Positions 1-64,000 of a DNA stretch of 64,000 nucleotides are shown piece by piece (position 1 is the stretch's first letter; the number at the start of each line of letters is the position of its first letter). A program made the translations under genes and the position numbers. The stretch is from Nitrosopumilus sp. (GTDB lineage Archaea; Thermoproteota; Nitrososphaeria; Nitrososphaerales; Nitrosopumilaceae), in NCBI GenBank assembly GCA_965249555.1, contig OZ252243.1:1600001-1664000 (forward strand), written 5' to 3'. The notes below the pieces were generated by a model. It was not told where the DNA came from, did not search any database, and saw only the letters and a list, made by a program, of their open reading frames with translations.

Positions 1-3000
1 TCTGCAAATGATAACACTGACGGGGATATCACAGATAATGTAGTTGTTGGAGATACAGTTGATACCAGTGTAGATAATACCTACACTGTTACCTTTGATG
101 TGGATGATGCGGCTGGAAACCATGCAGTAACAGTAACCAGGACAGTCACAGTTACACCTGATGCCACGGTGCCAACCATCACAGTCAATGAGGATTCGCT
201 CTCCGTCGAGCTTGGAGGAACGTACGAGCTATTCACCTTTACTGCAAATGATAATACTGACGGGATTATCACCGGTGAGGTAGCTGTTGCTGGATATCCA
301 GCTGATACCGATACAGCTGGAACCTATGATGTTACCTTTGATGTGGATGATGCGGCCGGAAACCATGCAGTAACAGTAGCTAGAACAGTTACAGTTACAG
401 ATACCACAGCACCAGTAATCACACCAGCAGGATCTACCCAAACAATTGAGTTAACTCAAACCAACACCTACACAGAACAAGGCGCTATCGTAACTGATAA
501 TGACCCAGTCTACACTGGAACAGTAGCAGTTACAGGTGCTACACCTGACACCCGTGTTGTAAAAGAATACACCGTAACATATACTGCACCGGCTGATGCA
601 GCAGGTAACACACCAGATGAAAAATCAATTGTAATTACTGTAGTTGACACCACAGCACCAGAAGCTCCTGAAATCACCACCTCACCTGCAACTGTCAATA
701 CACCATCATTCACGATTGAAGGTACGGCTGAAGCCGGGACAACTGTAGAACTATTCAATGAAGGATCAACAGTTGATACAATAACTGCCGATGGTGACGG
801 GAATTTCTCATTTGCAGGAGTTGCACTAGATGAAGGTGAGAACTCATTCACTGTAACAGCGTCTGATGGACCAAACACATCTGCATCATCATCACCTGTA
901 CTCATTACGCTTGATACCACAGCACCGGAAGCTCCCGAAATCACCACCTCACCTGCAACTGTCAATACACCATCAATCACGATTGAAGGTACGGCTGAGG
1001 CTGGGACAACTGTAGAACTGCTCAAGGGGGGAACATCAACTGGTGATACAGTAACTGCTGATTCGGGATCTTTCTCATTTGCAGTTACACTGACTGATGG
1101 TGCCAACTCATTCACTGCAACAGCATCTGATGGACCAAACACATCTGCTGCATCATCACCTGTAGTCATTACGCTTGATACTGAAACACCAGCAGTTCCT
1201 ATAATCACCACCTCACCTGCAACTGTCAATACACCATCAATCACGATTGAAGGTACGGCTGAGGCCGGAACAACTGTAGAACTATTCAAGGGAGTGACAC
1301 CAGCTGGTACGACAACTGCCGATTCAGGTAGTTTCTCATTTACAGTTACACTGACTAAGGGTGAGAACTCATTCACTGCAACAGCGTCTGATGGACCAAA
1401 CACATCTGACGCATCACCAGCTGTAGTCATTACGCTTGATACTATACCACCGGAAGCTCCCGAAATTACCACCTCACCTGCAACTGTCGGTTCATCATCA
1501 TTCACGATTGATGGTACGGCTGAAGCTGGGTCAACTGTGGAACTGTTCCGTGGAGTAACATCTGTTGATACAGTAACTGATGATGGTGACGGGAATTTCT
1601 CATTTACAGTTACACTGACTGATGGTGAGAACTCATTCACTGCAACAGCATCTGATGGACCAAACACATCTGACGCATCACCAGCTGTACTCATTACGCT
1701 TGATACCATATCACCATCTATCACAGTCAATGAGGATTCAATCTCCGTTGAACTTGGAGAAACATACACACCATTCACCTTTACTGCAGCTGATAACACT
1801 GATGGAGATATCACAGATGATGTAGTTGTTGGAGATACAGTTGATACCAATGCAGCTAATACTTACACTGTTACCTTTGATGTAGATGATGCGGCTGGAA
1901 ACCCTGCAGTTACAGTAACTAGAACAGTTACAGTTACAGATACCACACCACCAGTTATCACACCAACAGGATCCACCCAAAGAATTGAGTTAACTGCAAC
2001 TGACACCTACACAGAACAAGGCGCCGCTGTAACTGATAATGACCCGGCCTACTCTGGAACAGTAGCAGTCTCTGGTGATACACCTGACACCAGTAGCATA
2101 GGGGTCTACACCGTATTGTATGATGCACCAGATGATGCGGCAAATAACACACCAGACCAACAATCAATTGTAATTACTGTATCTGACACAACACCGCCAA
2201 CCTTTGATGTTGATGGTAACACAGTTGACTATGCAACTACAGTACCATTTGGCGGACCATACACTCAAGGTATAATTACCAATCAATCTGATATCTCAGG
2301 AACTGCACCTGGTATAGTTGGCGGTGAAACAGTCAATGTCAACACTTCTGGAGAATATGCTGTAACTTACACTGTAACTGACAACAATGGATTATTTACT
2401 ACCATCACTGAAACTGTAACAGTAGAATCTGATGTTACAGCACCAGCAGTTCCTGCAATTACCACATCACCTGCAACTGTTGGCGCATCACCAATCACAA
2501 TTGATGGCGGTTCAACTGAAGCCGGAGCAACTATAACACTATTCAATGGAGCAACATCAGCTGGTACAGTAATTGCCGATGGTTCAGGGAATTTCTCATT
2601 TCCAAGAACTGTACTGTCTGAAGGTGCCAACTCATTCACTGCAACAGCGTCTGATGGACCAAACACATCTGACGCATCATCACCTGTACTCATTACACTT
2701 GATACCATAGCACCAGCAGTTCCTGAAATTACCACCTCACCTGCAACTGTCAATACATCATCATTCACGATTGAAGGTACGGCTGAAGCCGGGACAACTG
2801 TGGAACTATTCAATGAAGGATCAACAGTTGATACAATAACTGCTGATTCGGGATCTTTCTCATTTACAGTTACACTGACTGAGGGTGCCAACTCATTCAC
2901 TGCAACAGCAACTGATGGACCAAACACATCTGACGCATCATCACCTGTAGTCATTACACTTGATACCGAAAAACCGGTAATCACGGTATTAGGATCTACT

Positions 3001-6000
3001 CGAACATCTGAATTAACTGCAACCGACACTTACACTGAACAAGGTGCCACTGTAAAAGATAATGACCCAGATTACTCTGAAACGGCAACACCCTCTGGTA
3101 ACACACCTGACACCAGCGTTGTAGGGGTATACACCGTATTGTATGATGCACCACCTGATGCAGCAGGCAACACACCAGACCAAAAATCAATTGTAATTTC
3201 TGTAGTTGATACCACACCGCCAACCTTTGATGTTGATGGTCACACAGGTGACTATTCCACTGCAGTACCATTTGGCGGAACATACACTCCAGGTGTAATT
3301 AACAATCAATCTGATATCTCAGGAACTGCACCTGGTACAGTTGGCGGTGAAACAGTCAATGTCAACGCTTCTGGAGAATATGTTGTAACTTACACTGTAA
3401 CTGACAACAATGGATTATTTGCTACCATCACTGAAACTGTAACAGTAGAATCTGATGTTACACCACCAATAATCACAGTAACTCCAGAAGAAATCACTCT
3501 TGAACTAAACTCACCTGCACCAGTACTTCTTGATGGAGTCACAACTGATGATGGCTCTACAATTACTACATCCGGAAATGTTGATGTTACCACAGTAGGC
3601 GATTACACTATCACTTATTCTTCAACTGATGGTACAAACCCAGCTGATGATAAAACCAGAATATACAAAGTAACTGCAGCACCTGATACAACAGAACCAA
3701 CTGAACTACCTGCACCTCCAACACTTGTCGCAGGAACAATCACTGAAACAAGAATTGAGATTACATGGGATGCAGTAAATGGTGCCAAGTTCTATTCGTT
3801 GTATAGAGATGGCAATTTAATAACAACTGTTTTGGATTCTGCTCTCGGTGATAATTTATCATACACTGATGATGTATTGACTTCTGGAACATCCTACACT
3901 TATCATGCCACATCAACTAATGATGCTGGGACAAGTGACAACTCTGAGGATCTAGTTGCAGCTACAACCATAGCATCAACTGAAAACCCATCTCTTGATG
4001 ATACAGAAAAACCAGTAATCACACCAGCAGGATCTAATACAACAATTGAGTTAACTGCAATCAACACTTACAATATACCTGGCGCTACTGTAACTGATAA
4101 TGACCCAAATTACTCTGAAACAGTAACAGTCTCTGGTGATACACCTGACACTAGTGTTATAGGAGTTTACACCGTAACATATACTGCACCGGCTGATGCA
4201 GCAGGTAACACACCAGATGAAAAATCAATTGTAATTTCTGTAGTTGATACCACACCGCCAACCTTTGATGTTGATGGTAACACAGCTGACTATGCAACTG
4301 CAGTACCATTTGGCGGACCATACACCCTAGGTGTAATTGCCAATCAATCTGATATCTCAGGAATTGTATCTAGTGACGTTGGCGGTGAAACAGTAAATGT
4401 CGACACTTCTGGAGACTATGTTGTAACTTATACCGTAACTGACAACAATGGATTATCTACTATCATCACTGAAACTGTAACAGTAGAATCTGATGTTACA
4501 GCACCACCCGTTCCTGCAATTACCACACCACCTGCAACTGTCAATACACCATCAATCACGATTGAAGGTACGGCTGAGGTCGGGACAACTGTGGAACTAT
4601 TCAATGAAGGATCAACAGTTGATACAATAACTGCCGATGGTGACGGGAATTTCTCATTTGCAGGAGTTGCACTAGATGAAGGTGCCAACTCATTCACTGC
4701 AAGAGCATCTGATGGAGTCAACACATCTGGTCCATCACCAGCTATAGTCATTACACTTGATACAACACCACCAGTAATCACAGTTGATCCTCTTACCGTT
4801 ACACTACAAGCTGACTCATTACAACCTGACTCATTACAACCTGACTTGCTTAAAGGAGTCTCAGCTGATGATGGCTCTACAGTTACTACAACTGGAAATG
4901 TTGATGTTAACACACAAGGCGATTACGATATCACTTATGATTCTGTAGATGCATCAGACAATGCAGCTGAATCTGTAACTAGAACATACACAGTACCTGC
5001 TCAAAGTACTGATGACACCGATAGTGGAGATGGTGGCATCACTAGTGTAACTCCTGGAACTGAAAAACCAAAGAAAAAAGGTGGAGATTCTAATGAATGG
5101 AAAACAAAGCCAACCTTTGGCAAACATTGGAATAATCAAGCAGTACAGCTAGTTGACAACGGCTTTGTCTTTAATGGCATGCCATTAACCATTACAAACA
5201 ACTGGCACACTGACTTTAATATGACTAACAGCATTATAGGTGATAACAATACAGTCCACATCAAAGGCTATGCAACAAATGGCCTAAAGTCGGTATCTCT
5301 ATCCCTTGGAGTTCCAGAAGTTGGCCTGAAAACTAATGCAGAGTCCCACATTATAGTAAATGTAAATAGCAACTATACCAGTCCTGCAGGCTATGACATT
5401 GCAGATATAGTCCATGAGCAAAAAGAGGTACTAGTAAATGAGGACATGACTAGCGCATCCATTGACAAAGTCAAATGTACATCATCAGATACTGCAGAGA
5501 GGTGTTTTGATGTTACCATATCATTTGTAATAATGGCACCATTATCCCATGAAGTATTGGCAATTAATGCAGTTGACAAACAACGTTATTCTACTACCAC
5601 ATATATCAACGAAGGTGTAGAGTTTACAGGTGAAGCATTGCTTGCAGCAGCAACTCATGAGTTAAAACAAAAGCATGGCAACCAGAATCCGTTTGAGACC
5701 ATATCACTAACCCAGCAGGACAGACGTTACCAGGTCTGGGAGGACCAATATGGATACATATGGTCACAAAATGACTATGGCACCTGGTTGCAGATTACAA
5801 GACCAGATATACAACAAAGAAATGATCTGCCAACAAGCGTAATGACTAGAATTCATTCAAACTTTGCAAGCTTAGTAATTGATGAGCAGGATAGGGCAAC
5901 CTTAATCTTTGATAGTAAGGCAATTCAGGGAATTCTGGAAGAGTCATTCTCATATGATATGCCATTAAGACTGGACAGAGTATCAGATCCCGCATTGCTG

Positions 6001-6090
6001 GAATCACTATCCATACAAGAGATGCTGGCCCAGGAGATGCTGTGTGACTGTATGATATATGATGACTCTGATCTTAGCTGGAATGACTAG
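1..6090 (+). CDS. Giant Thr/Asp-rich surface or adhesin-like protein (5' end outside window): tandem DUF5011/HYR-like and bacterial Ig-like repeats, one FN3-like domain (~3715-3970) and a non-repetitive C-terminal domain
   Basis: Frame 1 is open from base 1 to the stop at 6088-6090. Recurrent motifs: DTTAPVIT...GTYTVTY and TIEGTAEAGTTVEL...GxNSFTATASD; FN3-like ITWDAVNGAKFYSLYRDG...SYTYHATS. Confidence 0.85.
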   Translation, partial: SANDNTDGDITDNVVVGDTVDTSVDNTYTVTFDVDDAAGNHAVTVTRTVTVTPDATVPTITVNEDSLSVELGGTYELFTFTANDNTDGIITGEVAVAGYPADTDTAGTYDVTFDVDDAAGNHAVTVARTVTVTDTTAPVITPAGSTQTIELTQTNTYTEQGAIVTDNDPVYTGTVAVTGATPDTRVVKEYTVTYTAPADAAGNTPDEKSIVITVVDTTAPEAPEITTSPATVNTPSFTIEGTAEAGTTVELFNEGSTVDTITADGDGNFSFAGVALDEGENSFTVTASDGPNTSASSSPVLITLDTTAPEAPEITTSPATVNTPSITIEGTAEAGTTVELLKGGTSTGDTVTADSGSFSFAVTLTDGANSFTATASDGPNTSAASSPVVITLDTETPAVPIITTSPATVNTPSITIEGTAEAGTTVELFKGVTPAGTTTADSGSFSFTVTLTKGENSFTATASDGPNTSDASPAVVITLDTIPPEAPEITTSPATVGSSSFTIDGTAEAGSTVELFRGVTSVDTVTDDGDGNFSFTVTLTDGENSFTATASDGPNTSDASPAVLITLDTISPSITVNEDSISVELGETYTPFTFTAADNTDGDITDDVVVGDTVDTNAANTYTVTFDVDDAAGNPAVTVTRTVTVTDTTPPVITPTGSTQRIELTATDTYTEQGAAVTDNDPAYSGTVAVSGDTPDTSSIGVYTVLYDAPDDAANNTPDQQSIVITVSDTTPPTFDVDGNTVDYATTVPFGGPYTQGIITNQSDISGTAPGIVGGETVNVNTSGEYAVTYTVTDNNGLFTTITETVTVESDVTAPAVPAITTSPATVGASPITIDGGSTEAGATITLFNGATSAGTVIADGSGNFSFPRTVLSEGANSFTATASDGPNTSDASSPVLITLDTIAPAVPEITTSPATVNTSSFTIEGTAEAGTTVELFNEGSTVDTITADSGSFSFTVTLTEGANSFTATATDGPNTSDASSPVVITLDTEKPVITVLGSTRTSELTATDTYTEQGATVKDNDPDYSETATPSGNTPDTSVVGVYTVLYDAPPDAAGNTPDQKSIVISVVDTTPPTFDVDGHTGDYSTAVPFGGTYTPGVINNQSDISGTAPGTVGGETVNVNASGEYVVTYTVTDNNGLFATITETVTVESDVTPPIITVTPEEITLELNSPAPVLLDGVTTDDGSTITTSGNVDVTTVGDYTITYSSTDGTNPADDKTRIYKVTAAPDTTEPTELPAPPTLVAGTITETRIEITWDAVNGAKFYSLYRDGNLITTVLDSALGDNLSYTDDVLTSGTSYTYHATSTNDAGTSDNSEDLVAATTIASTENPSLDDTEKPVITPAGSNTTIELTAINTYNIPGATVTDNDPNYSETVTVSGDTPDTSVIGVYTVTYTAPADAAGNTPDEKSIVISVVDTTPPTFDVDGNTADYATAVPFGGPYTLGVIANQSDISGIVSSDVGGETVNVDTSGDYVVTYTVTDNNGLSTIITETVTVESDVTAPPVPAITTPPATVNTPSITIEGTAEVGTTVELFNEGSTVDTITADGDGNFSFAGVALDEGANSFTARASDGVNTSGPSPAIVITLDTTPPVITVDPLTVTLQADSLQPDSLQPDLLKGVSADDGSTVTTTGNVDVNTQGDYDITYDSVDASDNAAESVTRTYTVPAQSTDDTDSGDGGITSVTPGTEKPKKKGGDSNEWKTKPTFGKHWNNQAVQLVDNGFVFNGMPLTITNNWHTDFNMTNSIIGDNNTVHIKGYATNGLKSVSLSLGVPEVGLKTNAESHIIVNVNSNYTSPAGYDIADIVHEQKEVLVNEDMTSASIDKVKCTSSDTAERCFDVTISFVIMAPLSHEVLAINAVDKQRYSTTTYINEGVEFTGEALLAAATHELKQKHGNQNPFETISLTQQDRRYQVWEDQYGYIWSQNDYGTWLQITRPDIQQRNDLPTSVMTRIHSNFASLVIDEQDRATLIFDSKAIQGILEESFSYDMPLRLDRVSDPALLESLSIQEMLAQEMLCDCMIYDDSDLSWND
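4811..4846 (+). repeat. 15-bp tandem repeat (ctgactcattacaac x2.4) encoding DSLQP repeats
   Basis: Directly visible in the sequence. Confidence 0.85.
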
Positions 6091-6196
6091 TTGTTTACCT
6101 TCATGTCGTACTCATATCATCAATTGCTGCAAAAAAAGGGGCAATTCCGTAGGATATGGCTGATTCAAAAAGATTGAAACCAGCATATTACAAAGT

Positions 6197-6289
6197 ATGA
6201 ATAATTGTCAATGTTGTGGCGTTGATGTAAGTGATAGATCAAAGAGATACATTGATGATGAATTAGTTTGTGTGAATTGTTTTGGGTAA
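6197..6289 (+). CDS. Putative 30-aa Zn-finger micro-protein MNNCQCCGVDVSDRSKRYIDDELVCVNCFG
   Basis: Manual translation; CxxC-x17-CxxC pattern; below the ORF-track length cutoff. Confidence 0.45.
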   Translation: MNNCQCCGVDVSDRSKRYIDDELVCVNCFG

Positions 6290-6296
6290 ATATCTG

Positions 6297-7643
6297 TTAA
6301 ACGAGATTTGGCATAATCATTCTTTTTAATTTCTCCAAACTTTTTTGAGTGCCAATATCACGTCTATACTCCAATTTACCTTTAACATATGTGTCAATAG
6401 CATTGTTAATTTGTAATGAAGCATCCTCTATACTATCTGAAACAACACTAAATGCACAAACCCGTGATTTTTTTAAGGTTTCATATTGGTGTGAGCCTGT
6501 TTTGATACAAGAGGAAAAAAATATCTTTACACCAAGATCATTAACTGCTTCTTCATTAATAGTAAAAGAAATTACCTCATTGCTTTTTTCTGGGTATTCA
6601 GTTGCCACCAAATATTTAGTAACACTTGCTTTTTTAATAAAAGAGACAACATCTTCTGATAGTGTCTTATTCCAAATATGTATTAATAATTCAGAAAAAG
6701 AACCATCAAGAATACTGAGAATATTTAGTCCTTCGGGATCACCAAAGCGTCCATTAAACTCCATAAATTTTATGCCATGTTTAGTTTTAAAAAATCCACC
6801 ATTAAGAACACCATTAAAAAAGAGATTTTTTGATCTCATTTCATTAATAATCTTCTGCATTATTAATTTACAATCCTCCAAGTCTTTATCACTCATAAAG
6901 GGAAGTTTTTTTTCTGAACTAGTAAAACATCCCATACCGCCTGTTCCTGCCCCTGTATCATCTTCAAATCTAAAGGGATAGTCGTAACTTGCAGGAGATA
7001 ATACGAGATGTTCACCATCAGTAATTCCCATAATTGTAAATTCTATACCAACTAGTTTTTCTACCAACAGAACCTTTTCATTATTCTTGAGAAGACTAGA
7101 AGCATAATTAATACAATCCTTATACGTTGATAAATGCTCAGGCATTACCTTGACACCTTTACCCCCTGTAAGTCCTTGAGGTTTTACTACTACATCAAGA
7201 CCTCTTGATTCAAATTCAGATATAGCATCTTCTAACTCTTCGACTTTACAAATAATCTTGTAAAAAGGTGTAAATTCAGGACATATCTCTTGCATCATTT
7301 GAATTGAATAAATTTTATCCCATTCAATACGTGTAGCTTCTTTTGTTCCGCCAATAGCTTTGAAATTATTTTCTAATAAAATATCAATAACACCATTTGC
7401 TAGTGGTTGGTCAGCACTTACAAAAGTATAATCTATATTGTGTTCTTTTACAAACTTTAACACTATATGTGGATCATTAACATCACCTACCAAATACGTC
7501 CCGCCTGATTTTTTGACACAGTTTATGATGAGTGGGTTTTTGTGAGAAATAATTGCATACAATTGTGTGTCTTCTGAGAGCCGTAGGGCAAAAGCACTTT
7601 CACGTCCTCCACTTCCAATGACGAGAAATTTCTTTCTGTTCAT
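6297..7643 (-). CDS. purD: Phosphoribosylamine--glycine ligase-like ATP-grasp enzyme (divergent PurD homolog)
   Basis: IGSGGRE, VVKPxGLTGGKGV, TGGMG and EFNGRFGDPE motifs present; the canonical QDHKR, GPNT and GPE motifs are altered. Confidence 0.75.
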   Translation of the reverse strand: MNRKKFLVIGSGGRESAFALRLSEDTQLYAIISHKNPLIINCVKKSGGTYLVGDVNDPHIVLKFVKEHNIDYTFVSADQPLANGVIDILLENNFKAIGGTKEATRIEWDKIYSIQMMQEICPEFTPFYKIICKVEELEDAISEFESRGLDVVVKPQGLTGGKGVKVMPEHLSTYKDCINYASSLLKNNEKVLLVEKLVGIEFTIMGITDGEHLVLSPASYDYPFRFEDDTGAGTGGMGCFTSSEKKLPFMSDKDLEDCKLIMQKIINEMRSKNLFFNGVLNGGFFKTKHGIKFMEFNGRFGDPEGLNILSILDGSFSELLIHIWNKTLSEDVVSFIKKASVTKYLVATEYPEKSNEVISFTINEEAVNDLGVKIFFSSCIKTGSHQYETLKKSRVCAFSVVSDSIEDASLQINNAIDTYVKGKLEYRRDIGTQKSLEKLKRMIMPNLV

Positions 7644-7650
7644 ATCTTAA

Positions 7651-7803
7651 TTATTTTCTCTTTTTTCCATTTTTCCAATTGGTTCTATTAGTGCATTCCA
7701 CATTATTACAAACTTTAGGATTTTCATTTTTACTATACCAAATTGATTCACAAATTGCACATTTATGCTTCCAATAATTCCCTTCTACTTTTGTACTCAA
7801 CAT
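7651..7803 (-). CDS. Putative 50-aa Zn-ribbon protein MLSTKVEGNYWKHKCAICESIWYSKNENPKVCNNVECTNRTNWKNGKKRK
   Basis: Manual translation; CxxC-x3-W...P-x2-C-x4-C-x5-W pattern; ends 7 bp before the purD-like start on the same strand. Confidence 0.65.
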   Translation of the reverse strand: MLSTKVEGNYWKHKCAICESIWYSKNENPKVCNNVECTNRTNWKNGKKRK

Positions 7804-7822
7804 AATTTTTTAGAAATTATGC

Positions 7823-7876
7823 TTTATAAACTTTATATGTTTATACTTAAAATGTTTATATAAACATTATATGTTT
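7823..7876. promoter_or_regulatory. Divergent promoter region with TATA-like boxes and a perfect 18-bp palindrome aatgtttatataaacatt (7851-7868)
   Basis: tttataaa at 7823-7830, tttatata inside the palindrome, and a repeated taaac(t/a)ttatatgttta motif. Confidence 0.5.
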
Positions 7877-7940
7877 AATAATTATGCAAACAAAAGAATC
7901 AAGATTTGAGGAAATTTATGAAGATACACAAGCTTTGATT

Positions 7941-8117
7941 GTTCGAATGAATTTCTATTACAATATAGATTGAAACTTCTGATGGTACTAAACAATCTGA
8001 GTATTATCCAACTTCAAATGAATTTCTATTACAATAAAGATTAAAACCGTGTTAGCGGTAAATGTAATAGAGTAATTACATCTTCGAATGAATTTCTATT
8101 ACAATAAAGATTGAAAC
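7941..8117 (+). CRISPR. Mini CRISPR array: three 36-bp repeats (consensus STTCGAATGAATTTCTATTACAATAAAGATTGAAAC) and two spacers of 35 and 34 bp
   Basis: Repeats at 7941-7976, 8012-8047 and 8082-8117, regularly spaced, with an ATTGAAAC-type 3' end (ATTAAAAC in repeat 2). Confidence 0.85.
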
Positions 8118-8203
8118 CCACTTTGGTGGAGTAAAAAAAACAAAAACCAAATGTTCTTGACTGATTATATTGATGGCTATTAGACATTTAAATAATGAAT
8201 TTT

Positions 8204-9687
8204 ATAGTTATTAAGCACTTAGATGTATTTTGCCATCTCAGAGAACATGTTCAATTCCCTTATTCTCCATGTCTCAAAGCATGTGAGAAAGACTGAGATC
8301 ATCCTCATGCCCTGATCACTCTTCATCTGCCCGCGAACATTTCTCTGCATCACGCACTTTCGAATGGAATTCTCTGCATCATTGTTAGTTGACGGGACAT
8401 CACCATCCATGACAAACGTAAACATGCTGTTCCTTGCAGTCTTTAGCTTCTTGCCAAACTGAACCATCTCCGTATCGCCTTTCAAATATCGTGCAATGAT
8501 ACGGTCCAGCTGTTTTAGTAAATCATCCCTGTACATTTCCCGCCGTTTTGTATGACGATTACCTACACTCCAAACCCTGGCATGACCTAGCATCTCTGAG
8601 AGTTTCTCATATAGAATCCTGGCCTTTTTGTCCTTTGATTTTATTGCCAGATATTTGGCATCGCGCTGCAGGTGTGCGGTGCATCTCTGCTTTGTGTTAT
8701 CACAAAATACTGTCCTGTACGGAGCATATCCGTCAGACACTAGGGTTCCTTTGAATTTCTTCCAGTACTTTTTTAGAACATTGGCACCTCTGCTGTACTC
8801 CAAGGCATACTGTGCACTAGTCTTGCTTCTTGCAACCCACATCCATCCAGTATTTCCATCAATTGAAAATCCTGTCTCATCGATTCCGAGAATCTTTTCA
8901 GTCACGATTTCGCTGTGGATTGTATTGTAAAATGACTCTAACATCACACTACCGTTGCGAAGAATGGATTGTACGGTTGTATTGCTGATTTCTAATCCAT
9001 ATCTTTCATAGAGTGTGGTTCTGATGGTATCGTATGGCATTCTCTTTGAGAACAGTGAGACGACCTCACGTATCACTGAACCATCAAAACATCCATGTGA
9101 TGGAAGGTTTCCCGTGGTTTGAAAATTATCAGAACAGTCCATGCAGATGTATTGATTCAAAACATGCTCAGTTATACCGTAGGGTGTTGGTGGGGGAATC
9201 TCAACCATTATCCTTTTGCAGGTTTTGGTTTGATGAATATTTTCACTACCGCATTTAGGACATGCATCTGATCTGTGGTGTTTGGTGCTAGTTGGTCTGA
9301 ATTTCTGTGTCTTGCCAACGTGTCCTGCTATTCCACCACGTCTTGATTTGCCTGGCTGTCTGTGTTGTCTTTTTTGCTTTCTCCATTCAAGGGAATTCTT
9401 TGATGGCGGAGAGTGAGCATTCTCATAATATGACAGCTTTTTTTGCAGTTCCTTGTTTGATTCTATGAGATTCTCTATGACTAGTTTTTGTTGTTTTGAC
9501 TCTTTTTGTAGTTCCTTGTTTGATTCTATGAGATTCCCTGTGATTAGTTTTTGTTGTTTTATCTCTGCTTGTAGTTGTATGATGATTTTCTCATGACCAC
9601 AACCTGACATGTTTTGTATGATGATTTAGTTGATCTTAGATCTTTTTGTGTAATAGTGTTGATTTGTGCGTGAAGGTTGATACATAC
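8204..9687 (-). mobile_element. IS66-family element (single-ORF, ISBst12-like), copy 1
   Basis: 8-bp TSD tgaatttt at 8196-8203 and 9688-9695; right end ttgatacatac; near-identical to copy 2; left IR degenerate. Confidence 0.9.
8219..9610 (-). CDS. IS66-family DDE transposase (TnpC-like), 463 aa
   Basis: Coiled coil, NAHSPPS, CPKCGS Zn ribbon, IDETG, LVSDGY, QRCTAHLQR and STNNDAENSIR motifs. Confidence 0.92.
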   Translation of the reverse strand: MSGCGHEKIIIQLQAEIKQQKLITGNLIESNKELQKESKQQKLVIENLIESNKELQKKLSYYENAHSPPSKNSLEWRKQKRQHRQPGKSRRGGIAGHVGKTQKFRPTSTKHHRSDACPKCGSENIHQTKTCKRIMVEIPPPTPYGITEHVLNQYICMDCSDNFQTTGNLPSHGCFDGSVIREVVSLFSKRMPYDTIRTTLYERYGLEISNTTVQSILRNGSVMLESFYNTIHSEIVTEKILGIDETGFSIDGNTGWMWVARSKTSAQYALEYSRGANVLKKYWKKFKGTLVSDGYAPYRTVFCDNTKQRCTAHLQRDAKYLAIKSKDKKARILYEKLSEMLGHARVWSVGNRHTKRREMYRDDLLKQLDRIIARYLKGDTEMVQFGKKLKTARNSMFTFVMDGDVPSTNNDAENSIRKCVMQRNVRGQMKSDQGMRMISVFLTCFETWRIRELNMFSEMAKYI

Positions 9688-9810
9688 TGAATTTTAGTGC
9701 TAGACAATGATAAAGTATTATTTTTTTATATTCCTAATACCACTGTTTTTAATCCCGGCATTTGCAGAGCCTGACTCGATTGCTGGTAGTGGCAGTACTG
9801 GCGGTGATGG

Positions 9811-12800
9811 CTTTCAATCCTATGATAGTTCAATTCAAACGCTCCATTATAGTGGATTGTGAATTCCCCTGTTTTGTCTTTCAATCCTATGATAGTTCAA
9901 TTCAAACAACATTAAAGACATCAAAGATGGCGGTGCGTATCTTCTTTCAATCCTATGATAGTTCAATTCAAACCATCAAAGTCGATGATACTACTGGTGA
10001 GATTATAGACTTTCAATCCTATGATAGTTCAATTCAAACAGGAGTGGTTGGATGGTCTGGTAGGATAGGGGATGGCTTTCAATCCTATGATAGTTCAATT
10101 CAAACTAGTGATTCCAAAGTGGACAGTCTGGCTCTTTGGGTACTTTCAATCCTATGATAGTTCAATTCAAATTTTTAGTAGCCTCTAATCAAAGACCAAA
10201 TGGACTTCACTTTCAATCCTATGATAGTTCAATTCAAACGAAGAAGTGGCTTTTCATATGCAAATGTGTCACGCCTTTCAATCCTATGATAGTTCAATTC
10301 AAACTGTTTTTGGTGTCGCCGGATTGTGTGGAATTTACGGCTTTCAATCCTATGATAGTTCAATTCAAACCTGTGCTTTGGCAATACTTCCAGGTCTGAT
10401 ATTTTCTTTCAATCCTATGATAGTTCAATTCAAACGATGCTCACTCTGCACATTACATCAAGTGGATAGAGTACTTTCAATCCTATGATAGTTCAATTCA
10501 AACTAAACACTGGTGATCAAATCAAGATAGAAGGTGTGCCCTTTCAATCCTATGATAGTTCAATTCAAACTCGTGCAATGCCGCCACCAGGCCCGCCGGC
10601 AATTCGCTTTCAATCCTATGATAGTTCAATTCAAACTAGAATCAAATTGGCAACTGGTGCAACCGCTGGAACCTTTCAATCCTATGATAGTTCAATTCAA
10701 ACCTTCCTGTTCAAGTCTTTCTGTGATGGTCTCATCAGTCTTTCAATCCTATGATAGTTCAATTCAAACTTTTGGTAATCTATCACCGTATGGATATTTT
10801 CTTTTCCCTTTCAATCCTATGATAGTTCAATTCAAACGCTTTATTGTTTTTTCCATTATGATCATCATACATTCTTTCAATCCTATGATAGTTCAATTCA
10901 AACTTCTCTATTTCGTCCCGGGTGTATTTGCTGAGGATACTTTCAATCCTATGATAGTTCAATTCAAACTTCGAGATAATCGCCTTGCAAGTGCTGCAAT
11001 CTTTCTTCTTTCAATCCTATGATAGTTCAATTCAAACTTAGATCTTGATCGATTCTAAAAGTTAAAGCCTGTTCCTTTCAATCCTATGATAGTTCAATTC
11101 AAACACTCAAGGAAGTACAAGATAGATTTTCTGTAGCTGCCTTTCAATCCTATGATAGTTCAATTCAAACGGTCAAGATGCTTGGCTGTTGATCCCAGCA
11201 GATAGACTTTCAATCCTATGATAGTTCAATTCAAACGCTGTTCTGTAAATTTAATATCAAATACAATAGTCTCTTTCAATCCTATGATAGTTCAATTCAA
11301 ACTTGTGGTTGGGTTGTCCTCGGTTGAAGGATCAGTGCTCTTTCAATCCTATGATAGTTCAATTCAAACGATTAATCACTATTGGCACGATTCCTTAACT
11401 TCTTCTTTCAATCCTATGATAGTTCAATTCAAACACAGATTTAATAAATTCTCTAACAAGAGGTCCTTAGACTTTCAATCCTATGATAGTTCAATTCAAA
11501 CTCATCAAACAGATGGAGGGTATCATCAGACATGAACTCTTTCAATCCTATGATAGTTCAATTCAAACATCTAGAAATGCTTCAATTAGAAAACAGGTGA
11601 TTACACACTTTCAATCCTATGATAGTTCAATTCAAACCTGTAACATAGATAGCTTCTATTGTCTTACCTTGTATCTTTCAATCCTATGATAGTTCAATTC
11701 AAACCAATCCGATAAAGGAAGAACGAGTTGGAAGTAGAAACTTTCAATCCTATGATAGTTCAATTCAAACCAAGGAATCCCACAGCCACCACTAGCAAAT
11801 GAAGGCTTTCAATCCTATGATAGTTCAATTCAAACTTGGCAATATTTTCAAGTTGTATCAAATTTCTGACCAGCTTTCAATCCTATGATAGTTCAATTCA
11901 AACTGGTGAAAGATGGTTTTATTCAGGTTCTTCTATAGCCTTTCAATCCTATGATAGTTCAATTCAAACGATGGTTCTTTGGATTTTTTTGAGGGTCTTA
12001 TGATGTCTTTCAATCCTATGATAGTTCAATTCAAACCAATTGCAATTATGCTGGGAATCGGTGTTACGATCCTCTTTCAATCCTATGATAGTTCAATTCA
12101 AACAGACAGGGGACGTATCTTTATTATCGGACATCTTAGCTTTCAATCCTATGATAGTTCAATTCAAACTTGTGGTTGGTGAAGTGAATACCTCGTCTTC
12201 CCTGTGCTTTCAATCCTATGATAGTTCAATTCAAACCTGCACTCAAGCGAATGTCCTCCTATCAGGTTGCATCTTTCAATCCTATGATAGTTCAATTCAA
12301 ACGTAATTTTGCTACTGTTTCCTTGATGTTCAAAAGACTTTCAATCCTATGATAGTTCAATTCAAACTCACCAATCAACGGTAACGCTTTACTTGGGGTT
12401 GCCTTTCAATCCTATGATAGTTCAATTCAAACCTGACATTGACGACTGACGGATCTCTTCCATACATCTTTCAATCCTATGATAGTTCAATTCAAACCGT
12501 CTAGAGGATAGCAGGTCGGGTAGTGCATCCAGTCCTTTCAATCCTATGATAGTTCAATTCAAACTACTAATCTGACCTTGTCCCCCTTGCCCGATAATCA
12601 TCTTTCAATCCTATGATAGTTCAATTCAAACCAGACAAACAAGCATTGATCTCAGGATTCCAAACTCCTTTCAATCCTATGATAGTTCAATTCAAACGGC
12701 TATGCCAAATCGTGGAAGAAAGAAAAGATACGCTTTCAATCCTATGATAGTTCAATTCAAACATGTAGAATAACACCAAACTACATGGAATTAGTTGATC

Positions 12801-13821
12801 TCTCTTTCAATCCTATGATAGTTCAATTCAAACGCAACGTCACTGCCTGATACTGGCACAAAGGGATTGACTTTCAATCCTATGATAGTTCAATTCAAAC
12901 CAACTTGTTGGAGCCATCGATGCCTCCTATTCCAACTTTCAATCCTATGATAGTTCAATTCAAACACAAACACAGTTCGGATGCGTGTCCGTGATTGGCT
13001 GCTTTCAATCCTATGATAGTTCAATTCAAACATTTTTGAAGATATGATGTGTGTTTGTCGGAATTTTCTTTCAATCCTATGATAGTTCAATTCAAACGCT
13101 GAATCTATTTGTGTTTCGCTTGCCTGTAGATCACTTTCAATCCTATGATAGTTCAATTCAAACCTTGTAGCAGCATGTTATCGTGCATTTGCTTATCTCT
13201 TTCAATCCTATGATAGTTCAATTCAAACCAATTTTTGAAATTGATAGTGATGAACCCTCGAACCTTTCAATCCTATGATAGTTCAATTCAAACGAGGCCT
13301 CCTTCATCAGGCGGAGCGGGGACTTGAGACTTTCAATCCTATGATAGTTCAATTCAAACTTACACTTGTTATAATTGTGGGATCATGCATGTTAGCTTTC
13401 AATCCTATGATAGTTCAATTCAAACTAGTTTGTATCTATTCCCACAGCCGCCTTCATCTTCTTTCAATCCTATGATAGTTCAATTCAAACCTCTACGCAG
13501 TCGAGAACAAGAATCGTGCAGGCGATACTTTCAATCCTATGATAGTTCAATTCAAACCAGAAGACAACTAAACAAATACCAACTCGCAGAACTCTTTCAA
13601 TCCTATGATAGTTCAATTCAAACTGACGACAAGGTGGATGATGCGTGCAGACCATTTCACTTTCAATCCTATGATAGTTCAATTCAAACGCAAGGCCCAC
13701 CAGGAGAAGATGGTGCAGGAGGTAGCTTTCAATCCTATGATAGTTCAATTCAAACAGGAGAAAGATATCTTACAGTCATATAGCGTATAATCTTTCAATC
13801 CTATGATAGTTCAATTCAAAC
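9811..13821 (-). CRISPR. CRISPR array: 61 repeats of 30 bp (GTTTGAATTGAACTATCATAGGATTGAAAG in the predicted transcribed orientation) and 60 spacers of about 35-41 bp
   Basis: Manual count of ctttcaatcctatgatagttcaattcaaac copies; one single-base variant at 10143-10172; a degenerate trailer repeat near 9746-9775 and the AT-rich leader at the right end set the orientation. Confidence 0.97.
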
Positions 13822-13966
13822 CCGCCAAATTCATACCTAAATCCCAATGCTAAATATTTGTTTCTTCATCTATCTCTGATCGTGTCCTTTCCTTATAAGA
13901 TCAGCAAAAAACATTACTGTATCCAAATATTGTAAAATAGTTTAAGATAAAAACTGTTCTGTTGGA
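13822..13966. promoter_or_regulatory. CRISPR leader and divergent cas4 promoter region
   Basis: AT-rich non-coding segment between the last perfect repeat and cas4; SD-like ggagtg before ATG 13973. Confidence 0.7.
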
Positions 13967-14464
13967 GTGAATATGTTGAATGACACAGAACTAACTGGAA
14001 CACAGATAAATTATTACTTTGTATGTAAAAGAAAGCTATGGCTACACTCTCATAATATTTCTTTTGAGTCAAGCTCAGAACTTGTAAAACTTGGAACTCT
14101 CATACACAAGAATTCGTACAAGAGAAAGAAAAAAGAGATACGTATAGGCAGTATATCCATTGACTATGTCAATAAAGGAGAAATACATGAGGTAAAAAAA
14201 TCAGATAAAATACATGATGCACATACGTATCAAATATTATACTATATCTACTATCTAAAAAAACTTGGCATTAACACAACTGGAATACTTGAGTATCCCA
14301 AACTCAAAAAAACAGTAAAGATAAACCTTACAAAACAAAAGCAGGATTTTCTAGATAAAACAATATATGATGCATTAAAGATAATCTCTGCAAAAAAGCC
14401 ACCTATTGCAGAATACAAGCCAATATGCGATAAATGTGCATATGTTGAATACTGTTGGTCATGA
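13967..14464 (+). CDS. cas4: CRISPR-associated exonuclease Cas4 (start may be ATG 13973)
   Basis: YYFVCKRKLWL, IDY...HEVKKS, QILYY and C-terminal CDKCAYVEYC Fe-S cysteines. Confidence 0.95.
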   Translation: MNMLNDTELTGTQINYYFVCKRKLWLHSHNISFESSSELVKLGTLIHKNSYKRKKKEIRIGSISIDYVNKGEIHEVKKSDKIHDAHTYQILYYIYYLKKLGINTTGILEYPKLKKTVKINLTKQKQDFLDKTIYDALKIISAKKPPIAEYKPICDKCAYVEYCWS

Positions 14465-14482
14465 AAGATTACTATATATTTA

Positions 14483-15387
14483 GGTGATTGGGTACCTACT
14501 GCCCCTAGATTATTATGGAATATTTCACAAAAATAATGGATGGATTTTGTATCATTTGCAAAAACAATCTCTGATGAATCATTGTTAATACAATTCCTAG
14601 AATCAAGATGGGGTGAAAATCTTTCCTGCATTTTTTGTAAAAACAAGACCCTCTACACCATGAAAGGCAGAGACAGAATGAGATGCACAAAATGCCGAAA
14701 AGACTTCAAACCGTTTTCCAGCTCCAAATTCTCATTGGTTAGAATTTCATATTCCAAATGGCTCTCACTGATCAAGCTCTTTGAGCTATCCGTATCTGCC
14801 AAGACTGCATCAGAGCAGATGCATCTGAGTTACAAAACAGTTCTGAAAGCATTTGATGCAATCAGATATTCCATACTTGAGGAATTGGCAAATACCGACA
14901 AGGTTCTAAAGGGCCAAATTGAGGCTGACGAGGCGTACTTTGGAGGAAAAAGGAAGGGAAATCGCGGACGTGGTGCCAAAAACAAGACCATTGTGTTTGG
15001 CATCTTGGAGAGAAAAGGGAGGGTTCACGTTGAGATTGTAAATAACGTTAAAGCTAAAACCCTTCTGAAAAGTACAATTAGAAAAGTGAAAAAAGGTAGT
15101 ATCGTGTACACTGACAAGTGGAAGGGATATGACTCGCTTGTGTTTCATGGATACAAACATCTCTCAGTAGATCACAACAAGATGTTTGGCAAAGGGGATG
15201 TTTACATTAATGGAATTGAAGGCTTTTGGAGCTTTACCAAAGAGAACATGGCAAAGTATCACGGGGTGAGCTCAGGCAAATTTTTACTGTACCTCAAGGA
15301 GATGGAATGGAGATACAATAACAGGAATAGTGATTTGTTTGATTTATTGCTGAGAAATATGTTGGGGGCAGTAGATCCCTAATCGCC
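14483..15387 (+). mobile_element. IS1595-family element, 905 bp
   Basis: 23-bp imperfect IRs (ggtgattgggtacctactgcccc / ggggcagtagatccctaatcgcc); 8-bp TSD tatattta at 14475-14482 and 15388-15395. Confidence 0.93.
14540..15382 (+). CDS. IS1595-family (ISXO2-like) transposase
   Basis: N-terminal CxxC...CxxC, EADEAYFGG, GRG, YTDKWKGY, INGIEGFWS and YLKEMEWRYN motifs. Confidence 0.93.
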   Translation: MDFVSFAKTISDESLLIQFLESRWGENLSCIFCKNKTLYTMKGRDRMRCTKCRKDFKPFSSSKFSLVRISYSKWLSLIKLFELSVSAKTASEQMHLSYKTVLKAFDAIRYSILEELANTDKVLKGQIEADEAYFGGKRKGNRGRGAKNKTIVFGILERKGRVHVEIVNNVKAKTLLKSTIRKVKKGSIVYTDKWKGYDSLVFHGYKHLSVDHNKMFGKGDVYINGIEGFWSFTKENMAKYHGVSSGKFLLYLKEMEWRYNNRNSDLFDLLLRNMLGAVDP

Positions 15388-16359
15388 TATATTTAATAGT
15401 GGTAGGATTTCACGATCACAAAATACCATTCAAATCCTATCAAAAGATGATACAAAAAAATCAATTCCTGTAATGGATGTCAGGGCTCTCCATATCTTTG
15501 GTCAATGTGACTTTAATTCTGCATTAATATCATTTCTAAATACAAAGGGAATTGCAATACACTTTTACAATTATTATGGAAATTATGCTGGAAGTTATTA
15601 TCCTCGTGAGAAGCTTCTCTCCGGACTTGTTATAGTAAAGCAAGTGCAGCATTATCTAGAGCAGTACAAAAGATTATACATTGCATCTGAATTCATCAAA
15701 ACTGCAACACATAACATGCTTGCAAATCTGCGTTATTACAAATCAAAGAAAAAAGATGTAACAGAGTATATTGATAGAATTCAAAGCCTGCAGCAGCAAA
15801 TACCAAAATGCAAAACAGTTGATGAGTTAATGGGAATTGAGGGAAATTGCCGGAACGTCTACTATGATTCATTTGATAACTTTCTAAGAGATGGGTTTGA
15901 GCTGGAAAAAAGGACAAGGATGCCACCACATAATATGCTAAATTCACTAATCTCATTTGGTAATAGTATAATGTACAACGATGTCTTAACTGAGATTTAT
16001 CAGTCACAGCTAAACTCTACTGTAAGCTATCTACACGAACCAGGATATCGACGCCATTCATTGTCCTTGGATATTGCCGAAGTATTCAAGCCTGTAGTTG
16101 TAGATAAGACCATCTTTAAGATGATAAATGGCAAGATGATAAGTGAGAAAGATTTTGATGACTCTTTGAATGGTTGCTATTTGGTAGAATCTGGAAGAAA
16201 AGCCTTTGTATCAGAGTACAATGAAAAGATGGAAAGTACAATCTATATATCTGCATTAAAGCGAAATGTAAGTTATAGACGACTGATAAGACTAGAGTGC
16301 CATAAAATAGTAAAGCATATTGTAGAAGATATACGATATACAGGATTTAGGCAAAAATA

Positions 16360-16629
16360 ATGTATGCCATACTAGTATATGATATTGCCGTAGAACGCAT
16401 TGATGCAGTACGAATCACAACAAAGCAATATCTAAACTGGATTCAAAATTCAGTTTTTGAAGGGGAGATAACAGTGTCTGGTCTTGCAGAACTAAAATCC
16501 AAAATATCTAGTCTAATTGATGTGTCTGAGGATTCAGTATTGGTATTTACTGTGAATAATCCAAAGTGGATAGAAAAAACAGTTATTGGTATTGATAAGA
16601 ATGATATAAGGTATGAATCAAGCACTTAG
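16360..16629 (+). CDS. cas2: Cas2 whose native C-terminus (...KNDISNIL, remainder at 18040-18052) is replaced by IS-derived RYESST
   Basis: YAILVYDI and WIQNSVFEG motifs; the IS66 TSD lies in the last codons. Confidence 0.93.
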   Translation: MYAILVYDIAVERIDAVRITTKQYLNWIQNSVFEGEITVSGLAELKSKISSLIDVSEDSVLVFTVNNPKWIEKTVIGIDKNDIRYESST

Positions 16630-18031
16630 ATGTATTTTGCCATCTCAGAAAACATGTTCAATTCCCTTATTCTCCATGTCTCAAAGCATGTGAGAAAGAC
16701 TGAGATCATCCTCATGCCCTGATCACTCTTCATCTGCCCGCGAACATTCCTCTGCATCACGCACTTTCGAATGGAATTCTCTGCATCATTGTTAGTTGAC
16801 GGGACATCGCCATCCATGACAAACGTAAACATGCTGTTCCTTGCAGTCTTTAGCTTCTTGCCAAACTGAACCATCTCCGTATCACCTTTCAAATATCGTG
16901 CAATGATACGGTCCAGCTGTTTTAGTAAATCATTCCTGTACGTTTCCCGCCGTTTTGTATGACGATTACCTACACTCCAAACCCTGGCATGACCTAGCAT
17001 CCCTGAGAGTTTCTCATATAGAATCCTGGCCTTTTTGTCCTGTGATTTTATTGCCAGATATTTGGCATCGCGCTGCAGGTGTGCGGTGCATCTCTGCTTT
17101 GTGTTATCACAAAATACTGTCCTGTACGGAGCATATCCGTCAGACACTAGGGTTCCTTTGAATTTCTTCCAGTACTTTTTTAGAACATTGGCACCTCTGC
17201 TGTACTCCAAGGCATACTGTGCACTAGTCTTGCTTCTTGCAACCCACATCCATCCAGTATTTCCATCAATTGAAAATCCTGTCTCATCGATTCCGAGAAT
17301 ATTTTCAGTCACGATTTCGCTGTGGATTGTATTGTAAAATGACTCTAACATCACACTACCGTTGCGAAGAATGGATTGTACGGTTGTATTGCTGATTTCT
17401 AATCCATATCTTTCATAGAGTGTGGTTCTGATAGCATCGTATGTCAATCTCTTTGAGAACAGTGAGACGACCTCACGTATCACTGAACCATCAAAACATC
17501 CATGTAGTGGAAGGTTTCCCGTGGTTTGAAAATTATCAGAACAGTCCATGCAGATGTATTGATTCAAAACATGCTCAGTTATACCGTAGGGTGTTGGTGG
17601 AGGAATCTCAACCATTATCCTTTTGCAGGTTTTGGTTTGATGAATATTTTCACTACCGCATTTGGGACATGCATCTGATCTGTGGTGTTTGGTGCTAGTT
17701 GGTCTGAATTTCTGTGTCTTGCCAACGTGTCCTGCTATTCCACCACGTCTTGATTTGCCTGGCTGTCTGTGTTGTCTTTTTTGCTTTCTCCATTCAAGGG
17801 AATTCTTTGATGGCGGAGAGTGCGCATTCTCATAATATGACAGCTTTTTTTGCAGTTCCTTGTTTGATTCTATGAGATTTTCTATGATTAGTTTTAGTTG
17901 TTTTATCTCTGCTTGCAGCTGTATGATGATTTTCTCATGACCACAACCTGACATGTTTTGTATGATGATTTAGTTGATCTTAGATCTTTTTGTGTAATAG
18001 TGTTGATTTGTGCGTGAAGGTTGATACATAC
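16611..18031 (-). mobile_element. IS66-family element, copy 2 (1421 bp), inserted in the cas2 3' end
   Basis: IRs gtatgaatcaa / ttgatacatac; 8-bp TSD gatataag at 16603-16610 and 18032-18039. Confidence 0.93.
16626..17954 (-). CDS. IS66-family DDE transposase, 442 aa
   Basis: Near-identical to 8219-9610 but 21 aa shorter in the coiled coil. Confidence 0.92.
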   Translation of the reverse strand: MSGCGHEKIIIQLQAEIKQLKLIIENLIESNKELQKKLSYYENAHSPPSKNSLEWRKQKRQHRQPGKSRRGGIAGHVGKTQKFRPTSTKHHRSDACPKCGSENIHQTKTCKRIMVEIPPPTPYGITEHVLNQYICMDCSDNFQTTGNLPLHGCFDGSVIREVVSLFSKRLTYDAIRTTLYERYGLEISNTTVQSILRNGSVMLESFYNTIHSEIVTENILGIDETGFSIDGNTGWMWVARSKTSAQYALEYSRGANVLKKYWKKFKGTLVSDGYAPYRTVFCDNTKQRCTAHLQRDAKYLAIKSQDKKARILYEKLSGMLGHARVWSVGNRHTKRRETYRNDLLKQLDRIIARYLKGDTEMVQFGKKLKTARNSMFTFVMDGDVPSTNNDAENSIRKCVMQRNVRGQMKSDQGMRMISVFLTCFETWRIRELNMFSEMAKYI

Positions 18032-18115
18032 GATATAAGTAATATATTATAAATTCTAATTTATTTTTGTTTAATATGATCTAATTTAATTATGATACTA
18101 TTTCATGTGGTATAA

Positions 18116-18808
18116 TTGACTAGATTTTTTGTCCAATATAAAATACAAGGAGAAACGAAATTTCCACTAGATTATCGTTCTGCGTTTATGGCTCTAATCA
18201 AGACATCACTTGATGCAAACATTGGACATACAATTGGTATGTTTCAAAAAACACCACTTTGTCTTGCCATCAGATTTGATAAAAAACCTGAAATCTCAGA
18301 TAATATCATAAAAATAGGAAATACATTAAAGGTTTACATTTCATCTCCAGATCACATACTTGCAACAAATATCTATAATGGATTGTTGAATATTAAGAAT
18401 TTCACAATATTTGAATCTGCAATAGAAAAACCAAAGTTTGTGTACTTGAATGAGTATAGATTTTACCAGAGACAAGTCAAGATGTTTTACACTCTTTCAC
18501 CAATAGTGATACGCAATTATAAGGACAAAACAAAATATGTTACACCTACAGATCCAGAATTCATGGATTCATTAAAGAAAGCACTAACAGAACAGTGGGT
18601 GATGTATAGAGGTGATGATATTGGTGGGTTTACATTAAACATCATAAAATACAAAAAAGTTGTAATGACGCATTATGGTGGACTGGTACTAGGTTTTACT
18701 GGACTCTTTACTCTGGAAGCTGATTCCAAGGTTCTGGAGTTTTTCTACAAGGCAGGAATTGGATACAGGCGAAGCAATGGCTTTGGATTTATCGAGGTGG
18801 ACAGATAA
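18116..18808 (+). CDS. cas6: CRISPR endoribonuclease Cas6
   Basis: TLSPIVIR and the C-terminal Gly-rich loop GIGYRRSNGFG. Confidence 0.92.
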   Translation: MTRFFVQYKIQGETKFPLDYRSAFMALIKTSLDANIGHTIGMFQKTPLCLAIRFDKKPEISDNIIKIGNTLKVYISSPDHILATNIYNGLLNIKNFTIFESAIEKPKFVYLNEYRFYQRQVKMFYTLSPIVIRNYKDKTKYVTPTDPEFMDSLKKALTEQWVMYRGDDIGGFTLNIIKYKKVVMTHYGGLVLGFTGLFTLEADSKVLEFFYKAGIGYRRSNGFGFIEVDR

Positions 18809-20553
18809 TGAAGATGTATGGTGGTGACTGGCTTACAAATGCTGCATTAATAGGTTATATTAGAATTCAAAAAAATGGAGGGATCAAACCAAAAATTACA
18901 GATGGATATATTGAGATAACAAAAAAAGATTTAGAGTCATTTGCTGACAGATATTTTAATACCGTTTTAGAGCAATACATGCAAAACTCTTTTGTGCTTA
19001 ACAAAAATAATAGAACAAAGATAATTAAAGAATTAGATGATGAAGAATCAAAAAAGATATTCAACAAGAATCTAGATAATTTTTCTAAAAAATATCAAAA
19101 ACTAATAAAACTTGATTATTCATCCTTTAAAAAATCATCAGACGCACAGGTTCGGCTCTTAAAAGAATATCAAAAAGAATTCAAAAAATTCCTTGGTGAT
19201 GTGGAAAAAGAATTCAAGATAAACAAAGCAATCATTACAACAATATTAAAGAAAAATAATGAAAATATTGAAAAAAAGATTGTCACCATAAATGATAAAT
19301 GCTATAAATTTATTCCAGATTCTCTTAAAAGGTTCTACTTTAATAAAAAGATTATTGGAAATCATAACATTTCAAAAAAATCATCAAGATTTGATGAATT
19401 TGAGAAATACTTTGTAATTCCTGCACTATCGCTACTTGAATGTAACCAGAATGATGGACATGTTACCTGTAAGTTATGTAAGCAAAACAAGATAACATTA
19501 ACCTCTTTTAATGACATACTCATCTCAGAAGGAATGTTCTCATCTACAATAGTTTCAAATGGTAAATTTAAAAACTTTTTTTACAACGGTCAATCTGATT
19601 TATTCATATGTAAAGTATGTGAGCTCTTACTGTTATGTACGTGGGCAGGCTTTAATCTTATTCCATTTAATGCAAGAGATGATGTAAACAAGGCAGATCA
19701 AATCTTTGTAAATACATCAGATCTATTCACTACACTAGAGCAAAATGATGTGGTAAAACAACATAATATAAAAAATGATTATTCATTTAAGGAAACCATC
19801 TATAGATCAGTATTCGAAAACATATTACTACAACAACAGAAATTAAAAAGCAAATGGACTATAGATAATTGTTTTTTTGTGGAATTAAAAACCGTATCAA
19901 AAAAGGATAGTGGCAAACCTGATTTTAGATACTTTCATGTTGGTAAAAATATTGCAGAGTTGTTTACCACTCCAAGTATAATATCTGCATTTAAGACTCT
20001 TAACAAATCAACTCTAATAATTAACAAAAAAACAAAAATCAGTTTATCTAATATGGTAATAGATAAAATGTTATCATCTCAACCGTTAATTGATATATTT
20101 TATATTATGTGCAAACAACATATTAACACACACCAAAATCTAACAAAACAACTTTTTAATATATGTTTGATCTCAGCAATAAGAAGTGTTATTAATAAAA
20201 AATTTGGGAGATATTCAATGAGCCAAGATACTGAACTTGATTCAAAAAAGGTTTATGGTATTTTAAAGGGATTACAAAAAGATGGTTATACTCTTGCTAC
20301 AAAACTGGATAATAACAAAGGAAATTCCAACAAATCAAAATCGTTTTCATATGTATTGCTTGAGGCAATAAGAAATAATAATATGAACAAATTCTTTGAT
20401 GTTCTGACAAAACTTTACATAACTAACAACATGCCCATACCAGATACAATGATCTCAATATTAAATAGAAAAGATATCATCACAACATCAGAAAAGTCAT
20501 ATGCATTTATGTCTGGTTTTTGCTCAAATGTAAAGGAGACTACTGATGAATAA
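18808..20553 (+). CDS. cas8: Type I-B large subunit Cas8 (Cst1/CxxC-CxxC type)
   Basis: DWLTNAALIG N-terminus, CKLC...KNFFYN...CKVC, and position between cas6 and cas7. Confidence 0.85.
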   Translation: MKMYGGDWLTNAALIGYIRIQKNGGIKPKITDGYIEITKKDLESFADRYFNTVLEQYMQNSFVLNKNNRTKIIKELDDEESKKIFNKNLDNFSKKYQKLIKLDYSSFKKSSDAQVRLLKEYQKEFKKFLGDVEKEFKINKAIITTILKKNNENIEKKIVTINDKCYKFIPDSLKRFYFNKKIIGNHNISKKSSRFDEFEKYFVIPALSLLECNQNDGHVTCKLCKQNKITLTSFNDILISEGMFSSTIVSNGKFKNFFYNGQSDLFICKVCELLLLCTWAGFNLIPFNARDDVNKADQIFVNTSDLFTTLEQNDVVKQHNIKNDYSFKETIYRSVFENILLQQQKLKSKWTIDNCFFVELKTVSKKDSGKPDFRYFHVGKNIAELFTTPSIISAFKTLNKSTLIINKKTKISLSNMVIDKMLSSQPLIDIFYIMCKQHINTHQNLTKQLFNICLISAIRSVINKKFGRYSMSQDTELDSKKVYGILKGLQKDGYTLATKLDNNKGNSNKSKSFSYVLLEAIRNNNMNKFFDVLTKLYITNNMPIPDTMISILNRKDIITTSEKSYAFMSGFCSNVKETTDE

Positions 20554-21559
20554 ACCAAAGGGCTTAACATTAACAATTCTCTTTGAGGGACAATCCCTTA
20601 ATTATGATGAAGGTTATGGTAATCTATCTATACTTAAAAAAATACACCGTGGAGATGGCAAGACATATACATATTCATCAAGACAGTCAATTCGTTATTC
20701 TATATTTACACAAGGTAAAACAGAATTTGGTTGGACTCCATCAGATGTTATTAACTCTGGTAAGGGTGATTCTACTGTAGTGCAATTAACTTCTGCTGTA
20801 TCTGATAGTGAAGAATCTGATCTGTTTGGTTTTATGAGGACAGATGTAGAGTTACCTAATACTAAACTATTATGTACTAGAACTAGAGTTGCACCTGTAA
20901 AAATAACACCTGCAATATCTTTAGAACCATATGATTCAGATATTGAATTTCTCACAAACAAATATCAAGCCGACAAAAAACAACTACAACCGAACATTGC
21001 AAATATTGAAACCCACAAATCATTGTATCGGTATACGATATGTGTTGATTTACACAGAATAGGTTCTGAGTATGATGATATCTCAAACAAAATTATGCCC
21101 CAGAAAAATTATGAAAAGAATAAAGAAAAATTTGATGCTTATATCGGAAAGATAAGAGAAAATGATATTGGAAACAATGCAAAGTCTGATCGTGTCTGTC
21201 AACTATTAGATGTAATATCTACTCTTTATAGGGATATTAGAGGAAGACGTGAGGATTTGAAACCACTGTTTGTGATAGGTGGTGTTTATGATACACTAAA
21301 TCCATTTTTTGTTAATACTGTATTTGTAAAATGGCAATCTGATAAACCCATCATAAATGTAGATTCTTTAAAGCAACAAATTACTGCAAATAATTCAAAG
21401 ATTGCAAAAGATACGTTTGTTGGTATCCGTAATGGAATGTTTGCAAATGATAATGCTGATCTTGTAGATATGTTTGGTGAGTCTTTAGCAGATAATGTTG
21501 GTTCTCCTGAATCCGTATTTGCACATCTCAAAGATAAAGTATTACAATATTACAGTTAA
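20546..21559 (+). CDS. cas7: Type I-B Cas7 (Cst2/DevR family)
   Basis: SLNYDEG, SRQSIRYSI, DLFGFM, YRYTICVDL and IRGRREDLKPLF motifs. Confidence 0.92.
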   Translation: MNKPKGLTLTILFEGQSLNYDEGYGNLSILKKIHRGDGKTYTYSSRQSIRYSIFTQGKTEFGWTPSDVINSGKGDSTVVQLTSAVSDSEESDLFGFMRTDVELPNTKLLCTRTRVAPVKITPAISLEPYDSDIEFLTNKYQADKKQLQPNIANIETHKSLYRYTICVDLHRIGSEYDDISNKIMPQKNYEKNKEKFDAYIGKIRENDIGNNAKSDRVCQLLDVISTLYRDIRGRREDLKPLFVIGGVYDTLNPFFVNTVFVKWQSDKPIINVDSLKQQITANNSKIAKDTFVGIRNGMFANDNADLVDMFGESLADNVGSPESVFAHLKDKVLQYYS

Positions 21560-21561
21560 TA

Positions 21562-22275
21562 ATGCAAGCATTAAAACTATGTTTATATCAAACTCAGGCA
21601 GTATATCGCAATCCTGTAAGCAGTGAAGTAATAGAGACATATCCACTTCCTCCTCCATCAACTATTTTGGGTCTGATTTCAACTTTGATAAAAAAACCTC
21701 TTGATGTTGGTGATATTAATATAAGCATTGCAGGCAGCTTTGATACGCTGGTACGTGATTATCAGTGGTACAAAAAATATTCAACAACAAAACCATATCC
21801 TATTTTGGTGCATATATTACAAGATGTAAAGCTGACAATACATATCATGACATATGACAATATAGAACTACTAACTAGAATTAAAGATGCATTTGAGCAA
21901 CCCCCTAGTTTTTTATATTTAGGAAGAGCAGAGGACTTAATCAAGGTAGAATCAATAGATCTAGTCAATATAACATTAAAAAAACCATCAGAATTTACAT
22001 CATTTGTAATTGATGAATCAACATACATTGCAGAACATGATCTAAAAAATATACGTGACAAAGGCATTCCATATTGGCTTGCAACTTTCATACATCCTAA
22101 TATCGTTACTGTTGGAAATGGTAAAAAACAGGAATCAAAATTATTACGTAACTTTGATTGGATTTTGTATAATTATTTTGAAAAAAATACATCCGTGGAA
22201 ACTATTGGTGACAGTCAATTATATAATGATGGAGAGCGATATCTTTGGTGGTCTTTGCCAAATCAAACCCAATAA
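21562..22275 (+). CDS. cas5: Cas5
   Basis: TYPLPPPSTILGLI and LYLGRAEDL motifs. Confidence 0.92.
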   Translation: MQALKLCLYQTQAVYRNPVSSEVIETYPLPPPSTILGLISTLIKKPLDVGDINISIAGSFDTLVRDYQWYKKYSTTKPYPILVHILQDVKLTIHIMTYDNIELLTRIKDAFEQPPSFLYLGRAEDLIKVESIDLVNITLKKPSEFTSFVIDESTYIAEHDLKNIRDKGIPYWLATFIHPNIVTVGNGKKQESKLLRNFDWILYNYFEKNTSVETIGDSQLYNDGERYLWWSLPNQTQ

Positions 22276-24476
22276 AAGAACCACAAACATTGTGGACACA
22301 CACAAATCATGTGATCCAAAATGCAAAAAAATTAGAAAAAGAGTATCCAAGACTGGAGTTTTTAGGTGATACTGAACAATATTTTTGGGATGCTCTGAAG
22401 CTTGCATGTATGGCTCATGACATGGGAAAGATTAGTACTCCATTTCAGTATAAAATATGTAAGTCAATAAACAAACAACGTGAGAAACACAATATGGAAT
22501 TATTGTCCGAAGACATGGATTTACTAAAAGCAAAAACACAAAAAATCATAGAGATACCTCATAATATTTTATCACCTGCATTTGTGTTAAAAGAGATAAA
22601 AAGATTTCCAGAAAATATACAGGCTTGCATATGCCAAGCAATTGCATATCATCATAACCGTGGAAAAACCTTTGTAAATAATACGTCATGGCACTATGTT
22701 ATACAGGCAATAAATGCTGACCTCAGACCTGTTGCTGAACAAATAGATGGTATTAAAAATTATTTTTCAGATGAACTTATAGTTGGAGATAAATACAAAC
22801 ATCAATTACTCTATCGTATCTCTAATAATGACATGTTTTATATTATGTTAAAGGGATTTTTACACAGAGCAGACTATTGTGCATCAGCTGATGTACCGAT
22901 ATTAAAGCATGCACCAAACTATACAAAAGAGAAAATAAAAAAACACATACAACAATTCCCAAATCCATGGCAGCTTGATACGTTAAGAAATAATCTTGAT
23001 GAGAACATTATCATGCTTGCAGGAACCGGTATGGGAAAGACTGAATTTGCACTGTATTGGTCTGCTGGTAAAAAGACATTTTACACACTACCAATTAGAA
23101 CTTCAGTAAATGCAATATATGAGAGAGTAAAAAACTCCTTTAAGTTAAATGCAGATGAGGTGGGTCTGTTACATAGCAATGCATCAGAATATCTAAAAAG
23201 CCAAGAAGATAATTCTGAGAACGATAGTATGTCTCAAATATTATCCATTACAGATATTACGCGACAGTTATCAATGCATGTTTCTGTATCTACTGCTGAT
23301 CAGATATTCTCCTCAGTATTTCATTATCCTGGTTATGAGCGAATCCATTCAACTATGGCATACTCTAGAATAATAATAGATGAGCTTCAAGCATACGATC
23401 CTGGAATCATCGCTGCTATACTGCATGGATTAGTTGATTTCTCAAGACTTGGTGCCAAGTTTTGCATAATTACTGCGACCCTACCTGAATTTTGTATAAA
23501 ATATCTTGATGAGAAAATTGGAAATATAACAAAACCAGATAAACAGTACAAAACACATGCCAGACATCAAATAAAGTTAATTGATGATAAGATTGACAGC
23601 ACTCAAGCAGTTGAAATAATTAAGTATCATGCCAAAGATCCAAATAAAAAAATATTGATAATTATTAATACTGTAAAGACTGCAATACAGATGAAAAAAT
23701 TACTGGATAAAGAAGATATTAATGTAAATCTTTTGCATTCTAGATTTACTTTTGAGGATCGAATAAAAAAAGAATCTGATAAAGAGACAGGAATACTATA
23801 TGCAACAAGAGGTGTATGGATTACTACACAAATTGTAGAAGCATCCGTGGACATAGACTTTGATGTCTTAATTACTGAGATATCTACAATGGATTCACAA
23901 ATACAGAGATGGGGGAGAATTTGGAGAAACCGATGTGACAAGTCATACACAATAGATATGCCAAATATCTACATTCTAAGTCAGCCTTCAGATGATGGAT
24001 ATATATACGATAAAGATATAGTGAAAAAGACCTATGATATTTTATCTTCCAGAGAAGGTAAGAAATTATCAGACAAGGAAGCCTATGATATGTTCAACGA
24101 AATATTCTCTGGCGATGCATTGGAGAGTACAAACTATCTTGAATCATTTGAAAAATCAATTAGGATGCTTGAAGAATTAAACTTTGTTGCAGAAAACAAG
24201 AGAGATGCTCAAAAACTATTCAGAGATGTGCCCAACATATCAGTTATACCAAAATCCGTATATGAGAACAACAAAACAGAAATTAATCAAAGTATTATGA
24301 ATCTTCACGGTGGTACTAGGGAAGAAAGAAAAATGGCATTAATGAAAATAAAAAACAAGATTGTATCTATTTCATATCGTGGGAATAATTTACAACTGGA
24401 GACAATTGATCAACAATACAGAATAATGATATCTGATCTTAAATATTCATTTGATTATGGTGTCGAATTATCTTGA
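22245..24476 (+). CDS. cas3: Cas3 HD nuclease-helicase
   Basis: HD (AHDMGK, YHH), GTGMGKTE, IIDELQ, LLHSRF, TQIVEASVDIDFD and QRWGR motifs. Confidence 0.96.
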   Translation: MVVFAKSNPIKEPQTLWTHTNHVIQNAKKLEKEYPRLEFLGDTEQYFWDALKLACMAHDMGKISTPFQYKICKSINKQREKHNMELLSEDMDLLKAKTQKIIEIPHNILSPAFVLKEIKRFPENIQACICQAIAYHHNRGKTFVNNTSWHYVIQAINADLRPVAEQIDGIKNYFSDELIVGDKYKHQLLYRISNNDMFYIMLKGFLHRADYCASADVPILKHAPNYTKEKIKKHIQQFPNPWQLDTLRNNLDENIIMLAGTGMGKTEFALYWSAGKKTFYTLPIRTSVNAIYERVKNSFKLNADEVGLLHSNASEYLKSQEDNSENDSMSQILSITDITRQLSMHVSVSTADQIFSSVFHYPGYERIHSTMAYSRIIIDELQAYDPGIIAAILHGLVDFSRLGAKFCIITATLPEFCIKYLDEKIGNITKPDKQYKTHARHQIKLIDDKIDSTQAVEIIKYHAKDPNKKILIIINTVKTAIQMKKLLDKEDINVNLLHSRFTFEDRIKKESDKETGILYATRGVWITTQIVEASVDIDFDVLITEISTMDSQIQRWGRIWRNRCDKSYTIDMPNIYILSQPSDDGYIYDKDIVKKTYDILSSREGKKLSDKEAYDMFNEIFSGDALESTNYLESFEKSIRMLEELNFVAENKRDAQKLFRDVPNISVIPKSVYENNKTEINQSIMNLHGGTREERKMALMKIKNKIVSISYRGNNLQLETIDQQYRIMISDLKYSFDYGVELS

Positions 24477-24689
24477 TTATCAAATACTGATGAAAACTAG
24501 GGATTTTTTATAAAATTATAAAATATTTATAGAAATAAAGAATTATCTTTGAAAAAATTCATTTTTTGAAATTCCAGCTTGATCCAAAATTGATTTTAAA
24601 GTTCTTGGTAACTCAAGACATCGTCCGGAATATCCGCCTTCTGATGCCTTTTGAAGTATTATTGTAAACTTTTGTGTAACCATTGTTAT

Positions 24690-25839
24690 CTATTTGAGAC
24701 ATGGGCATAATCGATTCTCATTTTTAATCGATTTCTCAAATTATTCAAATAGAAAAAGCCAAGGATCTCATCATGTTTTGTTCATTGGAATGATTACAAA
24801 ACAAATAAAAATACCTAGCAAGATTCTATGTGAGTCATTTCTTATTGGTGTTTTGTATCTGGCTGGAACACTATATCTGTATGAGAATGCAATGAGACGG
24901 GGACTACCATATGTCCATTCGACTGTTCTAATGGTGTAATTATTCATCGTAAAGTCATGGATGAGAATTCCAAGTAACAACACACTGCATTATTTTCTCT
25001 CAATCAAATGTACCAATGACAAATTACTCAAGGTTTGCAGATTAAATCCCTGACAGAAGGACAATTGACAGAAGATTTCAATGCTTGCCAATCAATGAAA
25101 TTATTAGCACTGTAGGAGGTTTGTTTGTCTCAGAAGGATTAGTTAATGGTGAATCAGCATCAGTTGATAGTTCAATGCTAAAAGCTTCAGGTCCAGTATG
25201 GCACAAATCAGACATCAAAAAGAATCACTTACCAATTGCAGGAATTGACACAAATGCCAAGTGGGGATTCTCCAAATCAAAGGGTTGGGCGTATGGATAC
25301 AAACTACACATGAGTTGCAGTACAGGAAGGCTAGTTCCATTATCTGCATGTGTAACTGCTGCAAATGTTCATGATAGCAAGCCATATGAAAAATTGATAG
25401 AGTCACTTTCTGGATTGATGAATAACATATGGTGTGATCCGGCATATGATGATTCCAAACTATACGAGTCAACTAAGAATAATGCCATGAGATTAATCTG
25501 TCCAGTCAAAAAATACCATTCTATGCCCACCAGACCGAATAAAGTTGACAGAGTTTTACAATTCAGCAGTTGGTCAGAAATTATATTCTCAGAGAAAAAT
25601 ATCAATTGAAGCACTCTTTGAGATAATCAAGGATACGTTTAGCATTAGAACAGTTCCAATGAAAGGATTTGAGAACGTACAATCATTCGTGCTGATTTGT
25701 ATGTTGGTGTATCAGTTGGCAGTGTATTATAATTGTGTAATTGGAAGTGAGAATCCAAGGATTGTGAAAAGAATGCTTTGTTGTTAGAGAAAAGTTTTGG
25801 TTTTATTTTTGTAAATCATTATGCCCAAGTCTCATATAG
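24690..25839 (+). mobile_element. Decayed DDE_Tnp_1-type (IS4/IS5/IS982-like) insertion sequence with a frameshifted transposase (pieces at ~24790-24939, 25085-25609 and 25545-25787)
   Basis: 22-bp IRs ctatttgagacatgggcataat / attatgcccaagtctcatatag; 4-bp TSD ttat; VDSS, GYKLH, ANVHD, DPAYD and RKISIEALF motifs split across frames. Confidence 0.85.
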
Positions 25840-25845
25840 TTATAG

Positions 25846-26005
25846 GGTTCTGTCGGGTTATAGGGAGCTGTCATATTGAATTTTCCTTGTAGGGAGAGGC
25901 ATTTTGAATTAGTGTAATCCATTTGTTTCTTCCATCAACTTGTATCAAAGCTTGTTCTGTTGGTGTTTCTCCTTTCAATGCAGGATGTTTCAGTTGATTG
26001 ATATG
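25846..26005 (-). pseudogene. C-terminal remnant of an IS6-like/integrase-core transposase (HPALKGETPTEQALIQVDGRNKWITLIQNA) with a possible IS end ggttctgtc
   Basis: Manual minus-strand translation resembles the H-x-x-L-x-G-x-T-P C-termini of archaeal DDE transposases. Confidence 0.5.
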
Positions 26006-26202
26006 TAAATGTTAAATTGTAACAAATTTTATAATTTTCAAATGAGGGTGATTTTATTAGTATTTGCGTATGAAGGTAGTAATGATGTTAATAGTTATAG
26101 AAGTGCACTTTCTTGGCATTTTAATGATAATTCCCTACTAAAAATTACATCAAATTATCTCACACTTGATGAATTAATTCCAATTTTTCATAGTATAATG
26201 AA

Positions 26203-26394
26203 ATGAAGTTTTTAATTTTATTTACGCTTTTATTTTTAATTGGAATGACATACGTTAGTCAAGATGCGTTTGGAATAGCAGGTTGTGATGTTCCTCACTG
26301 TTATGCTTTAGATCAATCCATTAGAACATCCCCTATTGATGGTATAAAATATCAATTAGATTCTCCTGATCTTTACATGAAGAATAGCATGTGA
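26203..26394 (+). pseudogene. Truncated secreted-protein fragment
   Basis: Signal-peptide-like N-terminus ending DAFG; early stop. Confidence 0.4.
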
Positions 26395-26503
26395 CTAAAT
26401 TCGTAATTTTACTATGGATTATGAAAGTTTAGAATTAAAAGAATTACAACTTACATACAAATCAATAGTCAAGTTAATTAGCGATTTTATCATAAATTAA
26501 AGA

Positions 26504-27841
26504 ATGCTTCCTAGGATTAGTTTTGCTTTTATACTAATAACCATAATTGTATTTTTAATATCCACTCAAAACAGCTATGCCCAGACCTATGAACAAAATA
26601 CCATAACTGGAGATTTGACAAATGATCCTGTTGCACAAGATATTTTACAAAAAATAGAGAAAACAAAGAGATGGATTGAACAAATAGAAAAAAGAGCATC
26701 TGATCAAGCAAAGATAGAAGAAAAGAAAAAACAAGTATTGGCAATACTGGATACAAGGCTGCTGGAGCTAGAGCAAAAGTGGGAACAATTTACCTTTGAG
26801 TACAGACTAGAGGAAATGAGGAAAAAAACTAATCCTGATTATATTGAGAATAATTGGCAAAACAATACTGCCGGTATGAACACTTATCAAAAAATAATAG
26901 ATTCAGGAGGAACTCCAGAAGAGGCAAGAGCTGCAGCTATTCAAATCATTACGAGAATGCATGGTATATTTTTGGATAATCTCAATTACACATATTCCAA
27001 AATTAAGGAAGGTCAAAAGGCTATGAAGTTAGTTCTGGATAGAGGAGGAACTGGAAAGGAAGCACAAACAGCATATGCAAAAGCTGCACAAATGAAGATT
27101 TCAGATCTGATGGCAATAAATGCACTAAACAATGTAAAACACAACATGGCATATTATAATCAACAAATTTTATTTGAAGCAGAAGGTCAATTTAACTACT
27201 TAAAGTCAGGAGAATTTCTACAAGAATACTATCAAGACTATAGAGTAAACCCTGCATACATCTCTGCAAATCCCAAAGACACATCATGGAAAATTATTGG
27301 ACAAACTAATGCAGATACAGAATGCAGAGTTGAACAGGTTCTGGTGCACAGACATCACTCAAACGATTATGTATGTACCACTGAGGCCACTGCTGAGATG
27401 TGGGAAAAATATGATGTAGGAAATAGGATGCAAAATACTCTCAACCCATATAATTTGAACATAGAGCAATTACGTGAGGATCGAATTAATTTAAAAGTTG
27501 AGAATGCATACAAAAAACTAAAATCAATCCATACAAGTCATTTGTATAAAATTACAGATCTAGATAAAAAATACAAAGAAATGTATGCTGAAATAAAGTC
27601 TGATAAACAAAGAGAAGAACAATCAGCTACAAATGATAATCAACTTTTGGAAATTCGTGATAGATACCAGACACTTGTCAATGTGATGGCTCAAGACAAA
27701 GAACATTTTATAAAATTAATTCAAAAATCACAAACAAAATCATATCTGGAACTAATATACCTGTATGAAGATGACAAAGATGTCAAAATAATCTGGAATT
27801 CAGATGAAGCAGATTATAAAGTAATTAGAAAACAAACATAG
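26504..27841 (+). CDS. Secreted helical hypothetical protein (Thaumarchaeota-like)
   Basis: Signal peptide ending SYA; C-x15-C motif (CRVEQVLVHRHHSNDYVC). Confidence 0.7.
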   Translation: MLPRISFAFILITIIVFLISTQNSYAQTYEQNTITGDLTNDPVAQDILQKIEKTKRWIEQIEKRASDQAKIEEKKKQVLAILDTRLLELEQKWEQFTFEYRLEEMRKKTNPDYIENNWQNNTAGMNTYQKIIDSGGTPEEARAAAIQIITRMHGIFLDNLNYTYSKIKEGQKAMKLVLDRGGTGKEAQTAYAKAAQMKISDLMAINALNNVKHNMAYYNQQILFEAEGQFNYLKSGEFLQEYYQDYRVNPAYISANPKDTSWKIIGQTNADTECRVEQVLVHRHHSNDYVCTTEATAEMWEKYDVGNRMQNTLNPYNLNIEQLREDRINLKVENAYKKLKSIHTSHLYKITDLDKKYKEMYAEIKSDKQREEQSATNDNQLLEIRDRYQTLVNVMAQDKEHFIKLIQKSQTKSYLELIYLYEDDKDVKIIWNSDEADYKVIRKQT

Positions 27842-28046
27842 TATGCAACAAAATCACCTACATAATTTTAGGTCTCCACATTACCCAATAGAAACGGGTA
27901 CCATGGATTACACAGAACCATTTTATAAATAAATATAAAAAGAACTAAACCAATCAGTAAACATATTCTGGTTTTATATGATGCAAAACAAACAACTAAT
28001 ACTTTCAGATAGCATGACTAAAATCATGCGTGTTAAGAGATAATGC

Positions 28047-28111
28047 GGGTGCTGATGATGAGCGGAAAAGCCGTCTGATTTTTGATGAGGATTATGAGTA
28101 ATGAAGCATCC
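28047..28111 (+). ncRNA. Box C/D guide sRNA; the D-guide is complementary to a tRNA(CAU) anticodon arm (sR-tMet-like)
   Basis: Terminal stem gggtgct/agcatcc, box C atgatga, box D' ctga (28075-78), box C' tgatga, box D atga (28101-04), two 12-13 nt guides and a T-run terminator. Confidence 0.8.
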
Positions 28112-28159
28112 TTTTTCAACAAATCTGAAAAGTTTGTTGAATTAAATATTTTTTAGATC

Positions 28160-28849
28160 ATGAAGTTAGGTTCTCTTTTTTCAGGTGGAAAAGACAGCAC
28201 TTTTGCTATCTATCTGGCACAAAAACAAGGACATGAAGTTACATGTCTTCTAAGCATTTTTACAAAGTCTGATGAAAGTCATTTACTACATTACCCCAAT
28301 TTACAATGGACAAAATTACAATCCCAATCTATGAACATTCCTCAATTAACCATTAATTCCAAGTCTGATGAAACTGCTGATGAATTATCTGCACTAGAGA
28401 AATTATTACAAAATGCTAAAGATCAATTCCATATTGAAGGATTGGTTCATGGGGGAATCAAAAGCCAGTTTCAAAAAGAAAAATTTGAGTCTCTTTGCTC
28501 AAAATTAGACTTGGTTGCAGTTACACCATTATGGAATACCGAACCAGAACAATACATGAATGATTTACTAGATTCCAATTTTGTTTTTATTATGATAACT
28601 GTATCTTCTGATGGTTTAGATGACACTTGGTTGGGAAAGTTGATATCAAAATCTGATATTACTACTTTGAAGCATTTGTCTGATAAATTTGGATTCAATT
28701 TGAACTTTGAAGGAGGAGAAGCAGAAACATTTGTGGTTGACTGCCCTCTCTTTTCAAAATCGATCAAAATCAACCAAGCCAAAAAAATATGGGATGGATA
28801 TAGAGGAAGGTTTGAAATAATGGATGCTGGATTGAATTACAATGCTTGA
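28160..28849 (+). CDS. dph6: Diphthine--ammonia ligase family PP-loop ATPase
   Basis: SGGKDS and GGEAETFVVD motifs. Confidence 0.88.
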   Translation: MKLGSLFSGGKDSTFAIYLAQKQGHEVTCLLSIFTKSDESHLLHYPNLQWTKLQSQSMNIPQLTINSKSDETADELSALEKLLQNAKDQFHIEGLVHGGIKSQFQKEKFESLCSKLDLVAVTPLWNTEPEQYMNDLLDSNFVFIMITVSSDGLDDTWLGKLISKSDITTLKHLSDKFGFNLNFEGGEAETFVVDCPLFSKSIKINQAKKIWDGYRGRFEIMDAGLNYNA

Positions 28850-30170
28850 TGGACTAAAGGATAGTTTGGGTGCTGCAATCAAGAAGATTGTAAAGTCTTC
28901 AGGCATAGATGAGGAACTAATCGAAGAACTCTATAAAGACGTTCAAATGGCATTACTGCAATCAGACGTTAATGTCCGATTAGTTCTTGAAATTACAGAA
29001 CAACTAAAAGAGCGAGCAATAAATGAGACTCCTCCTCCTGGCCTTTCACGAAAAGATCATATTATAAAGATACTTTATGACGAGCTTTCAAAATTACTAG
29101 GAAATGAGTCTGATTTTGAGTTTAAATCTGGTAAACAAAACAAAATAATTTTACTTGGAATCCAAGGCAGTGGTAAAACTACCGTTACTGCAAAACTTGC
29201 CAAATTTCTAACTAGACAGGGATACACAGTTGGGGTTGTAGGTGCTGATACCTATAGGCCTGGGGCACTAGTTCAACTCAAAACGATGTGTGAAAAATCA
29301 AGTGTTGAAGTATATGGTGAAGAAAACAACAAAGATTCTCCTAACATTGTAAAAAATGGATTAAAACATTTTGCAGGACAACCATTAGATGTAGTTCTAA
29401 TTGATACAGCAGGACGACACAAAGAAGAGAAAGACTTGCTTGATGAAATGTCTAGAATTAACAAAGTTGCAGAACCTGATTTAGCATTACTTGTAATTGA
29501 TGGAACCATTGGAGAACAATGTTACAGTCAGGCAGAAGCATTTCACAAAGCTATCCCTGTTGGTGGTGTGGTCATTACAAAATTAGATAGCTCTGCAAAA
29601 GGTGGTGGTGCACTTGCAGCATCTGCAGCTACTGGTGCACAAATAATGTACATTGGTACTGGTGAACGAATTGATGATTTAGAAAAATTTTCTCCTACAC
29701 GATTTGTTGGACGCTTACTTGGAATGGGTGATGTCCAAGCAATACTAGATCTGGCAAAACGGTTAGAAGATGAAGGTGATGATGTAAGAATGAAAAGAAT
29801 CTCTAGTGGAAAAATGAATATGGAGGATTTCTTATTTCAGTTAGAAGAAGTAACTAAAGTAGGCTCGTTGAAAGGAATTCTTGAGAGTATGCCTGGTATG
29901 TCGGGAATGGTAAAAGAAGATCAACTAGATCAGATGGAAGGTAGAGTAGAAAAATGGCGATACATCATTCAAAGTATGACCAAAGCTGAAAAAGCCAATC
30001 CATTGGATTTGCTAAACCCATCAAGAATAAAACGAATAGCTCGTGGTTCTGGATGGCCAGAAGGTGAAGTTAAAGAACTTATCAAAAATTACAAAAACTC
30101 GAAAAATATGATGAAGGCATCCAAAGGACGCCAAATGCAAGGCACACTTAGAAAAATGGGATTAGGGTAG
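28842..30170 (+). CDS. srp54: Signal recognition particle protein SRP54
   Basis: GIQGSGKTT, DTAGRH, TKLD and M-domain RIKRIARGSG. Confidence 0.97.
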   Translation: MLDGLKDSLGAAIKKIVKSSGIDEELIEELYKDVQMALLQSDVNVRLVLEITEQLKERAINETPPPGLSRKDHIIKILYDELSKLLGNESDFEFKSGKQNKIILLGIQGSGKTTVTAKLAKFLTRQGYTVGVVGADTYRPGALVQLKTMCEKSSVEVYGEENNKDSPNIVKNGLKHFAGQPLDVVLIDTAGRHKEEKDLLDEMSRINKVAEPDLALLVIDGTIGEQCYSQAEAFHKAIPVGGVVITKLDSSAKGGGALAASAATGAQIMYIGTGERIDDLEKFSPTRFVGRLLGMGDVQAILDLAKRLEDEGDDVRMKRISSGKMNMEDFLFQLEEVTKVGSLKGILESMPGMSGMVKEDQLDQMEGRVEKWRYIIQSMTKAEKANPLDLLNPSRIKRIARGSGWPEGEVKELIKNYKNSKNMMKASKGRQMQGTLRKMGLG

Positions 30171-30196
30171 TTTTAATCACAAAACTCTCTTCTGAA

Positions 30197-31342
30197 ATGT
30201 CTAATTATCAAAAAATTATCCCTATTGTAAATCTAATCTTAAAAAAATATCCATTATGTGACAATTGTTTAGGGAGACTATTTTCAAAACAATTACATCT
30301 TTCATCAAACAAACTTCTTGGCAAAAAACTCAAAAAAAACCTAAACTCTACTCAAAAATGCTATATCTGTAGAAATCTGTTTGACAATCTTAATCATTTT
30401 TTGAAAATGATGATAGATGTTTCATCAAATTATTCTTTTTCTTCATTTAGTGTAGGTGCAATAATTAAACCTTCTATTATTGATAGAGATGATTACATTC
30501 GCTCAAAATACAAACTAAAAGGAATTGATGGCATAAAGACTGATGTATCCCGAGAATTAAGAAAATCATTTTCTAGAAAAACAAAAAAGAATATTGATTT
30601 TTTGGATTCAGATGTAACTTTTACAATAAACTTCAAAGATGAATCTTGCCAATTGCGTTCAAAATCAATTTCTCTTTCTGGAAGATATGTCAAGACTTTA
30701 AGAGGAATTTCACAAAAGCAAAAGTCTTGTTCTAATTGTTTTGGAAAAGGATGCAGAACTTGCAATTTTCATGGTATTTCAGAATTTGATAGTGTTGAAG
30801 GAATAATCTCCAAATTCATCTTTGAAAAATTTGGTGGAACCACTGCTAAATTTACATGGATTGGTGGTGAAGACAAATCTAGCCTCGTTTCAGGTACTGG
30901 AAGACCATTTTTTGTTAAAATTCAAAATCCTCTTAAAAGAAAATTAAAATCAACTTCAATAAAATACCCATTTCTTAAAATAACTAAACTCAAAATTGTT
31001 CGTGAATCTCCAAAAAAACCTCTTAAATTCAATTCATTAATTGAGGTGAAAGTTTCTACAGAAGATAAAATTGATTCAAAAAATCTAAAAAAATTAAAAG
31101 ATCTCCAAAAACGTCCTGTGGTAGTTTATGAAAAATCTGGAAAACGTTCTGAGAAAAAAATCTTCTCTGTAAAGTATAAAAAAAATTCTAGCAATACATT
31201 TACCTTATTTATCAAAGCTGAAGGAGGATTACCCATAAAGCGATTTGTAAATAGTGATGATGTCTCACCTGGAATTTCTCAAATTCTTAATATATCGTGT
31301 ATGTGTCAGGAATTTGATTTTCTTGATATTGAAGTACAATGA
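30197..31342 (+). CDS. pus10: tRNA pseudouridine synthase Pus10-like
   Basis: LCDNCLGRLF, GRYVK, GGED...GTGRPF and AEGGLPIKRFV motifs. Confidence 0.85.
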   Translation: MSNYQKIIPIVNLILKKYPLCDNCLGRLFSKQLHLSSNKLLGKKLKKNLNSTQKCYICRNLFDNLNHFLKMMIDVSSNYSFSSFSVGAIIKPSIIDRDDYIRSKYKLKGIDGIKTDVSRELRKSFSRKTKKNIDFLDSDVTFTINFKDESCQLRSKSISLSGRYVKTLRGISQKQKSCSNCFGKGCRTCNFHGISEFDSVEGIISKFIFEKFGGTTAKFTWIGGEDKSSLVSGTGRPFFVKIQNPLKRKLKSTSIKYPFLKITKLKIVRESPKKPLKFNSLIEVKVSTEDKIDSKNLKKLKDLQKRPVVVYEKSGKRSEKKIFSVKYKKNSSNTFTLFIKAEGGLPIKRFVNSDDVSPGISQILNISCMCQEFDFLDIEVQ

Positions 31343-31376
31343 TAACAATTAACTAGCGTTAAAATTGTAAAATAAT

Positions 31377-31475
31377 ATGCCAATAAGAAAAAAAGGTAAA
31401 CACAAAAGACGTGCTGATCAAACAGCTGATAGACGTAGAAAAAAGCATGCAAAATCTGGAAAAGCCAGATCCTGA
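31377..31475 (+). CDS. Putative 32-aa highly basic micro-protein MPIRKKGKHKRRADQTADRRRKKHAKSGKARS
   Basis: Manual translation; fills the gap between two plus-strand genes. Confidence 0.55.
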   Translation: MPIRKKGKHKRRADQTADRRRKKHAKSGKARS

Positions 31476-31517
31476 TTAAATCAACATTTTTACATTCAAA
31501 ATTGTCAAGGAGGATCA

Positions 31518-32225
31518 TTGGATCCATTAGTACGTTTGAAAGATGCACATACAAAAGGAATAATTCCTGATGATGTGTATGATCTTACAGTAGAACGTTT
31601 TCCTATTGTTGTTGCAGGAATAAATAGAATTGAAAAAGCTTCAGGAATTAAATTTCCTGTTGCGTATGTAGAACCTTCTCTTGTAATATCCTCTTCAGAT
31701 CCAAATTCTTATGAGTATGGAATTTTGTTTGCAAGAACAATTCCTGTGATGTTTGAAGAAAAATTTCAAGTTGTAATCCAAATTTCTGCACCTCTAGTTG
31801 CTTATGGGCTTAAAGGAACAATTCATGCGATTCTAGCACACGAATTTTTACATTTTCTGGAATTAATAAGAAAAATTTCAAAGATGGAGTTACTTTCAGA
31901 TGAAATTTCTGGAAATTTATTTGAAAATGTCTACAGTGATGAAACTAGGTTGTTTGAACCTAGAATAGTCTTCAAAGATCGTACCTTGTTATCTCATATC
32001 ACAAAAAAATTTCCTGCTGGTTTTCGTGATTATAAACTTGAAGACAAGGCCATAAAATTTTGGGCTGATAGAAATCTTCCTAAAACCAACATCTCTTTGG
32101 ATACTAACACTGTAAAATTATCTGTAGAATCTCTTTCTAAAATTAAACTGGCTCCTGCGTTTATTTCAAAAATTGAAGCATTACAAGAAAAAAGTTCTAA
32201 AATTCATAAAAAAAAATTGTATTAA
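31518..32225 (+). CDS. Conserved hypothetical protein with an HExxH motif
   Basis: ILAHEFLHFLE. Confidence 0.7.
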   Translation: MDPLVRLKDAHTKGIIPDDVYDLTVERFPIVVAGINRIEKASGIKFPVAYVEPSLVISSSDPNSYEYGILFARTIPVMFEEKFQVVIQISAPLVAYGLKGTIHAILAHEFLHFLELIRKISKMELLSDEISGNLFENVYSDETRLFEPRIVFKDRTLLSHITKKFPAGFRDYKLEDKAIKFWADRNLPKTNISLDTNTVKLSVESLSKIKLAPAFISKIEALQEKSSKIHKKKLY

Positions 32226-32261
32226 ATTCATTAACATCTTTGAAAATGTTGACAAGTTTTT

Positions 32262-33068
32262 CTAGAATTGTTTTCTTATTTCTATTAAAATATTCTCATC
32301 ATGCCATTTGATTTTCTCTAAATCATCAAAGTTTTTCTTGATATTTTGTTGGAATATTTCTAGAGATTCATCAAAGGTTTCTTTGTCGTATAGGGCAAAA
32401 GTGGAATAGTGATTGTTTTGAGCTTGATGGACTAGTCTATCAAGACTAGATGTTCTAGAATGTCCAAATACTCGGGTGGAATGAATATTCATATCTGCAT
32501 TTTTTATATGCTGTTCTAATTCATCTAGTTCGTACAAACGATCTTCTTTCTCTGCAAATAATGGAAAGTGTTCTCCCCAAATACTTCTCGAATTCTGATT
32601 TCTTAGTCTAGTGTATATGAAAATATGTCCATCATTTTTGAGTACTCGTAATGATTCAGACAAAAACTTTGGAACATCAAAGTGGTGTATTGCATTAAAG
32701 GTAACAATGCAATCTATTGAATTATTCTCTAGTGGAAGTCTGTTTGCATCACCCAATCTTACACAAAAGTTTGTAGTATTTTGTTCGACAAGATAACTCT
32801 CTAATGATTCTAACATTTTTTCATTATAATCCACACAGTGAATGTAAAATGAATTATCAAAGCATTTCAAAAACTCTAGGGAATATCTACCATCACCGCA
32901 ACCAATATCTGCCATGTTGATTTTAGATTTTTCTTTTAGATTGTCTTTTATGTGTAGGATTGGTTTTGTATCGAGTGTTCTTACACTTCGATATTTTGAG
33001 GCAATAGTTGAAAAGTGAGTATGCATATCTTGCAAGTTTAATTTAATTTTATTTTGTATTTTTGACAA
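32262..33068 (-). CDS. Class I SAM-dependent methyltransferase
   Basis: DIGCGDG, GDANRLP and LRVLKNDG motifs. Confidence 0.88.
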   Translation of the reverse strand: MSKIQNKIKLNLQDMHTHFSTIASKYRSVRTLDTKPILHIKDNLKEKSKINMADIGCGDGRYSLEFLKCFDNSFYIHCVDYNEKMLESLESYLVEQNTTNFCVRLGDANRLPLENNSIDCIVTFNAIHHFDVPKFLSESLRVLKNDGHIFIYTRLRNQNSRSIWGEHFPLFAEKEDRLYELDELEQHIKNADMNIHSTRVFGHSRTSSLDRLVHQAQNNHYSTFALYDKETFDESLEIFQQNIKKNFDDLEKIKWHDENILIEIRKQF

Positions 33069-33225
33069 GGATATGGATGACTTTTCACCCTATATGAAGC
33101 CACTAGTTTTCAATCAATTTAACATGAAAAGAATCAAAAAACTAGATTCTTGACGATAAAATCAAAATTTGTATGTTATATGATGGAAATAAAGAGATAA
33201 TATACAATGCAGTGTAATGTAGTAT

Positions 33226-33411
33226 GTGGTACTTGTACTGATAGGAATTGCAATAGGAATTCTATTAGTGATAGTTCTAATTATCAAGGCAATTAAAACA
33301 TCTTCTCATGATGTTGTGGGGGTTGATATGCACTGTAGAAAGTGTGGGATTAAGATACACGGGTTGCCATGTGCAAAATGTGAACAAAGAACCAAATCAT
33401 TTGGTGTTTAA
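33226..33411 (+). CDS. Small membrane-anchored Zn-ribbon protein
   Basis: TM helix followed by CRKC...CAKC. Confidence 0.6.
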   Translation: MVLVLIGIAIGILLVIVLIIKAIKTSSHDVVGVDMHCRKCGIKIHGLPCAKCEQRTKSFGV

Positions 33412-33503
33412 TTTTTACTCCAAATTGTAATAGATATTACCAAAAAAAGCTAGTAGTTACTGCTTATTGTTGATTAAAAATTTATTTAATTAATAAAAAC
33501 CCA

Positions 33504-33674
33504 CTATTTGAATTCTGTTAAGCCACATTTTCCACACGTGTTTCTATCTTTGTGTTCTGACATAAACACACCTTTTCCACATCTTGCACAAACTTTTCTA
33601 GTTTTTGTTACTTTGTCACCATCAACTTTGTAATATGAATAAACATTTGGACTAGAACCTTTTCTACCTGCCAT
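33504..33674 (-). CDS. rps27ae: 30S ribosomal protein S27ae (eS31), 56 aa, missed by the ORF track
   Basis: Manual translation: MAGRKGSSPNVYSYYKVDGDKVTKTRKVCARCGKGVFMSEHKDRNTCGKCGLTEFK; follows rps24e. Confidence 0.93.
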   Translation of the reverse strand: MAGRKGSSPNVYSYYKVDGDKVTKTRKVCARCGKGVFMSEHKDRNTCGKCGLTEFK

Positions 33675-34147
33675 TATTTAGATTTCTCCTCTTCTTTAGC
33701 TGGTTTCTCATCTGCTTTAACTTCTGCATCTTTAGCTGGTTTCTCATCTGCTTTAACTTCTGCATCTTTAGCTGGTTTCTCATCTGCTTTAACTTCTGCA
33801 TCTTTAGCTGGTTTCTCATCTGCTGGTGCTTCTTCTGTTGCTTTTTCAGCTTCTGCTAGTTTTGCTTTTGTCTTTTCTAGTCTTGAGAAAATTGTTGGGT
33901 TGACCTGTTTTTTTGCCAACCCTTCATCATCATAAACATAGAAAATTCCCGTAATCACTGGTTTTCCTACATGGTTTTTCAATCCCATTGGAATCACAAC
34001 TTTACCATCCAGTTTGAATTTTTTAGTAACCATCTCTACTGCTTCCATTTTTTTGAGTTTACCTCCCAATCCTGTAAAATTACATGTTAGTTCTCTTCTA
34101 GATAGGAATGTATTGTCTACGTCTGTAATGGTCTCAATAATGGACAT
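33674..34147 (-). CDS. rps24e: 30S ribosomal protein S24e with a repetitive C-terminal extension
   Basis: NTFLSRREL motif; canonical rps24e-rps27ae pairing. Confidence 0.88.
   Translation of the reverse strand: MSIIETITDVDNTFLSRRELTCNFTGLGGKLKKMEAVEMVTKKFKLDGKVVIPMGLKNHVGKPVITGIFYVYDDEGLAKKQVNPTIFSRLEKTKAKLAEAEKATEEAPADEKPAKDAEVKADEKPAKDAEVKADEKPAKDAEVKADEKPAKEEEKSK
33693..33823. repeat. 36-bp tandem repeat x3.6 encoding ADEKPAKDAEVK
   Basis: Exact copies of tctttagctggtttctcatctgctttaacttctgca. Confidence 0.95.
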
Positions 34148-34230
34148 GTACCCAAAATCCTTTGGATATTTCATATAAACCTTGATTGTAATTAGAAAAG
34201 AAATTTAAGAAATTCCTGCAGAGAAATGTC

Positions 34231-34791
34231 ATGGAACGCTATATGCTACATTTTAAAAATAAAGGCTATGGTCCTGAGCATTCCCGTGAGATAATTAACA
34301 AGGCTCGAGATCTTACATCTGATCTGAATGCATCAGTTCGAGTTGCCAGAATTGCTAGCAAATTTGTAGAGTTGGATGTAGGAGTTGAAAAAGAAGATCT
34401 AGACACACTTGTTGGAACACTATCTCCAATTGGGTCTATAGATAATATTCGACATGTCATCGAAGAAGAGATCGATAAAGAGCAAGGTATCAAAGATGGA
34501 ATTTTTTACTTTAACAATGAAAGATTTTGGGAATGCCATGAGGCGTTGGAAGGTGCTTGGAAACAGTGTTTTGGACGAGAAAAAGAACTTCTTCAAGGAA
34601 TAATTCTATTTGCAGTTGCATTTGCTCATGCTCAAGAAGATGAACTCAGTATTGGAATTGGAATGCTACATAGAGTTTTAGAAAAATTAGGCACTTCTCC
34701 TTCTGAATATCACTCTATAGATGTAGATAGAATTAGAAACAAAGCAGTTGAAATGCAACAAGCAAACAACTTGACTATTTTTGAGATTTAA
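34231..34791 (+). CDS. DUF309-domain protein
   Basis: FNNERFWECHEALEGAW...LQGII motif. Confidence 0.85.
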   Translation: MERYMLHFKNKGYGPEHSREIINKARDLTSDLNASVRVARIASKFVELDVGVEKEDLDTLVGTLSPIGSIDNIRHVIEEEIDKEQGIKDGIFYFNNERFWECHEALEGAWKQCFGREKELLQGIILFAVAFAHAQEDELSIGIGMLHRVLEKLGTSPSEYHSIDVDRIRNKAVEMQQANNLTIFEI

Positions 34792-36079
34792 TTAATTCTA
34801 AAGCTTTTGGAACTACTTCTGCACCTTGAAGCAAACCAATACTTCCTTTTTTAGCTTGTTCTTCAGTCATTCTTGTTGTTCCGTCATTTTTAATAAAATC
34901 ACCTGACACTAAAACTGGAACCGGATCATCACTATGTCCCTTGTTAATACATGGCGTTGAATGATCAGCTGAAATGATAATTGCAACTTTACTTGAATCA
35001 ATGTTTTCGACAAGAGTTTTGAAGAATCTCTGATCAATTTCTTCTATGTTTTTTGTTTTTCCAATTGCATCTCCATCATGACCAAATTCATCTGGTCCCT
35101 TGAGATGAACGTATATTGCATTTTGAGTTTCCATAGCATCAGCAGCTACTCTTGCTTTTTCTTCATAATCTGTTAGTCCACCTGCTTCAAATGCTTTCAT
35201 CTTGAGAACTTCTGAAATTCCAAGCTCTACTGGCATATCAACTATGCATGAAAATTTCATAGCATATTTTTCATTAATCGGAATTACATCTGGATATCTG
35301 TTACCTGCATCTCTAAGCAAAATACAACTTAGTTGCTTTTTGTCTTGTTCTTGTCTTTTCTTGTTAACTTTACTTTCTTTCATAATATTGATTGATTGCT
35401 CTGAAAACTCATTTACTAGATTTGCAGTAAATTTAGAATCTTCAGTTCCTTCTAATGGCAAACATTTTTCAATTTTTAGGAAATCCCCAACGGCTTTTGC
35501 TACTCCCATACCGCCAATATTGCTGTATGCTGGATCTGTATTGGTAATTCTTGCAGATAATTTTTGAGAGCCTACTCTGATTCTGACTGTTACTCTGTGT
35601 CCAATTGTTGGAGAAACTACAACTGATGTACCAGGATGTGAAAATCTGATCTTTTCTTCAACTTCTTTTGCTATTCCACATGTGTCTTCTTTTTCAATAT
35701 GCCTTCCTGCTCTCCTATCTATGATTATTCCTTCTTCATTTAATGTAGAATAATTTCCTCTTAATGCTAAATCTCCATTCTTAAAATCAATTCCAATACC
35801 TATAGCTTCAATCACTCCGCGACCAACATACTCTGTATAATTGAATTTGTATCCTAACATATTGAAAACAGCAATGTCTGATTCTGGTGCAATTCCTTTT
35901 CCAACAGAAATTACTTCCCCTATTGTTCCGTTACTGGCAATTTTATCTAAAGTTGGTGTATTTGCAGCCTCTAATGGCGTTTTTCCATCCAAATCTGGAT
36001 GTGGAAGATCTCCGACACCATCTAAAAGAACATAGATCATGTGAATATCTGAATTATCCATAATAACCATGTCTATCAA
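34775..36079 (-). CDS. apgM: 2,3-bisphosphoglycerate-independent phosphoglycerate mutase, archaeal type
   Basis: LDGVGD, TPLEAA, PESD, DEFGHDG, ADHSTP and HSDDPVP motifs. Confidence 0.92.
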   Translation of the reverse strand: MIDMVIMDNSDIHMIYVLLDGVGDLPHPDLDGKTPLEAANTPTLDKIASNGTIGEVISVGKGIAPESDIAVFNMLGYKFNYTEYVGRGVIEAIGIGIDFKNGDLALRGNYSTLNEEGIIIDRRAGRHIEKEDTCGIAKEVEEKIRFSHPGTSVVVSPTIGHRVTVRIRVGSQKLSARITNTDPAYSNIGGMGVAKAVGDFLKIEKCLPLEGTEDSKFTANLVNEFSEQSINIMKESKVNKKRQEQDKKQLSCILLRDAGNRYPDVIPINEKYAMKFSCIVDMPVELGISEVLKMKAFEAGGLTDYEEKARVAADAMETQNAIYVHLKGPDEFGHDGDAIGKTKNIEEIDQRFFKTLVENIDSSKVAIIISADHSTPCINKGHSDDPVPVLVSGDFIKNDGTTRMTEEQAKKGSIGLLQGAEVVPKALELIKSQK

Positions 36080-36296
36080 AGATCTGATACTTTCCTTTAA
36101 AGTTTACATCAAAATATGCGATCACAATAAAATATAAAATAAATTTTTCATAGTTTTTTAATTTTCAAAAGCATTCATTTTTTGATAAAAATGAGATTTC
36201 CCTAATATTGTAAAAATTTTATTGCATTTTTTTTAATTTTGACATTGATTAGATCTTAGTAAACGTTTTAACAGACATTTACTTTCAATAATAATT

Positions 36297-37313
36297 ATGG
36301 GAGATATGCGCAAGGGTTATGTTTCTGAGCGTTTCATGATTATTTCAAAAAAAGATGACAAAGTTGTTGATCCAAAAAAATTTCCTTTCGCTCCTGGAAA
36401 TGAATCCATGACAAACCCTTCTGTTTTGTCTCTTGTTGCAAGAGAAGGAATGTTACAACGTCTTCAAGATAATGAAGATGAATATGTAAAAAATTGGTCA
36501 ATTAGAGTTTTTGAAAGTAATAATCCCATAGTTTCAATTGATACTGAAAATTCTTACAGTGATAGACCTTTCTATAGTGAACCTGCGTATGGTTATCATT
36601 ACATTGTAGTTGCATCACCAAATAAAAAAGACACATTTGCAACAATCGATACTGAACAATGGTCAAACGTTCTTGTTGTTGTTCAAGATAGATTGAGATG
36701 GCTTTATACGCAAAAAGGAGTAACTTATGTTTCAATTTATGGTGACCATGGTGAATTAGCTGGTAATACCAATCCTCATCCTCACCTTCATCTTCTCACA
36801 CTTTCCACAATTCCTCCAATAATTGAAGAGGAAGCAGAAGCCTCTCACAGAATTCTGAATGAAAAAGGTGTCTGTCCTATGTGTCAGGTAGTAAATGAGG
36901 AAATTGCTGGTCCCAGACAAGTTCTTCAAACAGAAGGATTTATTGCATTTTGCCCATGGGCTCCTTCATATCCATACGAATTTTGGATTTCTCCCAAAAA
37001 ACATATCACTAGTTTCTCAAAAATCACTCAAAAAGAAATCAATGATTTATCATTAATTCTTAGATCAACTTTGGGCGGCCTTTCACAAACTGTCAAAAAT
37101 GTTGCATATAATTTGGTATTTCATCTTTCTCCTGAAAAGAAAAACAGTAAACAAATTCACTGGCATATTGAAGTATACCCAATTACCAAACCTTGGTCTG
37201 GATTAGAACGCGGATATGGAATTTTCTTAAATGATATCTCTCCTGAACAAGCTGCAGAAAAACTTGGTGCAGCATGCCGGAAAGAATTAGCCAACATAGT
37301 TGGAATTGTATGA
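36297..37313 (+). CDS. galT: Galactose-1-phosphate uridylyltransferase-like (GalT/HIT) protein
   Basis: PFAPGNE, HPHLHL, CPMC and HWHIEVYP motifs. Confidence 0.8.
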   Translation: MGDMRKGYVSERFMIISKKDDKVVDPKKFPFAPGNESMTNPSVLSLVAREGMLQRLQDNEDEYVKNWSIRVFESNNPIVSIDTENSYSDRPFYSEPAYGYHYIVVASPNKKDTFATIDTEQWSNVLVVVQDRLRWLYTQKGVTYVSIYGDHGELAGNTNPHPHLHLLTLSTIPPIIEEEAEASHRILNEKGVCPMCQVVNEEIAGPRQVLQTEGFIAFCPWAPSYPYEFWISPKKHITSFSKITQKEINDLSLILRSTLGGLSQTVKNVAYNLVFHLSPEKKNSKQIHWHIEVYPITKPWSGLERGYGIFLNDISPEQAAEKLGAACRKELANIVGIV

Positions 37314-37355
37314 TTTTCTGAATGGTTTATTTATCAACTAAAATTTGTTAGAATC

Positions 37356-37796
37356 ATGGCAATGGAGAAATGGCTTGCAATCACTAGTGTTGCTTTGTTT
37401 GCAATGTTTGCAGGAGAAATGATTTCAGTTTACAACTTTATGATTAACATCCCTGAGGATGACGGATTTTTAAGAACATTTGAACCAGATTCTAAACTAA
37501 TTCAATTCATTTCAATTGGTGTTGCCCCAGCTGGAATTTTAGCTGGAGTTGCGTTTATCATGTCAAAGCGATATGGTTCAAAACTAATTGGAGGAATGAT
37601 TGTTGCAGGTGGAGTAATTTTGTTAGTAGGAATGTATGTTTGTTATTCAATGATAAATAGAATTGAAGATGATTATATTACAGATGCCGTAAGATACTTA
37701 CCAATCTTGTTTATGGCGTTGTCCATTCCTGTTATGGGTGTTGGGGCTTATTTATCAAAACAGAAAAAGATTCGTCCTAAAAAAGAATACTTTTAG
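37356..37796 (+). CDS. Hypothetical membrane protein (4 TM)
   Basis: Hydrophobic segments. Confidence 0.7.
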   Translation: MAMEKWLAITSVALFAMFAGEMISVYNFMINIPEDDGFLRTFEPDSKLIQFISIGVAPAGILAGVAFIMSKRYGSKLIGGMIVAGGVILLVGMYVCYSMINRIEDDYITDAVRYLPILFMALSIPVMGVGAYLSKQKKIRPKKEYF

Positions 37797-38230
37797 ATGT
37801 GATCAAATCTTAACTCATTTGCAATATGCTTGAAACCGAGTTTTTCATAAAATAGTCTTACATCATCTGTACAATCTAAAATTGTCTTGTAACAGCCACG
37901 ATTCTTTGCAAACTCGAGAAGATACTTTATGATTTTCTCACCAATTTTTTGTCCTTGAAAGTTTTTGTCTACTACAACATCTTCAATATGCCCCACTAGT
38001 CCTCCTTTGTGAATGAATTTTGGTTCAATTAGAAGTGTTGTGGCTCCAACTATTTTTCCATCTAATTCCGCAACTGCTATTATGTGATCTGGATTTGAAT
38101 TAATTTTTTCAAAAATCTCTTCAGCATTGTTTTTGTCAATATCACTTGCTTGTCTTAATGAATCAAGTGTTGTTAGAAATCCATTCCAAAGATCCTCCTT
38201 TCTTAATTCTCTGATGATTGGCTCACTCAT
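37793..38230 (-). CDS. GNAT acetyltransferase, glucosamine-6-phosphate N-acetyltransferase-like
   Basis: EPKFIH, GHIEDVVV, QGQKIG and GCYKTILDC motifs. Confidence 0.85.
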   Translation of the reverse strand: MSEPIIRELRKEDLWNGFLTTLDSLRQASDIDKNNAEEIFEKINSNPDHIIAVAELDGKIVGATTLLIEPKFIHKGGLVGHIEDVVVDKNFQGQKIGEKIIKYLLEFAKNRGCYKTILDCTDDVRLFYEKLGFKHIANELRFDHI

Positions 38231-38238
38231 TTTTATTT

Positions 38239-38940
38239 TCAGTTCTTTCCTAGTTTTTGAATATAGTCCTGATATGCTTTTTTGTATGATGCTTTGTTAC
38301 CAATATCTGTAAATCCTTTCTTTGTAATGAAACTACTCACTAATTTTTTTCTGTTCATTGCTTTTTTTATAACATCATCCATTCCGTATGGCTTATTTTT
38401 TGGAATGAAACTCATAATTTTAGGTTCCATTACATAGCATCCCATGTTTACGTTAGCTTTGATCTCTGGTTTTTCATTCCAGCTTAAGACTTTCCTAGTT
38501 TTGGAGGTCTCAATTACTCCATAAGGCAAGTTGGTTTTGTATGCATTTAGACTCATTGTAACAAATGCCTTTTTTTTAATATGTTGCTTTATCATATTTC
38601 TAAGACTAAAATCAAAAATTGAATCTCCATATATGCAAACAAAAGTATCATCTATGAAGTCTTCTGCAGTTTTGAGCTGACCGGCAGTAGCTAGTGGTTT
38701 ACTTGAAATTGCATATTCTATGTTAACTCCAAATTGTTTTCCATCTTCAAAATACTCTTCAATAGTTTTTCTGAGATAACTAACACACAAAACAATTGAT
38801 TTGATACCATTTTTTTTTATCCATTCAATTAGATGTTCCAAGATTGGTTTTTCACCTAATGGTAACATTGGTTTTGGAAGAAATGTTGTGTATGGTTGAA
38901 GTCTTGTACCTAATCCTCCAGCAAGAATAACTGCTTTCAC
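38239..38940 (-). CDS. Sugar-phosphate nucleotidyltransferase
   Basis: ILAGGLGTRL...PKPML. Confidence 0.9.
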   Translation of the reverse strand: MKAVILAGGLGTRLQPYTTFLPKPMLPLGEKPILEHLIEWIKKNGIKSIVLCVSYLRKTIEEYFEDGKQFGVNIEYAISSKPLATAGQLKTAEDFIDDTFVCIYGDSIFDFSLRNMIKQHIKKKAFVTMSLNAYKTNLPYGVIETSKTRKVLSWNEKPEIKANVNMGCYVMEPKIMSFIPKNKPYGMDDVIKKAMNRKKLVSSFITKKGFTDIGNKASYKKAYQDYIQKLGKN

Positions 38941-38998
38941 AAATACTATTTGAGTGTTGACTATTTATGTTCAAGGATAAATTTTGACTAAACGTATA

Positions 38999-40297
38999 TC
39001 AAATAATTTTTAAAACTTTTTTCAAAACATTGTTTGGATTTTCTCCAAAAACTATAATCATTGGTTCTTTTCCAAAATCCCCTTTGTGATAAATCACATC
39101 AAATACTTTCTTTGAGTTTTTCATTACACTTTTCATTCCCCACTCTATTGTGGAACTTTTTAATTTTACATTTTCAGGTTCTTGACTTCTATTGTAACTC
39201 GAAACTATTAATTTTGATTTTTTTATTTTTAATATGGTTGAGTTTTGATATTTTAGATTTATTGCGGAACAAATTTGTGGGAATTTTTTATTCATTGCCA
39301 ACACCGCTGTTGCAACATGTTTTGAGCCCCCATATGCCAAATTTCCTGCAAGTTGCACATGTTTTCCAGTTTTGACAATTCTTCCAGAAATTCCTAGAAT
39401 GTCTTTTGTTGACTTTGGTTTTTGTTTGGAATATACAAAATTCGTTTGGCATTCTGGAATATTTTTATAAATATTTTTGATTTCTACAAATTTAGTAATT
39501 GCATCTGATAATTCTGAATTGATTTTATCATATTCTTGAATGTCTGTTATTACAATTCCCTTTCCTACCTTTTTTGCATTTTTTATTGAATTGGAAGTAA
39601 ATTGCTTAGCGAATCTTACTGATTCTCTTATGCTTTTATTTTTTGCAAGTGCAAAAATTATGGCTGCAGAATAATTACATCCACTACCATGATTCCTTTT
39701 AGAAATTCTATCTCCTGAAATCAAATATCTGTTATTTTTTTCTAGTATGAAATCTGATATTTGATTATTTTTTGTCTTAATTCCTGTAATTACAACATTT
39801 TTTGCTCCCATTTTTTGAATTATCTTTGCAACTTTTTCAAGTGTATTTTTTGTATTAATCTTGGTTTTTGATATGATTTCAGCCTCAAATTTATTTGGTG
39901 TAATTATTGTTGCAAGAGGAACTATGAATTTTTGAAAATCTTTGATAGCTGATTTTTCTATTAATGATCCACCTGTAGTTGATTTAAGTACAGGATCAAT
40001 AACTATTGGAACCTTTACTTTTTTTAATTGATGATAAAGTATTTTGATGATTTGAGAATTATATACCATTCCAATTTTTATCCCGTCAATTTTAAAATCT
40101 GATGTCACAGACTCTAACTGATTTTTTAGAATTTTTTGTGATACTGGTTCAATCATACCAAAACTTGAAGTATTTTGACCTGTAATTGCAGTAATTACTG
40201 TTAAAACATGTACATTAAATGAAGAAAAAGTTTTGATATCACTTTGAATACCTGCACCTGATGAAGGATCAGAACCCCCAATTGAAAGTAAATTCAT
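38999..40297 (-). CDS. thiD: HMP/HMP-P kinase fused to a ThiN domain (ThiDN)
   Basis: GGSDPSSGAGIQSD and HGSGC motifs; C-terminal IPECQTN, GGSKHVA and GKEPMI. Confidence 0.92.
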   Translation of the reverse strand: MNLLSIGGSDPSSGAGIQSDIKTFSSFNVHVLTVITAITGQNTSSFGMIEPVSQKILKNQLESVTSDFKIDGIKIGMVYNSQIIKILYHQLKKVKVPIVIDPVLKSTTGGSLIEKSAIKDFQKFIVPLATIITPNKFEAEIISKTKINTKNTLEKVAKIIQKMGAKNVVITGIKTKNNQISDFILEKNNRYLISGDRISKRNHGSGCNYSAAIIFALAKNKSIRESVRFAKQFTSNSIKNAKKVGKGIVITDIQEYDKINSELSDAITKFVEIKNIYKNIPECQTNFVYSKQKPKSTKDILGISGRIVKTGKHVQLAGNLAYGGSKHVATAVLAMNKKFPQICSAINLKYQNSTILKIKKSKLIVSSYNRSQEPENVKLKSSTIEWGMKSVMKNSKKVFDVIYHKGDFGKEPMIIVFGENPNNVLKKVLKII

Positions 40298-40394
40298 AAT
40301 ATTTTCTTGTTCTCAGTACTAATCTGTTTTTCCTTTAAATCTCCAATCTTTATTGATGTGTGATTGAATTTTTTGATATCAATTTTATACTTCA

Positions 40395-40604
40395 ATGACT
40401 TGCTTAATACTTGTGCCTAAAATTCCTGTGATAAGTGATTCACCACCTGAAGAATTACGGTGTACAACTTGTTTGTTACCTATGCAATATCAAGCAAAGA
40501 AAGATGATAAATTCCTATGGCAATGTTTTAAATGTGGAAAACAATATCTTGTTTCTGAAAGTATTGATCATGGAATAGAAGAGAGTTGGAGTCCACCTAG
40601 ATAA
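40395..40604 (+). CDS. Small Zn-ribbon protein
   Basis: CTTC...CFKC. Confidence 0.55.
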   Translation: MTCLILVPKIPVISDSPPEELRCTTCLLPMQYQAKKDDKFLWQCFKCGKQYLVSESIDHGIEESWSPPR

Positions 40605-40609
40605 CAAAC

Positions 40610-40828
40610 ATGTCTGAAATAGAATCTGTAAAGTCTGAAAATCAAAAACTTTGGAACTATATTTCATTAATTTTATCTGAAATTGAATTGATACAAAGAA
40701 TTGGCGAGATCAGACAAAATTTTGAAAATCCATCTGATTCTGAACGTATAATCGAGCCTATTTTAGACAGAATATCTAAAATCAAATCTGAAAGATTTAT
40801 TTTGGAACAAGAATTGCATCTGAATTGA
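40610..40828 (+). CDS. Small helical hypothetical protein
   Basis: ORF with coiled-coil character. Confidence 0.6.
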   Translation: MSEIESVKSENQKLWNYISLILSEIELIQRIGEIRQNFENPSDSERIIEPILDRISKIKSERFILEQELHLN

Positions 40829-40837
40829 TTTCAATTG

Positions 40838-40936
40838 TTAGGCTGATGATTGAGTAACACAATCAAACGAACAAAATTCATCATTCATATTATAAAATTC
40901 TCTGCCACAATGTTTGCATTCTTTGATAGTTCCCAC
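40838..40936 (-). CDS. Putative 32-aa treble-clef (TRASH-like) Zn finger, GTIKECKHCGREFYNMNDEFCSFDCVTQSSA
   Basis: Manual translation from a GTG start; CxxC...FCSxxC. Confidence 0.5.
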   Translation of the reverse strand: MGTIKECKHCGREFYNMNDEFCSFDCVTQSSA

Positions 40937-41069
40937 AAGTATCAATACGTAATTATGACATATAAGATCGATCAATTTTCTTAATATAGTGTGGGAAAAT
41001 TTTTAAGCGATCAATAATATTTAACAACTTTCATGATTGTTTAAATCAGGTAAAAGCATAGATAACTTT

Positions 41070-42398
41070 ATGACAACTCAGATGACTGCTGCACGACGTG
41101 GTGTTGCTACTGATGAAATGAAACAAGTGGCAAAAGATGAAGATGTTTCACTTGATTGGTTGATTCCAAAAATTGCAAGCGGTTCTATAATAATTCCGAG
41201 TAATAATGTTAGACCACAAAAAATTCATAATGTTGGAATTGGCAAAGGTCTTAAAACTAAAGTGAACGTCAACATTGGTACATCCACACTAAATGTAAAC
41301 TTGGAAGAAGAAATTGAAAAAGCCAAGATTGCAGTAAAATATCATGCAGATACAATGATGGATCTTAGTGATGGTGGTGATGTTAAAAAAATAAGACAGA
41401 CTCTTTTGGATGTTGCTCCAATCACTTTTGGGACTGTTCCAATTTATGAAGCCTACAATTATGGAGTCGAGGTTCACAAAAATCCTTTGAATTTAACTGA
41501 AGATGATTATCTAAATGCGTTTGAAAATAATATAAAAGATGGAGTTGATTATGTTACAATTCATTGTGGAATTACTAAAGATATTGCAAAAAGAATCCTA
41601 AAAGTTCAGAGATATGGTGGTGTTGTAAGTAAAGGGGGAACAATTACTGCGGCATGGATGTTAAAACATGACAAAGAAAACCCATATGTCACTCATTATG
41701 ATTATATGATTGAACTTGCCAAAAAATATGATGTCACATTTAGCCTTGGAGATGCACTTAGACCTGGCTCAATTTTAGATTCTCATGATGAATTACAAGT
41801 TCAAGAAATGATCAATATCTCACAATTAACAAAACGTGCACATGAACAAGATATTCAAGTGATGGTTGAGGGACCAGGACATGTTCCACTAAATGAGGTT
41901 GCAGCAAATGTTCGACTCGCAAAGTCTCTAATTGGTGATGTTCCATATTATGTTCTTGGTCCTTTGGTAACTGATATTGCATCTGGCCATGATCACATTG
42001 CAAGTGCAATTGGGGCTGCAGTTTCAGCAAGTGAAGGAGTTGATCTTTTATGTTATCTTACTCCTTCTGAACATCTATCTTTACCAAATGTGGAAGAAGT
42101 CAAAGCAGGACTGATTGCATATAGAATTGCAGCTCATGCCGGTGATCTTGTGAAAATTCGTGATAAGGTAATCAAATGGGATATGGAAATGACTGAAGCT
42201 CGACGTACTCTGGATTGGGAAAAACAACTTGCACTATCCATCGATCCTGAGGCTGCAGCTAAAATTCATAGTAGAACAGGACAACATCCTGGAAATAATG
42301 TTCCATGTACAATGTGTGGTGGTGCTTGTGTTTACATGATGTTGCCACAGCAAAAAAAGTATGAAAAAGAAAATAAAAATTTACAACAGATTGAATAA
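41070..42398 (+). CDS. thiC: Phosphomethylpyrimidine synthase
   Basis: KVNVNIGTS, DTMMDLS, SLGDALRPG, MVEGPGHVP and CTMCG motifs. Confidence 0.97.
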   Translation: MTTQMTAARRGVATDEMKQVAKDEDVSLDWLIPKIASGSIIIPSNNVRPQKIHNVGIGKGLKTKVNVNIGTSTLNVNLEEEIEKAKIAVKYHADTMMDLSDGGDVKKIRQTLLDVAPITFGTVPIYEAYNYGVEVHKNPLNLTEDDYLNAFENNIKDGVDYVTIHCGITKDIAKRILKVQRYGGVVSKGGTITAAWMLKHDKENPYVTHYDYMIELAKKYDVTFSLGDALRPGSILDSHDELQVQEMINISQLTKRAHEQDIQVMVEGPGHVPLNEVAANVRLAKSLIGDVPYYVLGPLVTDIASGHDHIASAIGAAVSASEGVDLLCYLTPSEHLSLPNVEEVKAGLIAYRIAAHAGDLVKIRDKVIKWDMEMTEARRTLDWEKQLALSIDPEAAAKIHSRTGQHPGNNVPCTMCGGACVYMMLPQQKKYEKENKNLQQIE

Positions 42399-42785
42399 CA
42401 CTTTTTGAAGACTAGGAACTGTTTCGTAATTTTCTAATTCTTCTACATTTATCCACTTAAAATCAGAATTTTCCCAATTGAGCTTAATTGCTGGATTTTT
42501 TGCTTCAAACAAAAATGGAAATATCTCCCACTCATGATTTTCATATTGCGGTGAATTAATTCTCATCTCTTCTGAAGATCTAACAAGCGTGATCATATCT
42601 TCTGTCATTCCAACTTCTTCAAAAATCTCAATCTTTGCTCTTTTTAGAGGCTCTTCATTTTTTTCTATGATTCCACTAATTCCTGCCCATAACCCTTTCA
42701 TTGATTTTACTTTATCACTTCTCTTTAGAATCAATAATTTTTCATTATCTCTAATGAAAGATGTAACTATCTTTGTTGAACGCAT
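42381..42785 (-). CDS. NUDIX-family hydrolase
   Basis: SGIIE...AKIEIFEEVG Nudix-like box. Confidence 0.85.
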   Translation of the reverse strand: MRSTKIVTSFIRDNEKLLILKRSDKVKSMKGLWAGISGIIEKNEEPLKRAKIEIFEEVGMTEDMITLVRSSEEMRINSPQYENHEWEIFPFLFEAKNPAIKLNWENSDFKWINVEELENYETVPSLQKVLFNLL

Positions 42786-42790
42786 ATCTG

Positions 42791-43645
42791 CTATTTTTCA
42801 ACGGCCTTTACCATTTTTGTTAGTCTTTTGTAGGACTCATTGATGTCTGTATGCTCGGCAAGTTTTTCCTGAACCTCTTTGATGTAGTTAATTACATCTT
42901 CGGTTTTTGATTCTTGAACATCCGTGAGTAATCTGCCTACATCTTTCCAAAGTTCCTCAGCAACCCTTCGAATCTCTGGGTTTGCAATAATTGTTTCAAT
43001 TAATTCTGGAGACTCGGTCATTATGCTTTCTGCTAATGTCTTTTGCACTCTAAAAGTGGTTCCTGACATTTTTTCTGTTAGCATCGTCTTTTCATCTTTT
43101 GAGATAATTTTTGCAAAAACGACATTTATTAAATGGGTTAATCCTAAAATCACTGCAATCTTTTTGTCATGCTCGACTGCATCAATTGTAACAAAGTTTG
43201 CTCCTTCAAATAACGATTTTGCAACAGTTAATTCACTTTTGGCATCTTTAATTGGAACTGAAATTATGTTTTGGCCCTTGATTGTTTTTATTCCTGGACC
43301 AAACATTGGATGAATGCAAATTGGATTAATCTTAGCTGGCATCTTTGCTAATGATGATGCTACTTTAGATTTTTCAGATGAAATTTCAATGAGGTATGTT
43401 CCACGCTGCATCTCTTTTGCAATTAATCTAATAATCTCTGGTGTTCTTCTTGTGGGAGTGCACAGAACAACATAATCTGCTTTTAGAATTGCTCCTACCA
43501 AAGAATCTGACACTATGATGTCTTTTCCTGTAACTTTATTTTCTGAATCATAACCTGTTACTTCAAAATTTTTATCTGCAAAATATTTTGTAAACCATTT
43601 CCCCATTTGGCCACCAGCACCAAGAATTGTAACTTTCTTCTTCAT
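42791..43645 (-). CDS. tyrA: Prephenate dehydrogenase
   Basis: GAGGQMG, HPMFGP and EHDK motifs. Confidence 0.92.
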   Translation of the reverse strand: MKKKVTILGAGGQMGKWFTKYFADKNFEVTGYDSENKVTGKDIIVSDSLVGAILKADYVVLCTPTRRTPEIIRLIAKEMQRGTYLIEISSEKSKVASSLAKMPAKINPICIHPMFGPGIKTIKGQNIISVPIKDAKSELTVAKSLFEGANFVTIDAVEHDKKIAVILGLTHLINVVFAKIISKDEKTMLTEKMSGTTFRVQKTLAESIMTESPELIETIIANPEIRRVAEELWKDVGRLLTDVQESKTEDVINYIKEVQEKLAEHTDINESYKRLTKMVKAVEK

Positions 43646-45012
43646 TGTTTCTCACTCATGATGTTACTCAGTATATTCATTCCGTCCATTAGTATTTTTT
43701 CCTCTTGACATGCAGAAATTCTAATAAAATTTTTGTAATCTCCAAATCCCTCTCCTGGTGCTACTGCTAACCCTTTCTCAAGTGTGCTGTTGGCAAATTG
43801 AACCCCATCAAATCCCTCTTGATTAACTCGTGCAAAAAGGTACATAGCTCCATCTGGAATGATGAAATCTAACCCCATCTCTTTTGCTTTTTGTGCCAAT
43901 ATGTCTAGTCTGTTTTGTACTGTATTAGTATTATTGGTCGTATCTGCCTCAAGTGCTTTCATAGCTATGTATTGAATGGGTTCTGAGACGTTTGTTAGGC
44001 ACAATGCCTCTAATTTTGCCATTTTTTCAATAATTTTTGCATCTGCTATACCGTATCCAATTCTGAATCCTGTCATGGCATGAGATTTTGAAAATGATTG
44101 AGTAACAATGCTTTTTTCATAATTGTAACTTAGAATGCTTTTCCAACTACTTTTTGCGTATTGTGAATAAATCTCATCGCTTAACACATAGAGATTATTT
44201 TTCCTAGCTAGGTCAACTATGTCATCCTGTAACTTTTCAGGAAGAATTTTTCCCGTTGGATTGTTTGGATAATTTAGTACAATCATTTTTGTGTTTGAAT
44301 TAATCATTTTTTCTATTTGTTCTAAAGATGGTTCCCACTTGTCTTCTAGAGTTGTATTGATAGTTCTAACTTTAATTCCAGAGTTTAGTGCACAGTCTTT
44401 GTATGCAGGCCATGCAGGTTCTATCACAATCATCTCGTCACCTGGATTAAGAAGTGTTGATATTGCAGTGAAAATTGAAAATCTTGCACCTGGACTAACT
44501 ATAATGTTATCTTGTGTAACATTAGTGTTGAATTTACCTGAAATATATTTTGCAAGTGCTTCTCTAAATATTGGCATTCCCCTTACTGGACCATATTTTA
44601 GAAATCCTTTATCAAACACTTCTTCTAAAGCCTTTTTCACAACGGGTGGTGGCAAAAAATCTGGATCTCCTACTTCCATGTGGATAATCTTTTTTCCTTG
44701 TTGCTCAAGTGATTTTGCTTTTAAGAAAATAGATAGGTGTGTTTGTTTATTTGACGATTGAACTTTTACTGACTCATTAAATAGGAAATTCAAATATTTT
44801 GTTGCAATTGCTTCATCAAGTCCTATGTTTTTACATAATGAGATTACTTTACCCCGTAAGTTATCTTCTCGTAATTCATCAGTAACTCCCTTACCCATAT
44901 TCTTTTTTACTTCCCCGATTTCTTTTGCAATATCTGTTCTAGTTTTTAGCAGCTTTATCATTTCCAGAGTAACTTCGTCCATCTTATTTCGAAGATCATT
45001 GATATCTGACAT
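43642..45012 (-). CDS. Chorismate mutase / class I-II aminotransferase fusion
   Basis: N-terminal AroQ-like LRNKMD...R; PNNPTG, SDEIY and SFSKSHAMTGFRIG motifs. Confidence 0.9.
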   Translation of the reverse strand: MSDINDLRNKMDEVTLEMIKLLKTRTDIAKEIGEVKKNMGKGVTDELREDNLRGKVISLCKNIGLDEAIATKYLNFLFNESVKVQSSNKQTHLSIFLKAKSLEQQGKKIIHMEVGDPDFLPPPVVKKALEEVFDKGFLKYGPVRGMPIFREALAKYISGKFNTNVTQDNIIVSPGARFSIFTAISTLLNPGDEMIVIEPAWPAYKDCALNSGIKVRTINTTLEDKWEPSLEQIEKMINSNTKMIVLNYPNNPTGKILPEKLQDDIVDLARKNNLYVLSDEIYSQYAKSSWKSILSYNYEKSIVTQSFSKSHAMTGFRIGYGIADAKIIEKMAKLEALCLTNVSEPIQYIAMKALEADTTNNTNTVQNRLDILAQKAKEMGLDFIIPDGAMYLFARVNQEGFDGVQFANSTLEKGLAVAPGEGFGDYKNFIRISACQEEKILMDGMNILSNIMSEKQ

Positions 45013-45016
45013 TTTC

Positions 45017-46114
45017 TTACAACACAGGCTTGATTGTTCCCGCAAGGAGTGCGTGATCTGCTATGGTCAAGGCTACAAGTGAGTCTACTACGGGTGGCGC
45101 TCTAGGTACAACACATGGGTCATGCCTTCCTTTAACTTGAAGCATTGTCTCTTTTTTGGTCTTAATGTCTACTGTGCTTTGTTTTTGTGCAATTGATGAT
45201 GCTGGCTTGAATGCAATTCTCATAGTAATTGGCATTCCATTTGAAATACCTCCAAGAATTCCACCAGAATTGTTTGTCTTTGTAATTATTTTTCCTTTTT
45301 TAATGGTATACAAGTCATTATTTTCAGAACCGTAAAGTTCTGAACCTCTAAATCCTGAACCAAACTCTACTCCTTTCACAGATGGAATTGAAAAAATTGC
45401 TTTACTCAAATCTGATTCTAACGAACTAAAAATTGGTTCTCCTAATCCTACTGGAACATTTGTTGTAACTGATTCAATTATTCCTCCAAGAGAGTCTCCT
45501 TTTTTTCTTGCATCTAAAATACCCGACCTCATCATTTTTGCAGTTTTATTTTCAGGACATCTCACTTCATTTTTGTAAATTGATTTGATCATTTTTTCAT
45601 TAAATGTTCTCTCCATCTTTACTTTTCCAATTTGTGTTGTGTAAGAATTTGTTTCAATTCCTAATGCTACTTTGAGTAATTTTCTTGCAATAGCTCCTCC
45701 CATTACATGTGTTGCAGTTAATCGTCCAGAGAATCTTCCTCCTCCTCTGTAATCATTATAATGGTTATATTTTATCATAGCAGGATAGTCTGAATGCCCT
45801 GGTCTTAGTTTTGTTTTCAAATTTTCATAGTCTTTTGATTTTTGGTCACTATTCCAAATCATCATTGTAATTGGAGCACCCGTGGTATGTCCTCTGAACA
45901 CTCCAGATATAATTTCAACAACATCTCCTTCCTTTCTTTGAGTTGAAATAATATTTTGACCTGGCCTTCTTTGGTTCAACATCTTTTGGATTTCTTTTTC
46001 GTCAATTTCTAATCCTGCAGGACAACCATCTAAAACAGCACCAATGGCTTTTCCATGACTTTCTCCAAAACTTGTTAAAACAAGATGCTGACCAATAGAA
46101 CTTCCCGGCAACAC
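45017..46114 (-). CDS. aroC: Chorismate synthase
   Basis: FGESHG, RPGHSD and GRHDPC motifs. Confidence 0.97.
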   Translation of the reverse strand: MLPGSSIGQHLVLTSFGESHGKAIGAVLDGCPAGLEIDEKEIQKMLNQRRPGQNIISTQRKEGDVVEIISGVFRGHTTGAPITMMIWNSDQKSKDYENLKTKLRPGHSDYPAMIKYNHYNDYRGGGRFSGRLTATHVMGGAIARKLLKVALGIETNSYTTQIGKVKMERTFNEKMIKSIYKNEVRCPENKTAKMMRSGILDARKKGDSLGGIIESVTTNVPVGLGEPIFSSLESDLSKAIFSIPSVKGVEFGSGFRGSELYGSENNDLYTIKKGKIITKTNNSGGILGGISNGMPITMRIAFKPASSIAQKQSTVDIKTKKETMLQVKGRHDPCVVPRAPPVVDSLVALTIADHALLAGTIKPVL

Positions 46115-46240
46115 AATATCAAAGCTAAATGATGCTTATAATCGTGCCCTAGGTCTAGTTTTTAGGTAATTCTCAGAAAAATAGGCGTGATTTTAAGTTG
46201 TATCTTTATCTATTTTAGTTGATTTTTTTTAAAAATTGTT

Positions 46241-47509
46241 TCACCAAGTTTGAATTTTTGCACCTAGATTATTCATCTCTTCTACAAAACTTGGATATGA
46301 AATTTTGACTGATTCAGGGTCTGTTACAGTACAATTCCCTATATACATTCCCGCGATACAAAATGCCATGAATAGTCTATGATCATTTTCAGAATTTAAT
46401 TCCGCACCTCTTAAATTTTCTGATGATTCTAAAATCATACCATCTTCTTTTTCTTGAATTTTTATTCCAAGTTTTACAAGCTCCCTTGATACAATTGCGA
46501 TCCTATCTGTTTCTTTTAGTCTTGCATGCTTTACATTAACTATTTCAATTGGACTTGCTGAATTCAATGCCAAAATTGCAAGAGGTGGAAGAAGGTCTGG
46601 AGAATTACTTAGATCAAATCTACCTCCAGTTAATTTTTGAGGAGATTTAATTTTAATTTTTCCATCATTGATGATAACATTTACTCCTAATTGTTCTAAA
46701 ATATCAATAAACAATTCATCTCCTTGCGGCAAGTTTCCAATATCACCTTTAATTTTAATTTCTTCTCCATTAAGTACTGCAGCTGACAAGAGTAGTGCAA
46801 GACTTGAAAAATCAATTGGTACTGTAAATGTAGTGCTTTTGTAGATTTGTGGTGTTATGCTGTATCTTTTATATGGAATTAATGTTTGAACCGATACTCC
46901 AAACTTTTTCATTGTTGCAATTGTTGCATCAAGATATGGTTTTGATACTAAATTTCCTTCTATGGTTAGATTAATTCCATTTTCTGTCAATGGCGCACAA
47001 ATTAATAACGCAGAGATGAATTGACTTGAATAATTTCCTGGAATAGTAACATCACCACCTAAAATTTTTCCTTTGATTTTGATTGGTGGTTTTCCATCTG
47101 TTGAGCTGCATTGTGCTCCTATGCTTGATAGTGCATCTAATAGAGGCTGCATTGGTCGTTTTTGTAGACTAGAATCTCCTGTTAAGATAATCTCTTGAGA
47201 AAATAGACTAGCAATACCTGATGCAATTCTAATTGTTGTTCCAGAGTTTTCTGTATTGATTTCAGGCACATTTGTGCCTAATTTGATTGGGTTTTTGACA
47301 ATAATTGACGAATTTTTTATTTCTATCTCGGCTCCAAATTTTTTGCAGGTCTCAATTGTTGCAATGGTATCTGCTGATAACAATACATTATCCACTCTGC
47401 TGTTATTTCCTGCAAGCGATGCAAGAAAAATTGCTCTATGTGTGTAACTCTTATTTGGAGGACAAACTATTTGTCCTGAAATTTTTGATTTTTCAACTTT
47501 ACAATTCAT
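46241..47509 (-). CDS. aroA: EPSP synthase
   Basis: KSYTHRA, SSQFISALL, RLKETDRI and DHRL motifs. Confidence 0.97.
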   Translation of the reverse strand: MNCKVEKSKISGQIVCPPNKSYTHRAIFLASLAGNNSRVDNVLLSADTIATIETCKKFGAEIEIKNSSIIVKNPIKLGTNVPEINTENSGTTIRIASGIASLFSQEIILTGDSSLQKRPMQPLLDALSSIGAQCSSTDGKPPIKIKGKILGGDVTIPGNYSSQFISALLICAPLTENGINLTIEGNLVSKPYLDATIATMKKFGVSVQTLIPYKRYSITPQIYKSTTFTVPIDFSSLALLLSAAVLNGEEIKIKGDIGNLPQGDELFIDILEQLGVNVIINDGKIKIKSPQKLTGGRFDLSNSPDLLPPLAILALNSASPIEIVNVKHARLKETDRIAIVSRELVKLGIKIQEKEDGMILESSENLRGAELNSENDHRLFMAFCIAGMYIGNCTVTDPESVKISYPSFVEEMNNLGAKIQTW

Positions 47510-48356
47510 GAACTTCAGCCTTTTTGTTACTAACTTTTGAAATAATTACATTTCCTTCTAATGTTGAAAATATTTTTTTTATATTTGCTTCATTTTCTTT
47601 TTTTGCTATTGCTGCAACAGCAGGTCCATTTCCAGAAACTGATGCCCCAAGTGCCCCCTTTTTAATTAAATTAGTGATTATTTCAGGATCTGAATTTAGA
47701 ATTGATGCTGTTGCTAACCCATTAATGATCATTGCTTCCCAATAGTTTTTTTTCCTTGCCAGCTCCCATGCATTTTCAAATACTGTCGAAAGAACTTTGA
47801 GGTTTTTTAAATTGCCCCTTTTTCTATTTTTTGGGATAAAGATCACCACAACTAAATTAGTTGGACCTTTTTCAAAATGAACTCGTTTTCTCTTTGCATT
47901 ATCTGTAACATTAAATCCTCCATAGTAACATGAACATGCATCATCAAAGGCACCTGTGATGCTTACTTTGGATTCAATTGACGCATCAACTCCTGCAAGT
48001 AAAATTTCTTGATCAGTAAATTTTGGTTTGAATATATTTGCACACGCTAATGCTATTGCAGATGAAATAGCACTTGAGCTTTTAAGTCCAAACCCAGTTG
48101 GAATTTCTGAATCAAGTGTAATTGTAATTTTGTTTTGCTCTAAATCTTTCTTTGAAACTATTTTTTCCACAGTTTTATTGATCAAGCGAGAACTGAGGGT
48201 TTTATTTTTAGATTGTAGTATGATCCCCTTCCCAGGACTAGTTTCTACTACTGCTTCTACTTTTAGTGCAATTCCTAATGTTGCACCTTTTTGGTTTGCA
48301 ATCGCATTTACGAGGGAAATTGCTCCATGCACTGTAGCTATTGCTTTTGCCATCAA
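47499..48356 (-). CDS. aroK: Archaeal GHMP-family shikimate kinase
   Basis: GLKSSSA and SITGAFDD motifs. Confidence 0.93.
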   Translation of the reverse strand: MMAKAIATVHGAISLVNAIANQKGATLGIALKVEAVVETSPGKGIILQSKNKTLSSRLINKTVEKIVSKKDLEQNKITITLDSEIPTGFGLKSSSAISSAIALACANIFKPKFTDQEILLAGVDASIESKVSITGAFDDACSCYYGGFNVTDNAKRKRVHFEKGPTNLVVVIFIPKNRKRGNLKNLKVLSTVFENAWELARKKNYWEAMIINGLATASILNSDPEIITNLIKKGALGASVSGNGPAVAAIAKKENEANIKKIFSTLEGNVIISKVSNKKAEVHEL

Positions 48357-49174
48357 AATCCTCCCAACAATGCTTTTTTCATTGTGTTATAAGGTGCTTT
48401 TACGCCGTGCCAAATCTCAAAGGATCTTACTGCTTGGCCTAGGAGCATCTCATATCCAAAAATAATAATCGCTTTCTTTTCTTTTGCTTTTTTGATAAAA
48501 TCTGTATTCATTGGCATGTATACAATATCGTATACAATTGTTTTTTCATTAATACCTTCTAATGAAATAGGGCTTGGTTCATTCTTTAGACCTACTGATG
48601 TGGCATTAACAATAATATCGTAGTCTTTTGCAGTATCATTAACCTCTTCAATTTTTACTGCATCAGCACTCAATCCTATTTTTTTTGCAAACTCTGACAA
48701 CTTTTCAGCCTTTTCTAGTGTTCTGTTTGCAATAGTAATGCTATTTGCTTTCTCTTTTGCAAACCCTGCAACTATTGCTCTTGCAGCTCCTCCTGCTCCA
48801 AGAAGAAGCACTTTTGTATTTTTAATGTTTAATTCCTTTTTCTTAAATGGTTCTATGAATCCCTCCATATCTGTATTGTATCCTTTAAGAATACCATTTT
48901 CATTTGCAACAGTGTTAACTGCGCCAATCAAACTGCATGCTTCATCCGTTTTATCAAGATATTTCATCATCTCAACTTTATGAGGGATGGTAACGTTGAA
49001 TCCATCCACCTTAATTTTTTTCAATCCTTCAATTCCATCTGCTAACTCTCCTTTTGGAATTCTATAAGCAATGTATGAACAATCTAAATTTAATTCTCTA
49101 AATACTGCACTATGAATATTTGGAGATAATGTATGATCAATTGGATCTCCAATTATCGCAAATGTTTTCCCCAT
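48353..49174 (-). CDS. aroE: Shikimate dehydrogenase
   Basis: NVTIPHK, GAVNT, NTD and GAGGAA motifs. Confidence 0.96.
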   Translation of the reverse strand: MGKTFAIIGDPIDHTLSPNIHSAVFRELNLDCSYIAYRIPKGELADGIEGLKKIKVDGFNVTIPHKVEMMKYLDKTDEACSLIGAVNTVANENGILKGYNTDMEGFIEPFKKKELNIKNTKVLLLGAGGAARAIVAGFAKEKANSITIANRTLEKAEKLSEFAKKIGLSADAVKIEEVNDTAKDYDIIVNATSVGLKNEPSPISLEGINEKTIVYDIVYMPMNTDFIKKAKEKKAIIIFGYEMLLGQAVRSFEIWHGVKAPYNTMKKALLGGF

Positions 49175-49225
49175 CTTATTTTCTTGAGTAATAAGATTGA
49201 TTTAAACTCTCAACTGTTGATTTGG

Positions 49226-49897
49226 TTATTTTTTTAGATTTGTAATTTTTTTTACTTCATCAACACTGAACTGTCCAGGGGCAATTGCCTTTCCCAATGA
49301 GACATATGTGTATGGGCTACCTAAATACAGGCACAAAATTCTTGAAACTCTGCCAAAATCACCCATTGCAAATGATATTAGATTATTTTTTCCTTTTTTG
49401 CTGTATAACTCAAGCATTCTATTGGAATCATCCGTTGTTTTTGCAGTACATACAATTTTTACATTAGATGAAAATTTACTCATTTGATTCATTTTCTTTT
49501 TTAGTTCTGCAGAACTTGGTGTTTTCTTAAAGTCATGCCATGATACCAACAATTTTGTTTTTGTTGATTTTAGATATTTTCTTAATGATGAATTTCTTTT
49601 CAATGTGTTAAATTCTACATCTAATAGGAATGGGTTGTATTCTGCAATTAGTTTTAGAATCAAAATTCGCTCTTTTTCATTTCCTGAAAATTTTCCACCT
49701 TCTGTTTTTGGTCTTAGTGTACATACAATCTTGTTTAGATCTTTTTTGATTAACTCTATTGCTTCTGGAATTTGTTCAATCTTTAAAAAATCAAATCTGA
49801 CTTCAACATAATCTGATTTTTTTAGTGCAATTTTTAATGTCTGTTTTATTTTGTATGGAGTTTTTTCTGCAATGGAGACACAAGTTTTGTATTTCAT
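49226..49897 (-). CDS. aroD: Type I 3-dehydroquinate dehydratase
   Basis: EVRFD, SWHDF and APGQ motifs. Confidence 0.93.
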   Translation of the reverse strand: MKYKTCVSIAEKTPYKIKQTLKIALKKSDYVEVRFDFLKIEQIPEAIELIKKDLNKIVCTLRPKTEGGKFSGNEKERILILKLIAEYNPFLLDVEFNTLKRNSSLRKYLKSTKTKLLVSWHDFKKTPSSAELKKKMNQMSKFSSNVKIVCTAKTTDDSNRMLELYSKKGKNNLISFAMGDFGRVSRILCLYLGSPYTYVSLGKAIAPGQFSVDEVKKITNLKK

Positions 49898-50952
49898 TTT
49901 TCTAATATGTATTCATCTGAAACTTCCATTCCAAAATGTCTACCCGTAGCGGATTTTGCATGTACCATAACCATATCTCCTTTTTTTAGATGTGTAACTG
50001 ATACTAGTTGCCCATTTGGTCTTACAAAGCGAATTGTTTCAGCATCTTGTGCAATAATTCCGCCTATTTCCTCTCCTGCAGATGCTTTGATCATTAACAT
50101 TGGTCTTCGTTCAATCTTTGATCTTCCAACTGTTGCTCTTCTTGCTTTTCCTTTAGAATTAAGAATTAATACTTCGGAACCTGTTTCAACTTCTGAGAGA
50201 TAGTTGGTCGTACCATCGGGTGCAAGAGTATAACAATGAACAGCACCTGCATTTACTCTAAATGGTCTTGGGGATGTAAATGATGATCCTACTGATTCAT
50301 TATGAACTAGAAACAAAAAGTTTGATCTGTTTCCAATTAGCATTCCTTCTCCTTTGTGAAGCATTGAAGCTGTATCTACACAAACACGTTCGCCATCTCC
50401 AACTTCTTTTATTTCAATAATCTTTGCAGGCTTCATATCAAAACTACTGGTTCCTAGGTATACCATCGCCTCTCTTACTTCATTAATTGTTGATGTGCTG
50501 AAAATTACCCCATCAACTCCTACCTCTAAAATTGAAAACATTTTTCTTACTTCTTTAGGCGTTCTGGCAATTGCAAAAATTTTGGTATGTATTTTGTGGA
50601 GTTTTGCAATAATATTCTCAAGAGGAATAATTTTCCAGTCTTTTACTTCTACTATAACAAAGTCTAATCCTTTCTTTGCAGCAGAAAGAATATTTTCAAT
50701 ATCTGAATTCGATGATACCTGGAATTTCATTCCAACTTTCTTGCCTTTAGGCTTGGATGCTCCTTTTTCAAGAACCACATACTTTGCAGCACTTGAAGGA
50801 AAAACTGTCTGTAGTTTTGTTTTTCTCTTGCCTAGTTTTTTGGGGTCAAGATACACCATCTTGATTCCTTCAGCTTCTAATTGAGGAAGAAATTTGGTTA
50901 ATTGCGACTCTGGCACTTTAGGTGTAATTATTAATTCTCTTGTTTTACTCAA
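49894..50952 (-). CDS. 3-dehydroquinate synthase II (archaeal aroB')
   Basis: WKIIPLENIIA, RVCVDT and RPFRVNAGAVH motifs. Confidence 0.93.
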   Translation of the reverse strand: MSKTRELIITPKVPESQLTKFLPQLEAEGIKMVYLDPKKLGKRKTKLQTVFPSSAAKYVVLEKGASKPKGKKVGMKFQVSSNSDIENILSAAKKGLDFVIVEVKDWKIIPLENIIAKLHKIHTKIFAIARTPKEVRKMFSILEVGVDGVIFSTSTINEVREAMVYLGTSSFDMKPAKIIEIKEVGDGERVCVDTASMLHKGEGMLIGNRSNFLFLVHNESVGSSFTSPRPFRVNAGAVHCYTLAPDGTTNYLSEVETGSEVLILNSKGKARRATVGRSKIERRPMLMIKASAGEEIGGIIAQDAETIRFVRPNGQLVSVTHLKKGDMVMVHAKSATGRHFGMEVSDEYILEK

Positions 50953-51727
50953 TTTTTTTCAATGCTTCCTTTGCTGTTCCTTCCCTAAAAATTATTTCAG
51001 CTAATGCCTCTACTATTTTTTCAGGTGTTTTATGTGCAAAGATGTTTCTGCCATATGTGACACCTTTAGCTCCTGCAGACATGGCATCTTCAGTCATTTG
51101 AAGAATATCTAAATCTGTTTTTGCTTTTGGTCCACCTGCAATAACAATTGGAACTGGTGTGCTCTTTACAATTTTTGCAAAGGAATCTATATCACCTGTG
51201 TATAATGTTTTCACAATATCCGCACCGCATTCTGCACCAATTCTTGCAACATGTCCAACAATTTCAGGATCATGAGGGTCCTTGATGTTTTCTCCTCTTG
51301 GATACATCATTGCCAATAATGGCATTCCCCATTTGTGACATTGATCAGCAGTTGTTCCAAGTTGTTCTAACATCTCTGGTTCTTCTTTACCGCCAATGTT
51401 GATGTGTAATGAAACACCATCTGCTCCTAATGCCACAGCTTCTTTTACTGTTCCAGTTAACATCTTGCGATTGGGTGATAATGATAATGAAGTGCTACTT
51501 GAAAAATGAACTAAAATGCCAACTTTGGTTGGTTTAGGTAATGTTTTGAGAATTCCTTTGTTGATAATTACACTTGTGAGTCCATGTCCCTCACATTTGT
51601 AAATTGTAGAAGCGGGATCTTCGAGACCCTCAATAGGTCCATTTGAAATACCATGATCCATTGGAATACAAAGCATTCTTCCTTTTCTGAGAATTCGATT
51701 GAGTCTAATTTGATTTCCTGATACCAT
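50945..51727 (-). CDS. 2-amino-3,7-dideoxy-D-threo-hept-6-ulosonate synthase (DhnA-type aldolase, aroA')
   Basis: PMDHG, YPRG, GADIVKT and AGGPK motifs; adjacent to DHQ synthase II. Confidence 0.9.
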   Translation of the reverse strand: MVSGNQIRLNRILRKGRMLCIPMDHGISNGPIEGLEDPASTIYKCEGHGLTSVIINKGILKTLPKPTKVGILVHFSSSTSLSLSPNRKMLTGTVKEAVALGADGVSLHINIGGKEEPEMLEQLGTTADQCHKWGMPLLAMMYPRGENIKDPHDPEIVGHVARIGAECGADIVKTLYTGDIDSFAKIVKSTPVPIVIAGGPKAKTDLDILQMTEDAMSAGAKGVTYGRNIFAHKTPEKIVEALAEIIFREGTAKEALKKIE

Positions 51728-51883
51728 GTGTTGATCTCCATTTTATCCCTACTTAAAAATAACGTGAGCCAACACACTTGGGTTCAAACAGACTTGAGCC
51801 TAAATTCTTCACTTAATCAATTCTTTTTTCTGTTAATTTTTTCTATCAAGGATTAAATACAAATTAAAAAAGATGAATTACAA

Positions 51884-53002
51884 TTGAGCCAAACTACTGA
51901 ACAGATACAAAAAAGCGATATCAAAGATATTTTGGAGAATTCTCTAAATGGTAAAAGACCTGAACCTGAAGACTGCTTGAGACTCTTAGAGTCTAACGAT
52001 GTTCATCTTATGGGACTTGTTTCTGGACATTTAACAAGAAAACAATTTGGCAAAAAAGCATCTTTTATCAATAATATTATTTTGAATTATACCAATGTTT
52101 GTATCACTGATTGTAAGTTTTGTGCATTTTATCGACCACCCAGTGCTGAAGACGCTTACACATTAACTCTTGATCAAATTGAATCTAGAGTAAAGACTTC
52201 ATGGGATCTGTTTAAAATCCGTCAAGTTTTGATTCAAGGTGGACACAATCCAAACCTGAAGATCGAATACTATGAAGATGCATTCAGAATGATTAGAGAG
52301 AAATTTCCACAAGTTGGTGTTCATGGATTATCTACATCTGAAATTGATATGATTGCAAAAGTTGAAAAATCCTCTACCAGAGAAATTTTGTCAAGACTAA
52401 AAGATGCTGGTTTACAATCAGTACCTGGGGCCGGAGCTGAAATCTTAGTTGATTCAGTTAAAGATGTCATTAGTCCAAAGAAAATTTCTAGTGCTGATTG
52501 GATTAGAATAATGAATGAAGCCCATTCACTTGGACTACCAGCTTCTGCAACTATGATGTATGGTCATGTAGAAAACAAAAAAGATATTGTTGATCACTTT
52601 TTTAAAATTGTAAAACTTCAAGAAAAAACTAAAGGCTTTATGGCTTTTATCTCTTGGAATTTTGAACCAATCAATACTTTGATGCATGAAGAAGGTTTGG
52701 TTGAATATGGGACTGGTGGAGTTCAACTTTTGAAGATGATTGCAATCTCTAGATTAGTTTTTGATGGCTTAATTCCTCACATTCAATCTTCTTGGTTGAC
52801 AAATGGAGTTGGTATGGCTCAACTTGCTTTGCAATATGGTGCTGATGACTTTGGTGGTACACTCATTGGAGAAGAAGTTGTTTCATGCACAGGTGCTCGC
52901 TCAACTGAACTAACAGATAAAAAAATCATTGATGCAATTCATCAGATTGGATATCAGGTAGAAGAGAGAGATAATTTCTACAATCCGGTTAACACATCAT
53001 AA
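51884..53002 (+). CDS. mqnC: CofH/MqnC-family radical SAM enzyme (probable cyclic dehypoxanthinyl futalosine synthase)
   Basis: NYTNVCITDCKFCAF, PGAGAEIL and GADDFGGT motifs; next to a UbiD gene. Confidence 0.8.
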   Translation: MSQTTEQIQKSDIKDILENSLNGKRPEPEDCLRLLESNDVHLMGLVSGHLTRKQFGKKASFINNIILNYTNVCITDCKFCAFYRPPSAEDAYTLTLDQIESRVKTSWDLFKIRQVLIQGGHNPNLKIEYYEDAFRMIREKFPQVGVHGLSTSEIDMIAKVEKSSTREILSRLKDAGLQSVPGAGAEILVDSVKDVISPKKISSADWIRIMNEAHSLGLPASATMMYGHVENKKDIVDHFFKIVKLQEKTKGFMAFISWNFEPINTLMHEEGLVEYGTGGVQLLKMIAISRLVFDGLIPHIQSSWLTNGVGMAQLALQYGADDFGGTLIGEEVVSCTGARSTELTDKKIIDAIHQIGYQVEERDNFYNPVNTS

Positions 53003-54439
53003 TTCATAATCAGACCACTTAGAGTCAACTAGATTTTTTGTTTCATCATCAACTTTTACTTGCTGTTGAATTTCCCTTTCATATCCCTCCTCTTTGGTTT
53101 TTTGTGTTGCATCAATACCCATCTTAGAACCTAGATTGACAAGTGGAGATGCAGGATCAAGAGTGTCAGTTGGAGTGTTATTGATAATTATTGTATCTCT
53201 TGCTGCATCTGCTCTTGTAGTAATTGCCCAAATGACATCATTCATGTCATGTACGTTGATGTCATCATCTACTACCACAAACGTCTTTGTTAGAGATAGT
53301 TGTCCCATCCCCCATAATCCCATCATCACTTTCTTTGCTTGTCCTGGGTATCTTTTTTTGATTGAAATAATTGCTAATCCTTGAAACCATCCTGCTGATG
53401 GCATACTATAATCTACTACTTCTGGCTGGAGCATTTGAATCAATGGCAAGAATGATCGTTCGATAACTTTTCCAATGTATGCATCCTCCAAGACTGGTTT
53501 TCCAACAACTGTTGTAACATAGATTGGATCTTTTCTTCTCATAATTCCTGTTAGTGTAAATGTTGGATATGGCTCAACTGGTGTGTAGTATCCTGTATGA
53601 TCTCCAAATGGTCCTTCGTCTCTAATGTCTTCTGGATCTACGTACCCTTCTAAAACAATCTCTGCATTTGCAGGAACATCCAAATCAATCGTTTTGCATT
53701 TTACTGTTTTAATTCCTTCTTTTCTTGTAATTCCTGCAAACAAGTACTTGTCTAGTCCTTCTGGTACTGGTGCAATTGATGAAAATATTGTTGCAGGTTC
53801 TCCTCCAATAATTATTGCAACTGGAATTTTTTCACCTTTCTCTTTTGAAATGTCTCCGTGATGAGCACCTCTCTTGTGCTTTTGCCAGTGCATCAACGCA
53901 TGAGTTTTGTCTATTATCTGCATTCTATATACTCCCAGATTTCTTACTCCTGTTTCTGGATGTTTTGTTGCAACTAATCCTAGGGTGATAAATCGACCAG
54001 CATCATTAGGCCATGATTTTAGAATTGGTAAATCATCAAAAGATGCATCACTTGATGTTATTTCAGTTACTGGCCCACTTGTTTCTGCTTTGGGAAATGA
54101 TGATGCCATCTTTGAGAGTTCTGGAAGTTTTTTAATTTTATTTAGAAAACCTGATGGAATATCCATCTTTGTCATATCTGCAATACGTTGGCCAATTTCA
54201 GTAAAGTCTGTCATCTCTAGTGCTATCTCTAATCTTTTCATGGATCCAAATGCATTTCCTAAAACCGGCATGTCGTATCCTTTTACATTTTCAAAAAGAA
54301 TTGCAGATCCCTTAGAGTACATTTCTCTTCTCAATATTTCTGCAATTTCCAAATCAGAGTCAACTTCAGTTTTAACTCTCTTTAATTCACCATTTTTTTC
54401 AAGCTCTGAAACAAATTCATGAGTGTCTTCTATTGGCAC
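52997..54439 (-). CDS. ubiD: UbiD-family (menaquinone biosynthesis) decarboxylase
   Basis: NLGVYRMQ, EGPFGDHTGYY and VVVDDDI motifs. Confidence 0.9.
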   Translation of the reverse strand: MPIEDTHEFVSELEKNGELKRVKTEVDSDLEIAEILRREMYSKGSAILFENVKGYDMPVLGNAFGSMKRLEIALEMTDFTEIGQRIADMTKMDIPSGFLNKIKKLPELSKMASSFPKAETSGPVTEITSSDASFDDLPILKSWPNDAGRFITLGLVATKHPETGVRNLGVYRMQIIDKTHALMHWQKHKRGAHHGDISKEKGEKIPVAIIIGGEPATIFSSIAPVPEGLDKYLFAGITRKEGIKTVKCKTIDLDVPANAEIVLEGYVDPEDIRDEGPFGDHTGYYTPVEPYPTFTLTGIMRRKDPIYVTTVVGKPVLEDAYIGKVIERSFLPLIQMLQPEVVDYSMPSAGWFQGLAIISIKKRYPGQAKKVMMGLWGMGQLSLTKTFVVVDDDINVHDMNDVIWAITTRADAARDTIIINNTPTDTLDPASPLVNLGSKMGIDATQKTKEEGYEREIQQQVKVDDETKNLVDSKWSDYEL

Positions 54440-54553
54440 AATGATTCTGATGTTAGTTCAAGTATAAGCTTAACTGGATTTACGTAGAACTGGGTTTTTC
54501 TTTATGTTCTGTTAACAAATGTATTTTAGTTCTAACTCATAGGAAAAACAGTA

Positions 54554-54784
54554 TTGGCTGATGACAAATGTGTCGTTTGTAAGGGAAATGGAACCATAGA
54601 ATTACTTGGCTCTCAATGTCCTTTTTGTAACGGAACCGGTGAACCAAATCAATCTGCCAAATCATATCTTGATTCTCATATCTGTCAATGCATTTTTCTT
54701 GATAGAAAAAGATGCCCTCTATGTGGAAAACGATGTCATCATGATACTCCAAACAAACCTAAAATTCTGTTAAGTCCTGAATAA
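54554..54784 (+). CDS. Small Cys-rich protein with CxxCxGxG repeats
   Basis: CVVCKGNG, CPFCNGTG and CPLCG. Confidence 0.65.
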   Translation: MADDKCVVCKGNGTIELLGSQCPFCNGTGEPNQSAKSYLDSHICQCIFLDRKRCPLCGKRCHHDTPNKPKILLSPE

Positions 54785-54785
54785 T

Positions 54786-55160
54786 CTATACTGGTGGGAG
54801 TTCAGTCTTTCTGTCATGACCGCCAGAACCGAACTTGCAGTAAAAACATAATTCTGATTCCATATACTTTAGTTGTTCAACTTGAATTGCTCCTATTTTT
54901 AGAGCAATCTTTGTTAGAATTCTATATTTTAATGGCATTGCAGGAATTACTTCTTCAATGTATACTTTGTAATGATCTGGACAAAACTTGAGTGTAATTT
55001 TGGTTGGTTCTTTACCTTTTTGATTTACCTGTTTTGTAAAAGTGATTTGCTCTCTAATGTATTCATGTTTTGGACATGGGCAATCTCTTCCACCTGGATG
55101 TTTGTATGCTGGTATGTTCTTCCAGTCAAAATCAGGATACTCTTTCTCGAAATCGTCCAT
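54786..55160 (-). CDS. Hypothetical Cys-containing protein
   Basis: ORF with CPCP, CPDH and CFYC. Confidence 0.65.
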   Translation of the reverse strand: MDDFEKEYPDFDWKNIPAYKHPGGRDCPCPKHEYIREQITFTKQVNQKGKEPTKITLKFCPDHYKVYIEEVIPAMPLKYRILTKIALKIGAIQVEQLKYMESELCFYCKFGSGGHDRKTELPPV

Positions 55161-55344
55161 TGTAACTATTATTTCATTTGTGCATATATCTATTATAGAT
55201 TTGTACGATTTTTATGGAAATTCTCCAAAATTGATAGTAACTCCGTGCAAATAGCCACGTTCCCAAAATGTTTCTGATCCCACAATTCATTTATTTTCTA
55301 TTTTTAATAGTAATGTTCTTCTTTGATCATTTTCTATATTATTC

Positions 55345-55536
55345 ATGGCTCCAAAAATCGCTTGCCCTAACTGTCAGCAAAACGAATGGCTTGAAAATGC
55401 TGAATTGAACTATCTCCCTAAAGTTACTAAAATAGAAGGTGGGAAATATGTATCTGATACTGATAATGGTATTCATATCAAACTATGGCGATGTAACAAT
55501 TGCATGTATGTTATGCAATTTTGGGAGCCTGACTGA
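55345..55536 (+). CDS. Small Zn-ribbon protein
   Basis: CPNC...CNNC. Confidence 0.65.
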   Translation: MAPKIACPNCQQNEWLENAELNYLPKVTKIEGGKYVSDTDNGIHIKLWRCNNCMYVMQFWEPD

Positions 55537-55672
55537 TTTTTTGATAATTTTCAAAATCTACAATTGATCTGATGAAAATTTTGTAAATTATTGTGCCTCT
55601 TTGAGAATTAATTAAAAGTACGATCTAACACTAATCAAAATGTAAATAAACCGTGTATATTTACAATAAGGA

Positions 55673-56500
55673 ATGGCAACAAAAAAAGCAAGTACTAAAA
55701 AAGCTCTAGAAACTAAAATTGCAAAATTAGAAGCAAAATTATCTAAACTATCAGCACAACTTGAAGTACCAAAGCCAGCAGAGGTAAAACCAGCTGAGAC
55801 AAAGCCAGCAGAGGTAAAACCAGCTGAGACAAAGCCAGCAGAGGTAAAACCAGCTGAGACAAAGCCAGCAGAGGTAAAACCAGCTGAGACAAAGCCAGCA
55901 GAGGTAAAACCAGCTGAGAAAGCGCCACCAGCTCCCGTAACATTTCAAACTGCATTAGAAAATGCATACTCAAATGCTACAATGACTTCTTTCCATGATT
56001 ACCGAGCAAAGGTTACAGGTTATGTCCCAGCGGCAAACAGATACTTTGTGAGACTACATGCTCCTGTGGGAAAAGTTCCAACATCAAACTGGAACGAGCA
56101 AAAAGCAAAGGTTACTGGTTATACACAACCATCAAACCAATACTTTGCAACAAGACAAAGATTAGCTTACAGTCCACCAGGTAAAACATTTGGAAGTTTT
56201 AGTGGTGTTACCATGAGTGTTGAAGGCGTTGAAATAAAAGCACAAACACAAGAACCCCCAAAACCAGCTGAGACAACACAAGCACCTCCTCCACAATCTA
56301 GTTCCAGTAGCAATACCGGAAATTCAAAAAAACAATCATTGGAAGAGTATGAAGCTGATTACATACAAAGAATGGCAGACCAGCAAAAAGAGAATGAAGA
56401 ACTAATGAGAGCAGCCGCAGAGCTAAATGCAAAGCGTCAAGCAGAATCTCAATCAAGTGGTTCTCAATCTAAAAAGGGTGCATTACCAAAAGGTTTCTAA
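55673..56500 (+). CDS. Low-complexity hypothetical protein with a coiled coil, KPAE repeats and a duplicated AKVTGY motif
   Basis: ORF translation. Confidence 0.75.
   Translation: MATKKASTKKALETKIAKLEAKLSKLSAQLEVPKPAEVKPAETKPAEVKPAETKPAEVKPAETKPAEVKPAETKPAEVKPAEKAPPAPVTFQTALENAYSNATMTSFHDYRAKVTGYVPAANRYFVRLHAPVGKVPTSNWNEQKAKVTGYTQPSNQYFATRQRLAYSPPGKTFGSFSGVTMSVEGVEIKAQTQEPPKPAETTQAPPPQSSSSSNTGNSKKQSLEEYEADYIQRMADQQKENEELMRAAAELNAKRQAESQSSGSQSKKGALPKGF
55771..55920. repeat. 30-bp tandem repeat x5 encoding KPAEVKPAET
   Basis: Copies of aaagccagcagaggtaaaaccagctgagac. Confidence 0.95.
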
Positions 56501-56526
56501 TTTTTTACTCCCAACTTTTCTTATTT

Positions 56527-57003
56527 TTAATTTGAACTTAGGAAATCCTCTAGAACTTGTTTTGAATGTCCTGCAGCCTTTACCTTGGGATAAATTTTGA
56601 AAATCTTTCCTTTTTCATCTATGAGAAATGTACTTCTTGTTACTCCCATGTATTCTCTACCCATAAATTTTTTCTTACCCCAAACACCAAACATCTTTGA
56701 GACCTTCTTGTCTACATCTGCTAAAAGTGGATATTTTATTCCCATTTTGTCACAAAATTTTTTGTGAGAGTCTACATCATCAGGACTGATACCAATAATT
56801 TCAATTCCTTCTTTTAGGAATTTTTTATAGTCTTTTGAAAACTCGTCAGCCTCTGTAGTACATCCTGGTGTGAAATCTTTTGGATAAAAGTAGATGGCAT
56901 GTTTTTTGCCCTTAAAATCTATAGATTTTACTTTGTTACCTTTTGCATCATTTATCTCAAATTTTGGAACAGGATCTCCTTCAGAAATCATTACATCATA
57001 CAA
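56527..57003 (-). CDS. bcp: Peroxiredoxin, BCP/PrxQ type
   Basis: YFYPKDFTPGCTTEA. Confidence 0.93.
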   Translation of the reverse strand: MYDVMISEGDPVPKFEINDAKGNKVKSIDFKGKKHAIYFYPKDFTPGCTTEADEFSKDYKKFLKEGIEIIGISPDDVDSHKKFCDKMGIKYPLLADVDKKVSKMFGVWGKKKFMGREYMGVTRSTFLIDEKGKIFKIYPKVKAAGHSKQVLEDFLSSN

Positions 57004-57095
57004 TGAATTTCTCCATAATTAATTACTTTTTGACCTACGCTGATCATAATTTTGGTTCGAATCTTTTATATGGAAACTGGAATGGATTTTTCTTA

Positions 57096-57800
57096 ATGGT
57101 TAATACGAGAGCATTCCTTGCTGAGGCAATTGCAACTTATGGCTTGGTATTTTTTGGTCCTCTCTCAGTAATTTTAGCAATCTCTGCATTTGGAGAAGAA
57201 TTAACAACACAATCTGTATTGTTTATTGCTCTTGGACACGGAGGCGCTATTGCATTTATGGTCTATGCATTTGGGCATGTATCTGGCGCTCACATTAATC
57301 CTGCAGTTACTATCCCGATGATGATTACAAAAAAGATTGGAATTGCAGATGGTGTTGGTTATATTATTTCACAATTAATTGGTGCAGTAGCAGCAGCTGC
57401 CACACTTAAAGCAATTTTGCCAGAACTTGGAGCCCAAGTAAACTTTGCAACTCAAGGAGGTCCAAGTGAATTAATCAATAATAGCATTGGCTCTGCATTT
57501 GCAGTAGAGGCAGTTTTGACCTTCTTCTTAGTAACTGTAATCTTTATGGTAGCTGTTCACAAGAAAGCATCTCCTGGATTGCATGGATTTACAATTGGTG
57601 GAATGGTCTTTCTTATTCACCTAGTCGCAGTTCCACTAACTGGCGCATCAGTAAACCCTGCAAGAACCTTTGGCCCTGCATTAATCTCTGGATTCTGGGA
57701 ATTCCATTGGTTGTATTGGGCAGCCCCAATCTTAGGTGGAATCATTGCTGGTTTGATAATGAACTATGTTTTTGTTAAACAAGCAGAACAGGAAGCATAG
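57096..57800 (+). CDS. MIP-family aquaporin
   Basis: SGAHINPAVT and GASVNPART (two NPA motifs). Confidence 0.95.
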   Translation: MVNTRAFLAEAIATYGLVFFGPLSVILAISAFGEELTTQSVLFIALGHGGAIAFMVYAFGHVSGAHINPAVTIPMMITKKIGIADGVGYIISQLIGAVAAAATLKAILPELGAQVNFATQGGPSELINNSIGSAFAVEAVLTFFLVTVIFMVAVHKKASPGLHGFTIGGMVFLIHLVAVPLTGASVNPARTFGPALISGFWEFHWLYWAAPILGGIIAGLIMNYVFVKQAEQEA

Positions 57801-57847
57801 TTTTTCAAATACCAACATTTTTAAAAATTTGATATTATTTTTGCCAT

Positions 57848-58285
57848 ATGGCCTTTATTGATGATATATCGAGCATGTTTAATGCTGAATCTGAAAAGCT
57901 TGAGAATCTGATCAACCATGCAACAACATCTGAATTATCTTTACATGAAATTGTTGATACATACTATCAAATCATGAATGTCTCCTCAATGATTACTATG
58001 CTAAAGCAGCAGCTAAATTCAGATGAACATCGCACATTACTAGATAAAATTGCAGAAATGGAGCAAGTGATATCTGAGAAATTTAATCACATTATACATC
58101 CTCAGGTTATGGAAAAACTTGCAAAATCAATTCAAGACACAATGAATAATCTTCAGTCTGGAAACTCTGAGCAAAAATCAAAAGAAGAAACTGAAAATGA
58201 TGCAAAACTCTATGAAGAATTGCGCAAAAAAATGAGTACTAGAGAATTTGTTGACCAATATGACAAAGGATTGTCTCATGATTGA
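57848..58285 (+). CDS. Hypothetical helical protein
   Basis: ORF. Confidence 0.65.
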   Translation: MAFIDDISSMFNAESEKLENLINHATTSELSLHEIVDTYYQIMNVSSMITMLKQQLNSDEHRTLLDKIAEMEQVISEKFNHIIHPQVMEKLAKSIQDTMNNLQSGNSEQKSKEETENDAKLYEELRKKMSTREFVDQYDKGLSHD

Positions 58286-59093
58286 TGCACTTGCAAAAAA
58301 TCTGGTCCATTTAAAAAAAGAATTTGCAAAAAACTATGCTGGTAAAAGTCAAATTCAGGAAGTAATTCCTACTACAACATCTGACCTGTTTCCAGTCCCA
58401 CAACAAGATTTAGAATTGTTACACCAATTTGCAACAAAGAATCCTATCTATTATCACTCTTATGAACAAACTGTTGGTGAGACTTCTTGTATTGTTTATG
58501 AAGGTGACATTAACAAATATTGGTTAAACAGTATCCAGTGTGGTTCAAGTCATGCACCTTTTTCTCCAACATGGATAATGTCTGCATATGTTGGTGTCTT
58601 GCTTGCAAAAGAACTTGGATATGCTGAAGTAATTGATATTGGTTCTGGAGATGGCAGAATTGCATTTTGTGCTAAAGTTTTAGATTTAGAATCATACAGT
58701 ATTGAAATTGATAGTATGTTAGTTGAATTACAAAAACTTTTGACCATTCTTGATTTTCATCCATACTGCTCTGATGCAGTGGCATTTGATTATTCTTCAT
58801 TGAATCTAACACAACCGATCTTTTTCATTGGTGGTCTTGCACAAATGGGTGGAACTGAATTGGCATCTGGAGTTTTTGACAAAATTGATTCAATCTCTAA
58901 TCTTACAAATGTCGGATGGGTATTTGCTGGCACTTACTCTCAAAAATATCATATAGATCCAAAAAATGAGGCCGGGTGGGGTACATTAATTGAAAAAAAT
59001 AATCTCAAATCCATTCACACTATTTCTTTGCCAACTATTTGGACATTTCATGAATCCGAAGAAACTCCTTACATCTTTGCGCAACCAATCTGA
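58278..59093 (+). CDS. Putative SAM-dependent methyltransferase
   Basis: VIDIGSGDGRI...SIEID. Confidence 0.7.
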   Translation: MIDALAKNLVHLKKEFAKNYAGKSQIQEVIPTTTSDLFPVPQQDLELLHQFATKNPIYYHSYEQTVGETSCIVYEGDINKYWLNSIQCGSSHAPFSPTWIMSAYVGVLLAKELGYAEVIDIGSGDGRIAFCAKVLDLESYSIEIDSMLVELQKLLTILDFHPYCSDAVAFDYSSLNLTQPIFFIGGLAQMGGTELASGVFDKIDSISNLTNVGWVFAGTYSQKYHIDPKNEAGWGTLIEKNNLKSIHTISLPTIWTFHESEETPYIFAQPI

Positions 59094-59134
59094 CTAATAG
59101 CAATCCAAATTAAGCGTAAATTTCAAAACTTTTC

Positions 59135-59209
59135 GGACTCGTTGCACAGCTTGGATAGTGCGAACGCTTGCGGAGCGTTAGGTCACCGGTTCAAATCCGG
59201 TCGAGCCCG
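59135..59209 (+). tRNA. tRNA-Arg(GCG)
   Basis: Cloverleaf with anticodon arm aacgc-ttGCGga-gcgtt and T-arm accgg-ttcaaat-ccggt; no encoded CCA. Confidence 0.93.
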
Positions 59210-59261
59210 CTTACCATTCATTATCTTATTAATATCTTAAATATCATAATCAATAACAACA

Positions 59262-59663
59262 ATGATGAGTCCTGACGATTTCAACTCCTCTTCAATTCTA
59301 GTCAAAGATGTTATGGCTAAAGCACTAATCTCTGTAAATCCTAACACCACAGCTTTGCAAATAGCAAAAATGATGGAACAAGGAGGAATAGGTGCAATTC
59401 TTGTCAAAGAAAATGAGAATCTTGTTGGTATAATTACTGATAGAGACTTTGCAACAAAAATTGCTGCAAACAATCTTCCATTTGATACTCCAGTTGCAAA
59501 AATAATGTCTTCTCCACTGATCACAATCAATTATGATGAATCAATTGTTGCTGCCGCAGAAAGAATGAGCAGCAAAAAAATCCGAAAACTTGCAGTATCT
59601 GATAACGGTGTCATTGTTGGACTGATCACTTCAACTGATCTAGTTGACCAGCTTGCAAAATAA
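59262..59663 (+). CDS. CBS-domain pair protein
   Basis: VKDVM, LVGIITDRD and IVGLITSTD motifs. Confidence 0.9.
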   Translation: MMSPDDFNSSSILVKDVMAKALISVNPNTTALQIAKMMEQGGIGAILVKENENLVGIITDRDFATKIAANNLPFDTPVAKIMSSPLITINYDESIVAAAERMSSKKIRKLAVSDNGVIVGLITSTDLVDQLAK

Positions 59664-59915
59664 CTAAAATGTCTTTGTCTTTCTAAGAAACACTGTAACA
59701 GTTACCATGTAACATGCAGTTGAAATGATTTCTAAAATTAATGATGCCAAGTATGGTTTTATTCCAATCTCAAGAAAATAATACAGCGTTGTCCATCTTA
59801 CTACGAGATATATTATTTCTCCTACGCCAAATGATGAAACCAATGCAAGCAATTCTCTTTTGATTAAACTTGATTTCATAGTCTTGTAGCGTCCTTTATT
59901 ATCTAAATAAAACAA
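59664..59915 (-). pseudogene. Membrane protein fragment (possibly GtrA-like, frameshifted)
   Basis: Hydrophobic ORF lacking a convincing N-terminus. Confidence 0.35.
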
Positions 59916-60201
59916 ACATGAAAAAATCCCAAAGCAAACAACGTATCCAAAAATTATGGTAAAAGTTATGATTAATACGTGGTTTTCAATGATCTGATTT
60001 TACAGGATAGTTATGATTTGTTCCCAGATTTACTTTGCAAATAATCAGAAAATATCTCATCTGCAATCTCTACAACATCCATATCTTTTCTCACAGCCAA
60101 ACTATATAACTTCCTGGCATTTCCCTTGTTCAACAAAATAACAACTCTCTGTTGTAATAATCCACTCTTTGCTTTCTTGAGCAACTTGAGATGTTTTTGG
60201 A

Positions 60202-60459
60202 CTACGACTCAAATCCTAGATTCGATACTATGTTATTCCACAAGGTTATGTATCTTTTTTTGAAAATATAATTGAGCTCACAAACATCTTCCATTCTATT
60301 CGGGTCTATAACACAACCATTTTCATCTGTCAGAATATCTTTATCTTTAATTTCAACATATCCTTCTTCTATAATTGGAACAAATAAGATAATTGTTACA
60401 GTTACTACAGTTACTACAGTTACAGCTATTACAATTAAAAGATATAGGGTATCTCTCAT
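60202..60459 (-). CDS. Small membrane-anchored hypothetical protein
   Basis: N-terminal TM helix. Confidence 0.5.
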   Translation of the reverse strand: MRDTLYLLIVIAVTVVTVVTVTIILFVPIIEEGYVEIKDKDILTDENGCVIDPNRMEDVCELNYIFKKRYITLWNNIVSNLGFES

Positions 60460-60790
60460 TGTAAGTTTAACTCAGACACTATATTTTCCCAAGGAGTAAA
60501 CACTTTGAATGGAATTATATCATTTGGCATGTCATCGTAATTCAAGTCAAAACATATCTCAGTCATATTATAGATATATGAAAAGTATCCATGTGAATTG
60601 TTTTTAAACATTTCCTACTTTTTTGCATCCCAAGGCATAGCTTTCGCTAGGGAATGCTTTCAAACAAAAGATGACGGACATGTATCCATACGAGGCTTTA
60701 ACCTCAATGCTATCTTCATCCCTTTGTTAGGATTATTCGCAGTTATTGACCGAGGCTTGTCCCTCACTAATTACAACGCGACTTGAAGTC

Positions 60791-61092
60791 CTAACTGTAA
60801 TTCTGTACAAATTCTCTCCTCTCTTTTAGCATCCAATAAATCACTCGCAGGATCTTTGATGATGCGGCAACTGCAGCCTTTGATGAACCTCTCTTTTTCT
60901 TAATGCGATTGTAAAATTTTGTAATGTCGCTGTTCTTGTCATGTATTGCATGAGTATGGACGCATTGGACAAGGGCCCATCGTAACGTCATGCTTCCTCT
61001 TTTGGTTATACGGCCATGGTGTATTGTGTCTGCAGAGTTTCTGACTGATGGCACGACTCCTGCATATGCGCATAACTTGTGAGAGTTGTTGA
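60791..61092 (-). pseudogene. C-terminal fragment of an IS110-family transposase
   Basis: FNNSHKLCAYAGVVPSVRNSA...GRITKRGSMTLRWALVQ...KAAVAASSKILRVIYWMLK. Confidence 0.85.
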
Positions 61093-61812
61093 ATCATTTT
61101 GTAGATCAAATAATTGACATAATTAAAGATAAGAAAATAGGAACGCTAGAATGGATTAGAAATTACAAAACATTAGATAGAAAAAGAAAAATGCCAAAAT
61201 AGATTTGTTTAGATTATAATTCAAACACTGCTCTTAACAAGAATTCAAGCTGCTTATCAGGACCCGAGTCTTAATTTTACTCCTGAATAGCATCAAAATA
61301 TATGGATAATTCATATTTTAATAAAAACATATCTTTGCTATTCAGATTTAGTCTAGTTTGGGGTTGGGAACAATAACGACCTGAGTGAATGAATCTATTA
61401 GGTATATTGGTTCTCCTCTCCTGTCTTTATATTTTGTTCTATGTGCAGATATCACTTGAGTAAAAATTTTAATTTTTATCCCCTCATCTAAATTATATTC
61501 GTTAAATTCTTGAGATATAGTATTTATTCTCATATTACGCTTTTCTATACCATCTATCAATTCTTTTCCAGTGTAAACTTTATCACTTTTTGGTCCAGTT
61601 AAAGATTCATCAGCTTCTACAATCGTGATAGTTTGTGCATCAACATTTAAGGTCGTTTTCTCATTTATTTTTTTTTACAACACGTTGGACAATAGTACGT
61701 AATTTTAAAATACTATTATCTTGTAATTCGTATTAGATCTAGGGTTCTTTATCTATATTGAATTTAACATAATGACCCATACAATCTAAATTATATTGAT
61801 ATTAATAAAAGA

Positions 61813-62157
61813 TCATATTTGTATAATGTCATTTTTAATTTTATTTATAACATCATCATATAATGATGGTTTTATACTTGTTAATTTTTTTACAATTAAA
61901 GTTTTTTTTATTGTTGCTACACGATGACACATTATTTGGGATTGTTCACTCAGCATTTTTGATGCATAGTCATTATTTTTAATGGGTATGAGGAAAGGCG
62001 ACTTCGTTTGGCTCGTTGTAATTCCCACACATATAACAAAATCTGTATTATCGTGAAGTATTTTTCTAGATATAATTAATAGAAGCCTGTATTTTATTAT
62101 AGTTTGATCTGGATAATTTGGATTTGCTAAAATTATTTCTTTATGATCATAATTCAA
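61813..62157 (-). CDS. PemK/MazF-like toxin
   Basis: YPDQ..KYRLLLIIS...VICVGITT pattern and size. Confidence 0.7.
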   Translation of the reverse strand: MNYDHKEIILANPNYPDQTIIKYRLLLIISRKILHDNTDFVICVGITTSQTKSPFLIPIKNNDYASKMLSEQSQIMCHRVATIKKTLIVKKLTSIKPSLYDDVINKIKNDIIQI

Positions 62158-62166
62158 TAATATTAT

Positions 62167-62418
62167 TTAATAATCTACATTCATAAGGTTTTTGTTGATA
62201 AGATCAATATCTTTTTCAGCTTGAGATATATCTTCATTTTCTTCTAAACCAGTAGATACAGTACATGAATCATCATTAAATTGTGTGTTAGTTGTTTGGA
62301 TTACAACTGTTTTTTCAAACTCATAATCTTCTTGTGTATTTTGAAAATTCAAAACTTTAGATTCAATCTCAAAAACTTGAGGATTTTGAGTCATATTTGT
62401 ATATATGGCAATATGCAT
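62167..62418 (-). CDS. Small acidic hypothetical protein (possible antitoxin)
   Basis: Directly upstream of the PemK-like gene on the same strand; acidic. Confidence 0.4.
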   Translation of the reverse strand: MHIAIYTNMTQNPQVFEIESKVLNFQNTQEDYEFEKTVVIQTTNTQFNDDSCTVSTGLEENEDISQAEKDIDLINKNLMNVDY

Positions 62419-62947
62419 ATAAAACTATTTGCTAATCTGGCTGTCAAATGAAAAGGACAGTTGCTGGATTAAGATGCTCCCTCAGAACACTTGATTTTTT
62501 AGTGTTTGATTAAGTGTTGTGATATATTGTACTTTGTGTTGATTTGCCTACTCTGTTTTAGTATTATCACAATTGGATTCATGTTCTAATTGCCCATTTT
62601 TATCATATTCCTTTGACCGCAGTTCATTCCAATTATCACCATAATTCATTTCAAAATGCAATACTTCATTTTCAAGATATCTTTTTTCCATTCTCATCAT
62701 AATATGTTTCTGGACATAATACGATATTTTCATGATTACCTATTTGTAAATTTTTCTTCCCATTCTCTTGAAATCATGAAAATTTGGAAATGATATTAAG
62801 ATACAAGTGTCCACTACTGCTGATAATGATGCTGAAACAATAAAGTAGATCAAAAAATTTCTGTTAATTTATAATAACTGTTGGTTTAGTTTCATAATTT
62901 TTCTGATGTTTAACAACTAATATTTCATATTAACTGATACCTAAATT

Positions 62948-63502
62948 ATGAAAAAGAGATGTGAATGGGCAAAAGATGATCTAAACATCACATATCACGA
63001 TAAGGAATGGGGAAAGCCACAACATGATGATCAAAAGTTATTTGAATTTCTAATACTAGAAGGGGCTCAAGCTGGTTTATCTTGGAGTACTATTCTCAAA
63101 CGTAGGGATGGCTATAGAAAGGCATTTTCTAATTTTGATGCTCTAAAAGTCTCAAAATACACTCAAAAACACATCAAAAAACTACTCAAAGACGAATCTA
63201 TCATTAGAAATAAACTGAAAATTGCTTCTGCCATTAACAATGCCAAACAGTTTCTCAAAATTCAAAAAGAATTTGGTTCATTTGACAAGTATCTGTGGGG
63301 GTTTGTTGAGCACAAACCAATCAAAAACAAATTCAAAAAACTATCTGATCTGCCTGCAACAACTGAAATTTCAGAGAAACTCAGTCAAGATCTCAAAAAA
63401 CGAGGATTCAATTTTGTTGGGCCTACAATCTGTTATGCATTAATGCAGGCAATAGGCATGGTAAACGATCATACATCCCAATGCTTTCTGTATCAAAAAT
63501 AA
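62948..63502 (+). CDS. tag: DNA-3-methyladenine glycosylase I
   Basis: RCEW, YHDKEWG, EGAQAGLSW, IIRNKLKI and GMVNDH motifs. Confidence 0.96.
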   Translation: MKKRCEWAKDDLNITYHDKEWGKPQHDDQKLFEFLILEGAQAGLSWSTILKRRDGYRKAFSNFDALKVSKYTQKHIKKLLKDESIIRNKLKIASAINNAKQFLKIQKEFGSFDKYLWGFVEHKPIKNKFKKLSDLPATTEISEKLSQDLKKRGFNFVGPTICYALMQAIGMVNDHTSQCFLYQK

Positions 63503-63531
63503 TTTTTAAACTAGAATAATTATCTAAATTT

Positions 63532-63903
63532 GTGTCTGAAGGAAAATTTGCAACCTCTATTTCCTGTATAGATGGTAGAATACAACTTCCATTAGCAAAA
63601 TGGATCAAAGAAAATTATTCTGTTGACTATGTAGATGCAATTACAGAACCAGGTGTAGATAAGAATGTCACAAGAGATTCTATATCTGCATCACTCAAAA
63701 CTAAAGCTACGATATCTATTCGTGCTCACAAATCAGAACTAATTGTTTTTTCTGGGCATTATAATTGTGCAGCAAATCCCGTTTCTGATGAGGAGCATAT
63801 TGAATTTATTAAAAAAGGAGTAGAGGTAATCTCCTCATGGAATTTAGGTGCAAAAGTTGTCGGTGTTTGGGTTGATGATTCCTGGACTGTTAATGCTATT
63901 TAG
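63532..63903 (+). CDS. Putative beta-carbonic-anhydrase-like protein
   Basis: CIDGR and HYNC metal-ligand motifs. Confidence 0.7.
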   Translation: MSEGKFATSISCIDGRIQLPLAKWIKENYSVDYVDAITEPGVDKNVTRDSISASLKTKATISIRAHKSELIVFSGHYNCAANPVSDEEHIEFIKKGVEVISSWNLGAKVVGVWVDDSWTVNAI

Positions 63904-64000
63904 ATTTCAGAAGGTTTTTTAAATACAATGAATGAGAAATTATCTCGCTTTTCAAAGACTGCAGGTACTGGAATATTATTTGCAAGTACTGCCATTAATT

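Follow-up and report, generated by a model that had tools for sequence, protein, structure and literature searches.

The window, the whole 64,000-nucleotide stretch of DNA that was analysed, corresponds to C1:1600001-1664000 of a Nitrosopumilus genome (G000 in our set) that consists of a single contig of 2.23 Mb with 34% G+C and is 99.97% complete. It contains a type I-B CRISPR-Cas locus and, facing the long array of this locus, a mini-array of three repeats. The features of the region are as follows, with positions counted from the first nucleotide of the window.

100 to 6090, + strand: 1996-aa repeat protein, left of the mini-array
6297 to 7643, − strand: purD, left of the mini-array
7651 to 7803, − strand: 50-aa ORF between purD and the mini-array
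7804 to 7940, no strand: AT-rich intergenic region that separates repeat 1 from the 50-aa ORF/purD operon
7941 to 7976, + strand: mini-array repeat 1, 36 nt, with two changes relative to repeat 3 (position 1, and A to T in the ATAAAG block)
7977 to 8011, + strand: spacer 1, 35 nt
8012 to 8047, + strand: mini-array repeat 2, 36 nt, with two changes relative to repeat 3, one of them G to A in the 3′ 8-nt handle (ATTAAAAC)
8048 to 8081, + strand: spacer 2, 34 nt
8082 to 8117, + strand: mini-array repeat 3, 36 nt, identical over the last 25 nt of its 3′ side to the repeat of long Cas6b-associated arrays of other Nitrosopumilus genomes
8118 to 8208, no strand: left part of the old junction between the arrays, after repeat 3
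8209 to 9688, − strand: IS66-family copy A (transposase ORF 8219 to 9610; Pfam DDE_Tnp_IS66, 2.4e-42)
9689 to 9810, no strand: right part of the old junction, adjoining the trailer of the main array
9811 to 13821, − strand: resident type I-B (main) array, 61 repeats of 30 nt, with its trailer at the low-coordinate end, toward the mini-array
13822 to 13966, − strand: leader of the main array, divergent from cas4
13967 to 16629, + strand: adaptation genes (cas4, IS1595 insertion, cas1, cas2)
13967 to 14464, + strand: cas4, resident adaptation gene
14540 to 15382: IS1595-family transposase, inserted between cas4 and cas1
15473 to 16360, + strand: cas1, without the first 36 residues of its orthologue
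16360 to 16629, + strand: cas2, resident adaptation gene
16617 to 18031, − strand: IS66-family copy B, between cas2 and cas6
18116 to 24476, + strand: effector genes cas6 (TIGR01877; 18116 to 18808), cas8b1/cst1, cas7/cst2, cas5t and cas3 (HD plus helicase)

The products of the resident cas6, cas8b1/cst1, cas7/cst2, cas5t and cas3 genes all exceeded the NCBIfam curated cut-offs, which assigns the locus to type I-B. Its repeats read on the − strand, in the form ...ATTGAAAG; 60 of the 61 are identical and one carries a single change, and the spacers are 35-41 nt long. Since the leader of this array lies at its cas4 end, the mini-array (+ strand) and the main array (− strand) are convergent and lie tail to tail. 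The earlier note had described a second mini-array with a different repeat that faces the main array, and this is correct: the two read on opposite strands with their trailers opposed. Its statement that there is no second cas set holds for the window; elsewhere, at 633-646 kb and between nuo genes, the genome carries a type I-G system, whose 36-37-nt repeat is unrelated. By eye, the I-G array (640 kb in the genome) has an ATTTCT..A.ATAAAG block and an ATTGAAnC end in common with the mini-repeat. No match of the mini-repeat was found at this array with blastn-short, and the cas set there is that of type I-G.

To locate copies of the mini-repeat, the 36-nt sequence of the third copy was used as a search pattern, and the three copies matched it with 2, 2 and 0 mismatches respectively. 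None of 100 dinucleotide shuffles gave a match, which rules out a chance origin and confirms the three 36-bp repeats, separated by unique spacers of 35 and 34 nt, that the first reading had placed here. Tandem repeat analysis (TRF) reported a period of 70 nt, 2.5 copies and a score of 212; the individual periods are 71 and 70, and the two spacers are dissimilar to one another. The element thus has the properties by which a CRISPR array is recognised, namely at least three direct repeats of 23-47 nt, regular spacing, and unique spacers of similar length. The stretch from 7000 to 8238 was reproduced with 0 differences in contigs of four public runs from two studies, so the mini-array is no assembly artefact. 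A scan of the whole genome for arrays returned 20 regions, comprising two long arrays, the mini-array (hereafter also the stub) and 17 others with 3-6 copies; the mini-repeat has no further occurrence in this genome.

Immediately downstream of the stub lies the IS66-family copy A, which occupies the space between both arrays. Element ends were set from 26-35 genomic copies, and at least 26 near-full-length copies of the family are present in the genome. Copy A is bordered by the near-duplicate GAATTTTA(TA)GT and is therefore a simple insertion; when it is removed, the arrays stand about 135 bp apart. The IS-free joint itself was not seen in the contigs of the four public runs. No additional degenerate repeat was found in the IS-free junction, where both repeat types score within the shuffle range. 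Two candidates suspected by eye were dropped on the same ground: a possible last 30-nt repeat in degenerate form, near 9745, and a possible fourth mini-repeat spanning the IS site. On the other side of the stub, the AT-rich region from 7804 to 7940 contains an 18-bp perfect palindrome with a TATA-like core (7851-7868) and a tandem run of TTTATATG (TRF row 7832-7861), and may act as a bidirectional promoter. The 150 nt upstream of the stub showed no alignment to the leaders of G014, G007, G153 and G017 (z of at most 1.2), but bona fide leaders of this repeat family likewise showed none to one another (z of 1.3).

We then looked for the mini-repeat in related genomes. An exact scan with its 25-nt core found four stretches in three public Nitrosopumilus records, and when up to 3 mismatches were allowed the core was present in 12 of 151 genomes of the genus. 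The number of copies ranged from 158 in G151, 76 in G014, 74 in G166 and 42 in G073 through 13 in G007 to three each in G000 and G017, with a single copy in G015, G009, G153, G167 and G174. In G014, G151, G166 and G073, the 42-158-repeat arrays lie beside cas1-cas2-cas4, cas8-7-5-3 and cas6b genes, and the repeat family is thus associated with a cas set. The mini-repeat is identical to the 37-nt repeat of G014 in 32 of 37 columns. The earlier note had taken the mini-repeat for an expanded relative of the resident repeat. A similarity is real, the 5′ GTTyGAAT being common to both and the handle of repeats 1 and 3 (ATTGAAAC) agreeing with the resident handle at 7 of 8 positions, but it is modest: only 25 of 37 columns are identical, with 7 gap columns and three internal gaps, and the mini-repeat is nearer to the foreign family than to the resident one. 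Within this foreign family the 5′ 11-12 nt vary among species; in its 5′ 11 nt the mini-repeat is unlike every long array seen, and it differs from the G014 repeat in 5 of 37 columns. The mini-repeat is thus no local invention and belongs to the repeat family of long chromosomal arrays.

The three copies in the stub are three different sequences, and a single substitution has turned the handle ATTGAAAC of repeats 1 and 3 into ATTAAAAC in repeat 2. By comparison, 60 of 61 repeats are identical in the resident array, and all 76 in the array of G014. The stub therefore lacks the uniform repeats by which a functional CRISPR-Cas locus is recognised.

The cognate system is best seen in CATOSM010000001.1, a Nitrosopumilus MAG that appears in our set under the handles G014 and G061. 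Here 76 identical 37-nt repeats begin about 80 bp past cas1-cas2-cas4 and read away from them, and genes for a large subunit, Cas7, Cas5, Cas3 and Cas6b are found on the strand opposite cas1-cas2-cas4. The 571-aa protein in the place of the large subunit has no family match. Cas7 best matches Csh2, Cas5 best matches Cas5h, and Cas3 is an HD-helicase. Since neither Cas7 nor Cas5 reaches its curated cut-off, we name the system type I-B-like, Cas6b-type, and no finer. The Cas6b protein is 218 aa long, with matches to PF17262 (1.5e-32) and PF17955 (2.8e-15). It is only remotely related to the Cas6 of the window (28% identity over 104 aa, E 0.005).

The last of these 37-nt repeats ends at position 1755594, and 47 bp further on lies an opposite-oriented array of 94 repeats of 30 nt. 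The 47-bp gap ends in what appear to be the first 11 nt of one more repeat. The 30-nt repeat differs from the resident repeat of the window at 4 positions, and beyond the far end of the 30-nt array follow a leader, cas4, cas1, cas6, cas8b, cas7, cas5 and cas3. Positions 13595-14480 of the window (array end, leader and cas4) align to CATOSM010000001.1 at 68% nucleotide identity, cas1-cas2 at 74%, and the Cas1 proteins are 76% identical. The 30-nt system of G014 is thus orthologous to the type I-B system of the window. The window accordingly has the tail-to-tail layout of G014, except that no more than three repeats of the second array are present and the cas genes of that array are absent. Among the long-array genomes this layout was found in one of the three that were assessable (G014): no 30-nt array lies within about 9 kb of the trailer in G151 and G166, and the contig of G073 stops there. 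The gene to the left of the stub gave no further anchor. In G014, G009 and G007 purD is distant from the CRISPR region, in G174 it is 13 kb off and in the other orientation, and a purD search of G017 gave no match at 1e-30. The left border thus shows no synteny with any relative examined, and the comparison yielded no end points for the putative deletion.

To establish whether any part of the cognate cas set persists in G000, we searched this 99.97%-complete, single-contig genome for Cas6b with PF17262, and obtained 0 matches; the PF17262 control was positive in two of 14 named genomes (Methanocaldococcus jannaschii and Methanosarcina acetivorans). When nine proteins of the foreign system were compared with the genome by tblastn, the only matches were distant ones for Cas3 and Cas1 (24-33% identity), each of which fell in the resident I-B locus or in the I-G locus, and no match was obtained for cognate cas8, cas7, cas5, cas2, cas4 or cas6b. 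A functional locus has a cognate Cas6 together with effector/adaptation genes in the same genome, and the mini-array has none.

Across the genus, the length of the repeat array goes with the presence of Cas6b. All four genomes with at least 42 repeats have Cas6b no more than about 13 kb from the array, and five of the seven examined genomes with at most 13 copies are without it (G000, G007, G017, G009 and G174). In G153 a truncated Cas6b frame of 131 aa lies by about six degenerate repeats and cas1-cas2-cas4, and in G167 Cas6b is 193 kb from a solo repeat. In G017 two repeats form a stub, and 4.7 kb away there is an array with 31 or more repeats of 30 nt. G174 has a solo repeat and a truncated foreign-type cas1 (residues 1-206 of 321, 43% identity) beside a window-type cas3-cas5-cas7-cas8b operon, whose products are 72-81% identical in amino acids to those of the window. 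No Cas1 match was found in G007 with the query used. Window-type Cas7 is present in one of five relic genomes (G174) and in none of G007, G017, G009 and G167. Relics of the Cas6b-type repeat family thus persist without any resident-type effector.

Taken with the degeneracy of the repeats, these results make it likely that the mini-array is the orphaned and decaying remainder of a second CRISPR-Cas locus, now lost from the lineage. The lost locus would have been a type I-B-like variant with its own Cas6b and a 36-37-nt repeat, lying tail to tail with the resident 30-nt array. In an ancestor both systems would have been present, their arrays convergent, as is still the case in CATOSM010000001.1. 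One or more deletions would then have taken the cas genes and leader of the second system and most of its array, sparing the repeats nearest the resident trailer and bringing purD upstream. The three leftover repeats would subsequently have gathered substitutions, and an element of the IS66 family, which has expanded in this genome, would later have entered the inter-array gap of about 135 bp. Both this order of events and the origin of the surviving repeats from the trailer end of the old array are what we infer from the present arrangement, and on the same reading the stub would yield no functional crRNA today. Since neither spacer was found in any of the genomes scanned, descent from a particular long array is deduced solely from repeat and layout.

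The earlier note had also raised the possibility that the mini-array is the relic of one borne by a virus or other mobile element. Archaeal viruses carry mini-CRISPR arrays that consist of one or a few repeats and lack cas genes. Unlike these, the stub is chromosomal and has no viral context, and the core of its repeat gave 0 matches in the viral contig collection searched. An integrated mobile element as the source would fit the IS66 element that adjoins the stub and the CRISPR loci at differing genomic places across the genus, which have an island-like distribution; stand-alone arrays on integrated elements are also known in Thaumarchaeota, as described in PMC6563490. The IS, however, arrived later, by a simple insertion that is flanked by a duplication of its own, and no integrase, capsid or conjugation gene was found between purD and the array, where the neighbours are purD, the 50-aa ORF and IS66. 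Moreover, the same repeat builds chromosomal arrays with a full cas set, including their own Cas6b, in relatives. The mini-array is thus a relic, as had been proposed, but a viral or other mobile origin for it is very improbable.

A further possibility is that the stub is a working orphan mini-array, transcribed from the AT-rich region, cut by the resident Cas6 at ...ATTGAAAC, and giving two crRNAs that are loaded into the type I-B Cascade. As the handle differs from the resident one at only one of 8 positions, processing by the resident Cas6 could occur. Structure prediction gives essentially no fold for either repeat type (MFE 0 to -3.1 kcal/mol, z -0.5 to +0.9), and recognition would therefore hinge on sequence, of which the two types share the 5′ GTTyGAAT as well as most of the handle. 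The spacers, at 34-35 nt, are comparable in length to the shortest resident ones (12 of 60 resident spacers are 35 nt long and 0 of 60 are 34), and the TATA-like palindrome lies about 80 nt upstream of the mini-array. Against this, in G014, where both arrays are present, there is one Cas6 per system, and the two enzymes show the low identity given above; the repeats are alike in no more than the 25 of 37 columns already described; and repeat 2, the source of the handle for the second crRNA, is mutated in that handle. Neither spacer has a target that was found in the genome, the genus or viral contigs, and similar relics occur in genomes without window-type Cas7. Present activity of this kind is therefore unlikely, and it is still less likely that the stub has been retained because the non-cognate resident Cas6 and Cascade use its two crRNAs through the shared ATTGAAA handle. 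The proposal that the stub is a guide cassette borrowing the local I-B Cascade was thus not borne out: its repeat is nearer to the foreign family, no target was found for its spacers, and its repeats are degenerating. If cross-use were true, the position of relics near resident-type arrays or operons in G000, G017 and G174 would reflect retention and not chance, and it would be a case of natural guide sharing between divergent type I-B variants, in which the old immune memory of a discarded system is kept.

The spacer searches are as follows. In the genome itself, the best non-self match of spacer 1 was 14/14 (E 0.15), in a small ORF, and that of spacer 2 was 17/18 (E 0.15), in a 489-aa ORF. 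With up to 3 mismatches allowed, both spacers gave 0 matches in 105 other genomes of the genus, the set being limited to genomes with a completeness of 90% or more, to the exclusion of 45 others. Two exact sub-patterns per spacer (four in total) gave 0 matches in viral contigs, a search that diverged targets would escape. When the spacers were aligned without gaps to the 7 intergenic regions of the locus, the best alignments had 16-19 identities of 34-35, which is not above the shuffle level. No 10-mer spacer match was found in cas promoters, and in 30 kb of the window there were 6 and 5 such matches for the two spacers, as against 3.6 and 3.2 expected from shuffled spacers; promoter targets were assessed irrespective of a flanking PAM. 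An 82% match of spacer 1 to repeats in a giant ORF (family D12) was treated as chance, since the common CTGATGGTAC motif recurs in repetitive genes genome-wide. The searches of host genome, promoters and viral sequences that had been suggested therefore returned nothing, since neither spacer matched the genome, the cas promoters, the scanned genomes of the genus or the viral contigs better than expected by chance.

These searches also bear on a regulatory role of the CreTA/CreR type, which had been offered as another reading. Such a cassette would provide a crRNA-like guide with a partial match, flanked by a PAM, to a toxin RNA gene close by or to a cas promoter, which the resident Cascade would then repress. 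A mini-array of degenerate repeats by a type I-B locus is the setting reported for such cassettes in PMC8501985, PMC9458426 and bioRxiv 10.1101/2023.03.10.532045. The stub is like the cassettes of these reports and of bioRxiv 10.1101/2023.03.03.530964 in having two or three degenerate repeats by a type I-B locus. It is unlike the CreTA/CreR cassettes in that its repeats are not derived from the resident ones, no partial target was found in a neighbouring promoter, and it lies outside the cas operon, past the array trailer and about 10 kb from cas6. The repeats belong with the foreign family (32/37) rather than with the resident one (25/37), no partial spacer match rises above the shuffle level in the promoters and flanks represented by the 7 intergenic regions, and the best genomic seeds lie in far ORFs. 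Regulation of this kind is thus extremely unlikely, and we found no support for it.

The loss of a second system would account for the stub in terms of a known process. Orphan or remnant arrays are a known outcome of cas loss (PMC5294841, PMC7145637), and the stand-alone arrays of Thaumarchaeota are proposed, in PMC6563490, to have originated as cas-accompanied arrays after the loss of their cas genes. Like orphan arrays, the stub is short, lacks cognate cas genes, has a repeat that is common to the cas-accompanied arrays of relatives, and is degenerating. It is unlike them in consisting of three repeats set against the trailer of a cas-accompanied array, with a non-cognate I-B effector adjacent. 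The thaumarchaeal arrays of PMC6563490 differ from it in having 69-96 spacers and in lying on integrated conjugative elements.

Another close likeness is to CATOSM010000001.1, with its two type I-B variants and convergent arrays, with which the window shares both repeat families, the tail-to-tail arrangement and the resident order (array, leader, cas4, cas1 ... cas6, cas8b, cas7, cas5, cas3). The two differ in that CATOSM010000001.1 has 76 repeats, a full cas set with Cas6b and a gap of 47 bp, whereas the window has three repeats, its second cas set gone, and about 135 bp plus a 1.48-kb IS between the arrays. According to the earlier note, the same repeat forming long arrays beside a separate cas locus would make the mini-array a simple orphan remnant. 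The repeat search in related genomes that it had called for did reveal such arrays, in other Nitrosopumilus genomes rather than in G000 itself.

In an annotation, the stub is best entered as an orphan CRISPR remnant rather than counted as a separate active system, and beyond that it matters little. Along with two IS66 copies, an IS1595 element that clips cas1, and a probably lost Cas6b-type module, it marks the CRISPR region of this IS-rich Nitrosopumilus genome as one under erosion. The distribution of the repeat family and of its cas genes over the genus points to a patchy gain and decay of a second type I-B variant.

Insertion sequences are present within the CRISPR-cas region at the following window positions:

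8209-9688, IS66-family element, copy A, between the mini-array and the resident array
14540-15520 region, IS1595-family transposase gene, between cas4 and cas1
16617-18031, IS66-family element, copy B, between cas2 and cas6

The resident Cas1 ORF was compared with its 331-aa orthologue in CATOSM010000001.1, a contig of a Nitrosopumilus relative. The two proteins are 76% identical over residues 37-331, and the first 36 residues are missing from the resident ORF. Upstream of this ORF the frame stays open as far as the IS1595-family element, and no start codon was found in the open frame between the two. The lack of the N-terminal residues, together with the lack of an upstream start codon, suggests that the resident adaptation module may be disabled. 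IS66 copy B overlaps the final 13 nt of the cas2 ORF. In copy A, a 63-bp stretch is additionally duplicated in tandem (9437-9562). Near-full-length copies of the IS66-family element, with 92-99% identity, number at least 26 in the 2.23-Mb genome (G000), three of them in tandem near 2.203-2.207 Mb.

Further features were located on the purD side of the mini-array:

100-6090, 1996-aa ORF made up of tandemly repeated units, each about 261-267 nt
7651-7803, 50-aa ORF upstream of purD
7832-7868, 18-bp perfect palindrome AATGTTTATATAAACATT and overlapping TTTATATG-like units in the purD/mini-array intergenic region

The palindrome overlaps four TTTATATG-like units, and it may be a bidirectional TATA element. 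Two paralogues of the 50-aa ORF occur in G000, with 65% and 46% identity over 37 aa, and another genome of the genus, G007, contains a homologue. The sole hint of the ORF's family is the zinc-binding part of MCM_OB, which it matches weakly (E 0.013). The repeat copies within the 1996-aa ORF are 63-89% identical. This ORF shares the motif CTGATGGTAC with related repetitive genes elsewhere, for example at 680-705 kb of G000, and the recurrence of the motif in these genes accounts for spurious matches to spacer 1 of the mini-array.

Arrays were also examined in relatives. The resident-type 30-nt array of the genus genome G017 contains at least 31 repeats (L023, G017:C1:1394001-1408000). Neither the window's Cas7 nor Cas6b had a match in G017, and purD had none at 1e-30; it is possible that both arrays of this genome are orphans. 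In the 76-repeat array of CATOSM010000001.1 (L006/L007, 1755400-1755594) the final two spacers are identical, which indicates that a repeat-spacer unit was duplicated at the trailer.

Outside the window, G000 carries a second system:

G000:C1:633000-646000, complete type I-G CRISPR-Cas system

Its components are Cas7g, Csb2, Cas3g, Cas8g/Csx17, a 48-repeat array with duplicated spacers, Cas2 and a Cas4g/Cas1g fusion. The system is flanked by nuoB on one side and by nuoC/D/H-like genes on the other, and therefore appears to have been inserted into the nuo cluster.
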